A stretch of 64,000 bases of DNA from Convolutriloba macropyga (taxonomy: Eukaryota), in the NCBI RefSeq assembly GCF_964194025.1, contig NC_134471.1, positions 42,842,001-42,906,000 on the forward strand, in the 5' to 3' direction. This document shows positions 1 to 64,000 of this stretch, one piece after another. A model generated the notes under the pieces. The model ran no database searches. It was not told the DNA's origin and saw only the letters and a list, made by a program, of their open reading frames with translations. Every line of letters starts with the position of its first letter. Positions within the stretch are counted from its first letter, which is position 1. The position numbers and the translations under genes were made by a program.

Positions 1-2400
1 GCCGTTACGTAAAATCAATGAGATTTTTGATTCTCAGGACTGAAATATGTACTTCTCATACATAGTTCTTCAGTCGGGATACATTTTTAAATGGCCTTCG
101 AACGTCAAAAATCAACTGCTTATATAATACCTCTGGACCTGTATACGTGGAAGAGACTTCCTATGGAACTCGCGTCCACGCCAAGAGCTTTCTAAATCCT
201 AATAGAATTGATTTTGGCTGGTATCTTTTACAACCTGGCAGTAGTTTGTCTAGATGTCATCGTTTTTGGAAGAAATTGTGAAAAACATATGATAGGGTTA
301 GAACTGGATTTCCAACGTTTAGCTGAGAATGGATTAAAGGTTAAAGGATCAAAATAAAACTTTTTTAAACAGCGCGTCAGCTTCATGGGCCGTATTATAT
401 CCCAGAGTGGTGTCGAGGTCGACCCAGAAGCAGTAAGAGCGGTTGAAAGAATGAAAAAGCCATCTTCTCTGAAAGATCTCTGGGCCTTTCTTGACCTTGT
501 AAGCTATTATCGCAAAAATTTTTTGTTTCGGAAAAACAGCCAAACTTCTCTTCAGGTTATTAAATAAACCAATTAAACTCGAATGAAGTACAGAACGCAA
601 AAGTGAAGTTACCGAAATAAGAAAAAAGTTTATGGGAACCCCGACTTTAAGATATCCAGATAATAGAAATTCGTATAGATTAATTACGGATGTTTCGCTA
701 AAAGGCATTGATGCAAATCTTACACAAAAACAAAGGAGCTGAAGATAGAGTTATTGCAAATACTAGCAAAACTCTGTATAAACGTCAACGTAAATAGTCA
801 ACAAAGAAATGGGAATGATTCGCAATTGAGCATTTTACCCATCAGTTGAAAAAAGTGTTTACTAGGTCAACACTTCGTAATAATTACGGACCGCAGAGCT
901 ATCCTCTTGATCTACAGTTTTAAAGAACCAGTTAGTATGATCGCAAGATGCATAGAAGAACTTGGGAAAATTGAAATTGACGTCAGGCATAGAGCAGGAA
1001 ATAAAATGCAACACGCTGACTGTATATGGAGCATAAACGCAGTAGCTGAGGAACAAACAGCTTTTGATAACGCTGTTTCGATGGAATCAGAGCAAGTCAA
1101 TGTCGAGAATTTGAGTCGAGGTTGAAAATTACACAAATTCAAGGTGTAAAACTGCGAGATTGGCAGAAAAGCGACAATCTACTCAAAGAAGTATATTCAT
1201 GGGCCATAAACAAAAAAACCTGATCCAAAACACATGAAAAGATGGAGCTTCCAAGGAGTTATGGGAACACTGGAAACAGTAAACAAATTTTTGTCTCATA
1301 GAAGAGAATTTGTATCAACAATAGCAAAAAGAATCCAATTTGGAACTTTTTACCAAATGCTAGTACCATGGGAGAGGGTGTCACACTTGGTCAAACTCTT
1401 ACTGGACCTAGCGCAGGTCAATTTGGGATAAGCAAAGCATAATAAAGGGCTTGTGAAAGGTTTTATTGGCCTTGCATGAGAAGGGACGTCAGGAATTGGA
1501 TAAAGAGCTGTGACGTATGACCGAAAGGAAAGGCACAAAGCAGAAACACCAACGTTCACTCACAAAATGGAAATCTAGTCATTCAATTTGGCAAATGTAT
1601 TTTGATATAATGAGTCTCGGAAAACCAAGTACCTATCGCTTAATGTAGATCAATTCAGTTAGTGGTTTGAAGCGGTAGCTCAGCCCAATCAAAAGTTAAA
1701 AACCGTGGCAAGAGCGTTTGTTGAAAACTGGATAATGAGATTCTACACAGTGACCAAGGGTAAAAGTTTCAATTGAAATTGTTCCGTTGTCTTTGCAGTG
1801 AATTAAGAATACAGAGGACATCCACAACAAATACCCGCAGCTTCGCCCAGTCAAGAGGCAGAAACCGTAGTGAGAGCGAATGTTGAAAACTGGATAGTTG
1901 GATTTTGATGTCCAGCTCACCTACACAGTGACCAAGAGTCAAACTTTTTGTCGAAATTTCTCTAGTCAATAAGGAATACAGAGGACATCAACAACATTTT
2001 ACCAACAACAAGGAAACACGATGATTGAAAGAAAAGACCGGAAACACTGGAAGAATGCCTCCCCAAAAAACATAGGCCAATGCCAATATGAGTTGATATT
2101 TAGTTGTGACTGCCTGCAGATTATCAATTTATAGTCTAACAAATTTCCGCCGAGCGTAAGTGGTAATGGGTTTTCAACTGTCACTACCTATAGACTGCAC
2201 ATCTATAGCACACCAAAGACCGCAATATATGCAGACGAAGTGACTATATCTTCAGAATGAAAAAAAACTGTAGGAAACGCATCAGTTTATGCGAGAATTT
2301 AAGGAAGTCAAATGAGATTTTTCCAGAATATACATCGAAACGAAAGCTGGTACGACGAAACGTATTAAGTTTAAAAGATAACGTAGGTTTTTCAAAAACT
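1..2400 (+). mobile_element. Highly decayed Ty3/Gypsy pol relic (RT, RNase H, integrase)
   Basis: From 121 reads YIIPLDLYTWKRLPMELASTPRAF*...VVCLDVIVFGR (RT motifs xMPFGL and YLDD, decayed). ORF 385-567 MGRIISQSGVEVDPEAV...LWAFLDLVSYYRK is RT thumb-like. ORF 907-1125 RHRAGNKMQHAD is the RNase H end. Integrase core TVARAFVENWI / LHSDQ lies at ~1700-1950. Many stops and frameshifts; boundaries approximate. Confidence 0.85.
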
Positions 2401-2439
2401 GTTTCCATCAAGGCCACATTTTGAAGACGACCTAGCGAT

Positions 2440-3300
2440 TCTATTTTTGAAAATAATGGCAAGCCACATGAAAATGGCAAGAAACTTTAATACGGATGAC
2501 CCTGTAGATATTTGTGTTAACAACAAGACCATCTTTATCAGCAGGAAAATTGTTCACAAAAACCAAATTGAAGGATTTATTGAAAATTTGAAAAAATATT
2601 TTATCTCAAGCGTTTTTGACAACTTCAAGACAGCACTACTCTTTTATCAGTATTTTTTATGCAGATGAGAACACTTCAATGTGAGAATCAGCTATTGAAA
2701 TTTCAAACAAGATTCATTTATTCGTTCATAGGTGTGCTAAGATCGTAGCAACAATAACTAAGCGCCTTTTTGGGCAGACGAAGTTCCTGTTTTAATAGAG
2801 GGTCACAAATTTTCTATTAGAAATTTGGAACTATTTTACAATCGCTGCATGTAACCCGCTGAATCAAATGTCGTCAAATTAGAAAACAGCAGTGACACTA
2901 AAAAAATTAAACAAAAATATATCGTTGGCCGACCGATAATGACTTAAATGCCAATGATCAAAACCTACATCGTAGCTTTGTTCAGCATTTGACTTAAAAT
3001 GTGTTCAATTGCTCATATAGTGCGCCACAAAATTGAAGGAATTATTAGTCGAGAAGCATTCCAATTGTCAAATGGAAAATGCAGTCGTGGAAATTCAATA
3101 CCTTCGAACAACCAGTTTCAATAAGAAGTTTTCCAGCGAAAACAATTTGCAATTTTTTGTAACAAAATCGGAAACCTTAAAATTGTGGTTAAAAGCTAAG
3201 GATATTGTTGTGTCTCCCTCTTATTTAAGTTTGTGAAAAAAATTTCTGATTGTTTATCTATTTACAACGAGTCTTTAGCGGAGAATCTAAACGGGAACGC
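2440..3300 (+). mobile_element. Possible hAT-like transposase relic
   Basis: ORF 2447-2668 is followed in another frame by FYADENTS (~2655-2680), which resembles the hAT first catalytic 'DE.T' motif. Further fragments lie at 3000-3240. Very degraded; no TIRs seen. Confidence 0.25.
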
Positions 3301-4384
3301 ATATGTATAATCTTTTACTCAAACTTATTAATGAACCAGGAGAAAAAAGAAAATGGGTTAAAAAAGAGTAGTCGGCTGCCTAAAAAGAGAGATTGTCTTT
3401 TCAAGACCAAAAAAAGACCGACAAAACGAGAAAAGGCTGGAAGTCAAGACTTAAAAAAAGCATAAAGCAGGAAGCGGGCACCCATAAATTGGTGAATATG
3501 TATACTATTTACCAGAGTTGTGGAAGTTCATAACTTTTGGCACCCGACAAAATTCGGTCCCGAGATTTAAAGGCTGACGTGAAGCTGCGAAACCAGTACG
3601 TGCAACTAGAGAAGTTGAAGGATACTAACACGAGTATTTTTGATTTCCAATGGACTTTGAGCTCCAAAAAGCTAGACAACTTTTGTGATAAGGTCAAAGA
3701 GGCAACAAAAAGAAGCAACGGCCAAATTGAGCGCCAAGTGTGATTTGCTAAGAAATAATCTATAGTCAGCGGCAGCCAGAAATTCCGAACAGAAGCCAAT
3801 TACTTTATTGAAAAATGATTTAGACGGTTTATAACTCAAAGCTGCTTAGAAGAGCGAAGCCAACGAGAGACTGGAGAAGGAGAATGATTAATTGCGTTCA
3901 GAACTGCTATAGCTGCTGCAGCCAGAGCATCACAACCAGTGTTTGGTTGAAGAATGTTGAAGAAAAGACACTGTCAATGATAGGAAAAACAATTCATTGA
4001 AAAACGATAAAAACATCACAAAATCGACTGAGAAATACTTTTCCAGATTAGAAACAAAAGTACAGTGAATCGACCTGATACTCGGTAAGAGCTCTTGTTG
4101 TTGAATAATTCTGCTTCTCTAACAACAAATCAAGAAACATTTCGCTGAGTTGAGCCCAGTGACCCACCCTCATGCTGGTGAAGATGAAGATTTCTTCAAT
4201 AGCATCAATCCTTCATACCATGTTCTGTCCAATAATGCAGCGTCAGAAACGAACAAAATTTTCGGGCTTGAAGAGGCCGAGAAAATTCTGAATTACGAAA
4301 ACTGACAAAAAAAATTATACGAAAAGTACAAACTTTTTTACGTTAAAACATTCATGTAACAAAAGTGGTATAAGAAAAACTTGG

Positions 4385-7300
4385 ATGGTTTTCTTTGCCA
4401 ACTACATTACCAGCTACCAACAACCCTATGATCAAGTCTACGACTCTACTTACGAAAGTAATTCAGATGAATATGTAGCCGCCATTTCCTATGACTCAGC
4501 AAATCAACATGAAACTCTCAATGCACAAATTAAATTTGAAAGTGTCCAGGCAAATGCAATGATTGATTCGGGTAGGTAGCCTAATCACAAAGACTCTAGC
4601 AAATAGAATCCTTAAAACTTCGCCATCTGCAAAATGAACCACTACAAAACAGGACAGAGATTTGAAAACTTTTTCAAACGAACCGGTCAAAGTACTTGGG
4701 AAAATGACAACCACGGTGACATACAATGATTGGACATGCAAACAGGCTCCCCTATCAGTTTTAGAGGATGGAAAAAATTAATCATATGGAGAGATGTCTT
4801 CAACAGCCTTGGTCTCGCAGTGGTTCAGCAACAAGCAAAATTGGTAAATGTGTTAAACATATTGATAATTCCACATGTAAAATAAAGGGGACAAACATGT
4901 CGCAATTTCCATACCTAGTGTCAAGAATTGGACTCTCAAAGACTCATGTAGCGAAATCAAAGTTTCATCAAAAGTTTACAGCAAAGCGTCAAAAAGGTTG
5001 ACGCGTTCCAATTAATTTGCAACCTAGAATCACAATTGAACTTGATAGATTACAGAAAGAAAGACATATTGAAAAATTAACTAGTTGTTCTGATGAACAC
5101 TTCATATCTCCGATAGTAATCACATTAAAGAAACACCAATCTATAAAATTAGCACTTGACTCTAAAGTTTCAAATAAATCCATCCACAAAAATAAAAATC
5201 AAATGCCTAACATTGAAATGTTAATTGATTCAGTTTCACAACACCCTACAAATAATCAAAAGGGTCAACAAGCATACCGTTCAACAATAGATCTTAAATA
5301 AGCCTATATGCCGTTACAATTGCATAAAGACACTGCAAAACACTGCAAAATTAACAACATTTGTGGAGAATCAGCTGGTACTTATAGATTTAATTCCGGA
5401 TTCTATGGTCTCACAGACATGCCAGTAGAGTTTCGTAAAGCTATGGCTTATAAAATTGTAGGTCTTCAAAAAACTTATTGCTTTCTTGACGACATTATCA
5501 TTGATAGCAAAGTATCTGAATCCGATCATCTAAGTTATGTCACTAAATGTCTCAAAAAATTAGACGAAGCTAATTTAAGAATTAATCTTCGGAAATGCCA
5601 CTTCGAAAAAACTGAATGGCTTGGGAACAAATTTACCCAAACCGGCATATCATCAACTGCAAATAAAACCGCAGCTATAGTAGCAATACCAACATTTTCG
5701 ACATTAAAACGCTTAAGATCCTTTCTTTGGTCAGTACACTATATTAGTAAATTCATACCAAATTTAGCACAACTTTGTCACCCCCTTAGACCACTTCGAA
5801 AACATCTACAAAATTTGTCTGGACTGAGGAACACATTAAAATTTTCAAAATCATAAAAGATAAAATTGCTGCAAGTACTGAAAATAGCCATTACAATCCT
5901 AAACTAGATATTCGTGTTAAATGCGATGCTTCTTGCTCTGAAGTGGGAGCTGCACTTGAACAGAATTCCCCAGACACCCATAGCATTCGCGTCGCAATTT
6001 CTAAATCCAACGGAAGAGCGCTACAGTGTTAACGAATTGGAGCTATTAGAAGTCGTTTGGTCAATCGATTATTTCAAAAACTATCTGTACGGAAAAGATT
6101 TCATAGTCATAACAGATCGTGAATTATTATCAATATTAATAGATCAAATACATCCTATAATAGCCGCCTTTCTAGATGTATTGACCGTCTACTGCCCTAT
6201 AACTTCGTAATTGAACATTTGTCTGGAGCCAAGATGGGCCTTGTAGATTATATATCTACAAATTTTTTTTTGCCAAAGTTAAAAAAGTTTCTGCATATGA
6301 CAATTATTAATCCTCGTTTATATATGCCGATCGCACCGCAAATGCCCTCTGAATATTTAAAACCACAATTTGCACTAAATATTCTGCCATTGCATAAATC
6401 ACATTCCATTAATAAATCTGCTACCATTTCGCTGCAAACGTCAGACAATAAAAGATGTGAACAATCTGAGCAATTAGATCCAATAAAGCCCATATTTGAC
6501 ACCAACTCAAGTAGTCAACACAAATCCTTCAAATTGAGCGCAAAAGAGCAAATTCCTGAGCATAAATACAACCAACCCAAAAGTACCTCGCTTTTTGCCC
6601 ATAACAATCTCAGAATTAACTCGTCAAGTAATCATTCAATAAACTCAATCTCCAAGATGCCACGAACTAGGACAGCAAAATCCACGCCAACGGAGGCCCG
6701 ATTCACCTTCTCAGACAACACTTGCAACAAATACATTATCAAACACAGAGACGACTCCGTCTACCAGTGCCGTGGATACAGCAGAATATTTGTGATTTAC
6801 AGATGTCCTTCATTGAATTTTCAGCAAAAAATGGTTGGCAATTCTAACTGGAAAGGACGCTAAATTGAAAGAAGTGCGCGATTGTGTCATCAGAAATGAC
6901 GAGGACAGATAAAAAGAGATTAGCCCCTACATCTAATCATACTGGCGGGATCTAAGCATCAAAGATACATGGTTGTCTCTGCATAGACGAAAGAATTGCA
7001 ATCCCTAAAGCAATCCAAGATGCTGTGCTAGAGGACATTCACTCCCTACAGCAAAACAGCCTACAGCAGAAATAGTAAAAAATGCTTCTGGCTCAAATGT
7101 TATTAAATTCCTTAATAAGTATATTTCCAATCAAGAGTACCCAGAACAATTAGATTAACAGAACAAGCTAAATGCTTTAGAAGCAAAAAGTTTGAAACAT
7201 TTTGTACTAAAAATAACAATACACCATTATAATGCACCTGCAAATGACCACAGAGCAATCAGATTAGGAAAACGTCTTATTCAAACTATTAAACGTCAAT

Positions 7301-8569
7301 TATCATGCATGAAAGCACAACTAAAAAAAAATTTAATCTCGATTATTCAATACATGCAATTATACAACCATTAAGAATATCTAAACAAAAAACAATTGAA
7401 ATAACACCATTTGAAGCACATTTCGGTAGACGATGTAACACACCAATTTCAAATATCACCAAAAGTCAAACAATAAATATTTAAATTATCAAAAAATAAT
7501 TAAACATTATTTAGGTGAAGATACCATTCCGGGCATGTCATACCTCACAGACACGCAATGGTCGGATACCGGCATGTGTTCGGACGTTGAAATCGAAAAA
7601 GTGGTATGTGCAGCAAACGCCCGGGCTCATGAAGAGCATGAATAGATGAAAGACGGTGAATCGCGCCTCATGTGGTCAGATGACATCTCAAGACCAATGC
7701 CACGGAGCGAACAAAGCGTGCAAGTGAAGATAGCACGCAAGATACATGCAGCCCCGCGACAGAAAAGAACTTGGATGAGCTATACGAAGTCCCTGCACCA
7801 GGGAGCACGGTCGGGAAAAATAACCCAACAACAAGCGTCATAAAGGTACCAAACCGGCCAGAGGTTCGCGTTGGGAATTCAGATATCGCAAAATTCGGAA
7901 CCCGATACGAAAGAGATAATCAATTGGGGCATTTTATTAAGGCAACCCAAAAAAGTACAGGAGAAAACTCTCGAACAAATGATTGTAAATCACAGGAAGG
8001 ATTTACTTAGGAAAAATTTGTGCAGCAAAAAGATAAAACGCAACAAAAGACAAACGGATGACGTTAGTGTTATTTCTTCCGGACGCTCTTGCGTATCCAC
8101 TTCCAGTAATGTTGCCCGTGCCCTAAGAATGCGAATCCCAAAACTCAATCCCAAACACGACGACGCATTCGCAAATAGACCAGACTTGACACATATATTA
8201 TATTTTAGTCCACCAGTACCAATTGCCGCACCATCTACTCAACCTGATACAGCTGGACCATCTGCGACACATTCGACCCCATCGGCTGAACAACACACAA
8301 CCATTTTGCGCAAAGACAAACGTACCATTACAATGAGTGATACATCAGATTCGGATGATTCGTCTGTCAGAAGGAACAAACGTCAGCTCAAAAAACAGAA
8401 GAAATCCTCAAAATCGTCAGCAATTGTAGAAAACATCCAAATCACAGAGGTATATTCTGCTGAGATAACAATCTCAGATACTAATTACATCGGGGAAGTG
8501 TCTGTCGACCCAAACACCAGTTTGCTTCGCGAGATGACGGCGTTAGAGGCGGAGGAACGTTCGGATTAG
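4385..8569 (+). mobile_element. 5'-truncated, decayed Ty3/Gypsy LTR retrotransposon pol (protease, RT, RNase H, integrase, C-terminal tail)
   Basis: Protease ANAMIDSG (ORF 4385-4579). RT SPIVITLKK..IKLALDSK, GFYGLTDMP, CFLDDIII (5017-5856). RNase H VKCDAS, ERYSVNELELL, FIVITD (5910-6210). Integrase remnants APANDHRA and TPFEAHFGR (7230-7430). Ser/Lys-rich C-terminal ORF 7871-8569. No gag or 5' LTR is visible upstream. Confidence 0.9.
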
Positions 8570-8704
8570 GAATAAACTCTTAAAGCTCTTTAAACTTTAT
8601 ATCTTATTCTACTACTTAATATTTAACTATTTATATAACCGGCGAATAAGTATTAATTTTCTGAGTATATTTTTTATTTTTTTATTTTCTTCAACATGGG
8701 GAAA

Positions 8705-9240
8705 TGTCATACGGAATGAATAGTATCATCAGAACATCCCTTACCGTATTTTAGTTTTACTTCATTTGATCATCCCATTTCAAGGGCAGATGCTTCCATT
8801 TAGTCCTCATGTGCTTTCATTCAATTTTTCATACTTATTTCAGCTAATTTTGATGTCTGTTCAGGTTCCAGACAGGAAGCTGTCTATTCATGCATGTAAA
8901 CAAATTTCAAGTACTTTAATCAAACATTTTTGTGTTATTAACCTGTGATCTAGTGTAACTTCCTTTTAATCTTAATTTTGTCTTAATCTTGTTTCATTCC
9001 TCCCATTGGCACTGCTGTAACTCAGTTTGTAATTTAACGTTAGTCAATCGCTCTTCAATTTAGATAGCTCAACTTAAGCTGAGCCATTCGCATCGCGAAT
9101 ACCAGATTCGTAACTGAGAATTTAAATAATAGAAAATAAGTAGGCAAACGCGACGCAACTGCCTTGGCAAGTTCAACCAAAACGCATTCGTTGCTCAATT
9201 GACTTGTCAGAAAGTAATTGAATACAACCTAACCGTCACG
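8705..9240 (+). repeat. Probable 3' LTR of the 4385-8569 Gypsy element
   Basis: A purine tract ggggaaa is immediately followed by TGTCATACGG at 8705, ~135 bp after the pol stop. The right end (…ccgtcacg, ~9240) is only a guess because there is no partner LTR in the window. Confidence 0.4.
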
Positions 9241-10149
9241 AAATAAGGATTTGTTTGCGTTTCCTTTCTCCGCCCAAAATTACAGTTTTCGCATTTGCTA
9301 GTTGTACGAAGGGCCACAGAACTTACAGAAACAATCCAGTATTTTGGTCGAAAGGAATCATAAACCATGTATCGTAGATATTGCAAAAAATCTGACTCAG
9401 ATTGGGATGTTCAAAAAATAAGATCGTGAGCTGGAGTTCTGCGTCATATTAATTAATAGAACTTCGTATATCCGGAAACAAAAGTAATGACAAAACTTTT
9501 CTTGCTAATTTTTTAAGCGTTTTGTCATTTTTGAAAGATTGTTGCAACCCATGTCTTGGATTTTTCCGTATATGCACCAGGAAAAATGGAAACCGCATCC
9601 AGTATGAGCGGTTCCCGGAACATATTTTTTCGAAGCAGCTACTACGACAGTTTCATAATCATTAAGAAAAAAGTTTTGAAAAAAAATTTAAAACCAAATT
9701 CTTCACAGAATGTTTTCGCTCAAAAAACTGAAGAATCGATTGTAATTTTCTTCCTTTTTTGCTACCAAAGAATGATCAAGCAACAGGCATTTTCTTATCT
9801 TTAGCTGTCCCAAAAAAACATGAGTAAATGTGCGAGGGGCTGTTTTAGAAGTTCCCTCTGCGAGAACGACTTTTTCATATAACGTGAAAAGAAACAAAAC
9901 ACCCTGAAATTTCGAAAACCTTTGAATAAAGATAGTAATTTATTGGGTGTAGTAAACGTAATAAAAGTGTTGTAAATATAATTTGAAGTGTTGTAAATAA
10001 ATTTTCAGTCAATTTGTTTGATTGTGCATCAAACTTAGCTCAACCTGACGATGAACAAATCCAATTTCAATTGATAAATCCTTTTTTGACACCTATGAGA
10101 CGCTAGGCCTGTTCAAAAACTAAATAATTTATTGATAACAGCATATTTA

Positions 10150-10800
10150 CTTGAAACAAAATAACAACCCCTAATGACAATAAAATTAAAAACAGCTGCA
10201 ACTACAAACTCTTAGTTTAACTGAAATCTTTTGAACGATTGTCTGTTGAAAAACAAGCAAAATAACCAAAGCATATTTCAAAAAATGGGCAATAAACCAG
10301 TTATTTTTGTCTGGAAAACTATAATTTTGCGAAGCAGCGTCCAATTGTATTTACGTTTTCATTACCAAAATTTTGTAGAGACATTGAAAAATATAACTCT
10401 GATAGCGAGACTAAGAAAAAATAACTCCAGCAAAGAATTGAAAATTCACATTAATTACAAAAAAAACTATGAATGTAAAGAAAACAAAGTTTTTCAATTT
10501 TTTTGATTGACTGCAGTTGTCAATACCACAAACGTCCGAGGAATTGACTCGCCAAAAAACTATACAGTTGACGAATCTCATATGTAAAACTAACCCACAA
10601 ATTGTTTGCCTTACGGAAAACTGAGTGGACATAGATTTGATTCAAAATTGAAATTTGATGCCAGATATCCGTTGCTGAGATGAATCACAGAGCTGAAGGT
10701 GCACATGGGGAACTTCAATACGAAAATGCAGTCAATTAAATAGCAGTGCTCACAACTGTTTAGCCAAAAACATTCTCGGTGCTATTGAATTTTCATTTGT
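10150..10800 (+). mobile_element. Non-LTR (LINE, APE-type) endonuclease relic, copy 1
   Basis: ~10530-10630 reads NVRGIDSPK..QLTNLICKTNPQIVCLTEN*, matching the APE endonuclease N-terminal motifs N.RG and IxCLTETW. An (R)AEGAHG segment follows. Confidence 0.6.
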
Positions 10801-11149
10801 GTCAGTTAGTATTTGCATTCAAAACACTCATACAGAGAACTGTCATATATCTGGAAGACTTGAATTCTTCTAATCTCTGCAAAAATCAATCGAGAGCATA
10901 TTATCTTCTGACTAACCCCTGCAAACCAAAGTAACCATATACACGTCCTTTCTTTCATTGACAGTTTTTATGGAACTGAGGTTTAGTCTTCCTCCTACTA
11001 AGAGCATAAATACGCTAAACAAAAAATTGATTAGGTCAGAAAAATGTCACTGAGGAAGTTAAAGACAATCTAGCTAACATAAAACCATTTGCAAACTTAC
11101 AAAACGAAACTAATTAGGCGAATTGTTGAGCAAAACGATAATGATAGTC

Positions 11150-11900
11150 AAATTATGCTGCAACTACGAACTGTTAGTTGACCTGCTAATTTTTGAACGG
11201 TCGTCTGTTGAAAGACAATTAAAGTATTCTATTTATAATTAAAGAGATGGGCATTCAACCAGTTAGTTATTAAAGACTTTTTGGCACCGAAACTATCACC
11301 CGGTCGTGTAGCTTCAACTCTATTGACGTTTTGATAATTGGAGTTGGGAACCCCACCTTGTGTACAAGCAAGACCATTGACAATAAATTGTACAGATACC
11401 AAAAAATATAATTCTGCTAAGGAAAATGAGAAAAAAAACTGAAGGAAACAGTCGAAATGGTTCACAATAGTTATAAATGAAGACATTTTAGGGATGTGTA
11501 AACTTAAGTTTTAACAAAGTTTCATTATTAATAAAAACCATAAACGTTCGAGGCATTGCTTCGCCAGAAGAACGTATACTATTGACTAATCTCAATATTA
11601 AACAAAATTCACAATTAGCTTGTCTTACGGAAAGCTGAGTAGACATTGGTTTTATTATACGCCAACGACGGCAATTGATGTTGTCATCCTCACTGATATG
11701 ACTTTGAGACTAATCGCCAAGGGTAGTATAGAATGGTACTCACGAGAGAGGTCATTAGATCGATCTAAATTAATGCCATCATTGTTTATATCTAATTTCT
11801 TTTCTCATTTCGGAAAAGTTCCTTTCAATATTTTCTACAAATTTGTGAGCCATAACAATTCATCTAAGCTGTTTTATTTTAGGACCAGACGCTCAACGAC
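11150..11900 (+). mobile_element. Non-LTR (LINE) endonuclease relic, diverged copy 2
   Basis: 11160-11220 and 11540-11650 align by eye with 10200-10260 and 10530-10630 (aacgttcgaggcattg..cttacggaaagctgagt). A possible RT fragment F(G)KVPF lies near 11810. Confidence 0.5.
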
Positions 11901-13096
11901 TAGTAAACTTATTTTATAATTTCATGGAATATACGACTCACACGATAGAGGCAATAATATATTTTACATATATATTGATTTCAACAAAGCATTCAATTGG
12001 ATCGAGCATTCTATCTGCATAAAGAGGTTGGCGCCAATAAGAATTGCGGGCCGAGTATAACGGCCACCGGCTTCATATTCATATCTAGGAACAGTAAAGT
12101 AAAGGTTCACACATGTTTTTCTTTTGGCTTCAGTTTCAAGCAGAGCTTCATACATATGGCTCTAAATGAGGCCGTCGCTAACTATTGTCTATAGTAATAG
12201 CGATTAAAATTTTGTGCAATGGCTAATTTTCGACGCTATCGACGGCTGCTTAGGTCAAAGTAAACTAAACTACCATCTATCTTGAATCGGTTAATGGGAA
12301 CGCAGAGACAAATATTGCAATCAAATAATTCAATTAGAATTGATGTGTGACAACAGTGGCAATAGGCACAAATCTTGATCGAATTATATATCCAGTTATT
12401 ACCCCCCTTTTACATTACATACAAATGACTTTCGGTGACATATGATGTTTACTAGCATTTTATCATAGGGATCAATTAAACGTCAACATCAATTGTTATC
12501 AAGTCACATATAAAAACGGAAGTTCTGGAAATCATCAGTATAAATTGCACGTGAAATTAGCATTGTTTTCTCGACAACAAGGATGTAAATCAACAAGTGA
12601 GTATACTTTTCCATATTCAAACAATTAATATTCTACATTTAATAACCCTCCTATCATATTAAGTCTTTGAACCTGGGCGAACACCACGAAAAAGTGAAAA
12701 TTTTGTTCTCCCCAAAGCTTTTGTTAGGGTGTCTGCGGGCATGCGATCGGTAGGCAAGTAGTTCAGCTCTAAAAGTCTGTTCTCGACTAAGTTCCGAATG
12801 AAGTGCACTTTCAACACAAAGTGCTTAGTCTTGCCATGGTCTTGCCATGATCTTGTGTCGATAAACCAAGGAGAAAGTTTTTTATTTTTGAAATTGAAAG
12901 AGTTATGTGCATAAAGTCAGTAACAGATATAGCTATCTGCACCCACAACACTTATAAAGGGAACTACCATATATCTGCAAGATTGGGAATCTGCTTCTTT
13001 CTGCCGACATCAATCAATAGAAAATTATCTTTTGACTAACCCATACAAACCAAAGTAACTAAATACACGTCCTTCATTTTATCGTCAGTACATTAT

Positions 13097-16000
13097 GGAA
13101 CTGAGGTTTAGTTTCCCTCTAATGTTTAACTGTAAGCTGGAAAGTTTGTACGTAAATTGTAACTGATGGATTTTTCCCCTGTAATTTACAAAGCAATACA
13201 TTTAAAGTGCAAACTGTTGCCTATCTCCCGTCTGCTTCAATTCAAAGGTCTTAAAGCGTTCAGAATTTTTGAAGCCCGATACGACTGCACAGTTTTTCAA
13301 GAAATTAACGCTATAACCAGGTTCTTCATACTCTTTTATTACCAGGATAACCGGAATACTTCCCAAAAATTACCTAATTAATCAGATTCTGGTGCAGGAT
13401 ATTGGACGGATAAACGGGACACATGTTAGGAAATTAATAATTATCATGTTTTTTCCGGGTCACTAACCGGTATACTTCTTTCAAAAACATCAGAATAACC
13501 AGTTTTCGTCCAGAATAACCTAAATACTTTTCCTGAAATTACGAGTATAGCCATGTTTTTTTGGGTAGAATATTAGGGCATAGTTTTTGGAAATTTAGCA
13601 GGGCGGCATGGTTTTTTTCCGAGCCTGAAGAACAGTGGGATATTTTTCGGAAAACTATTAGGATTTCAAAATTTTTCAAGATCACAATTCTTCTGAATGT
13701 ACCGATATTGAATTCCATAGAGATATTTCGTTTTACTTGGCAAGATCGTTGTTTTTTATATTAAAAACGCCCAAAGGTGTCCTGATACTAAGGCATATGT
13801 ACTCGAAAAAATTTGAACATACAAAAAGAGTCTTTCAAAATGATAAATGTATAATTCAACAATTTATTGTAAACTGTGCCGACAGATAAACGGGTTACTT
13901 AATTGCTTAACGTTTCCGAATTTGTTTTCCCGCCCCGCAAAAACAAACGCTAAGGCTTCGGATGCATGGCGGCTTCTCATTTTTTTTTCATTTTTATAGG
14001 TTTAAGTTGTTTTCGCTGTATGAGTTACATTATTTTCTGATTGCAATCGCTAACTTTTTCCTACAAAAGACCTGTCGAAGATCCCGATTAACTTTTTATT
14101 TGCTCTTTACACTTTTGCATTAGTTCTTAATTAAATAGTACAAAACTTTAAAAGCCAGGTTGTTCAGGGACAAATGTTTTTTTAAGTACTAAAAAGCCTA
14201 CTTTATAAAAATATCCTGATCATTACTTTACGATACACAAGCATAAATCAAGTCACATTTTGTTTTCAATATTGAAACCATGAGGTTAGAATTTGTTCTG
14301 TAAAGACTTGATTAAGACTTGATTTTGTTTTTTTAGTGATTAATAAAACATTTGGTATTGTTCAAAACTGCAATGTGCCATTCCATCATCTATTCAATTA
14401 CCGAAATTCAAATTCCCGTCAGAAAATCCTCTTCAAATTCTTCCTCAAACTGCCATTTTTCAATTTCTTGGATAGCTTCATTTCTATTTATTCTAAATTT
14501 CAAATAAAAAAATTCATAGAAAACCTAATGAGCCTATGTCTTTCATTTATTTATTTTTCGCAACTCGGAACTTTTAATTCAGAGGGTGTTGTAGCCTAGA
14601 CAACTTTTTCTTTACAAAAATTTCCCTCCAGTAAGGGTTTTCTAAGCCTGAGCCAGCCAAAAAAAAATCGAAAGAATGTTATATGTTGTCAATGTTATTA
14701 CAACCTGCTCAATTTCAACAAAAAATTGGCTGTTTCATCCCGTGGCGTAAAATCTAGACGTGCGCTTGTAACAAAAGAAAGCTCAATTTTGCATTAAAGA
14801 AAGTTTTTTAAAACATATTTTGTCACCAAAATATGTTTTTGAGCATTCTGATAGAAATCAAAATTTCTAATGTTTTAAAAGCACGCCTAGGTTTTACGTT
14901 ACTGGACGAAAAAAACTGGTGTCGATCAGAGCACCAAAAGAACGCTCATACTCATTCGAAGATCAAGAAGACTCCCTTTGAAAAGGAGTCAATCCTCGAA
15001 TCCAAGCCGCTGACTAATGTTGCTGATCAGCCCGACACGGCGAACCATTTACTCGATTCACCTTCTCATCCAGCGTCATAGTAGACCAGCAGATGATCAA
15101 ACTGACCAGACAGCAACGAACAGACAGGAACTGAGGTTTAGTTTCCCTCTAATGTATAACTGTAAGCTGGAAAGTTTGCACGTAAATTGTAACTGATGGA
15201 TTTTTCCCCTGTAATTTTACAAAGCAATACATTTAAAGCGCAAACTGTTGCCTATCTCCCGTCTGCTTCAATTCAAAGGTCTTAAAGTGTTCAGAAGTTT
15301 TGAAGCCCGATACGACTGCACAGTATTTCAAGAAATTAACGCTATAACCAGGTTCTTCATACTCTTTTATTACCAGGATAACCGGAATACTTCCCAAAAA
15401 TTCCCTAAATAATCAGATTCTGGTGCAGGATATTGGACGGATAAACGGGACACATGTTAGGAAATTAACAATTATCATGTTTTTTCCGGGTCACTAACCG
15501 GTATACTTCTTTCAAAAACATCAGAATAACCAGTTTTTGTCCAGAATAACCTAAATAATTTTCCTGAAATTTCTGAGCCTATGTCTTTCATTTATTTATT
15601 TTTCGCAACTCGGAACTTTTAATTCAGAGGGTGTTGTAGCCTAGACAACTTTTTCTTTACAAAAATTTCCCTCCAGTAAGGGTTTTCTAAGCCTGAGCCA
15701 GCCAAAAAAAAAATCGAAAGAATGTTATATGTTGTCAATGTTATTACAACCTGCTCAATTTCAACAAAAAATTGGCTGTTTCATCCCGTGGCGTAAAATC
15801 TAGACGTGCGCTTGTAACAAAAGAAAGCTCAATTTTGCATTAAAGAAAGTTTTTTAAAACATATTTTGTCACCAAAATATGTTTTTGAGCATTCTGATAG
15901 AAATCAAAATTTCTAATGTTTTAAAAGCACGCCTAGGTTTTTCGTTACTGGACGAAAAAAACTGGTGTCGATCAGAGCACCAAAAGAACGCTCATACTCA

Positions 16001-17214
16001 TTCGAGGATCAAGAAGATTCCCTTTGAAAAGGAGTCAATCCTCGAATCCAAGCCGCTGACTAATGTTGCTGCTCAGCCCGACACGGCGAACCATTTACTC
16101 GATTCACCTTCTCATCCAGCGTCATTGTAGACCAGCAGATGATCAAACTGACCAGACAGCAACGAACAGACAGGAACTGAGGTTTAGTTTCCCTCTAATG
16201 TATAACTGTAAGCTGGAAAGTTTGCACGTAAATTGTAACTGATGGATTTTTCCCCTGTAATTTTACAAAGCAATACATTTAAAGCGCAAACTGTTGCCTA
16301 TCTCCCGTCTGCTTCAATTCAAAGGTCTTAAAGTGTTCAGAAGTTTCGAAGCCCGATACGACTGCACAGTATTTCAAGAAATTAACGCTATAACCAGGTT
16401 CTTCATACTCTTTTATTACCAGGATAACCGGAATACTTCCCAAAAATTCCCTAAATAATCAGATTCTGGTGCAGGATATTGGACGGATAAACGGGACACA
16501 TGTTAGGAAATTAACAATTATCATGTTTTTTCCGGGTCACTAACCGGTATACTTCTTTCAAAAACATCAGAATAACCAGTTTTTGTCCAGAATAACCTAA
16601 ATAATTTTCCTGAAATTTCTGAGCCTATGTCTTTCATTTATTTATTTTTCGCAACTCGGAACTTTTAATTCAGAGGGTGTTGTAGCCTAGACAACTTTTT
16701 CTTTACAAAAATTTCCCTCCAGTAAGGGTTTTCTAAGCCTGAGCCAGCCAAAAAAAAATCGAAAGAATGTTATATGTTGTCAATGTTATTACAACCTTCT
16801 CAATTTCAACAAAAAATTGGCTGTTTCATCCCGTGGCGTAAAATCTAGACGTGCGCTTGTAACAAAAGAAAGCTCAATTTTGCATTAAAGAAAGTTTTTT
16901 AAAACATATTTTGTCACCAAAATATGTTTTTGAGCATTCTGATAGAAATCAAAATTTCTAGTGTTTTAAAAGCACGCCTAGGTTTTACGTTACTGGACGA
17001 AAAAAACTGGTGTCGATCAGAGCACCAAAAGAACGCTCATACTCATTCGAGGATCAAGAAGACTCCCTTTGAAAAGGAGTCAATCCTCGAATCCAAGCCG
17101 CTGACTAATGTTGCTGATCAGCCCGACACGGCGAACCATTTACTCGATTCACCTTCTCATCCAGCGTCATTGTAGACCAGCAGATGATCAAACTGACCAG
17201 ACAGCAACGAACAG
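13097..17214. repeat. Recent tandem triplication: unit starts at 13097, 15127 and 16173 (period 1046 bp between copies 2 and 3)
   Basis: The units are near-identical and begin GGAACTGAGGTTTAGTTTCCC. The same 82-83 aa ORF recurs at 14833, 15879 and 16924. Copy 1 contains an extra ~990 bp (13541-14528) that copies 2 and 3 lack. Confidence 0.97.
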
Positions 17215-18691
17215 TCTATTAACATCCTTGGGTATTGAATGACCAAACACCAAGAGTCACTTGGCCCCTGGGAAGAGGCATGGAGGCAACAATATGAATA
17301 AATGGAGAAACAAGAGTCAAAGGTAAACACGGCTTGCGGGACATACGTTAGCCCCGTTTCATTACACGCGTTTTTCTCCAGTTTTTGTTCGATTGATGTT
17401 TTCACTCTGTTATTAGGCAATGTGAGATACCTCCCTTTTCCCCCTATTGGATGTACTGATGATGTTGACGAAATCAAAGACTTAAGTTTCAGAGCTAAAT
17501 TCAAAGAAGATAACTAACGACTTCAATCAATTGATGCCTCAGAAAGCCCTGATGTCCCTTTGTTCCCCTGCAGCATGTTGCCGATGTTATTGCAACAAGG
17601 TTTCTGAAAACTTAATGATGATATTTCTAAAACCTGCCAAACTCCAAGAAGACATTTGACTTTTTTCCAGTGACGTAAAACCTAAAGAGCCTTATTCTGG
17701 GCAGCAAGAGAGCTTATATATTAACAGTTTAGCTGTCTGTCGCACCGTTTAGCATGCTTAAACTTCATAAAGAGTTTTTGAAATCTTTCATCCAAATTTT
17801 TCTTTGAGCAAAAAAATCAAAAAGATGGATGCTGCTTCCCCCAAGGCCGTTTAATTACATCACTTTGTTATCTCTCTGGAAACACTATTGGTGAACCAGA
17901 ATAGACCTCCATATGTACTTAAAGTTCACATATGTGAATGTAGGAGATTTCTTTTCTATCTGTGATTCCATTACGTTTCTAATGTGAGGAAACTAGCCAG
18001 GAACAACTTTGTGTGCAGGAACTAAGCTCATGCAAGAAAATTCGGAGATAAAAATAAATTCATACAAGTTACAAACAGGAGAACTTAACTTCGAAAGAGG
18101 AATAAAATTAAAACATTAACCAAAATATGCGTTCCATTTATGATCTTTACAAGGTAATATAACAAGGAAATACAACAAATTAGGCAACGAAGCAGTTTGT
18201 TTTTAGCATCAATTGCGTAGCTTAGTTCAATGTTTTATGTACAGTTATCTTCGATCGACTTTATAAACTCATGGAGCGATCACAATTAAAAGAGTCCACC
18301 GCATGACTCATTTCAACTTAGGAAAAAACTGTTGAAGAGTTCAATAATCTGACGATAAAGAAGTTTCCGGGACAGCTCTTTTGCGGGTCAAAAATATCAT
18401 TGCATTTTTGGAAATATTTGAGCCGAAAATACACTACAATTAACTGGGGCAAGAACATATTGCTTGGCAAAGGGGCCATTCACATCTAAACAAGAGCCAT
18501 TTTTGGAGCATTAAATAAGCAGTCACTTTAAAACTAAGTTTTAAATTTCATTCAGCCAGTTGGTTGACTTGGCTTTGAGACTAGAGCAATATGTCAGCGA
18601 GTATTTCGAGGCACTTGAAGAGAACCGTGACGAATATCTCGACAGTCCCCCCTTTGCTATCCCTGTCCGAGTTGTGGTCTGGTCCCAGTGA
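16924..18691 (+). pseudogene. Unidentified intron-containing host pseudogene fragment (putative exons ...-17322, 17417-17599, 18560-18691)
   Basis: Phase-0 compatible splice sites: AAG|GTAAAC at 17323, TTAG|GCA at 17417, AAG|GT at 17600, CCAG|TTG at 18560. The joined frame reads MTKHQESLGPWEEAWRQQYE*MEKQESK|AM*DTSLFPLLDVLMMLTKSKT*VSELNSKKITNDFNQLMPQKALMSLCSPAACCRCYCNK|LVDLALRLEQYVSEYFEALEENRDEYLDSPPFAIPVRVVVWSQ*. Family not recognised. Confidence 0.4.
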
Positions 18692-19445
18692 CTCCTCCTC
18701 CTCCCTGTTCTCAGTCTCCAGAAATCCATCTACCTCCTCAAACATTCACAACAGATTGATTCGATGACGTGATTATCGCCTCGCTTATGAGAAATGTTCT
18801 CAGCTAAACTTTTCTCTTGCATCAGAAAAAGTTTAAGAGATCGAGCAATCAATCTGTTCGGATGTCGAAAACGAGGCCTAAAGATTACCTTGAAAACTCA
18901 TCGAGAGAGAATTACTCTACTCAATCCAAAAAAGTATTTGAGCACAGCAAACGTGATTGCAATCTTGGAATGAACCTCCATAAAATAGATGAAGAAACTT
19001 ATTTACTTCAAATCTGCTGTGGTAAATTAGAACTTTAAGGCCCAAACTAACCGTAAGTTCAAATTATTTTTCTTTTGTAAATGAAGAGAAGCGGCCCAGA
19101 AAATAAAGTTTACTATATCTAAGAGTACTTACAGTGTTACCAGATTCGGGGTAACAACATAACTTCTATAGTAACAGTTTAGTTATATGTTGTGCCGTTT
19201 CGCATCGCTTAAATTTCATAAAGTTTTTGGTCAAAATTGGAATTAATTTCCTTGGCCCCGTCAAAATAAGAGTATCTATTATTGCTACTTTAGACCCTTT
19301 TAATGGTAAATATGCAATTTAATGTCCAACCCCGTAATAAATAAGGCTAAATTAAACAAACATTTTCAATGTAAAACGCGCATTAATTTGTTCACACATG
19401 CTCAAAAAAAAATTCACCATGAGGAAAAGGCGCAATGTATCCCTA

Positions 19446-19530
19446 ATTAACTTTGAACGTAAAAATTTCTGATCTTAGTTTTATTGTACTTCGAGAACTA
19501 AGATCAGAAAGTTTTACATGTGAAGTTAAT
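19446..19530. repeat. Imperfect inverted repeat (hairpin, ~37-bp arms)
   Basis: attaactt..gtaaaaatttctgatcttagtt pairs with aactaagatcagaaagttttac..aagttaat around a short loop. Confidence 0.85.
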
Positions 19531-19831
19531 CTGTAGAGGACAGACAGATCTTTAAAGTAGAATTTGAGCTGCGAATTTTTTTCTATAGTAGTGAGATCTT
19601 GAATATAAATGGTCTATAATGAGTAAGAAACAGCATGCAAAATTACTGTTTGCATATCAATTGTCAAAACGTTTACTATCTGACAAATCAGCCAATGGAG
19701 ATTAAAAAATAGGTTGGCGCACACGTATGCTTTTGAGGAAAAAATTTCAAATAGTTTCTTTAAGTTAAACAAAGATAAATTCAATCCTCCATGCCCATCT
19801 TCCCACTGCTGATAACCGGACATTTCAGGTC

Positions 19832-20031
19832 NNNNNNNNNNNNNNNNNNNNNNNNNNNNNNNNNNNNNNNNNNNNNNNNNNNNNNNNNNNNNNNNNNNNN
19901 NNNNNNNNNNNNNNNNNNNNNNNNNNNNNNNNNNNNNNNNNNNNNNNNNNNNNNNNNNNNNNNNNNNNNNNNNNNNNNNNNNNNNNNNNNNNNNNNNNNN
20001 NNNNNNNNNNNNNNNNNNNNNNNNNNNNNNN
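19832..20031. other. Assembly gap (200 N)
   Basis: Run of N. ORFs spanning it are artefacts, and contiguity across it is not guaranteed. Confidence 1.
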
Positions 20032-20430
20032 ACTGCCCTGTCGTACAATTTTACAGTCGTGTTCTCCTTTTGGAAGCAACGCCCATCAAACAGCTCAACA
20101 ATTTAAATTCAAGACAAAAAACTATTGGAAAAACAGCGGACATAGGCAAGAGAACCAATATTTGCTTCTGGTGCCCAAAAATGCTTTAAAACGTTCTTAT
20201 ATTTGAAAAAAAAAACATTTGAACCTAAAATGCCCCAAGCGCTATAATCCACTTTGACCTACGGTTAAAATAAAAACTGCTTTGAAAATGCAGCAAGTGA
20301 GTGAAATTTTGCTGAATAGCAAATTTTTCCACGCTTAATTTTCTAGCTCCCTCTAAAAACCGTGTATAAATGAAAACCACTCTTTCTCTATACTTTTGAC
20401 TTTTGCTCATCTCATTCTGACTTTCGACAT

Positions 20431-20505
20431 CTCAGTACATGTCTCACTGATTTTCATGTCTCGTTGATCTGTTGACCACGAGACATGAAAATCAGTATTA
20501 CTGAG
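20431..20505. repeat. Inverted repeat (19-bp perfect arms plus outer 7-bp stem)
   Basis: actgattttcatgtctcgt (20446) pairs with acgagacatgaaaatcagt (ends 20496). The outer pair is ctcagta / tactgag. Confidence 0.9.
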
Positions 20506-21098
20506 TATGCTTACGCAAAAGAATCCTGGAATGCACAAAATTTAGAAAGGAAATATAACCGACGGGCAAATGGCTCTCAAATAACAGACAAACGGTGGTA
20601 CCCAGCTGGGGCTTAGATATGATATCAAGGGGTGTCAAGTTTGGTGCGCTGGACAAGAGGGGGTCCAAACCACCAGGCGGAGGAGGGTGGACCGAGGGTG
20701 TTGGTATGGGGGCGGGTGGGGTGTATGAGGGGGTAAAACTTTAAGATAAAGCACCGCCCTTCGCACCGTGAAAATTAAGAAGGAAAATTATATTAACTAT
20801 AGCGTAGTTTAAACAAATTTATTTTTGGTTTTGATCAACGTCCAAAAAAAATTAAATCAAGCCTTCAAGGTCCGATGATAACAATTGCTAAACACAACTT
20901 TACTGCACAACGTCAATTTTCCACTTTTCTGCATTAAACACGCGCAGGTTAAACTGAATTCCTCCATTTGGATAACTTGTAGCTCCCTGCTGATGGATGA
21001 GGACAAAAAACTAGTAAAAAATTAATTGAAGTCCCACTCAATGGGTGACATTTAAACAAGAAAGGGCTCCCCTTTCATAAAGTGAGTCCGATATCACT

Positions 21099-23774
21099 TC
21101 AGATTAGTGAGTTTTTAAACCAGACTTTCTTGACCCTCTCATTGGGCATAGCGGCGTAATTGGATGCGACAGTCCGCATCATTTCGGGCTCATAATCGCG
21201 AATCTCTTCATTGTAGCTGAGCCACGCATGGCACTTAATGACACCGCTTGAGTGACGCGATTGAAGGATACTGATAGCCCTGAGGGCTGGAAACCTCTTG
21301 TCAGATAAAAGAGCTATTCTTTTCAATGTTTTCCGCGTTGTTTCGGATAGTCCGCCGAAAGTTTCTAACGCCAATGGTGTGAAGTGTTGGATGCCCATAT
21401 CGCTGCACTTCTGGTAATATTGCCCAATCTTTCTGTCTTGCGCTAGGGTTAGAGCAAAACCATATGTCCTCACCTCATCTGAGATAAGACTGGCTTGCAG
21501 TGGGGACGTAATGGTGATGTCTAGAGCTGCGGGTTGTCCAGCTATAAAACTGGACAAATACACGTCACCTGGTCTTGATTTTGTTTTCCGGCAGAAGATG
21601 GGTTTGCTCATATACAGGGGAAAGATTGACCGACGCACAAGCTGCCATTATTGTGTCTCGTAATCTGTCATGGCGAGAGATAATATCGCCCCACGCCCGT
21701 GACATGAAACGGAATGATCTCCAAATATGTCCAAGTTAGCTGACTTAAAATATGGACATCTCCTTTCCGAATCAAAGAGTGGAATTCCTAAACGGTATTT
21801 CAGAGCGACTCGGAACTCGTTAGGTTGAAGGTGTACGCCAAGAGCAGAGACAGGTGCTGCAGTCAACCAAGCTCCCGATTGAGGTAGGGAACGAGATAAC
21901 AGTCTAGCTTTTTCTCTGGTGGAATTTTGACCTTCAAGAAGGTTGCTTAGAGCCATATTGTCAAATTTTTCTTGAATTTTCTGTTGCGTCAAATGAGGAA
22001 TACCCAAAGTGCTAAACTCCTTCACTAAATCTGTGAAACTACTTTCGTGAGTTGCGTTCACTCCAGAAACTTGTTCTACTATGTTTGCTGACCGAGATAA
22101 AGAACCAACACAAGCAGCTTTTAATTGATTCAGAGAACGTCGAACACAAGCTCCTGTTTCGCTTATTGGCAGGCATGCTTGGTCCCATGAATTATGGCTG
22201 ATTACAGAATTCAAGACATTTTCAAAAGTTGTTCGTTGGAGATGATCAAATTTTTCAACTATTTTGTTACTCTCAGGGGACGGAGTGTTGCATTACAATA
22301 AACACACCTCTTTAGGTGCACCCAGACAGCTACGCAAAAATCCAAGAGTGCACTGAGGGTCCTCTAAATAGCCTTGATTGTCCAAAACTTTCTCGAGTTT
22401 TTTTAACCCCTTTTTCAAAAAAAAGATGCAACAAAAGCGGGTATTCAGATTGCTGCGCTCAAGATTTCGATTCTTCATTGGCTGTTTCTCTTTATCCTGA
22501 AATCACTAGCCTTAAAACACGTGGTGGACTACAACTCGCACTTGTCTTTTCTGAGTTCAAGGCCACATTTGTTACCATGAGTTGATAGAATTTGTAATGA
22601 TTCACAAAGCTCCTCTTCCGTTCCTACTATAATTCCTTCATCAAGGTACCAAGAATTCTGCATAACATTTGGTAACTTATTGTCGAGTTCTTTGATAATA
22701 GGCCATAGTGCTAAAGAAAACAGTAAGGGCCCCAGAGAGTCTCATTTTTGGACTCCTGATTGACTTTGAATGTGAGTTGCATTAAAAAAGAGCTTGTTAT
22801 GCTGAGAATAGCAAAAAATGCAAAAAGGGGTAAAAATGGGAATGAAATTTTGCAATGCATCTAGTACACTGCTTCTCGTAATGGAATTGAAAGCATTTTT
22901 GAAGTCGATTTGAAGTAGGCCCACTTTTTCGTTGTTCAATAACTTTTGAAAAGTTGTCTGGATGAAAAAAGTTCAACAGCCTCAGAACTGGCCATTTGCG
23001 CAATACATTTGGCTATCAGACGTCAAAAAACTTCTCCTACGGCGATTGGTCGTTTACCTACTTTTGTCTTTTTCAGCGCTGTAAGCGAAGCAGAGCAATA
23101 AGTTGGAGCGAAACTGGGGAGCTGCCCTTTGCTAGCCAAACTTACCAGTTCTGTGATGCTTGAAAGATTTTTTCACTGATCGCGGGCTGCGCACGTTACG
23201 GCATGTAGAAGGTGCTCAGTGTACATTTTGGATGGACTGGCTGCTGTGAAGTTTAAGATAGCAATTTTTTAAACACATATGCTTCGTTAAACTGATAAGC
23301 ATAACCGTCCGTTTCACGCAGTGGAACTTCTGATGGGTGCATGTCCAACAACTGTTTCAGCGTTTTTTTTTATTATCAGGGGCCACTCCATCCAAAGACA
23401 AGCTTTTTAGTGCACGTCCAAATTGGCCTTGAAGGCAGAGATTTTGCACGTTCTGCAAAAAACGATTCCATTGAGTCATGATTTATTTCCTTGGCTTGTT
23501 TCATTGAGGCAGCTTTGAACCATAGCCCCGCATAGTCGCCATTCTTCCAGTCTCAAATCTACTTAAAATGAGCCGTTCTTGTTGCTGCTTGGCAAAGAGT
23601 TTTCTCCAATTTTCGGGGGAACTTGGTTGAGAAACACAGCCCTCAATGATAGGTGTTAGCAATTCGGACCATCTTAGCCAAAACTTGACAGGAATAAAGC
23701 AGAGTGTAGGCAATTTTTTCTTGCAAATCGTTTCATGGTCTGGGAGGGCGTTTAGGTCCAAATTTGCTGTGTTT
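21099..23774 (-). mobile_element. CRE-clade non-LTR retrotransposon, copy A (RT, CCHC finger, restriction-like endonuclease), decayed
   Basis: RLE motifs RPGDVY…PAALDITITSPLQ…K…FTPLALETFG (ORF 21099-21638). SLPQSGAWLTAAP…EFRVALKYRLG…RCPY..LDIFGDHSVSC (ORF 21648-22214). RT LLQIDFKNAFNSI, QSGVQ, WYLDEG. These are the domain signatures of CRE-like RLE elements. Confidence 0.88.
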
Positions 23775-25160
23775 CTCTTTATCCTGAAATCACCAGTTTA
23801 AAACACGTGGTGGACCACAACTCGCACTTGTCTCTTCTGAGTTCAAGGCCACACATGGTACCATGAGTTGATAGAATTTGTAATGATTCACAAATCTCTT
23901 CCGTTCTTACTATAATTCCATCGTCAAGGTACCAAGAATTCTGCATAAAATTTGGTAACTTATTCTCAAGTTCATTGATAATAGGCCAAAGTATTAAAGA
24001 AAACAGTAAGGGCCCCAGCGGGTCTCATTGTTGGACTCCTGATTAACTTTGAATGTGAGTTGAATTAAAAAAGAGCTTGTTATGCTAAGAATAGCAAAAA
24101 AAGCAAAAGAGGCAAAAGCGGGAATGAATTTTTGACCTGCATCTAGCACACTGTTTCTCGTAATGGAATTCAACGCATTTTTGAAGTCGATTTGAAGTAG
24201 GCCCACTTTTTCGTTGTTCAATAACTTTTGAAAAGTTGTCTGGATGAAAAAAGTTCAACAGCCTCAGAACTGGCCATTTGCGCAATACATTTGGCTATCA
24301 GACGCCAAAAAACTTCTCCTACCGCGATTGACCGATTATCTACTTTTGTCTTTTTCAGCGCTGTAAGCGAAGCACAGCAAAAAGTTGGAGCGAAACTGGG
24401 GAGCTGCCCTTTGCTAGCCAAACTTACCAGTTTTGTGATGCTTGAAACAATTTTTTCACTGATCGCGGACTGCGCACGTTACGGCATGTAGAAGGTGCTC
24501 AGTGTACATTTTGGATGGACCGGCTGCTGTGAAGTTTAAGATAGCAATTTTTTAAACACATATGCTTCGTTAAACTGATAAGCATAACTACTGTAACCGT
24601 CAGTTTCACGCGGTGGAACTTCTGCTGGGTGCATGTCCAACAACTGTTTCAGCGTTTTTTTTATTATCAGGGGCCACTCCATCCAAAGACAAGCTTTTTG
24701 CTGCACGTCCAAATTGGCCTTGAAGGCAGAGATTTTGCACGTTCTGCAAAAAGCGATTCCATTGAGTCATGATTTAATTGCAGCTGCTTGTGTTTCTTCC
24801 CCCTCTGTTGCTAGCGCGCAGAACACACTTGCTTATTGCAAAGAGTTTTTTTCCAATTTTCGGGGGAACTTGGTTGAGAAACAGCCCTCAAGGATAGGTG
24901 TTAGCAATTCGGACCATCTTAGCCGAAACTTGACAGGAATAAAGCAGAGTGTAGGCAATTTTTTCTTGCAAATCGTTTCATGGTCTGGGAGGGCGTTTAG
25001 GTTCAAATTTGCTGTGTTTTGAGAGGCGTTACTTTCGGCAATTTCTTCGCTTTTTGTGGCAGAGAATAGCTCGTCAATGCGGGCTGCACCCGCCCCATGA
25101 AATTGTCTTCTCAAAACAGTTTTGATGAATCGCATTCTTACAGACTGCTTAGGCTCTAAG
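23770..25160 (-). mobile_element. CRE-clade element, partial copy B (N-terminus and RT)
   Basis: Duplicate of 22483-23774 plus the N-terminal region. WYLDDG is intact (~23917-23935). LPTLCFIPVKFRLRW…RASNRG N-terminal motifs present. Junction microhomology TGTTT at 23770-23774. Confidence 0.88.
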
Positions 25161-28100
25161 AGAATTCAATGCCCTGCGGGCGTTACCTGTTTATCCCTTT
25201 ATGAAGATCAAAAGTCAAATGAGTCAGACAAAAATTTGGTGAAGCAAACAATTGCATAAAAAAGACCACAGGATTAATATGAGCGCTCCAAACATCCCTT
25301 GAGAGCAATTAATATAAGTATTGGTAGACCCAGAAGTGGCAAAATACAAAAACTTTAAAAAGGAATATTTTTGTCAACGTTGGATGCCCATCTATACATT
25401 TGCTTGCACAAAATAAAGTGATTGGTACCCAAAAGCAACTTTTAGAACTATGTCGGTTGAATAGTTATACCCGAATGTCCATTACTAATAAGGCCGGTTT
25501 TGGTCCCGTTTGCTCATGGTAACCTTAAAAAAGACTGCGGATTTAATTATATGCAATATACATATTAGCAAACCATTTCAAGAGAACAATCACTGCTTTT
25601 ACTGTTTTGCAGCTAAAAATGGCTGAATTGTCTTCAAACTGTCAACGTAAAAATCTCTCATTCCAGATAACAACAACGGTTCACAAAATTTTGATTGTTC
25701 CTTTGCGGTGTTTCCGGCGACTTTTTTTGGAAAAATAACGACTGATTTTTTTCTAAATATAGTCATTTTTGCTCGATTGTCAACTTTTCCAAATAATAAT
25801 CCAAAATTTTCAGAGAACGTCGAACTCCAGCTCCTGTTTTGCTTATTGGCAGGCATGCTTGGTCCCATGAAATATTGCTGATTACAGAACCCAATACACT
25901 TTCAAAAGTTGTTCGTTGCAGATGATGAAATTTTTCAAGTATTTTGTTACTCTCAGGGGACGGAGTGTTGCATTTCAATAAACACACCTATTTAGGTGCA
26001 CCCAGACAGCTACGCAAAATTCCAAGAGCGCACTGAGGGTCCTCTAAATAGCCTAGATTGTCTAATACTTTCTTGAGATTTTGAACCCGTTTTTAAAAAC
26101 AAGATGCAACAAAAGTGGGTATTCCGATTGCTGCGGCCAAGATTTCGATTCCTCATTGTCTGTTTCTCTTTATCTTGAAATCACCAGTTTAAAACACGTG
26201 GTGGACCACAACTCGCACTTGTCTCTTCTGAGTTCAAGGCCACACGTTACCATGAGTTAATAGAATTTGTAATGATTCACAAAGCTCTTCCGTTCTTACT
26301 ATAATTCCATCGTCAAGGTACCAAGAATTCTGCATAAATTTGGTAACTTATTCTCGAGTTCTTTGATAATAGGCCAAAGTATTAAAGAAAACAGTAAGGG
26401 CCCCAGCGGGTCTCATTGTTGGACTCCTGATTAACTTTGAATGTGAGTTGAATTAAAAAAGAGCTTGTTATGCTAAGAATAGCAAAAAAAAACAAAAGAG
26501 GCAAAAGCGGGAATGAATTTTTGCCCTGCATCTAGCTCACTGCTTCTCGTAATGGAATTCAAAGCACTTTTGAAGTCGATTTGAAGTAGGCCCACTTTTT
26601 CGTTGTTCAATAACTTTTGAAAAGTTTGGTTTGTTGCATGTACAATACTTTCAGAACCGCATTTAACTGCCACTCCAAGTTGTCTGCATTAAAAAAGTTC
26701 AACAGCCTCAGAACTGGCCATTTGCGCAATACATTTGGCTATCAGACGTCAAAAAGCGTCTCCAGCGGCGATTGGTCGTTTACCTCCTTTTGTCTTTTTC
26801 GCTTTTGTCTTTTCCTTTTGGCTTTTTGCGCTGTAAGCGAAGCAGAGCAAAAAGTTGGAGCGAAACTGGGGAGCTGCCCTTTGCTAGCCAAATTTACCAG
26901 TTTTGTGATGCTTGAAATAGATTTTTTCACTTATCGCGGACTGCGCACGTTACGGCATGTAGAAGTTGCTCAGGGTACATTTTGGATGGACCGGCTGCTG
27001 TGAAATTTAAGATAGCAATTTTTAAACACAGACGCTTCGTCAAACTGATAAGCATAACTACTGTAACCGTCAGTTTCACGCGGTGGCACTTCTTCTACTG
27101 GATGAAAGTTCATCAACTGTTTCAGCGTTCTTTTGTTATCAGGGGCCACTCCATCCAAAGACAAGCTTTTTGCTGCACGTCCAAATTGGCCTTGAAGGCA
27201 GAGATTTTGCACGTTCTGCAAAAAGCGATTCCATTGAGTCATGATTTAATTTCATTGCTTGTTTCATTGAGGCAGCTTTGAACCATAGCCCAGCATAGTC
27301 GCCATTCCAACGCTCAAATACACTTAATATGAGCCGTTCTTGCAGCTGCTTGTGTTTCTTGCCCCTCTGTTGCTAGCGCGCAGAACACACTTGTTTATTG
27401 CAAAGAGTTTTTTTTTCCAATTTTCGGGGGAACTTGGTTGAGAAAAACAGCCCTCAATGAAAGGTGTTAGCAATTCAGGCCATCTTACCCGAAACTTGAC
27501 AGGAATAAAGCAGAGTGTAGGCAATTTTTTCTTGCATATCGTTTCAAGGTCTGGGAGGGCGTTTAGGTCCAAATTTGCTGTGTTTTGAGAGGCGTTACTT
27601 TTGGCAATTTCTTCGCTGTTTGTGGCAGAGACTAGCTCGTCAATGCGGGCTGCACCCGCCCCCATGAAATCGTCTTCTCAAAACAGTTTTGATGAAACGC
27701 ATTCTTACAGACTGCTTAGGCTCTAAGAGAATTCAATGCCCTGCGAGCGCTACCTGTTTATCCCTTTATGAAGATCAAAAGTCAAATGAGTCAGACAAAA
27801 AATTGGTGAAGCAAACAATTGCATAAAAAAGACCACAGGACTAATATAAGCGCTCCAAACATCCTTTGAGAGCAATTAATATAAGAAATGATAGACCCAG
27901 AGGTGGCAATATAAAAATCTTTAATAGGAACATTTTTGTCAACGTTGGATGCCTATCTATACATTAGCTTGCACAAAATAAAGTGCTTGGCACCCAAAAG
28001 CAATTTTTAGACCTATGTCGGTTGGATAGTTATACCCGAATGGCCATTACTAATAAGGCCGGTTCTGGTCCCGTTTGCTCTTGGAAACCTTAAAAAAGAC

Positions 28101-28374
28101 TGCGGATTTCATTATATGCAATATACATATTAGCAAACCATTTCAAGACAACAATCACTGCTTTTACTGTTTTGCAGCTAAAAATGGCTGAATTGTCTTC
28201 AAACTGTCAACGTAAAAATCTCTCATTCCAGATAACAACAACTGTTCACAAAATTTTGATTGTTCCTTTGCGGTGTTTCCGGCGACTTCTTTTGAAAAAT
28301 AACAACTGATTTTTTCTAAATAAAGTCATTAGTGCTCGATTGTCAACTTTTCAAAATAATAATCCAATATTTTC
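25140..28374. repeat. Duplicated ~670-bp flank co-amplified with the CRE element (25140-25811 and 27708-28374)
   Basis: Near-identical sequence from cagactgcttaggctctaagag to taataatccaa(a/t)attttc in both places. Confidence 0.92.
25809..27720 (-). mobile_element. CRE-clade element, partial copy C (N-terminus through RT)
   Basis: Duplicate of 22129 onward. Retains the (G)VAVKCGSESIVHA RT segment that is deleted from A and B. WYLDDG at ~26305-26325. Confidence 0.88.
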
Positions 28375-28992
28375 GAAAACTTTGAGGCTCCGAAAGAAAT
28401 CAGCAAGCAGATGTTTTTCGTTGCTTTATTGTGTTAAATTGCATTTTCTTCTGTAATGAGTTCATTTTTTTTCATAAAAGCAGATTGCTGAAATCTACCA
28501 TGAAATGAAGAAGTTCAAAAGTTATAACATCGATTTTCATTTTTTTTTGTTCTGCTTGATATTTATTTTTGAAGTTTGCCGCAGGAGATTTAAAGGTGCT
28601 CAAATATGATCACTTGCCCTAAGTTTTCAAAGATAGCTACGTTTTGTTAGTCTATTTCTATGCACAGAAAATTAATGGTCCTCGCAATAATTTTCGAGGA
28701 GCCGATCACATTGTAAACCATAAAAGAACGTGTTTTGCTTACAAATTAGCTTCTGTGTTCTTCGAGCAACATTTGAGGCAAGATTTACGGGAGCATATAT
28801 GCACATTACAGCGAGCCCTTGTTTACTTAATCACCAACTTAATCATTTGTCACTTTATTGACCCGAAGAGCTTGAACTGTTGCGAGTGGGAATTCCAGTA
28901 AGGCGTTTTCCAAGGATTCTAACTCAGTTTAATTCCCAAATTCTACAATCTGACGAACTACGCAGTGTGAATCACTAAATTCTAATCTATAC

Positions 28993-30451
28993 CTTGACTT
29001 CGAGAACTTGCGCCTCTAGTCTGTATGTTGTCTCTTCTGCAAATGGGTGTCCATGTATGGCTACTGATACTGGTCGCTTGAAGTCATAAGGAATTGCAAT
29101 GACGTCACTTCCACAAGAGTAGGAACTCAAGTCGTAGCTGCAAAACATGCACGGTAACTGTTTAAATGTTATCTGTTATCGAGTAATTATTTCCTGTTTA
29201 ATACCGATTCTTTTAGAACAGTTGAATGTTTTCCATTAGAATCACCTTCAGATTTGGCTAAAAAGGATAGGTTTCTACTAAATACGGTTTGACGCCCCTT
29301 CAGACAGATAGAATAAGAGCTCCAACACAACATTGTGTGACGTTTACCTTTACGAGCTCCAACTAGATCTAGCCACATTGGATTGTTGTGATTTGTCACG
29401 CGAGAATCAATCAACAGATCGCAGCACCATACGTGAAAAGTTAGTAAAGAAGAAGAGAAGAAATGAGGAAGTTCAGACGTAAGCAGAATACTATTGAGAA
29501 AAGTTCAAATTGACCCCCTACCCCTTCCAATTTCAGAAGATGCACCATTATATAGGAAATGATTGATTGAGTAAATTTCGAGGGTGCACTTGGGTGTTGC
29601 AAAAATATGCGACCACAAACAAGCAGCGGGAGGATTAGGGTCAGGGGCTCGAACGAAGAAAAAACGAATAATTGCTTCACTCTTGAAAGCAATTAGTGGG
29701 TCTAAGAAGTTGGAGATTACTGTTTGATGTGTGAAGTGTGTTTGTTACCTTTCAGCTGAGGCGAACTCAGAGGGCGACTCAGCAGCATACAAGTCCGCAT
29801 CTCCAGTTAGGGATGTTAAAGTCAGCACCACTTTCCCAGGGTTCCTCACTACACACAAAGCACACAAATTGGCAACTATTTCTCTACCATTTCAAAATGG
29901 ACCCAAATGGAGTCGCGTCGAAAAGATTTTTTTCTGCGCAATAGAATGATAAATTTTTGATCGCAAATCAATGCAATAGATACCGTTTTCTATTAAACAT
30001 CAAAATAACTTCTCAATTAGCTAATATTCCTTTCAAACAATAGAAGTTTAAACTGCTGAAGCAGATGCTGTTTCAAAATTCTCTTAAACTTTGCTTGAGT
30101 TTTTAATATCCCTTTTCAAGAGTTCATTACACTTCTGAACCCTTCTTTGTTCTAGCGATGCGTATACAGATTCAATGCAGATTCATATGAATATCAATGC
30201 GTATAGAGATTCTCCATATAGTTTCCAAATGAGTACATGCGAATAGTAGAGAACAACAGAGAATCAGGTGCCTGAGAAGACGGTGTAGTTGTTCGCATAT
30301 ATGACTTGACTCCTTCTTTCACCACCACCGCCAAACAGCATCGCCATGAACTCGTACTAAGTAGAACCAACAGTAATATCAAATTTTGTCTGAACCATCC
30401 GCCAATTTTCAACCGACTCGACTGCTCTCCAAAATTGACACCAGCATCCAT
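28993..30451 (-). pseudogene. C6orf120: UPF0669 protein C6orf120 homologue; three exons (30451-30272, 29848-29749, 29137-28993); frameshifted in exon 1
   Basis: With a 5-bp duplication removed, the spliced product is MDAGV…QNLILLLVLLSTSSWRCCLAVVVKEGVIYANNYTVFS|VRNPGKVVLTLTSLTGDADLYAAESPSEFASAE|SYDLSSYSCGSDVIAIPYDFKRPVSVAIHGHPFAEETTYRLEAQVLEVK. This matches, from memory, UPF0669 motifs (GxIxAxNY, LxSLxGDADLY, Y.L.S.TCG.D…IP..F.RPV…GHP). Intron phases 1 and 2 are consistent. The exon-1 donor is GC. A terminal exon was not found. Confidence 0.85.
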
Positions 30452-31140
30452 CACAGCCTCCCAATTACGCAAAATACTTCTACATACTTGAATCTAAAAA
30501 ATATTTAACAAGGTTTGGTAACAGCATCTAATTACATTTCGGCTCGAAGAAAATCGAAGTTCATCTTTCGGAGCAAAAGGCCTATTTCATAGTTTGAAAA
30601 TTGATTGGCGGTACAATAACTGCTGAGCGGTGCAATAATTATTTTAACTTTGAATAGCCGCGAAGCGACAGCAGGGCTATTATTGGTCTCATCGTGGTTT
30701 TTGTAGAATCCAAAAGATTTGGATTGAACTGGGGCGCCGTCCTTCTTTTCAAAATTTTCACATTCAACTTTTTGTTTTAACGAGTAGCCAAATTGCAGTG
30801 GTGGTTTCCGGAGTAACGCGGGAGTAGTTATGGAACCAAAAAAGCGAGTAGTTTCTGAGTGTAAAAATTTTTAAATTGCTGATAAAGTGGAGTGAAATTC
30901 CGTTTTCAAATGCGGCATTTGTACTCCAGTTTTCGCCGTTTCTATAATCAACTTTTCATAAATGCTACTAAAAGTGACAAATGTGCTCTCGAAATTGAAT
31001 CCATAAATGGGCAGCAAAGGCCTTCTATGAAATTATCACTAGGTGTTCTAACATTAGAACATATTTTGTCCCCTTTCTTGATTTACCATTTAGACTCATT
31101 AATGAGAGGACCCATTGTGCTTTTAAAAACGCATTAAAAT

Positions 31141-31525
31141 GATGATTTTTCAATATTTTCAGCTGTTTGCGTTTTTTTTAACTTCACCTAATATTGTTTT
31201 TAAAATACTTTTTGCGTTTTGGTCGTATCTGTTGCCCTTTCTGTTGCCCGAGTTTTTCCAATGACTCAGTCCTTTTAAGTCCCACAGGCCTTCAAAAGTG
31301 GCACTAGAGACCGTAAACGTTTTAAATTGATAATAAATAATTTCATTTATTATCAATTTAAAACGTTTACGTTCTCTTGTGCCACTTATGAAAGCCTGTG
31401 GGACTTAGAAAGGACTGAGTCATTAGAAAGACAACAGATATGACCAAAACGCAAAAAGTATTTTAAAAACAATATTAGGTAAAGTTATAAAAACTCGAAA
31501 ATGGCTGAAAATATTAAAAATCATC
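31141..31525. mobile_element. Foldback palindrome / MITE-like element (~190-bp arms, centre ~31340)
   Basis: cgtaaacgttttaaattgataataaat-aatttc-atttattatcaatttaaaacgtttacg at the centre. The arms stay complementary out to gatgatttt / aaaatcatc, with one ~20-bp indel. No coding capacity. Confidence 0.85.
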
Positions 31526-32419
31526 TCAATTCATCTAAAATCATCTCAATTTGAATTTATTTTTCTGAAAATTTCTTCTCCATTAGTTGCTTTTACTATT
31601 TTGTAAGTTTTTCTCTCTCAACACTGACAAGCTTAGACTAGATTTTTGGAAAAAAAGCTTATATAGTTAATGATTAAGGCCTCTAGTTAATGTCTATGCT
31701 TTAAGTAAAACACTTCAGTTTAAAATAATTGTCAGTAAAAATTTGAGTTTTGCCCGTAGTTGTCTTGCCTCCTAGTCTCCATAAAAACACGTTTCAATTG
31801 TTAAATAAACAAGGCGGCTCGGTAATGTGCGATCGCACATAAGGTTCCGACCCCGCTCATCCACAATTTTGGCATAATTGTCTACCAAATGAGGAACAGA
31901 TGTGAAAAACACAATAAATTCAAGTATTTTTCAACAAAAACTGGTGTATGAACGAAAAGATAGCCTCCAGAGCAAACAACTCAGTGGAGTAAAAATGATG
32001 CATTAGATTGATGAGATATGCCGATATTAAGAAAGCGAGCGAAGACGTACGGCAAAATCAAACAACAACAACAAACATTAATTACATCAAAAATTTATGT
32101 CCGTTTAAAAAACAAAACTTAATAACAAAGTCAAAAGAGCGTCAGATAAAACTAAAAATAATTAAAATAACTTGTAAATCACCAAAAAAATGGTTATTCA
32201 CCAGTTCATAATAAAGCTTGGTAACAAATAGAAAATTCGCTGAACTTTTTTAAAAAAACAATTAATTTCAAAGTAATGAAAACCATTAGGAATCAACTAA
32301 AATATCTCACAGGTTTACAATTAGCAATGCTTCTATAGAAGGGAATTAAGAACTCTTGGTATTCAATTTTTTATGATGCAGTTACAAAAAGAACAAATAT
32401 ACAACAAACTAAAAATCAA

Positions 32420-33560
32420 TTAAAACTTGCCAGAAAATGCTTTGGAAGCCGTAAAGCTATACTTTGGCCTCCAAAATATGTTTGATTGCACCTTCCGCGA
32501 ACACCAATAATGTAGAATGTGGCCGCTCATTAATGAAAATAAGCAACAATAAGACAAAGAAGAAAATGCAAAATTGTGTAATACTTGTTTTTTTTCGAAA
32601 AAAAAATATTTCCAGACATAAAAGCCATTAATTACAAAAAGAAAAATTTGAATAGGTTCATCCATTCTGCCAAGGGAAGCCCTTGAGACTTTCAATTATC
32701 CAGAATATGTCTTAAGTGTACAAAAAGAACGTCAAATATGACAAAAATCAAAAATTCATTTACTTTTTTTTGTGAAAAACCCGTGTGGAAGCCATTAAAG
32801 TCATCACAAATCCTCTTAAATCATTAGATTTTGTGACACCAATCCTTTTTGACACCTTCCCTTGAAATGTATTATGTGACCTCTCATTATTGAAACTAGG
32901 TAACAATTAGACTAAAAAGAAAAAAAGCAAGATTATGCAATACTTGTTTTTATCGATAAAATTTATTTCCAAAGACATGAAAGCCATTAATTACAAAATG
33001 AAATATTAAATAGGTTCGTTTACTCTTCCAGAGGAAGCCATCGAGACCTGCAATTATCCAGAACAAGTCTTACGTCTACAAAAAGAACGTCAAATATGAC
33101 AAAAATCAAAAATTAATTTACTTTTTTTTTGTGAAAAACCCGTGTCGAAGTCATATCGAATTCTTTAAAAACATTAGATTTTGTTACACCAATCCCTTTT
33201 GACACCTTCCCCTGACAAAAATAATGTCATCTTAAACTTTTAATTAAGAGACCAGGTAACAAACAGTTAATAAAAGGAACAAAATTGCGAAGTTGAAATT
33301 TTTTTTTCATTTTGGAAAACAATTGTTTTCAAAGTCATGAAAGCCATAATCTATCTTCTAATATCAAAACATCGGCTCATCTACTATTCCGGGAAAAGCC
33401 AATCAAACGGGGTCATTGTACAGGAAATTAAATAAGACTAAAAAGACAAAGTAAAAATGACAGTTAAAGACAAAATTTAAAAATTCAATTAAATTCTTCG
33501 AGAAAGTACTGTCGAAGCGGTAAAGAACCACAATCTATATCTTTAAAGATTTAAATATTA
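32420..33560. repeat. Diverged tandem repeat, ~360-bp period, about 3 copies
   Basis: Landmark aaagccat(t)aat at ~32621, ~32980 and ~33340. acaaaaagaacgtcaaatatgacaaaaatcaaaa at ~32720 and ~33078. The third copy is more diverged. Confidence 0.85.
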
Positions 33561-35238
33561 TCAATTGTGCGTTATTCTGAACGCAAAAAATGTGATATAT
33601 GAACTGACAATAACGTGACAATTTGACAAAACTAGAAAACATGAAAAATGGGTAAAAACCTTAAAATTGAAAAAAAAAAATTGTGAAATCTAGTAGTATC
33701 AAAGCCAGAACACCATAACTTAAGGCGTAAAACCACAATAAAGACTAAAGTTGAATTCAGCAGAAAGAAGGAGCACTCTTTGATTGCTGACACTAAGATA
33801 CAAGTTGACCAACTTAAGAGCAAAATGGAGGCAAAGTTCAAAAAGCCATTTTTATTTAAAAATCAAATATTTTAAAAGTCAAAACGACCATAAGCTTTCA
33901 AGCAATCAATTAGATAAATTAATTTCGAGCTAATTAGGAAGCCAATAGGACCTATCACTGGTGAGCTTTGATCTGAAATGTTCTGTTATTTAATTAATAT
34001 AAAAAAGATCGATTTTTTTTAAATAAAAAACCGACTGACGACAATCCGAATTGTTTTTGGATTGTAACGGTCCAAGATTGGTACAGCACTAGTCCTGCTA
34101 ATGCTCATTGTCCTAATGCTGATTAGGATTATTTAATTTTTGGAATGTTATTGATATAGATATTTTGTTAGTTAAAAAATCAAAAATAAATGCTGCGTTT
34201 TTGATAATCAACGAATAGTTAGCAAAAAACGGCACAGTTTTATTTACAGAGCACTCTCAACGGAAGTTGAAGTGGAATTAGCCCCCTTTTCAGTCTGAAA
34301 AGATTGTGTTAGTGGTGTTTGCTTGCAAATTTAATCAGAGTGGACTAAAGAAACTTATTTCGTGCTGTTTTTGATGAAAAAGTCTGAATTTTGTGAAATA
34401 TTTAGCCGGAATTTGTGACAAAAAAAATTCAATGAAAATAGCCGACAATGTATTTTGTCTTTAAACGTAAAATCAACAACATTTTCTTGAAAAATTTTAT
34501 TAAATTTTATCAAAATTGGCAAAATTTTAGTTAAAAATTCCAAATAAAGGTGAATGAAATCAACGGAATTCACTCTATTTTCTCAAAAGTTTAAACCTCG
34601 ATATCTCCCTATCAAAAACGAAAATAAAAAAATCTTTTTAATTCCATATTCTACGCTGGACAAGCTTTCTAATGATACCAGTCTCAACTCTCTACGATGA
34701 ATATATCGATCGGCCAAAATTGACTGAACAAAAAAAAACCCATTTGAGTATATAGTTCCTCCCCCTCAAGAGGGGTCGGAACAAAAATAAAGCTTAAAAA
34801 CCTGTTCCTTAAGAAGTTGCAAACAGAAAATAGATTATATACAATGATCAAAAAATAAACAAACAGTTAGCTTAAAAAAATTTCTCGGAGCTTTATTAAG
34901 CAAGTCCTGTAATTTAGGTGTGTTTTAAAAGCAACAACTAACACCATAGAAATTGAAATATGGATAATAAAAAGGTCGAAGAGAGCATATTGACTAAAGA
35001 CGTGAATTTGAAGATAAATCACGTTAATATGAAAATTTTTCAAAAACAGTGAGAAAGATTGAAAACTACTCAGAACTCTTGACTAAGCTACAGTTAAATC
35101 ATAAATCACAACAAATGCCCTGCAATGTTGGGCGCCTAATCTGTTGAAACAAAATCTTGTTAAAGAAAAAGGTAAGACTTGAGGGAAGAGAAAATTTTTT
35201 GTAACTCGTTTGGTTAAATTTCTTTCTATAATAAACCT

Positions 35239-35486
35239 TGTTGTGGTTAACAACCTTTTGACCTTCATATTGCGAGAGCTTCAAAACTTCAATTCAAGAT
35301 GACTTCTTCAACAAACGCAACAATAAATTACCACGTGATTTGAACTAAGAAATCATAATTTCATCTGATTTTATCAACAACACTTGTTTCCTTTTGAGCT
35401 TGAGTTCTTCTCAAGCATAAAGCATTTAAGTCTTTAAAGCGTTTAAAGCAAGTCTAATCAACAAAAATAAGTGTTGCAACGCAACA
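35239..35486 (+). repeat. BEL/Pao 5' LTR (248 bp)
   Basis: TGTTGTGGTTAAC…GCAACGCAACA. Differs from the 3' LTR by about 4 substitutions and 1 indel (counted by eye). Confidence 0.97.
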
Positions 35487-36061
35487 TTTAATGGTCCGCC
35501 GAAAAATAGGTTAAGGATAAAATAGTCGAAGCATTAAGCACCCAAAGCATTCACTCTCTCAAAAATTTGTTGATAACCTAAAAAGGGTAAACTTAAAGGG
35601 AAATTGAAAAGCGGACCCCCCACTAGATACCATCATTACCCCACATGTTATTCAAGTTGATTAACTTGTATAACTAGGTTGATTAACCTAACCAAGAGAC
35701 CCGGTAGAGGATATCTAGTGGGGTAACTGTATACTCAAGATTCTGCATATTTTTTTTGAAAAACTTCAGGGGAAGTCAATCTCTCTCTCTAGTTCTCATT
35801 GAGAACACGGTTTTTGTTAGCTTACTTTGCCCCCTGAAGTACTAAGACTAAGTTCGCGCGTAAAAATTGGCCGCACTTTTGCGGGGGGATAGATACAACC
35901 CTATATTTACAACTTTCACGCTGTTTTAACTTGTTTCTGAGCTTTCAGCCACAAAAGATTTACAACAACCGATTAAGACAAAGAATACAGCCAAAGAATA
36001 CAACTAAAGAACAGCATCAAGAACAAAGCAAGGAACAGTGAGACAACAGCATATCAGAAAC

Positions 36062-37700
36062 ATGCCAGAAAATCAAGAACTTCTTCGAAAGTCGCGTGAG
36101 GCTCACAGAGGAGTTGCAACGAAACTCTACAATGAAGCAGACGGCATAATGAACAAACCGTTCACACTTATCAATGAAGACGACCTTATCCGACTGCAGC
36201 AGATAGTTGAACTATTGAAGAAGAAGCAAGCCTTCCTATCTGAGCAGAACAATAAAGATTCAGTCTCTTTTTGATGATCCTGACAACTTGGACGATGAAA
36301 TTGTTGAGACAGAGGAGTATGATGACAAGATATGCCAAAATATCGACTATATTCATCGGTTTGTTCAGCGAAAGACAAGACACTCGTCACAAGAGAGCTC
36401 CTTGCAGCCGGAAGCACCACGATTTCGAGGAATATACAGAACATCAATCTACCAAAGCTCGACTTGCCCAGTTTTTCCGGAAACTACTTGGACTGGATCT
36501 CCTTTTATGATCGCTTCAAGGGAGCAGTAATAGATAACGATCAGTTGACAAACAGTTTGAGATTACAGTACCTGAAGTCAGCATTGAAGGGAGAAGCTTC
36601 GAAGATGTTAACTTCAATCACAGTCACCGACGACAACTTCGATGTTGCAATGGAAACTTTGCAGAACCGATACGACAACAGGAGATTGATACTTCGAGCC
36701 CACATCCATGGAATTGTCTCATATCGACCAGTTTCACACGAAAACACACGGGAATTACGAAAACTTGTCGACACAATGGAGGAGCACAGACTTTCTCTTC
36801 GGAACATGGGACAACCAGTTGAGCATCAGGACCCCTTTTTTGTCTACTTGATTGCAGAAAAACTGCCCACCGAAACACGAAAGTTCTGGGAGCTTTCTTC
36901 AAAGGGGAAAGAACTGCAGACCTATCAGGAACTAAAGACATTCCTGGAGGAACGTGTTCAGGCGTTGAAGTCAGCAGCACCAAGCAACAGTTCATCAAAT
37001 ACCGAAAAACGATCGCATACGCAACAAAATCATCCACAGAGACAACTTCACACTCATGTTACGACAACGAATCAGCAATGCGAATGTTGTGAAGAGGAAC
37101 ACAGAATTTTCAAATGTGGTAAGTTCAAAGGTTTAGGTGTCAAGGAGCGAGCCCAGCTGATCAAAGTCAAAGGACTTTGTTTTAATTGTCTAAGACCAGG
37201 ACACCGAGCAGAGAGTTGCGATGGTTCTTCGTGCCGCCAATGTGGACGAAAGCATCACACGTTGTTGCATCGAGAAGATGCGCATCAAGTAAATCAATTG
37301 AAAAACTCGTTTGGAAACAGCCGCAAAGCCAACGCAAGAGATCAGGAGAAGGTTTCATCTGGAGCCTCCAGCAGTAATGCAGAACAAATAACTATCGATC
37401 AAAAGATAACAGCAGCCCTCACCCATGAAGACAAGACACAGGAAATTTTTCTTCAGACAGCAATTGTTCCTGTTAATGTTCAAGTAGAAATAGTATATCT
37501 GCGAGCAATTCTGGACTCTGCATCTCAGAATAATCTTGTAACTGAAACTTCAGCTAAAGACAACTGAAAGACTTCAGCTAAAGAGAAAGAGGAACAATAC
37601 TCGTGTTTTTGGACTCGGAGGAAATGAAGTCTCAACTAATCGCGGATTTGTTGACCTTTGCCTTCAACCAAAAAACAAAGCACCAATTATCATTGACGCG
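36062..37700 (+). pseudogene. gag: BEL gag and protease (frameshifted)
   Basis: LPKLDLPSFSGNYLDWISFYDRF (DUF1759-type gag). Three Cys/His knuckles: CECCEEEHRIFKC, CFNCLRPGHRAESC, CRQCGRKHHTLLH. Protease RAILDSASQ. Frameshifts near 36260-36400 and at a 14-bp duplication (acttcagctaaaga) near 37547-37583. Confidence 0.92.
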
Positions 37701-37715
37701 TCAGTTTTAACGAAA

Positions 37716-40700
37716 ATGACAAACGATTTACCTTCTCGGTACATCAACACAGACAATTGGGAGACAGTAAAGGAACTACAGTTGGCTGATCCCGACTTTA
37801 ACAAGCCCGCCCAAGTTGATCTAATCATTGGAGCTGGACACTACGTGGACTTGATGGTTGGGAACAACAGACTGAAAGAACCAAACATCCCCGTTACATA
37901 TCGGCTCTCAGTATTCGGTTGGTTAGTAATTGGACGCGAAAACGTGCAAACTTCCAATTCTTCCAGTTTGCAAACCTACTTTGTGTCATCATTTGAAGAC
38001 AGTTTGCAGCGTTTTTGGGAAATCAAGGAAGTGCCTGCAACTAAACATCTGACCGACGAAGAAAGAAGATGTGAAGAACACTTCAAGTCAACCACACGCA
38101 GAAGCCCTGAAGGAAGGTTCATCGTAAAACTGCCGTTTAAGAACGAAATTGGAGAACTGGGGGATTCCCAGCAGCAAGCACGACGAAGACTTAGAAGTCT
38201 CCTTCATAGACTTCAAAAACAGCCTGATCTGTACAGAAGATACAACGAGTTCATCAATGAGTTCATTAAACTAGGACACATGGAAGAAGTACCAGCAAAG
38301 GAGATGCTACTGCCAATAGAGAAAAGCTATTATCTCAGCCATCACTGTGTGTTCAAAGACTCAAGTACAACTACGAAGCTGCGTGTAGTCTTTGATGGTT
38401 CAGCAAAGACTACCAGTGGAATTTCTTTGAACGATAGACTGATGGTGGGACCCAAGATCCAGAAAGATCTATTCAGCATCCTGATCCGTTTCCGTATGTA
38501 TCCTGTAGCCCTTTCAGCAGACATTGCAAAAATGTACAGACAAGTGCAACTGGATACCGAAGATAAGGACTATCATCGACTACTTTGGAAGGAACCGAAC
38601 TCAAAGACATTTAGGATGACACGTGTCACGTACGGAATAGCATCATCAGCGTTCCATTCTATTCGCCCATTACAAGTTTTAGCGGAAGATGTTACGGCAA
38701 AAAATGTACAGCTAGGAATCACGACAGACATGTACGTCGACGACTTGTTGACAGGAGCACCCGATCTGGAAAGTGCAATGAAACTGCAGGACTCAATCAT
38801 AGCAGTTCTTTCAAAGGCAGGGTTTGAGATTCGCAAGTGGACTTCAAGTAACCCAGAACTTGTTGAAAGGCTACCTGCAAACTTTCGAGAAACTACCGAC
38901 GAGATGACGATTAAAAGCGACGACTACAGTATAAAAACTTTAGGCGTCAAGTGGAACCCAAATCCAGACCACTTCAGTTTTATAGCAAAACTAGACGAAA
39001 AGACACCATCTACAAAACGCGAAATACTGTCAGAAGTTACACGGCTCTTTGATCCGTTGGGATGGCTTTCACCTACAACAATTCAGTTCAAATCTTTTGT
39101 TCAACTGCTTTGGATGGACCGACTTGGATGGGACGAAGCTTTGTCGAAATGCCTTCAGCAACAGTACAGCCGACTCAGAGTTCAACTGAAGGAATTGGAA
39201 ACTATTACACTGCCCAGAAAGGTAGTTTCAATCTCGCCAGCATCATCGGACATTGAACTTCATGTCTTCTGTGATGCATCAACTACAGCCTACGCCGCAG
39301 TTGTGTATATACGACAATCTTTCGACGGAACAGTTCACACAAGGATGTTGACAGCAAAGACCAGAGTTGCACCAATAAGGAGTTTGTGCGTTCCCCGGTT
39401 GGAACTTTGTGCAGCACTTCTTGGAGCAAATTTTGGTGGAAGCGATATCATCATCTTGGAACGATCAACGTTTCCCGACACCAAAAGTGTACGCTTGGAC
39501 AGATTCAACGGTAACACTGGCTTGGCTGCAAGACTTTCCAAGAAAGTGGAAGACATTCGTTGCCAACCGTGTTGCAAAAATTCAGAACCTCATTCCATCC
39601 AGCAATTGGAATTTCGTGCCGACGGAGGAGAATCCTGCCGATTGCGCATCACGAGGAATCTCAGCCGCAAACCTAGCCAAACACAGCCTTTGGTGGAATG
39701 GACCCAGCTGGCTAGAAAAAAGCGAAGATTATTGGCCGAAGTCGGAATCAATTGAAGAACATCAGCATGCAGTGAACAACGAAGTGCAAGGAGAAACACT
39801 GAAGCAAACAACAATGGTTGTTACTCAGGAGAACAACTCAATAGTTCAGCTAATTCATCGAACATCCTCGTTTGGAAAACTGGTTCGAATTTTTTGTTAT
39901 GTCAAGAAATTCATTCAGAAGGCCAAACAACAAAGCCAGAAAACCATTGCCAGCAGAACAGATCCAACAAAATCCGATACCAAATGCTACTCACAGAAGA
40001 GGAACCTATCATCAAAAAGATGTCAACAGAAAAAGTCGGAAGCTGCAATAGCATCTGAATTTCAGTCACTTCAACTCAGCTCTTCAGATCTTTACCTTGG
40101 ACGGATTGCCATATACAGCCTGATTCAAAAACTTTACTTGCAAGAGTTTAATGCAATTGTTAGTCAATCATCTTCATCAATGACAGAAGGGAAAGGTAAC
40201 AACATTCCGGAGAATGTGTATTGTCATAAACCCCTTGGTAAGGTTGAGGTAGGTAAAGTTGGTGAGGTTGAGGTAGGTAAGGTTGAGGTTGGTAAGGTTA
40301 AGGTAGGTAAGGTTGGTCAAGGTGAGGTAAGTAAGGTTGCTAAGGTTGAGGTAGGTAAGGGTGGTAGGGTTGAGGTAGGCAAGATTGGTAAGGCTCAGGT
40401 AGGTAAGCTTTGTACAGCTCAATTAGGTATTTCAGATAAACCAACAAGATTCCACGATTTGCAGCAACAAGTAGATACAAGTGAAGAAGAATTGATCAAC
40501 AGTACCACAAAACGAAGAATAAAGCTTTTGCCAAAAAGAGGACGACTTTTCAAACTTTCTCCCTTCTACGACCCAGACAACAAAGTTGTTCGCGTGGGCG
40601 GACGACTAGCAAATTCGCCATACAACATAGACAAGAAGTTTCCTATCCTTATTCCCAAAGATTCTCCAATCACAGTGCTCCTGATTCGGGAAGCTCATGC

Positions 40701-41899
40701 AAGGAACTTACATGGAGGCCCACAGTTAACATTGTTTTATCTTCGACAAACAATTTGGATACCCGGAGGACTATCAGCTGTTAAAAAAATTATTTACAAC
40801 TGCAAGCCCTGCATTCGCCACGACGCCAGGATTCTTCAGCCTCAAATGGGAGATCTGCCAACAGAACGTGTTGTTTCATCATTTGCTTTCACCCACACTG
40901 GTTTGGACTACTGTGGACCTTTCAGCATAAAAGACAGCAGCGGAAAATTGCAGAAAACGTATGTTGCCCTTTTTGTATGTTTCAGCACAGGCCGTCCATA
41001 TGGAAACAGTGACAACGTTGACCAAGGAGGACTGTCTGTACGCCATAAAACGTTTTACAGCACGACGTGGACTGCCCGAAAATATTTATAGTGACAACTC
41101 AAGGACTTTCATTGGAACTCGGGGAGAAATTGAGTTTCGTAAATTATTAATGGACAGAGAATTCAAGGAACTGGTGGATGCCTTCACTACAGGACATCAG
41201 ATAAACTGGTTGACAATTCCTCCACGGACGCCTCATTTTGGAGGTCTCTGGGAAGCCGCAATAAAATCCATGAAGAGACATTTTTACAGGACTGTGGGGA
41301 CAACAAAGATGTCTTTTGAGAATTTCACAACCCTGATCACTCAAATTGAGGCCATCCTCAATTCTCGCCCACTTACAGCCCCCTCTACCGATGCCAATGA
41401 TCCCTCAGCACTAACACCCGCTCATTTTCTTATTGGACGCCCACTGACAGCTTTGCCGGAGCCATCTCAAGAAGACAACCGGACACTAAACAGAAGGTTC
41501 AAAAGCATCAACAACATTGTCAGACAATTTTGGAAAAAGTGGTCCGTGGACTACTTGACAACACTTCAACATCGAACAAAATGGCAGGATAACAAACAAC
41601 AGCACGCCGTCAATGACATTGTTATCATCAAGGAAGACAACACGCCTCCAATGCTATGGCCACTGGCAAGGATTACAAAAATATTCGACGGAAATGACAA
41701 GATAGTACGAGTATTCCAAGTTAGAACGCAAACAGGACTCTACATACGACCAGTAAGCAGACTGGTTCCATTGGAGAAGGAGACCAGAATCTCACGTTAC
41801 CCAAATGGAAGACAGCGGATGACTCAATGGATGAGGATTGACAAGTCAGCAGCACAACCCAATTCAATACAACAAGACCGGAAGATAAGCGTTCCTTAG
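37716..41899 (+). pseudogene. pol: BEL pol (RT, RNase H, integrase) split by two frameshifts
   Basis: LRVVFDGSAK, DIAKMYRQV and MYVDDLLTG (RT). LHVFCDAS and PRLELCAA (RNase H). HARNLHGG…CKPC, GLDYCGPF, IYSDN, HFGGLWEAAIKSMK (integrase). ORFs 37716-39755, 39409-41091 and 40961-41899. Confidence 0.95.
40236..40410 (+). repeat. Degenerate ggtaaggttgaggta minisatellite translated in frame as (GKVEV)n
   Basis: Visible in ORF 39409-41091: GKVEVGKVGEVEVGKVEVGKVKVGKVGQGEVSKVAKVEVGKGGRVEVGKIGKAQVGK. Confidence 0.95.
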
Positions 41900-41989
41900 A
41901 CAATGAGCAATCAATATTCAAGTCAATATCATCAGCATTCAATATTTGCAATATTTTGAAGTCTGTCAAGCTAATTGTAAATCATTCAC

Positions 41990-42115
41990 CTTCATGACTT
42001 CAACGACAATGACGACAACAATGATGATGATGTTGATAATGACCACGAGCATGATGATGACGACAACGACAAAGACGACAACGATGACGACTACGACGAC
42101 GAAGATGACAACAAG
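41990..42115 (+). repeat. GAY/AAY trinucleotide-rich tract (poly-Asp in one frame)
   Basis: Reads HDFNDNDDNNDDDVDNDHEHDDDDNDKDDNDDDYDDEDDNK, between the integrase stop and the PPT. Confidence 0.9.
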
Positions 42116-42243
42116 GCAAACAACAATCAATTTTCAGAAAACAATTTCCTCGTCAAAAATTTTCTGTGAAATGTCTTGTGTCAAAGGTCTCAAGTGACTT
42201 CAAAATTACTTTTCAATTGAACTCGTTCAAGGAGGCCGGGTTA

Positions 42244-42492
42244 TGTTGTGGTTAACAACCTTTTGACCTTCATATTGCGAGAGCTTCAAAACTTCAATTC
42301 AAGATGACTTCTTCAACAAACGCAACAATAAATTACCACGTGATTTGAACTAAGAAATCAAAATTTCATCTGATTTTATCAACAACACTTGTTTCCTTTT
42401 GAAATTGAGTTCTTCTTAAGCATAAAGCATTTAAGTCTTTAAAGCGTTTAAAGCAAGTCTAATCAACAAAAAATAAGTGTTGCAACGCAACA
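42244..42492 (+). repeat. BEL/Pao 3' LTR (249 bp)
   Basis: Direct repeat of 35239-35486, followed by TSD aacct. Confidence 0.97.
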
Positions 42493-43800
42493 AACCTAAA
42501 GTCAACGTTTCCTTTGAGAAGAAACAAACAATGGTTAACCAATGACTGTTTCAAAAGAAAAATTTGATACAAAGATGATAACTCAAAATAAAGATTTCAG
42601 GCTAATAACCTACAAACACTGATTCTGTGCAAACCCAATATTAATTAGGAAGCTCAACAAATCTCTTGCTTCTTGAATATTAATTTGTTGGTAACTCTTT
42701 AAGACAATTTGTGGTACAAAATGTGACAAAAAATAGCTTAAATTACCTGATTCGGCACCAAATGACCTGATTTTTGGCTAAGAAACATTGGTCCAAAAAA
42801 TTACATTTTTAGAATCAAAATATTTTACTTTTGATGGGGTACCACTTACAACCTTCTACGCTGAATATATCAATCTGCCAAATTGACTTTACATGTGCAC
42901 CTATAGTTCCCCCCTAAGTGGGGTCGGAAAAGTAACATCAGCAGAAAATGCTTCGTCTGTTTTTATTTGGTTCGTCAATTTGGTTCTACTTATATGGCAG
43001 TCACATCATTTACTCAATTAGCAGTCATATAAAAGTCCTTCCAAGTTTAAGAGAAATACAAACTTGCCAGGAGTCGAAAGATTTTAATACTGATACCATC
43101 TCTCAGGCCAAAACGATGTGATCAAAGATTTGCATATCTCCCCGTGGTCAAGAACACCGAGACGGCTTTAACTATGCTTAGTTAAATCTACTAACTGGTA
43201 TGTTAAAGAGTAGCAAACTAAAATTATGAATTCAATTCATTTTAGCAGCATGTGTTGTCACAGACAGACATTATCTGGATAAAAATAGACATCTAATCTC
43301 TACAAATGTTTCATTATGCACGTTAATACATCATTCCACAGCTGTGCTCTTACACGGAAGATGCACAGGAACAGTAATTTAGAATCATTTATATCAATGG
43401 CAGTTTTATACATCATAGTTTCATGGGGTTCACACATACACATTATCAGGAGGGATAAAAATACAACTATGGCCAACAGAAATGGGTTTCGACTCTGATA
43501 GTGATAGACAATGTACAACACAAGTGATCAGAACGTCAGAGGAATTGCTCTGAGAGGATGTTCACTTAAGCGTTAAATATGCTGGAGGCAAATGGTTAAT
43601 AGTTCAGTTTTTTTAATGATTCCCCCAGCTTAGTGCGCCCATAATAGATGTACCCCAAAGCACACCAGGTATATTTACACAATGATTTAATATGTAATAG
43701 CACTTGTCCGATAATTGGGGGTACATAACCTATGTGAGAAGGGGGAAGGGTAGCGCACTGGGAGGTACAGGGACAACAACGATTTTTCCAAACTACAACT

Positions 43801-44062
43801 TATCACGCCTTAGCTTTTGATTGGTTGATAAAAATAGAAAATCGAAAAATATTACACGCAGTAAAATAGTATAATTTCAGTTCTTACCACTACCACACGT
43901 CCGTTCAGCCGCTTGTATCGAGCACCCTATTAACTTAGCAGAAATCAGAACGTTTTTACCTTGTACCCCGCACAAAAAATTTAGCAAAATACTGAATAAA
44001 AACCGTACTAGAAGGATAATAACTCCATAGCGAAACCTCCTTAAATAAGGGAGTAACCCACA
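43801..44062 (+). repeat. 5' LTR of the env-bearing Gypsy element (first ~5 bp eroded)
   Basis: tatcacgccttagcttttgattgg…gggagtaacccaca aligns with 57637-57908. Confidence 0.9.
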
Positions 44063-44508
44063 TGGCGACAGATTCGGAAACTTTTTTCTGCACTGATAAA
44101 CTCTCCACAGACTTTTACAGAATAAAGGCCCTCCCTTTGATTCAAATAAAAATCTGACACTCATATTAGAATACCACTAATTATACATAGCCGCACTGTA
44201 AGAGTTGAAACTATATGGCCATCACCCTCCGGCATTCAAGTTAACGTCACATTAGACGACAACTCAGAACACGTTAAATTCATTTACTGTGGAATACAAA
44301 CACTGTACAACTTAGCAATCTTTATATGGAATTCAACTCGCTTCTACAACACCATGCCCCAAAACCTGAACCAAGCAACAGTAAGTTCCTTTAATTATCC
44401 AATCAAACCACCCAATGATTTTTGAAAACAGCCTACACAGAACAATTTTGTACATTTTTTATTTAACTTTTCTCATGCACAAACAAACAAGCAATCAAAC
44501 CAAAACCA

Positions 44509-45500
44509 ATGGCGGAACCAAGCCCTCCTCATTTCCACCTGCGACGTTTCTCTGGAGTACCAAATGACAATTGGGACCAATTTGAAGGCCTGCTTCGAGC
44601 CAGCATTGCCGTATCAAGCAGACCTGAAGCCCATCACCAACGAGCACGATACCTTCACCTACATCTTGATGGGGATGCACTTAACTTATATCTCCGGCTG
44701 CCAGAGGTTACCAAAACGACTTGGACAACTCTCTACAAGAGCAACGCAACCGCTATGCAGGTGCAGATCAACGAAGAAATTTCGAGTTTCACCTACAGTC
44801 ACAAAAATTTGACCCCCTAAAAGAACCGCAAGACGATTTTCTTACCAGACTAAAACGCCTCCCAAATCTTGCAATAGTAGACGACGACGCATGTATAGAT
44901 CGCACCGACGAAAGACAACGAATAATCAGGGAGCAATTTATTTAGGGCATGCCATTCAAGGAAAAGAAAGTTCTCCAGAAAATGACAATACTGCAGTCAA
45001 CGAGCTGTGCGCAGTAATCAAAAGAAGAGTTCGAACCGATCAAATACACCCAGAACCACAGCATTTAACGCACTTAATGCATCAAGCAACCCAGCAGTTG
45101 TCCATGCTCTAGAAAAGATAATGGCTGCAGGAATCACATCAATGCAAGTTTCACAATCACAAAACCAAAAATTTCCGGCATTCTCAAGCCAGCCAAATTT
45201 CAACAACTACGGCAGAGAAAGAGCTTTCAGTACGCAAAACAGGCCCCGACTATTTAACTTTAAAAGCCGACAAAACACTGAACGTGAGCAGTACCAATAC
45301 GAAAGAGTTGAAGGAGCGTATTGGGGAGAAAGCCGAGGAAGCTTCCGAAGAAACAGGAGCTTTTATAAACGGAATGAACAAAGACTTTAATAATAACAGA
45401 GAAAGATCCCCAACGCCATTCAGAACATTCTGTCGGACGTGTCAGCAATCAGCGCACCGCCCGAGATTGTCCTCAGCGACAACCACCATACCAAGATAGA
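44509..45500 (+). pseudogene. gag: gag
   Basis: RRFSGVPNDNWDQFEGLL…YLHLHLDGDAL; FDPLKEPQDDFLTRLKRL; IIREQFI*GMP; decayed CCHC knuckle FCRTCQQS(x)H…RDC near 45430-45470. Confidence 0.8.
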
Positions 45501-45529
45501 AACATGCCTTTCAACCAACAGCCAAAAAA

Positions 45530-48500
45530 CTAAATAACCTGCATGCTTTTCAACAAAACCTAGATAATCTCATATCAACTTTTAGAGAGAACGTTTTTCT
45601 TGTACCTTTAGAATTCGAATCTGTTTTTATCAAAACCATTGATACAGGAGCGTTCAGCAGTGCGATGTCACAAAAACCATTTAACAAAATCAAAAAGTAT
45701 AACAAACATGGAAAAGAACAAAAAAGCTCCACCAGATATTTGCGTTTCTACAGCATTCGTACAACAATCGCCGATACTCTCCATTGTTCAACTGGACAAC
45801 AATCAAAATTGGACAAATAACACTGGATAAAGAATTTAATTTTTGAAAATCTAGCTTCCACACTACTCGGTCTACCGTTTTTCGAGAGACAAAATAATCC
45901 TTGACCCAACAACCGATTACTGCATTTCCTGGAATTCACATTTCACTTCAATACAATGAAAATGAAGGGAAAAGGAAAACAAAAATGACTGAAAGCTAGA
46001 AAATTAGCCCTGAAGACAACAATAAATCCTTCAACCCGGACAACAGCAGCAATTACAATTATAACCAGAAGAAGTAATGAATAAAGCAGAACAAATAGGC
46101 ATCGTTGAGCAAACTCCAAAGTTCGAAAAACTTGGCATCGCTCTCAGTAGCCATTTGGGCAAACTAAACAACAAAAACAACAACAACAGAACAATCTAGC
46201 TTTCTATAAACACAACCGAAATACCAATAACAGTCAGAGACGGTTCAATCGTTGCAGCTTTTGACTTTATTACACCAGAGCAGGCTCGATATCAAATGAC
46301 ACTAGAACCAAAACTATTTCAAACTGAAAACGAGAAGAGAACAGATCAAATAGCAAAGTCCGTCGATAAAGCTGCCAGAGGAAACATCAATCACATACCA
46401 ATAACTCAAGAATATCAACTGTGGTTTGCCACTCAAGAAACCCACAGCAGCTCACAACTAGTGGGTGTCGAAAAACTTATTTACGAGGAACTAATAAAGT
46501 TCAAACAATTCGAGGAAATACAGCCCTCGGAAAACCAAAAGGAACACAAGACCTTCTTAAACTGATTCGCCTGGAAAAATAGCGTACTCTATGAAGCCGA
46601 TAAGAAACGTACCGAATCGCTTCTCGTGGAATTCAATGCAATCTTCACCCGACACCAACTAGACATTGGGTATAGGCACAAGTTTTCTGTGAAACTGACA
46701 CCAGACACTGACAGACCAGTTTACTCGAAAACACTAAAAATCTCCATACACTTGAAAGACGACTTACTCGTAGAACTAGCACTGCTAAAATACTACGGAG
46801 TGATCACCAGCTTACCATTCAGTCGCTACGCATCGCCCATTTTTGCAAAGCGAAAGACAATCGGGAAGCTACGGATACTTGTCGACCTCAGGAAAATAAA
46901 CCATTTGATACGAAATGACAGCATTAACAACAATTTCCCAATAGCAACACTAGCAGATGCTGGCACTCATCTCGCAGGAAATAAACTTCTGTAAAATGGA
47001 CGGAAGCCACGTATACTTTTCGGTCCCAATGGGACACAAAGAATCAGTCCAACTTCTCGCATTCAATTTTGCCTAAGAACATATGCATTTCAACGACTCG
47101 CTCAAGGGCTAAGCAGAAGTTTGAGCGCCCTCAGCTCCTCCATGCGCCAAAATACAGACCCGGGAATTACAGCTGACAAAAGCTTCCAACATGTAGATGA
47201 TATTGGCATTGGTGCAGATGACAGACATGATAGGAAAATTGAGAGCCGTTTTCTCAGGCTTTCGTGAATCGGGAATGAAACTTGCGACCGACAAATGTCA
47301 ATTCGGACTGCGCAAAATACAGTTTTCGGGGAACGCAATAGCCTCAAAATGCTTAGCACCAAAATCACAAAAAGTTGCAAATTTCCTGAAAAACTTCGAA
47401 GAGGCCAAAAACAACTAAACAAGTAAAACGAATGATTGCGTTCTTTCAATTCTACAAAGCCTTAATACCCGGGCTATCTGAAAAGTTGCTACCATTCTAC
47501 AAACTTCTAAAGAATGAAGCCAATTTTGAAATCGAGGAAGAACACAAATTAATGCTACACTAACTAAGAAATGACCTTAAAAATGCATGTAACATGTCAT
47601 TTCGATTGCCAAAAACGGACCAACAATATGTCATTAAAGCGGATGCATCCTTCTACGTCGCTGGGTATGTCCTAATGATAGAAGACTATACAGTGAATGA
47701 CATGAGTGACGAAACCAAAATTTACGCTCCAGTTACGTTCGGACTAAAAATATTGCAAAAACAAATCAACCTAAGCTCTCAATCTATGCAAAAACCTGTC
47801 CTCATTCTAAACGATAACAGATCTGTCACAAGATTTCGTCAAACGAAAAAAATACCAACCACCCTCCGGAACGCCTTGAACCACGTTCTAAGTTTTCACA
47901 CAATCCTGGGACACATACCAGGTAAAGCAAACCTTGCAGCCGACTATCTCTCAAGAATACACAGAAAATATCTCAAACAAAAACTTAAGTTACAAATAAA
48001 ATCAAGAATCCAAATGCATGAGATTGAGGTTGACAAAGCATCAGACGCCCCAGATAATTCTTTAAAATCACTTCCAGAGGAAGCACTTCAGCTGCCTAAA
48101 ATAACAAAAGACTACTTACTAACAACACAACCAAACACCGCAGAAATGCAAACCATTGAAGCTGACGTACAAATGCAACTCCTTCCATATCATATCGCAT
48201 CATTGCAAATGCAAAACCCGCTAGACGATATCACAACGCAAGGCCATGGCCCACTGAATCTACGCTCAGAGCAAAAAAGGACCAGGATACCAATAGGGTA
48301 AACAACTGGTTTGAACGCGGACGACTGGTTTGAACTTCCAGCCAACATCTCTCAACAGACCTTTAGAAGCACCTAATGCAATACCCCAGAGTAAGCATGT
48401 TTGATGGCGTACTATACAGAAAAATTTTTGACTAAACGGGGAAACACTTCACTAAATAATACTGTGTCCCAAAGCAGCTACGAAAAGAGGTACCATACCG

Positions 48501-49600
48501 AATACATAACAGCCCATGGGCCGGTCACAAGGGAAAAACATACAATTTTCGAGTTCTGGAAGCGCTTCTACTTTCCAATATTTACAGAAACACTTACAGA
48601 GTACATTAAAAGCTGCTTCATCTGCCTGCAGAGCAAACCAAGCTATCACCAACAGCATCGCTCAGACCACATCTCCAACCATTGTCAAAGCAAAACTTCC
48701 CAGGAGACGTAATGCTGATAGACCTTGTAGGCAAAAAGCACCCAACATCCTAGACTTTTATTATATCTGGTATTGACGACTTTTCGAAAAATCTGTTCGC
48801 TGTTCCCCAAACGAAAGGCGACGCCGACTTGGTAGCTAAAGCACAGACCTCAATATTCCTACGACATTAACATATACACTCACCAAAAATTTGTGACATG
48901 GGTACCGCATTCACATCTGAACTAATGAATTGGCAAACCTACTGAAATTACAACTAAAACTCTGTACACCCAAACACGCAAAAACGATAGAAAGGGCTAC
49001 TAGAAAGGAATCATGCGCCTTTGAAACAAATGCTACGATTAAACGAAAACCAAAGCTCAACAGACTGGCATCGCTTTCTCGACATAGCAATTTCTATACA
49101 CAACACAACGTATGCTCCCGCACTAGGATGCACACCTACTGCTGTGTTTCACGGAAGAACCCCAGTAAACGCCCTTGATCTAAGATTCCAGAACACAAAA
49201 CTATGGAAGAATATCCCCAAGTACGACAGTGTCAAAGAATTACAAGACAAAACTACAGAACTCTTTGCTATGGTTAAAGAGAACTTCATAGCTTTATATC
49301 TCACATATAAGAAGTGTTACGACAGAAAAGCAAACGCGACTCCACTTAAACTTCATCAGCACTGTCTAAAAATAGACCCCAAGTGTACCAAAAAAATTGC
49401 CATAATGAACAAACAACAGACATGATGGATACACCTATACGGAGTAGAAAAAGTTCTCACAAACGTCAATTACATTGTCAGAAAAAACCAACACAAACTT
49501 CACCCAATGCGTGCATCGAATGAGACTCAGACCGATTGAGCCACAATACGAGTTTGAGGACCTAAAAAAGAACAGACCCCCGTAAGTTTGAAGCCGACCC
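45530..49600 (+). pseudogene. pol: pol (protease, RT, RNase H, integrase)
   Basis: IDTGAFSS (protease, ~45640). LPFSRYASPIFAKRK..GKLRILVDLRKIN, RLAQGLSRS, HVDDIGIG (RT). ADASFYVAGYVLMIED, HIPGKANLAADYLSR (RNase H). CFIC, IDLVG, CDMG, HNTTY, QCVHRMRLRP (integrase). Confidence 0.92.
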
Positions 49601-49788
49601 CACAATTCCCGAGGAGGAACGAGAACCGCAATTAATTGACAACCAAGGCCATGTGAACACAAATCAGAACGACATGGTTCTCCCTCGAACTGACTCTGAT
49701 ACCAGAACAGCTGCCTCTAACTCTAATGTTCAAAGAACAAACTTCTCACAACAAGAAGCCAGAACAACGTTGGAACATATGAACAACA

Positions 49789-51396
49789 AACCAATCTCTG
49801 ACCAGGAAGCATTTTTCGTTGAAGTATCAGTTCCACCCGCACACACTGAGACCCCAGAATCAGTTGACACCGAAAACTGCAGTTTCTCAGCACAAAGCAA
49901 TTTTTCTCAAAAGGAAGCACAATTTGGAGCAATCCGTCCGCACAACCTATCCAGAGGAGACCACCTAGCGTTAGCACGCTAGAACTCAGTCTACAACACG
50001 CTACAACTAAAACAGGATGAAGAACCAGCGGTTGCGGTGATCACCTTTTTTCCACTAGACCCTTACACAAAACCCGAACTCCACAAATAGATGCACAAAA
50101 CGACGACTCGGATTAAGCAGAAAATCGGTCAAACAGACACAGAGAGCCTCCGGGATACAAACATAAATAGCCATGATTTGTGGCAAGACTTCGACATCTC
50201 ATTAGACCCCAACTACATGCCTATAGTCAAAACAAACACTACTCTCCATACGAATCAGGAGATTACACAACGGGCTTCACAAATACCGAAACAAATCCAT
50301 CAGAAAACTTTTTGACGATGAACGACGCTACAGTCATTGTTCTAACCAAAATCAGACACAGAACCCAAATAACAGCTCTTGGACCGACGAGCTTGAATTC
50401 ACTGTACCAGAAGACACCCATTTCCTGAGCTCATTACCCATTTCACAAAGAGTTTCTAAAAGAGAACTCCGTGACCTCGGACCAAATATAAATCAACGAA
50501 GACGAGTAGTACCACTAACCCTTCAACGGAAATCTTCATCAAACACTTGCATTCGATGAGTCACAACATACTCAGTGATTGGCAATACTACTACTAGTGT
50601 TGTGACTCATCGAATGCAAGTGTTTGATGAAGATTTCCGTTGATCTCTCCACGGTGAAGGGTTAGTGGTACTACTCGTCTTCGTTGATTTATATTTGGTC
50701 CGAGGTCACGGAGTTCTCTTTTAGATACTCTTTGTGAAATGGGTAATGAGCTCGGGAAATGGGTGTCTTCTGGTACAGTGAATTCAAGCTCGTCGGTCCA
50801 AGAGCTGTTATTTGGGTTCTGTATCTGATTTTGGTTAGAACAGTGACTGTAGCGTCGTTCATCGTCAAAAAGTTTTCTGATGGACTTGTTTCGGTATTTG
50901 TGAAGCCCGTTGTGTAATCTCCTGATTCGTATGGAGAGTAGTGTTTGTTTTGACTATAGGCATGTAGTTGGGGTCCAATGAGATGTCGATGTCTTGCCAC
51001 AAATCATGGCTATTTATTTATGTTTGTATCCCGGAGGCTCTCTGTGTCTGTTTGACCGATTTTCTGCTTAATCCGAGTCGTCGTTTTGCGCATCTATTTG
51101 TGGAGTTCGGGTTTTGTGTAAGGGTCTAGTGGAAAAAAAGGTGATCACCGCAACCGCTGGTTCTTCATCCTGTTTTAGTTGTAGCGTGTTGTAGACTGAA
51201 TTCTAGCGTTCTAACGCTAGGTGGTCTCCTCTGAATAGGTTGTACGGACGGATTGCTCCAAATTGTGCTTCCTTTTGAGAAAAATTGCTTTGTGCTGAGA
51301 AACTGCAGTTTCCGGTGTCAACTGATTCTGGGGTCTCAGTGTGTGCGGGTGGAACTGATACTTCAACGAAAAATGCTTCCTGGTCAGAGATTGGTT
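49789..51396. repeat. Internal inverted duplication: arms 49789-50568 and 50598-51396, 29-bp spacer
   Basis: Mirror-image ORFs 50180-50428(+) / 50689-51000(-) and 49653-49982(+) / 51203-51460(-). The arms are complementary with a few percent divergence. Confidence 0.97.
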
Positions 51397-51569
51397 CAAA
51401 CAGTGATTGGCCAAAATATAAAATACACCAGAATCCCAACACCAACCAATTCATTTTCAAAATTTATGCTATTCATAATGAGTTGCCGCAAATCTAAAAA
51501 AACCTTTCTTATTTGCCCACACAATTTATTTCATAACATAACAATTCACATTAACCACCCAGACAAAAA

Positions 51570-53815
51570 ATGGAAGTTTGCATAACTCTTGCGATACTCC
51601 TGAGTTATCACAAAGCTACTCGAAGTCAACCCACAGTCGCCACAAAAGATGGAGTTCTCTGCAATCTTTATCAAAAAAGTCTAACGGAAAAGTTTGTCGA
51701 AACGGAAATTCTCGTCCCTTACCCCAAAAACAAAACAATTGAAGAAAAACTTTTAATTTGGCCAGGGAAATTGAAATAATGTGGACTTCCAAAAATTACG
51801 GATGCCCATTGTACTTTACCAATATGACTGATTCAACAGCTGGACTGTACTGGATAGCACAGCAGACACTGATGGAAAACAAACGATCCCAAGAAGACAT
51901 TGAAAACCTCCGTTTGGAAATGAACACGTTACTAAGGGCAAACAGTCAAACGGGTTCAAAATTACGCCAACCGCGAGGCTCCGCAGCTGCAGCAGCCACA
52001 GTTCTAGGAATTTGAATTGGCTTTGGTGATCAACTGCTTTGCTTCATAAAATATGTCTTTGGCGGATGTGATAAAAGAGTTGCGCGTAATAAAGAAAATA
52101 TAAAAAGGGCAATCAACTACCTTCAATACTCGATTGATCACGTGGAGGAGGTCACTGTACAACACAATGAGAAATTATATGTGTCCGGTTAACTAAAAGC
52201 GATTAAGGAAGCGCAATAGTAAAAGAAAAACAAAACCGTAATTGGGAACTTGCAGAGCCAATTTAAGGTTCTGCAACAGAATGTACATCATATTCGCAAC
52301 TGCATACAAGATCTGTATGTACGAGAGCAAATCAAACAATGCAGCTCAGTCCTGAGTAAAATTTTTTAAACAATTTTGTCGAACATAAAAACATACCGTG
52401 CAGCCTTATACACGTTTCGGATTAATATCCTCAATGCCTTGACTCCACTTATGAACCAACTACTACCAATGTCACTAGTACCACGCGCTCAACTCAACGA
52501 AATTCTGACTATTGTTCATCTGCAGCACTAGATGTGGACTAGATGACCAGTAATCTTTTGCCGTGCCGATTCAAGAGATCCTCTCATACTATGAAACCAA
52601 GTTGAAGCAATCGACTCGGGGATTATTCTAACACTGGCCATCCCCATGGCCTCAAAAATCATTGATGAACGCAATACATGCAATTCTCATCCCAACGCCT
52701 GATTGAGACAGGAAAACCATTAGTTTGGCGTTTGGAAGCCAAATATATGGCCGTCTCTGATGACGGAGGAACAAGAGCTCATCGATAAGACAAGCTTGCA
52801 ATTTGTATTGGGTCCAAAAATTATGCAGAAAGCCATACCAACTGAGCGGATTTACAAATCATGCATTGGTACAATACTTTACCACTACGATGAGCTACTT
52901 GCATTGCAACGCTGTCAATTGGATGTAATAGAGTTATCACTGACTGAAAAAGCGCGCAATCTCGGCTTTGCTCGTTGGTTAATCTCATCGTCGCGCAACG
53001 AATACGCGCTCATCGTAAGCAGTGGGAACTGAAGCAATCCGCTGTTCAGAATTGAGCACTCTGGATGCCAGATTTGCATCATCACTTTAAGATGCGGAAA
53101 AACGCTACGAAAACCAAATGTTCAATTGCGTTCAAATTTAATAGCCTGCGGAAGAGAACCAGCACTACGGCTAACCGGACCCCATTAGTACCAGATTTAA
53201 CCAGCTTCCACCCCTGGATGAACTAATCAGAAGCCCAAATCCAAATTCTACAACAAATTCAACCAGAATTCAAACTAATTGAAAACCGAAGAACGAATAC
53301 ACAATCTATCGAAGACATTGCGCAACCAATATTAGAGCGAATACAAGCTTTCCAATCCGACTTGGAGAACAGATTCCAGCAGTACTTTCCCTGACGACAA
53401 TCGATTCTTTTCGGATTTCTGTCGTTCATAATAAGCGTTCTTCTCCACCTAACATACTCTCACTTACTTCACAAATGGTCAAAGCTACATCGGAGATTCC
53501 CATTAAGGATAACACACGAGGGACGTAAGATCAGGCCAAAACACGTTCAAGTGGTCGCAATCAACGATTACGAATGCATAAAACACCCCGAACATCCGCT
53601 ACATAAATGCTCATTAGTGCTTCCTTTTGAGAATTAAAAATGGATTTGAAAACCAAACAGAGCAAGACTCATCAAAGAACAGCGAACGCCGTACAAATTC
53701 CTCCGTAATTACATTCGACAACTGCGACAAAGCGAAGAAAGAAGTATCACAATATACCCGCAACCGCAGCTGCTCCGTACAAAAAATCCATACATATATA
53801 CCGCCAACAAAATAA
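51570..53815 (+). pseudogene. env: env-like class I viral fusion glycoprotein (F-type)
   Basis: Signal peptide MEVCITLAILLSYHKATRS. Furin-type site RQPR (51965-51976), then hydrophobic GSAAAAATVLGI*IGFGDQLLCFIKYVFGGC. Heptad region NKENIKRAINYLQYSIDHV. LMNQLLPMSLVPRAQLNEIL and IILTLAIPM. Cys-rich segment (SCIG, QRCQ, GCQIC..LRCG). TM ILFGFLSFIISVLLHLTY (~53404-53460), then a cytoplasmic tail. Confidence 0.85.
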
Positions 53816-54174
53816 AAAGTACAAAATTACGTAGCTGAGGTTCCATCACCAAAACATTGAAAAACCCTCACCCTCTTCGCCAGAGATCAATCCAGCTGCT
53901 AATGAGTTTACGCAAAACGGAAGTGATGTCGAACTGTTTCTCCCCGTAGCGCTCTTTACGAAATTGATATCCAAAGCGTTTCTGAAAACAGCTTTCCCCC
54001 TTCGTCCCCAGAAAACAACAGCTAATCAAACACTGAAACAAACACACTGATTCAAACAAACAAAAAAACAATCCAATAAAACTTTCCGACTTGGGAAGAA
54101 AAAAAACGTAACAATGACCGAAGAAACTGACATTTGGACAAGGGTGCGTAATTATGTTGATACTGTGAATCATA

Positions 54175-56100
54175 TTGTACCATCATTTACGCAATTTACA
54201 TCGCAGTTTGCCTAAAAATAGGAAGGACATACATCAATTGTTTTTTAGAAGATTTGTTACCCTAACTGATGGCACAATTGTTATCTGTGCTATTCCCCCA
54301 CCCGTTTTGCTAACACATAAATGCCACTTTAAGCCTACATGGGAGTACTACAATTACATCCGACACTTCATAACAACCTCTGCAGGCCCGTCATTAACTC
54401 ACGATAATTGGGCTTAAATCAACCTAATCAATGACGACCCCTTGATCCCGAAAACAAAGAAGAATTTCGAATTTCGAGGCGCAAAAGATGGACACCTTTT
54501 TTCAATGTGGATTTCAACGTGAAACTCGGGAGTTTTCCAAGAATATATATTACTCTGCAACACTATTACATTCTGGTTAACCTTTTCTAATAATTCTACA
54601 CAAATTGCCCAATTTAAACCAGGTGATATCGAATATACCAGAGTACGATGATTCGTCAAAAGCGGGCAAACCGAGGGAATCAATGGTGAATTTGAAAACA
54701 AATCGGATGAAGAATGTTAACAATGCATCTACACCAGAATATTGTCACCACATACCTGCACGAGGTTTTGACACATGTTACAACACACAAAAAACATTTT
54801 ACAACAAGGGCCATTACTTACAAGAATTGCATGTTTATTATTATGAAAAAGAAATTTTTTTTCTTCGTCAACAATACATTCTTAAATTTAATTACTTGCA
54901 AGTACATGAGCAACACGAAAACGGCAAACTATTGTAGCCCATTCAATTCCCTGACAGTTACACAAAAACGTATAAAACTTAAAACTTGCAAAATTGTGCA
55001 AGGGGCATTACTTAAAATGCAACAATTTTTTACCTTTCCAACTTAAAACCTACTTAGTAATTCATTTTCAATGTCATGAACAATCTGAATAACATCTAAC
55101 GCTCTTTCATTGGTAATGGAAGAGCGGCACTGATTGGCTGACATGTATTTCTACTATCCACTATTTCTAGCACTACCTTATGTCAATTCTCGTAAACAAT
55201 ATTTTCCTAAATCCAACTATTTATACTATTCAGTCGAACATTAGCAGCTCTGTGACACACTTTACAACAAAATTCTTAACTCCATTCTTTATATTGAATT
55301 AACTTTTTGTTACATTCCACGCTTAATAACTTGTTGCCATAACATAAAGTGAAATTGCTCAATACCGAATTTAATACCAAGCTTTACATTTTCCAGTTTT
55401 CTACTCATTTAAATTCATTCCTTACTTAACCACGGTTTAAAACCCTTGTTCCCTCTTCAGTCTTCCTTTCTAGAATATGTAAAATAAAATGACAGATCAA
55501 GACGAAAACATTATCGACTTCGACGGAGGCTGTATACCGCCTATCCTCCCGTTCCCTATGTTTATTTATGTGCACCATGGTCCACCCAACCCAAGGCCGC
55601 TTTAAACTGGCCACCTTTGAGGATTTTATCGTTCATTAAGACGGACCCATATCGTTATATGTTGAATTCATAGAGACAGGAACCTATTACCGCCCCACAC
55701 GTGTCACCTTTAACCCCACATTCCTGGAGTAAAAAATGCCCGATTTTCTTACTAGTTCGATACGATGGAAGGGTTGTTTAAGCAAGACAACCCTTATTAA
55801 CCCCCCAAACTCGCAGTCCCATATTATTATTGCTTCAACCAGTATTAGCGTACATCTGAGTCAGCAGCTACCAAAAACGCAACATCCCTATCTAAATATA
55901 TAGTAACTCCTCATACTGGGAAGCATTAAAACGCATCATCGATTCACATTCAAGTAGCACTATCATCATTTTTAATGACAACCAACCGCTTCTCCCAGAA
56001 AACCATATATCATTTCCATCCCCAGAAAATCTATTCAAACCAAATTAGAGACTTGAATTTATTTGCTAGCTCTCACCTTATTCCAAAACTAATTAATCAT
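54175..56100 (+). pseudogene. Decayed sense accessory ORFs of unknown function inside the Gypsy-env element
   Basis: The frame of 54175-54417 continues through two isolated stops to ~54650. ORFs 54605-54937 and 54714-55046 overlap. From ATG ~55488 a frameshifted ORF reads MTDQDENIIDFDGGCIPPILPFPMFIYVHHGP/TQGRFKLATFEDFIVH*DGPISLYVEFIETGTYYRPTRVTFNPTFLE*KMPDFLTSSIRWKGC. Confidence 0.45.
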
Positions 56101-56118
56101 ATTGTTGGTGATGTTCAA

Positions 56119-57069
56119 TTACCTTACGGTTAAGCCCAAGATGGATCTTTGCGCTGAAGAAATGTCACCTTGAAATCTGTCACTCTGGGCCACACGTTTC
56201 CCAAACCATCGATTGCGAGTTGTATTTGTCCACTTCGACACCATCCGCGCCCCTGTCGAAGCAAGCGACAGCACGTGTCCAGCAACATCAGTGGGGTGGC
56301 GTTCCTCTGCCCACAAAACAACAGCGGAGACTACTTCGGACAACAGACGACAGTGCCTTTTCTCGCACCGATGGCTCAAATTAAGAGGGTTTTTCTTGCA
56401 ACGTCACCATATGTCTCGTCAATAGCCTCCCAATCAGTAACGAGAGACAGGCCCGTAGTCACTGTCAGAACAGCATGAAAACACAAAGTTGGCTGACACA
56501 ACAAGCTATCGCGAGATGGTATATAAAACTAAATATCTCCATCTCGGAACCCAACACTTTTTGGGGCCCCTTCTAATCGTTCCCATGAAGAACTGGGGTG
56601 TAGACATAATCTTTTCCAGAAGCCGAGAAAGGTGCATTGGAAAAGCTTGCATCACCACCAATTTCTATGTGACCGCGTCCACGACTCGTTCCATTGGAAG
56701 ATTGCATCCTGGGTTTTCAGATGAAACCTTTACCCTTTGTGCAATTTGGCTTTGGAATAATCACCAACTGAAAAAGTCCACCCGCTTGACATCGAGAGAA
56801 CAGAATACGGAGACAGCAGAAGAAAAGACAGCTCTGCAAACGTTCAGGCCACTTGATGTTGGCATGACCGGCCCTTCGCCATACAATTGAGCAATCTTCC
56901 GACGCAAGCCCGCCCACGACTTGACGCCAGAACCATCGACTGTTGGCACTTCCGCCAACCCAGTGCTGTCATTTTCTCCCGCCCCAAAACATTTCCTGAA
57001 TTCCTTCACCTGCTCCCGTAATCCCACATTCATCTTTGTGTTGCTTATAATTTTGATATATTTATTCAT
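56119..57069 (-). pseudogene. Decayed antisense accessory ORF (~300 codons) inside the Gypsy-env element
   Basis: Locally GC-richer block. The minus frame MNVGLREQVKEFRKC…RVDFFSW*LFQSQIAQRV…VVDAVT*KLVVMQAFPMHLSRLLEKIMSTPQFFMG runs ~170 codons with two stops. After frameshifts it continues …DWEAIDETYGDVARKTLL…LDTCCRLLRQGRGWC…WPRVTDFKVTF. Confidence 0.55.
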
Positions 57070-57631
57070 ATATTTGTTCCAATGAAGTAATCTTTAAATT
57101 TAATAATCCCCTTTTATAAACAAGGCCTTTTCAGAGCTCTATCAAAGCTCATTTATGATGCAGTACCACAATCATTTTAAGAAAAAAAATAGAATGGCAC
57201 AGCGCCAATACCACAATACCAATTTCCCACAATCCCTCCCTCCATTTATTTTATCAACCCACCAAATATGATAATTCAACTAATTCGATTTACTTTCCAT
57301 TCAAGCCCTCCGATTTTCAAAAGCCGTCCGAAGAAAAGATGAAAGGCACAAACTAGACGCATAGTACCAACCAAAGAAACCCCACTGGAGCCAAGGAGAT
57401 AGAATACAAAAATTCAGGATTCCAAAATGAATTCTTAAGAAAACAGATGAAAAAAAAAACAGAAACCATGAAAAACAAAACTTTAAAATTGCATTTTTAA
57501 GATGAATTGCTCCCAGCATGTTCTTACCCAAAAAACTTAACCCATAGAGCACCCGTAGCACAGTACACTATACCTTTTGTTTTGTATCAGGTAACGGGTT
57601 CGCTCCCCGGCTTCCGCCTTTTTTAGAGAGC

Positions 57632-57908
57632 CGTGGTATCACGCTTTAGCTTTTGATTGGTTGAGAAAAATAGAATATTACACGCAGTAAAATTGTATAA
57701 TTTCAGTTCTTACCACTACACCTCGGTTCAGTCGCTTGTATCAAGCGCCCCCAATAATTTAGAAATTAACTTAGCAGAAATCAGAACGTTTTTACCTTGC
57801 ACCTCGCACTTGGAAAAAGTGGAAAAACTGCAAAATACCGAACAAAAACCGTACTAGAAGGATAAGATCTCCATAGCGAAACCTCCTTAAACAAGGGAGT
57901 ATGCCACA
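57632..57908 (+). repeat. 3' LTR of the env-bearing Gypsy element
   Basis: (C/T)GTGGTAT…ATGCCACA terminal inverted repeat, preceded by a short purine tract agagag and followed by ctac (ctac also occurs at 43793-43796, a possible TSD). Confidence 0.9.
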
Positions 57909-58449
57909 CTACTTAAATTTGTTAGTAAGGCCTAAGCTCCATAAATGCTATCCATTCAATGACCGCAAAACTGTTGAACCGAAAATTTGCGAACACTTGT
58001 AAGAGGCACCATAACTTACTACTTTTCGACTATAGTTCTTGTTAGTGGCATTCGGTTGCAACCCGCATATTTTCAACCTATTAGAAACCCGATACATGGA
58101 AAACAAGTAGCGAAAATCGAGCCTTCTTTGTTTCAGCGTCGTAAGCAATGGCCATGATTCTTGAATTGTAAGAGATGAGATGTAGAATCAAATGAGATTT
58201 CAGACATCCATCGAATATGATCTTAAGATTAAAGTAATACAAACAGGCATTATCTTAATTCACCACAAGCAATATCTTTATTCTCTACAGTCGCTTCAGT
58301 TTCACTTTGTTAAACGTTTTATCCGTTTTCTACAACATAGCTAGTTTTACACGTTGGCAAAGTTTAACCGGCAAACTCTGTACAATAGTTTTAATTGTTG
58401 ATATTTAGAATTATAAACTAATCTTGTCTATATCATCCTATAATTGATT

Positions 58450-61400
58450 CCAATCATGACTGCAGAAAGTTTTTCCAAAGCGGATCTTTATTTATTGCAT
58501 GTTTTATCAAAAATTGCACGAAAACGACAGTCTCACCTCCGAGCATGTGGTAACCGTGAGTGATTTCATTAAAAATTGCCACTCAACACCCACGAAATCT
58601 ACAATACCACCAAAAGCTCAAAACCAAAACGCAAACTCCAGTGTACACGCGTTTTCAAATACGAAAGATTCAACGAAGATTCAAAAACGAGAGAACAGTT
58701 GCAACTATTAGATGGTTGCAATGAACAGTTGTTCATAGGGGACGCGACAAACGCTCTTTTGAAACGAGAAAACAATACGATAAGAGAGCTTACTTTCGGA
58801 TTAATGAAAGCTGTTGTCAGCAAAAAAAAGGCCGAATTCAAAAAACCTGCAAGACTACATTAAAAGAGCAAACAGGGACAAAAACAAAATATTTTCGGCG
58901 TGCAACCTGTTGCGTCAATTGGACCAAAAACTATAATAATTTTACTACGATGTACATATATTTTCAGCAGGGAATTCTTCATAAAAAATGTAGTAGATGG
59001 TCAATTCTCTCAACTTGCAGTAACCTCACTTAATTACCAATCACACATTATTCTCAAAGTTGAAATGAAGCAGGGCTAACACGTTGAAACCGTGGAGGCA
59101 AACATATCAATATACTAATGACTAAGTCATGTAGTTTCTGTTTTTTTAAACTATTTTTCGAGGTGTAATGTAAAGCAATTAGACTTTTCTTGGAGATGTC
59201 AGTTATTGAGCTAATACCTCTGTGTACTACTCACGTACTCGTTATAATTTCAGACAGTTACTTCTGCAAATTTAAAAAAAAATTAAAAAAGGATTTCAAA
59301 AAATAAAAGACACTAATCTCAAAGTAAACTAAAAGACACTCCAACAGCCAAAAAGCGTCTCAACATTCAAATTAATTGTTTTTTTCTGGGTTGTAGCATG
59401 GTAAACCATGTTAAGAATTGCTTCCCCGTCAAAAAGTAAACAGACTAGCAGGACATACTTTGTTGAAAAAACTAACTCTAGACATTGGTTACAACTGTAT
59501 ATTATCTATTACGAGAAACAAGGTTGATAAAAAAACCATTTGGCAGTTTTGGCAAATAGACCAGCAAAACTGTGTTCGTTTCCAAAATATCGCACTACAA
59601 AAGCGAAAGACGAAGGGTGTCAGAAAATAAATTTGCGAAATCTCGTCAAAACACAAAAAAGGATCAATATAAAAAACTACGAAAATTTAACTTTATTTAG
59701 CAAAAAGAATCAAGTTGAATTTACAAAACTGTCACCAAAAAATTTGTTGACGTTTTGAAAAGTTTTCTTTGGCGATGATCGTTGTTTGGCTGGAGGAGGA
59801 TGTGTCAAACTTACTGGAACATATATGTTAACAAGTTTACAAAACGCGACAGATGCCTCCTACAATCTATAATTTTGCCGTAGGGTCTCCAACACTCAAT
59901 ATTGATATTGCTACAAGACGAACTCTTCTTCAACTTTGATTGGTTACATCATCATCATCATCAAAGCAGTAAAAAAGACTCAGCAACACAGACATGATTT
60001 TATAAGGATCAATTATGATTTATATGATCATATGGCAACAATTACCATGTGCAAATTTAAAGTTAGGAACATTAGAAAGAAACAGCATTAAAAAAAACTT
60101 TAAAGAAAAACAAATATAAAAATTTTTTCAGCAACAGTTTCCCAAAATAAAATTAAACATCGCAGCTGGAGACAATTACGGTGGTGTTATGTTAACTCTT
60201 AGGAGTTAATGAGAAAGCTTTGATACTGCATGCTCAAATACTTGAAGACAAGCCAAAACCTCTGCTTCAAGAAAAATGGCTACGCAAGGCAAGGAACAAA
60301 CAGGAACGCAAAAGTCACCGATCGTGAAACTGAAAGCGGTTTTCTTCATCACAAAAAAACTCCAGCTTTCTTGAGTTGAAAAAAGAACAAGTTACATTAA
60401 AGTTTATTCAAGATCTTCGCAAGAAAAGACTGAAACGATTATTCAATCTCTGTTAAATAGTTGTGGTGATATGAAAGACTAAGGAAATTGCAAATATATT
60501 AAATTACAAATTTTTTCTTATGGGACATTTCAACAGCATGCAATTAAGAAACTTACTTCACTGAGAATTGTTCCGGAGAAGTATTCCGTTTTCAGGTAAA
60601 GAACAACAGAGGAAACCAAGTGTTCAAAGATAAAACACTAATAACGTTTCGATCACTCACAAAAAAAACTGCATGCGCAAAAAAGACGCAAAATCAGTTC
60701 TAGTGGAAACCCTGCGTAATCTCATTAATCATTTCAACGCAGAAGAATAGTTTGATAAACATCTCAAAGGGCCTATATAATTCCACTTTTCAAAAGAGCC
60801 AAAACCCCGAAGACTCACTCAATTATAGACCTATTTCAATTACTTCTGTTTTTTCCAACAATTTTTAAACTGAGGTGTTTTGCGTGCAGAAAGAAAAAAA
60901 TTCAATTGATGCATCTTAAAATCTACGAAACAAATAAGATTACAGCTTAATAAGTGGAGAAGAATGAAAGCTGTATTTTATATCTCGCGGGGTCTTCAGA
61001 TTCTATAAACTCCGATCTATTCTTACAAAGATTTAAAAAACTGGATTTTGACGAACACGCTAACAATTTAATTTTTTAAAAAATACGTATAGATCGCAGA
61101 GTTGTCCTAAATAGAATACATTCAGGTTGGCTAATTTTGAGCGGACTTCCACAGGGTACTGTTTTAGGCTATTTAAATACGTGAAATAATTAGCAAAAAA
61201 AATCGTTCTCTTATCCAATATTCAGCTCATACTTTACTTTTTACATCAAAATCATGACAAAAACTAGGCTAGAGTTTGAACATCAAATCAAAAAAACTGA
61301 AAATCCCTTTGCAATGTCCAATTATTGTTGAGCAAACAAAAAACAGTATGTTGAACTCAGCACTAAAAAATATGCCAAATTACGATTTGATTGGGGAAAA

Positions 61401-61700
61401 TCAAAATTTTCAGAATTACCCAGTCTGATGTATCTTGGATATTAATGAGAAACAAGTTTTGAAAATATCGAATAAAAACTAAACAGATAAGACAAAGATT
61501 GCATTACTCAATACAATTATTTTAAGCAAAATACACTACTCAGCTTTACTTTTGTTGGCATTGCAAACAATGTAGATCAAAACTTTGGGAAAACAAATAA
61601 ATTGGAGAAAATGCGCCTTAGGAGAAATTTCGAATCGAGTCACAGATCTCCAAAATTGCGATTGACTATAAATTCATTTTAAACATTTTGTTCTCGATTA
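58450..61700 (+). mobile_element. Highly decayed LINE (CR1/L2-like APE-RT) relic
   Basis: IPLFK…NPEDSLNYRPISITSV (~60780-60850) and GLPQGTVLG (~61143-61169) are non-LTR RT motifs. Upstream fragments 58500-58900 may be ORF1. Boundaries approximate. Confidence 0.7.
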
Positions 61701-62749
61701 ATTTATTTTTGTGCAAAGTATTTCTGTCGTTAATACATCAACGACCCTCTAGCTTATTGAAATGTATATCTACTGTGAGAATAAAACTGTGAGAACTTAT
61801 ACCTACTGTGAGAATAAAACAACATGGCAGCTCAAAAAACCTACGTTTGATACACAAAACAAAGATTCTATTCCTCTGTTGCACAAGCCAATAGAATAAA
61901 TTCAGGCCAGGAATCGAGGCAATTAAAGACAACTCGTTCAGAGTCAAATGATAGGGTCAACTTTATCTAAAGCAAAGTTCAAGTAGATAACTGTCTGTTG
62001 GACATTATTGTCAAATTTGTCTCCAGATATTAATGGGGCAAACATTGAACGCTCTTTTCGAAAACCGTGCTGTCGACTATTGATATTTGATTAATTCTGG
62101 ACTTAAAAAATCAGAAGTTTTGCAGTAATAAGGACAAGCGAGTTAGTAATGATAATGGTCTGCAATTTTCTACATTAGTCTTTGGTTTATTAAGTGGGGT
62201 TACAAAGGCGCATTCCCACGTTACTGGCAAACAGCAGTAATTCATATGATAGCAAACTATTAGATAAAACTATGGGCCCTAGAAACTCCCGGGGATTCAA
62301 AATGTGGCAAGCCAACAAATATTGGGTACGTGCTCTATCCCGCGATGCTGTAATCACTAAATCAAGATATTAAACATCAGGGTTTTCAGTTACATCGAGC
62401 GCCAAAACATTTTTGGAAAATTTTGAAGGACCCAGGATTTCAATGTTTATTTACAAAGTTGTTCGTAAAATATGTGCTTAGTTAAAAATGAAGTTAAAAA
62501 ACATACCAGAGGAGACAAAATCAGTTCCTGGACCCAATCTGTACCTTAACATTACGGATACTGCCTCTTTCACTCAAGAGCTTTCTCTGCACATCGGCAA
62601 GAAGGAATTAGTCATACAAATTTTAATGCACGTTTATTTATATAAATTAGTTTTGAAACTATTTTATCTTCACGATAATTTTTAGTTCGAAAAACGAACA
62701 ATCTTACTTCTCAACGTTTACGTATTTTTAGCGGCAACGAAATGATTCA

Positions 62750-64000
62750 TTCTGCTTTCTTCGTGTGGAACGATAGCCAAAAAAACTTTAGCTAAATAAT
62801 GAAGAACAGAAACTCCTCTCATGCAGTCGATGATCATTTATTTAAAAACCATTATTCTTACTTTGAACAAGAGAAATAGTGCGGCAAAACCATTTTTCGA
62901 CTGGAAAAGACTCAATGCTTTAAGCCATATAACCTCGTTCTGTTAATATATATGATTAGCTGACTAGCTACAAAGATATTTGTCTCTATTTCCGTTATAA
63001 AAGACAAACATGATCCAGAATACAGCAGGTGAAATGGCAGCCAAGAATTGTTGCAAAAAGAATTAATGGATCACTCAAAAACCGGTAATTAAACTGGACA
63101 GACTCAGCCCTAAATCGAATTTGAAGGAAAGACAGAATTCTGTATCACATCATCACTCAGTCGTATTGACGAAGAGGAACCAACAAAATTGCAAGAAACC
63201 AACAACCAAAAACAAGAATACTTAATTCTGCTAGAACCAGCCCTCTTACAGTCAAAGGTCTACAAAATAACTTTAAAAAGTCAATTGAAATCAAAAACGC
63301 TATGCAGATACCAGTTCTTTTGCGAGAAGTCTTACTCGTAGAGCAAGCCCTCAAAACCAAACGAAAATAAGGAATACTAATTGACTGGAGAGAAATCGAC
63401 TTACTACATAGACATAATTATAGTAACAACAATTTCTCTACAACAGATCCCGGACAGCACCAGGAAAATAAGATCATTTTTGCAAAAACCAGATTGTAGT
63501 CAAGCTTATTTTTAAACTGGAATGGCCGATGAACAAAGCGTACAACTTCTTGAATTCAATTTCGGCTCAAGAACCTGGGCATGCAAGGTCAGCTGTTCAC
63601 ATACAATATTCAGTTGCGGCATCCAAAATCTGGAAAGATATATTGTTACCAATAAATGCTCTTCCTTTTTGGCAGCGGAGTTGGGCTAATGAAACATTTC
63701 GAAGAAACATTTCGATGCGTTTGTAACTACCGACTTCTTGGGCCACATACATACCAAACTTAAAAAAACATCGCCCTTTCTACTCATTGCTTTGAAACGA
63801 TAAAGCAATTATTATAACAAAAGAATATGAAAAAACATTCGAAGAAATCCCCTGTTTGCTCAAAAAGGCTTGTTAACGTAATCTAAGGATAACCCAAAAT
63901 GAACTGCAGTACATAATCTTGCAGATGAAAGTCGTTAAGCAAAAAGATTTTTTCACTTATTGAAGGGAATTGTGTTAATCAAGCAGAAATAAAAACAAAA
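62750..64000 (+). mobile_element. Decayed Gypsy RT relic of the same clade as the 43801-57908 element
   Basis: 63370-63580 reads ILIDWREIDLL…NNNF…DCSQAY…MADEQSVQLLEFNFGSRTWA, paralleling 46870-47110 (ILVDLRKINHL…NNNFP…ESVQLLAFNF). FLGH at ~63735. Confidence 0.75.

Follow-up and report, generated by a model that had tools for sequence, protein, structure and literature searches.

The window, that is, the whole stretch of 64,000 nucleotides of Convolutriloba macropyga DNA that was analysed, carries a decayed Ty3/Gypsy provirus at positions 43801-57908 (Table 1). When proteins of sister copies were mapped onto it, all of its genes were found to be broken by stops and frame changes. A preliminary description of this DNA had proposed a fossil element between two homologous LTRs. 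Its end points proved exact, an LTR pair and a target duplication were found at them, and gag, pol and env each contain stops and frame changes. The two LTRs match in 228 of 285 alignment columns (36 gaps; 21 mismatches in 249 aligned bases). LTRs of the sister families end in ATA, giving TAT..ATA in place of TG..CA. The target duplication is 5 bp long with one mismatch, and exact 5-bp duplications flank 9 of the 13 sister copies examined. A tRNA pattern based on the primer-binding site, TGGCGACAGA, gave 78 matches against 0 with the reversed control, and ARAGORN called tRNA-Ser(gct) at two of the three loci tested. Thus, the element has two LTRs, a short target duplication and a tRNA primer site, which are membership features of Ty3/Gypsy elements (Metaviridae).

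Table 1. Features of the provirus and its flanks, in window positions
Feature	Position	Strand	Basis or remarks
Left target-site duplication CAACT	43796..43800	+	flank comparison
5' LTR	43801..44062	+	starts TAT
Primer-binding site TGGCGACAGA	44063..44072	+	complementary to the 3' end of host tRNA-Ser(GCT)
gag, broken	44509..45533	+	unbroken sister proteins map to 44509-45530
pol, broken	45467..50560	+	protease, spacer, RT, RNase H, integrase, long acidic tail
A AAA AAC, predicted frameshift site before the gag stop	45524..45530	+	pol follows in the -1 frame
Inverted duplication of the pol tail	50598..51396	-	95% to 49789-50568; peculiar to this copy
env, broken	51504..53760	+	F-type fusion glycoprotein; sister proteins map to 51504-53754
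Small ORF e remnant, ~100 aa	54114..54417	+	50% identity to an ORF of family B (E 1e-13; 54235-54402)
Small ORF b remnant, ~105 aa	54431..54716	+	E 9e-6 over 54529-54696
Small ORF c remnant, ~110 aa	55489..55800, end approximate	+	E 5e-10 over 55516-55720
Antisense JmjC (KDM7-like) gene, broken	56125..57060, ends approximate	-	E 1e-21 to sister protein
tRNA-like unit	57549..57624	+	A-box-like and B-box-like motifs and a T6 run; directly precedes the 3' LTR
3' LTR	57637..57908	+	LTR pair alignment
Right target-site duplication CTACT	57909-57913		flank comparison

In sister copies, gag encodes 342-347 aa with a CCHC knuckle (zf-CCHC E 0.017, below the cut-off). The A AAA AAC heptamer is kept in the window copy and in all three sister copies compared, where a pol of 1720-1742 aa lies behind it in the -1 frame; the heptamer would direct a -1 shift into pol. 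Unbroken sister pol has the Gypsy order protease-RT-RNase H-integrase, to which the window copy maps. In an RT tree of a 141-residue piece (20 rows, three shorter pieces omitted), the window copy grouped with sister families B, C and D at 100/100. Among PDB matches, a peptidase-A9 RT, presumably that of foamy virus, ranked just ahead of Ty3 RT (E 9e-30 and 1e-26), an order that does not place the clade. A second relic at 62750-64000, assigned earlier to the same RT clade, is a real Gypsy pol remnant and belongs to that clade only loosely. It is far more distant from the pol query (46% over RT residues 473-580 and, in the stretch that follows, 29% over RNase H-integrase) than the window element, which is 79% identical to it over residues 372-512.

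The env of the sister families is about 805-830 aa long and has a signal peptide, an RQPR site, an Ala/Gly fusion peptide, heptad helices and a transmembrane segment. The R-x-P-R site lies directly ahead of the hydrophobic Ala/Gly peptide, and the transmembrane segment lies near residue 650. Pfam and PDB searches with single env sequences returned nothing relevant, and an env profile gave only coiled-coil matches in the PDB, at E 0.1 or worse. In the ESM Atlas, env features matched PF00523 (paramyxovirus F0) at 0.94. A model of one unbroken sister copy, built from a 20-sequence alignment, was of moderate quality (pLDDT 68). Its Foldseek matches, at a TM of about 0.27, were the F proteins of RSV, PIV, NDV and henipavirus (best E 2e-6), and the rows listed were all paramyxovirus or pneumovirus F, none retroviral. 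Together with the sister pol domain order, this bears out the earlier call of a Gypsy pol with an F-type env. Between families B and C, env has a pN of 0.10 against a pS of 0.72. Judged by its model and motifs, env is probably a furin-cleaved class I fusogen that would serve cell-to-cell spread, and its conservation suggests past infectivity.

The stretch between env and the 3' LTR had been put at about 3.6 kb of ORF-like sequence. In the window copy it measures 3.9 kb, and it is a real multi-gene block borne by the family. Downstream of env, the order is three to four sense ORFs (a, e, b and c; 100-160 aa) followed by one of about 375 aa in antisense. The antisense JmjC gene and the small conserved ORFs had gone unrecognized. 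Between families, the small ORFs share 31-55% identity (pN 0.28-0.47 versus pS 0.68-0.83), and they are under purifying selection, ORF b among the sister families included. A paralogous origin is probable for ORFs b and c (BLASTP E 7e-6); a like relationship of ORF a to b, c or e was unsupported (hhalign probability 0.5%). Pfam gave no relative for any of the small ORFs, and b, c and e had no PDB match. Families B and C carry one more antisense ORF, 80-90 aa long and hydrophobic at its ends. The tRNA-like unit before the 3' LTR is common to the window copy and family B, and its box-like elements and T run make a Pol III transcript possible. ARAGORN did not score this unit as a tRNA, and the tRNA match in Rfam was weak and the only one (E 0.78). 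True tRNA genes inside elements were sought in 26 sources, and none was found.

The 1.18-Gb genome was searched with the LTR, env and 3' block of the window copy. The LTR query gave 40 scored matches from 154 candidates, the env query 49 matches and the 3' block query 116. From these lists, 10 other copies of the same family (family A) were picked for comparison, with 74-92% identity to the window copy in matched segments. Five of these copies were scanned for ORFs, and none showed pol or env as a full-length frame. The overall extent of 14.1 kb given previously was confirmed, with two qualifications. About 0.8 kb of it is the inverted pol-tail duplication, and about 1.4 kb directly 3' of env, present in other family copies, is missing (a gap from env to the next block of 77 bp versus 1471 bp in copy C7).

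The preliminary description allowed that env and the 54-57 kb block might be absent from other copies and thus be unrelated nested insertions. However, env was found in 9 of the 10 copies and the first accessory segment in all 10, so that both belong to the element family and the nested-insertion reading was rejected. The block is indeed variable among copies, being duplicated, deleted or swapped, as an unrelated insertion or a neutral piece of captured DNA with chance ORFs might be. For example, family D is 97-99% identical to family C over gag-pol-env and only 63% in the JmjC gene, which indicates module swapping. The JmjC segment itself is present in five family A copies, missing from four of the nine that can be judged (C7, C16, C3 and C11), and truncated at a contig end in one. 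Against an unrelated insertion, the block is enclosed by the LTRs in four sister families and in 16 distant elements, has no ends of its own, always holds the JmjC gene in antisense, and is under purifying selection with saturated synonymous sites. Chance or nested DNA is thus extremely improbable, and we are nearly certain that gag, pol, env, the JmjC gene and the small ORFs all belong to the anatomy of the family.

Intact relatives had been considered possible elsewhere in the genome, and unbroken sister families with near-identical LTRs were found. Elements of family B are 15.3-15.7 kb long and those of families C and D 13.9-15.2 kb; in both groups, the frames are long and open and the two LTRs are 96-100% identical, and JmjC-bearing sister elements reach 99-100%. 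The sister families have therefore been copied recently. For one sister element, contigs covered 30 of 30 bins of the env-to-LTR stretch (four runs of unrecorded type from one study), which speaks for presence only.

Single JmjC sequences found nothing relevant in Pfam or the PDB. A profile search gave 214 clusters at E up to 0.001, and an alignment of 104 sequences was made from four sequences of the families described here and 100 of the 150 matches listed, chosen by length. Only 4 of the 104 members matched Pfam JmjC, and weakly (best E 0.0098). Against the PDB, the 104-sequence profile matched nine sequences, all of them PHF8, PHF2 or KDM7 (best E 0.0034). The AlphaFold2 model was of high confidence (pLDDT 87.9, pTM 0.85), and C. 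elegans KDM7A filled its top nine Foldseek rows (best E 1.6e-9), ahead of PHF2, human KDM7A and KDM2A. In a library of viral folds, giant-virus JmjC proteins ranked below cellular KDM7. ESM Atlas features matched JmjC clusters at 0.96. The proteins are single-domain, 370-420 aa long and intronless, with a basic tail.

The same structural evidence leaves room for another substrate. The VIA ranking was headed by C. elegans KDM7A (Z 15.2, rmsd 7.2, 278 aligned), with JMJD5 level with PHF2 at Z 14.1 and JMJD6 (13.5), TYW5 (12.8) and FIH (12.7) close behind. Given this tie, the nearness of JMJD6 and an identity of 12-14% to the structural neighbours, the fold does not reveal the substrate. An active oxygenase of JMJD5 or JMJD6 type might instead modify a non-histone target, such as silencing, splicing or translation proteins or RNA. 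JMJD4-type clusters among the Atlas neighbours fit such a role, as does the lack of a histone-reader domain: domain searches found no PHD, CxxC, DNA-binding or other reader domain in these proteins. However, all nine PDB matches of the sequence profile belong to the KDM7 group, the basic tail resembles that of nuclear proteins, and SET-domain neighbours at all four non-Gypsy loci (see below) point to lysine-methyl chemistry. We therefore consider a non-histone target unlikely.

The predicted iron ligands are H169, E171 and H246, and the predicted 2-oxoglutarate (2OG) ligands are T166 and K186. Among the rows that cover each site, the threonine is kept in 77 of 89, the first histidine in 78 of 88, the acidic residue as E or D in 88 of 92, the lysine in 83 of 92 and the distal histidine in 70 of 78. 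The ligands are thus retained in about 87-96% of covering rows, with D counted as kept at position 171, across sequences of 17-60% identity. The acidic ligand is E in 85 of the 92 rows and D in 3, giving an HxE triad versus HxD in PHF8, and the motif ends in HAVLT, as in PHF8. From the model and these residues, the protein is very likely an active Fe/2OG oxygenase. A pure binder would have no need of such ligands, which counts against the proposal that the protein is a binder or decoy of methylated histone tails or silencing factors and has little catalysis, or that it reprogrammes host genes and not element chromatin. This proposal agrees with the lack of any visible element-targeting domain, and the spread of copies without the gene fits a diffuse effect in trans; we regard it as rather improbable.

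The JmjC gene is under purifying selection. Between families, pN and pS were 0.22 and 0.78 for C versus D and 0.33 and 0.78 for B versus C. Within families, dN/dS was 0.22-0.37 in three pairs, and 0.82 on 16 changes in one pair. By hand count, 41 of 112 genome matches spanned the JmjC query free of stops, many of them in elements whose LTRs are 99-100% identical. A search for a host donor gave six host JmjC matches, none of which scored with the family profile, so that no donor emerged. Among 40 and 442 pattern matches in viral and metagenome contigs, respectively, no JmjC relative was confirmed.

Two distant database proteins each gave 115 genome matches, partly overlapping those of the families. 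From these distant homologues, 20 open-frame loci were picked by hand for diversity and are not a random sample. At 16 of the 20, the JmjC gene sits in antisense orientation between the pol and env genes of Gypsy elements whose pol is 43-56% identical, and several of these elements have LTR pairs 95-100% identical. The other four adjoin ORFs with a SET domain, a methyl writer as partner (Pfam E 1e-9 to 5e-12). In three of them a LINE-type RT lies nearby, and one shows a weak tyrosine-recombinase match. A quick JmjC tree without bootstrap recovered most RT groups and placed families A-D in one clade (99). The SET-linked copies fell among the Gypsy-borne ones, with at least three changes, and two elements (L061 and L079) had discordant RT and JmjC positions. 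The agreement of RT and JmjC groups, together with the SET-linked changes, indicates long carriage of the gene by elements with occasional exchange.

In the mechanism that we propose, the element would replicate by the standard LTR cycle: tRNA-Ser would act as primer, pol would be reached by a -1 frameshift, and integration would leave a 5-bp duplication. The JmjC gene would be transcribed from its own antisense promoter, and its product would enter the nucleus by means of the basic tail. There it would strip H3K9 or H3K27 methyl marks, leaving less repressive methylation on element chromatin. Acting in trans, it could also profit copies that lack the gene. As four family A copies without JmjC have spread, the gene is not needed in cis.

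The demethylase reading is favored by a fold and motif of KDM7 type, by the SET neighbors, by the basic tail and by the JmjC proteins of giant viruses as a precedent. The near tie with JMJD5 and JMJD6, HxE in place of HxD and the spread of four family A copies without the gene count against it, and so does the lack of a PHD, CxxC or DNA-binding domain, which leaves element targeting without an explanation. Weighing both sides, we consider a histone demethylase with an anti-silencing role an even bet. For the full interpretation, that a large, recently active and infectious Ty3/Gypsy clade with complex genomes encodes an antisense histone demethylase of an undescribed JmjC family, which erases silencing and is traded with SET-bearing mobile elements as a common cassette for chromatin editing, our estimate is about 40%.

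These elements bear on how retroelements answer H3K9 and H3K27 silencing. To our knowledge, the chromatin enzymes described so far as element-encoded belong to DNA transposons and giant viruses. In the present genome, a candidate eraser occurs in dozens of unbroken, recently copied env elements, beside copies that lack it, which makes the anti-silencing idea testable. In addition, the elements have an accessory-gene complexity like that of retroviruses outside Retroviridae, and surveys for three ORFs would overlook them.

Among cellular enzymes, KDM7A, PHF8, PHF2 and KDM2A share with the element protein the predicted DSBH fold and the T..HxE/D..K..H ligands. Unlike KDM2 and KDM7, the element protein has HxE, no PHD, CxxC or F-box, no introns and only 12-14% identity, and it is encoded by an element. 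On the modelled fold, it may work like these enzymes without being a member of their group, for which HxD and reader domains are the marks.

The preliminary description considered the lineage possibly undescribed. As to env, this does not hold: Ty3/gypsy elements with an F-type env have already been published from non-insect animals as a class, the "ancient errantiviruses" (Chary and Hayashi, eLife 2026, PMC13524379), and env alone is therefore not novel. The sister elements show the marks of this class, namely, gag-pol-env and an F-type env with a signal peptide, furin site, fusion peptide and transmembrane segment. The tRNA primer site and the many near-identical recent copies are likewise shared, as far as the available part of PMC13524379 describes them. 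The elements described here differ in being 12-17 kb long and in carrying accessory genes, whereas that survey used filters for three ORFs, short gaps and regions of up to 10 kb. JmjC, antisense genes and dUTPase do not appear in the available text of PMC13524379, nor does JmjC in its supplements. A retrotransposon-encoded JmjC was not found in print in the openly accessible literature, including the parts available of PMC9406493, PMC12085086 and PMC2938197. Thus, the element is of a known class, and the accessory JmjC enzyme is the part not found in print.

Three known systems come close to this accessory gene. Bdelloid LTR elements carry an ORF3 (PMC5408684), which is a paramyxovirus-like F env in TelKA and a DEDDy or GDSL enzyme in Juno/Vesta; enzymatic extra ORFs are common to unrelated retroelement types. 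There, ORF3 is either env or enzyme, with no JmjC in the text available, whereas the elements described here combine env with several accessory genes. In Amoebidium, endogenized giant viruses have KDM4-like JmjC genes proposed to counter host silencing (PMC11244446, as far as available). These are likewise parasite-borne and without reader domains, but they belong to a DNA virus and the KDM4 subfamily and keep introns; here, a retroelement carries a divergent KDM7-like family. Finally, DNA transposons encode chromatin enzymes, such as TET/JBP in fungal elements, SET in HarbingerS/MuDR and VANC of Vandal (PMC12730594). In the part of that source available, no retrotransposon with TET/JBP was found and jumonji is unmentioned. 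The element-encoded counter-silencing logic of these DNA transposons is the one that the JmjC gene would bring to an env-bearing retroelement.

Families B and C, two of the sister families with long open frames, carry a short antisense ORF of 80 to 90 aa. The encoded peptide contains cysteines and is hydrophobic at both its N and C termini, and the B and C versions are 36% identical. Judged from sequence, the product would resemble a small anchored surface glycoprotein. When the window element's own family (A) and family D were compared, this ORF was not detected. In two of the distant elements, hand-picked Gypsy loci with JmjC antisense between pol and env, a second antisense ORF lies between JmjC and env, and a Pfam scan of both copies gave no match.

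Locations of ORFs, tRNA-like units, and pol relic
Feature	Location	Strand	Remarks
Antisense ORF, 80-90 aa	L021:7372-7650, L022:7943-8230	-	Families B and C
Second antisense ORF, 234-252 aa	L093:7529-8233, L095:7282-8040		Two distant elements
tRNA-like A-box/B-box units after env	L022:2951-3013 and 3189-3205	-	Family B
Distant, decayed Gypsy pol relic	Window 63374-63671 and L034:3-821		Continues beyond window end

Of the three tRNA-like A-box/B-box units in family B, two follow env in antisense orientation, and the third, which precedes the 3' LTR, is also present in the window (57549-57624). With the pattern used on family B, no such unit was found in families C and D. The B-box count was 4, compared with a shuffle mean of 0.6 to 0.8 and a maximum of 3 to 4, a modest excess over chance. 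Elsewhere in the genome (G000), a tandem array (C10:2701272-2803355) has about 70 sites that match the 3' terminus of the primer tRNA-Ser(GCT), and JmjC or small-ORF modules are amplified in tandem within single loci (C6:30432521-30445665, C9:4400194-4404997, and L045).

In the window, long ORFs at 39379-41899, interrupted by a VGKVE repeat insertion at 40235-40435, presumably carry BEL/Pao-like RNase H and integrase motifs. Two 229-nt repeats (35239-35467 and 42244-42472; 98% identical) may be the LTRs of this element. Tandem duplications occupy 13097-17049 (period, ~1,046 bp) and 22129-28207 (~1,283/2,470 bp).

SET-domain ORFs adjoin JmjC-like genes at four loci (L073/L074, L077/L078, L081/L082, and L091/L092). 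LINE-type RT lies near the gene pair in three of the four, satellite arrays adjoin three, and one has a weak tyrosine-recombinase match. Possibly, these loci represent an undescribed mobile element pairing a methyl writer with an eraser.

The protease-RT spacer of one pol (residues 190 to 330; L007:3912-9071) aligns with two database pol proteins (E value, 5e-11), both of which have a Pfam dUTPase match. From this alignment, the spacer is possibly a degenerate dUTPase.

What the first reader, a model, noticed from the sequence alone, without database searches (positions are those of the whole stretch)
51570..53815. Env pseudogene with complete class I fusion-protein architecture
Seen, in order: signal peptide, ~130-aa N-terminal subunit, RQPR cleavage site, Ala/Gly-rich fusion peptide, long heptad helices, an 'LLPMSLVP…LAIPM' region, a Cys-rich domain and a TM anchor. 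Established: cleavage near the N-terminus followed by fusion peptide and heptad repeat is the F2/F1 layout of paramyxo/pneumovirus F and baculovirus F, not the SU/TM layout of vertebrate retroviral Env. The putative fusion peptide carries a Cys pair (LLCFIKYVFGGC). Inference: an independent capture of an F-type fusogen, of interest for fusogen evolution and possible host domestication.
Basis: partly seen in the sequence, partly recalled or inferred. Interest (0 to 1): 0.75.

Follow-up and report, generated by a model that had tools for sequence, protein, structure and literature searches.

The report
Enveloped retrotransposon with demethylase-like cargo gene
This is a dead copy of a virus-like jumping gene whose envelope protein has the same fold as measles- and Nipah-type fusion proteins, which is already known in animals; the surprise is that its family also carries a conserved backward-facing gene resembling the enzymes that erase silencing marks on chromatin.

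Summary
The feature is real. Window 51570-~53800 is the broken env (6 stops, many frameshifts) of a 14.1-kb Ty3/gypsy element (LTRs 43801-44062 and 57637-57908, K2P 0.09). A naturally intact sister env folds at pLDDT 85 and matches paramyxovirus F (Nipah, E 1.8e-9) and baculovirus F (E 9.8e-17), so the F-type reading holds. 'Independent capture' and 'domestication' are not supported: F-type env is widespread in animal Ty3/gypsy elements (PMC13524379), and intact copies sit in full elements with 98-100% identical LTRs.

The new part lies outside the given coordinates. The family carries an antisense 357-412 aa ORF with a conserved H-x-E...H metal-binding triad plus lysine. It resembles JmjC dioxygenases and usually lies beside a small Cys-containing membrane ORF. 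It occurs in all three env clades sampled from this genome, downstream of env or between pol and env. The window holds a remnant at 56379-57093. Pfam and PDB sequence searches miss it, it was not folded, and expression is untested. Five paper searches and three look-ups of earlier scan notes found no JmjC-carrying LTR element.

The parts
43801..44062 (+). 5' LTR (begins TA, ends CA); 5-bp target-site flank CAACT on its left
44063..44080 (+). primer-binding site starting TGGCGACAG (tRNA not identified)
44509..45530 (+). gag, broken; 71-77% identical in its best segments to an intact sister gag
45467..50568 (+). pol (protease, RT, RNase H, integrase, long C-terminal tail), broken; Ty3/gypsy domain order shown on the intact sister
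50598..51396 (-). inverted duplication of the pol 3' end (49789-50568), 97-100% complementary; the close relative L046 has this stretch only once
51570..53803 (+). F-type env pseudogene (6 stops, up to 19 frame-breaking indels)
   Evidence: fold from the intact sister
51965..51976 (+). RQPR putative proprotein-convertase site (F2/F1 boundary)
   Evidence: aligns with the hMPV F0 cleavage site in the profile search
51977..52069 (+). fusion-peptide region ending in the conserved Cys pair (52040, 52067)
53401..53470 (+). transmembrane helix, followed by a cytoplasmic tail of about 135 aa in intact sisters
54126..55681 (+). remnants of small sense accessory ORFs (X2-like 54529-54696; X3-like 54126-54345 and 55516-55681)
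56379..57093 (-). remnant of the antisense JmjC-like ORF, in five pieces; the His-x-Glu motif region (about 56655-56729) and the distal His motif (56379-56528) are recognisable
57637..57908 (+). 3' LTR; right flank CTACT (4 of 5 match to the left flank); K2P distance to the 5' LTR 0.09 over 249 columns

Best explanation
The finding is the decayed env of an env-bearing Ty3/gypsy retrotransposon (an 'errantivirus' in the operational sense of PMC13524379). In intact family members Env is a type I membrane protein with the paramyxo/baculovirus F fold (shown on a predicted model). Inferred from the F family: it is cut at the basic site into a short F2 and a long F1, inserts the fusion peptide, and refolds its heptad helices to fuse membranes, letting particles pass from somatic cells to germ cells. 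The family also keeps an accessory cassette under purifying selection: an antisense JmjC-like 2-oxoglutarate/Fe(II) dioxygenase with an intact metal triad, a small antisense membrane protein, and 2-3 small sense ORFs. The most likely job of the JmjC-like protein (inferred, not shown) is to counter host silencing by removing or masking methyl-lysine marks on the element's chromatin.
For: Element anatomy. F fold: model pLDDT 84.9, pTM 0.76. All 37 PDB rows listed are paramyxo/pneumovirus F, best E 1.8e-9. In BFVD, baculovirus F scores E 9.8e-17 and chuvirus-like glycoproteins rank alongside. Atlas features 0.96 to Fusion_gly/Baculo_F. Baculo_F hits 6 of 47 relatives, 2 above the curated cut-off. 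env dN 0.115, dS 1.8 between subfamilies. JmjC-like ORF: Atlas 0.96, ten best named hits in the JmjC family or clan. In 21 aligned members H169 and K186 are invariant, and E171, H246 and T166 are kept in at least 90%. A KDM2/7-type profile built without any element sequence ranks these ORFs first to twelfth of 1254 ORFs and aligns both motifs collinearly (hhalign 34.4 vs a maximum of 24.3 in 60 column-shuffled controls). Synonymous sites are saturated while proteins stay 52-65% identical. The ORF is present in all three env clades sampled.
Against: TM-scores to solved F structures are low (0.23-0.33 by query length), and the fusion-peptide region of the model has pLDDT <50. Single-sequence Pfam and PDB searches miss the env. 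For the JmjC-like ORF: no JmjC hit in Pfam for 21 of 21 members, none in PDB by profile, hhalign probability only 22%, and Atlas recognition 2261, under the 2300 mark, which makes the score weak evidence. There is no structure model and no RNA evidence. The JmjC subfamily is not settled: a JMJD4-like host protein (label inferred) scored as well as the KDM7-like exon against the first alignment (P 0.027 vs 0.043).
Confidence: 0.8

Rival explanations
1. The env is a domesticated host fusogen (syncytin-like), or is on its way to becoming one.
For: Strong purifying selection between subfamilies (dN/dS about 0.06); many open env frames in the genome.
Against: This copy has 6 stops and many frameshifts and lies between LTRs. 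Intact copies are multicopy and sit in elements with 98.4-100% identical LTRs (5 of the 8 regions examined), so selection on the replicating element explains the signal. No solo env was seen, but no genome-wide solo search was possible.
Confidence: 0.04
2. The env is a recent, independent capture from an RNA or DNA virus in this host lineage.
For: The best BFVD matches are an abalone herpesvirus protein and chuvirus-like glycoproteins, ahead of baculovirus F. No Pfam family covers the intact sister env.
Against: Those matches are 10-16% identical. The env profile has 2371 relatives, the genome alone holds three deep env clades, no relative was found in viral contigs, and PMC13524379 argues for ancient acquisition.
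Confidence: 0.12
3. The antisense ORF is a JmjC-fold enzyme that is not a histone demethylase: a protein or RNA hydroxylase acting on viral or host factors, or a decoy binder.
For: JmjC proteins include many hydroxylases (established knowledge, recalled). No PHD or other reader domain was detected, the subfamily is unresolved, and it travels with a membrane ORF, which hints at a non-chromatin role.
Against: The best profile match obtained is to the KDM2/7 type (other subfamilies were not tested at equal depth). Members end in a Lys/Arg-rich tail that looks like a nuclear signal (by eye). There is precedent for parasite-borne KDM4-like JmjC in endogenised giant viruses (PMC11244446).
Confidence: 0.35
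4. The antisense ORF is not JmjC at all; the motif match is chance.
For: Pfam and PDB sequence searches are blank.
Against: The conserved columns across 29-64% identity include exactly the predicted ligands, two further divergent members keep them, and two separate methods point to JmjC.
Confidence: 0.12

Closest known systems
'Ancient errantiviruses' with F-type ENV (Chary and Hayashi, eLife 2026, PMC13524379; seen: abstract, sections 5 part 1, 6, 9 part 1, 14, passages, part 1 of 34 of supplement 1, term search of 7 supplements; figures not visible)
   Same: LTR-gag-pol-env Ty3/gypsy layout, F-type ectodomain with basic cleavage site and fusion peptide, multiple near-identical intact copies.
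   Different: Here there is 2-5 kb of extra coding sequence after env or between pol and env. The paper's main text has 0 occurrences of JmjC, jumonji, antisense or accessory, and its initial non-insect filter allowed at most 1000 nt between pol and env, which would tend to miss the pol-JmjC-env layout.
Paramyxovirus/pneumovirus F and baculovirus F (PF00523, PF12259)
   Same: Fold and domain order; profile match over F2 helix, cleavage site, fusion peptide and first heptad to hMPV F0 (E 0.005).
   Different: 8-16% identity; a Cys pair closes the fusion-peptide region; longer ectodomain (about 615 aa) and a cytoplasmic tail of about 135 aa.
Orchid Ty3/gypsy elements with an AlkB m6A demethylase ORF (PMC9289625; abstract seen)
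   Same: A gypsy element fixing an extra ORF for a 2-oxoglutarate/Fe(II) dioxygenase, read as counter-defence.
   Different: AlkB family with an RNA substrate, recent, in a plant; here JmjC-like, deeply diverged, in env-bearing animal elements.
KDM4-like JmjC genes of endogenised giant viruses in Amoebidium (PMC11244446; passages seen)
   Same: A stand-alone JmjC domain carried by a genomic parasite and proposed to oppose host chromatin silencing.
   Different: Giant DNA virus, KDM4-like, with introns; here an intron-free antisense ORF inside an LTR retrotransposon.
Bdelloid rotifer LTR elements with varied ORF3 (PMC5408684; abstract seen)
   Same: Paramyxovirus-like env and swappable extra ORFs, including small TM ORFs.
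   Different: The extra ORFs named are GDSL esterase, DEDDy exonuclease and dUTPase; here env and 3-5 accessory ORFs coexist in one element.

Membership tests
Ty3/gypsy LTR retrotransposon | pol order PR-RT-RH-IN | tested here: met
   Pfam on intact sister pol; window pieces collinear
Ty3/gypsy LTR retrotransposon | paired LTRs, PBS, target-site duplication | tested here: met
   window LTRs K2P 0.09, TSD 4 of 5; two intact sisters have perfect 5-bp TSDs. Termini are TA...CA or TA...TA, not TG...CA
Ty3/gypsy LTR retrotransposon | RT phylogeny within a named Ty3/gypsy clade | not tested
   no reference RT set was at hand
Errantivirus (operational: env-bearing Ty3/gypsy) | separate env ORF after pol with F- or gB-type ectodomain | tested here: met
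F-type class I fusogen | F-like fold | tested here: met
   Foldseek E 1.8e-9 to Nipah F, 9.8e-17 to baculovirus F; TM-scores low; tested on an intact sister, not on the broken copy
F-type class I fusogen | basic cleavage site directly followed by a hydrophobic fusion peptide and long heptad helices | tested here: met
   (sequence and model only)
F-type class I fusogen | trimer / six-helix bundle | not testable with these tools
F-type class I fusogen | membrane fusion activity | not testable with these tools
   needs experiment
Domesticated env (syncytin-like) | intact, single-copy, fixed locus with surrounding element decayed | tested here: not met
   window env is broken; intact envs are multicopy inside elements
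JmjC 2OG/Fe(II) dioxygenase | H-x-D/E...H triad and 2OG-binding Thr/Lys | tested here: met
   L144 keeps the triad but has Q at the Lys position; L121 has K for E
JmjC 2OG/Fe(II) dioxygenase | score over the Pfam JmjC/Cupin_8 cut-off | tested here: not met
   0 of 21 members
JmjC 2OG/Fe(II) dioxygenase | double-stranded beta-helix fold | not tested
   no model could be obtained; Atlas features point to it
KDM2/KDM7 histone demethylases | closer to KDM2/7 than to other JmjC subfamilies | tested here: inconclusive
   only the KDM2/7 type was tested as a profile

The most novel reading that the evidence does not exclude
A deep radiation of env-bearing animal Ty3/gypsy elements has carried, across lineages whose Env proteins are only about 30% identical, its own catalytically active JmjC histone demethylase on the antisense strand, used to strip host silencing marks from the provirus, together with a small membrane protein and other accessory genes: a 'complex retrovirus' grade of organisation with an encoded chromatin counter-defence, reached outside vertebrate retroviruses.
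Probability: 0.35. Interest if true: 0.85.

Novelty: new variant of a known kind. Interest (0 to 1): 0.6.

Why it matters
The F-type env itself adds one more family to a known, widespread class. The cassette matters more. How env-bearing retrotransposons persisted for hundreds of millions of years against host silencing is an open question (PMC13524379, Discussion). An element-encoded JmjC enzyme would be a direct and testable answer, parallel to AlkB in orchid gypsy elements and KDM4-like genes in giant viruses. It also suggests that screens limiting the pol-env gap, or ignoring DNA 3' of env, overlook accessory genes.

Tried and rejected
Single-sequence and shallow-profile Pfam/PDB searches of env gave nothing useful. 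Pfam/PDB searches of the JmjC-like ORF and of the small ORFs were blank. No relatives of env or of the JmjC-like ORF were found in viral contigs, and none of the JmjC-like ORF in metagenome contigs. Protein searches for the JmjC-like ORF returned only ENA entries 40-100% identical to the query, so its range beyond this host or close kin is unknown.

Expression: no RNA holder listed. The four runs laid are contigs of unrecorded type with even cover and varied LTR flanks, and say nothing on transcription or splicing.

Seventeen loci of distant env families showed no JmjC-like ORF in about 7.5 kb downstream of env. I first read this as absence and rejected that reading, because 2 of 8 of those loci checked upstream have it within 3 kb. 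The other 6 are inconclusive, since pol was not reached in any of the 8. The env tree is a quick tree with open deep forks and long branches; it gives no order of events.

No trimer model and no model of the JmjC-like protein were obtained. The small antisense membrane ORF was not detected in the window copy. The host taxon was not established; term searches of PMC13524379 for guessed taxa therefore do not show that this host is absent from that study. Earlier scan notes: nothing that bore on this finding.

Full report
Observation. Aligned to an intact sister gene, the window copy has 6 in-frame stops and 24 indels, up to 19 frame-breaking. The window lies in a 1.18-Gb genome whose host was not established. 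A DNA search gave 49 matches (40 of 208 candidates scored). The closest, at 81-82% identity, are also broken, while 6 of the 30 loci returned, at 69-71% identity, hold complete env ORFs of 778-828 aa from the ATG.

The element. The env is the third gene of a 14.1-kb Ty3/gypsy element, 43801-57908. Its LTRs differ by K2P 0.09, the PBS starts at 44063, and the 5-bp flanks match at 4 of 5 bases. gag and pol are broken but collinear with intact sisters, whose pol has protease, RT, RNase H and integrase in gypsy order. An inverted duplication of the pol 3' end (50598-51396) separates pol from env in this copy. Of 8 regions examined, 5 showed LTR pairs 98.4-100% identical around elements of about 14.6-15.5 kb, so sister subfamilies moved recently while this copy is older.

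The Env fold. Single-sequence searches failed. Remote methods agree. Atlas features score 0.96 to Fusion_gly/Baculo_F clusters. Baculo_F hits 6 of 47 relatives, 2 above the cut-off. A 150-sequence profile hits hMPV F0 at E 0.005 across the cleavage site and fusion peptide. The model of the intact sister ectodomain (pLDDT 84.9) matches paramyxo/pneumovirus F in all 37 rows listed, best Nipah F at E 1.8e-9, and baculovirus F, chuvirus-like glycoproteins and an abalone herpesvirus protein at E 1e-15 or better. TM-scores are low (0.23-0.33 to PDB, up to 0.53 to BFVD), which I attribute by inference to the different arrangement of the long helices; the fusion-peptide region is poorly predicted. The trimer was not modelled. 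The Cys pair after the fusion peptide is a family trait (34 of 41 rows). Disulfide-bounded fusion loops in other class I proteins are recalled, not tested.

Capture and domestication. PMC13524379 (abstract, sections 5 part 1, 6, 9 part 1 and 14 read; figures not visible) reports F-type env in Ty3/gypsy elements of most animal phyla and argues for ancient acquisition. PMC5408684 (abstract) reports a paramyxovirus-like env in rotifer elements. The env profile has 2371 relatives at E<=0.001, and this genome holds three well-supported env clades (quick tree). Purifying selection on env (dN 0.115, dS 1.8) is what replicating elements give. Nothing seen points to a solo, host-owned env, though a full screen was not possible.

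The accessory cassette. Intact sisters carry about 4.8 kb between env and the 3' LTR. It holds three sense ORFs of 102-151 aa, an antisense ORF of 357-378 aa, and an antisense ORF of 83-90 aa with a hydrophobic start, Cys residues and a hydrophobic end. Between subfamilies synonymous sites are near saturation while the proteins stay 31-65% identical (one X3 pair aligned over only 15 codons). In 15 of 15 loci picked by the large antisense ORF, env lies upstream, and the small ORFs and the large ORF have been exchanged between subfamilies independently of env. A family with 57-59% identical Env has the large ORF too (3 of 3 loci). Of 16 further loci picked by divergent hits, 14 have gag-pol, then the antisense ORF, then an env about 23-35% identical to the first group; one has the first layout and one shows no env within the stretch. 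LTR pairs at 95-99% were found for 3 of 3 of these checked. In the third env clade 2 of 8 loci have the ORF within 3 kb upstream of env. These counts come from loci selected by search hits and are not genome frequencies. The window holds a five-piece remnant at 56379-57093 on the minus strand.

Is it JmjC? For: Atlas score 0.96 with JmjC clusters on top. His169 and Lys186 are invariant in 21 members spanning 29-64% identity to the first, with Glu171, His246 and Thr166 kept in at least 90%. A profile made only from the host KDM7-like exons (identified against PDB at E 1.7e-51) and six metagenome homologues ranks the element ORFs first to twelfth among 1254 ORFs and aligns both His motifs in register, score 34.4 against at most 24.3 in 60 shuffled controls. 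Against: no Pfam or PDB sequence hit, hhalign probability 22%, Atlas recognition below its mark, no structure model, no RNA data. I put the JmjC fold at about 0.88 and histone demethylase activity at about 0.4.

Mechanism. Shown: anatomy, copy status, F fold, conservation of the cassette and of the triad. Inferred from F proteins and Drosophila gypsy: cleavage, trimerisation, fusion and soma-to-germline transfer. Inferred more weakly: an antisense transcript gives a nuclear JmjC protein that opposes heterochromatin on the element, and the small membrane protein assists budding, entry or receptor interference.

Novelty. The env is a new member of a known class. A JmjC-like gene in an LTR retrotransposon was not found in five searches of the held library (listings and abstract starts seen) nor in the main text of PMC13524379. 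Repbase, subscription journals and that paper's figures were not visible and could hold a prior mention. Nearest precedents are AlkB in orchid gypsy elements (PMC9289625, abstract), KDM4-like genes in endogenised giant viruses (PMC11244446, passages) and TET/JBP in fungal DNA transposons (PMC12730594, search listing only). Verdict: new variant of a known kind; interest about 0.25 for the env alone and 0.6 with the cassette.

Noticed in passing
window 35239-42472: A second LTR element (229-bp repeats, 98% identical) with Bel/Pao-like integrase ORFs (label recalled from motifs) and a G-K-V-E-V peptide repeat at 40235-40435.
   Followed up: no
window 43801-44062, 57600-57640; L033, L037: LTRs start with TA and end with CA or TA instead of TG...CA, and the stretch before the 3' LTR is not a clear polypurine tract.
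   Followed up: partly
window 13097-17049 and 22129-28207: Two arrays of long tandem-like repeats with periods of about 1045 bp and about 1283/2470-2570 bp.
   Followed up: no
L072 2178-7508: The block of three small sense ORFs is repeated four times in tandem (period about 1348 bp) within one element.
   Followed up: no
G000:C6:30432305-30445692; G000:C9:4400194-4404997; G000:C16:47053436-47066708: Tandem repeats of the JmjC-like ORF region.
   Followed up: no
L067, L068 versus L069, L070: Mosaic elements: env 98-99% identical to subfamily B, but the small ORFs (46-56% or 95%) and the JmjC-like ORF (60-64%) come from different subfamilies, so the modules recombine separately.
   Followed up: partly
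L118 9165-9434, L121 195-783, L122 231-791: In the second layout, small ORFs of 80-99 aa lie upstream of gag, inside or beside the 5' LTR region.
   Followed up: no
fold search of model mb16f885699dd: The top BFVD match is an uncharacterised 801-aa abalone herpesvirus protein (A0A145VUZ2, E 2.1e-18), and two ranid herpesvirus proteins also match: F-type folds in aquatic herpesviruses.
   Followed up: no
L031-L032, L037-L038 pol: Pol is 1720-1742 codons with an acidic, low-complexity tail of about 330 aa after the integrase, and overlaps gag in another frame.
   Followed up: no
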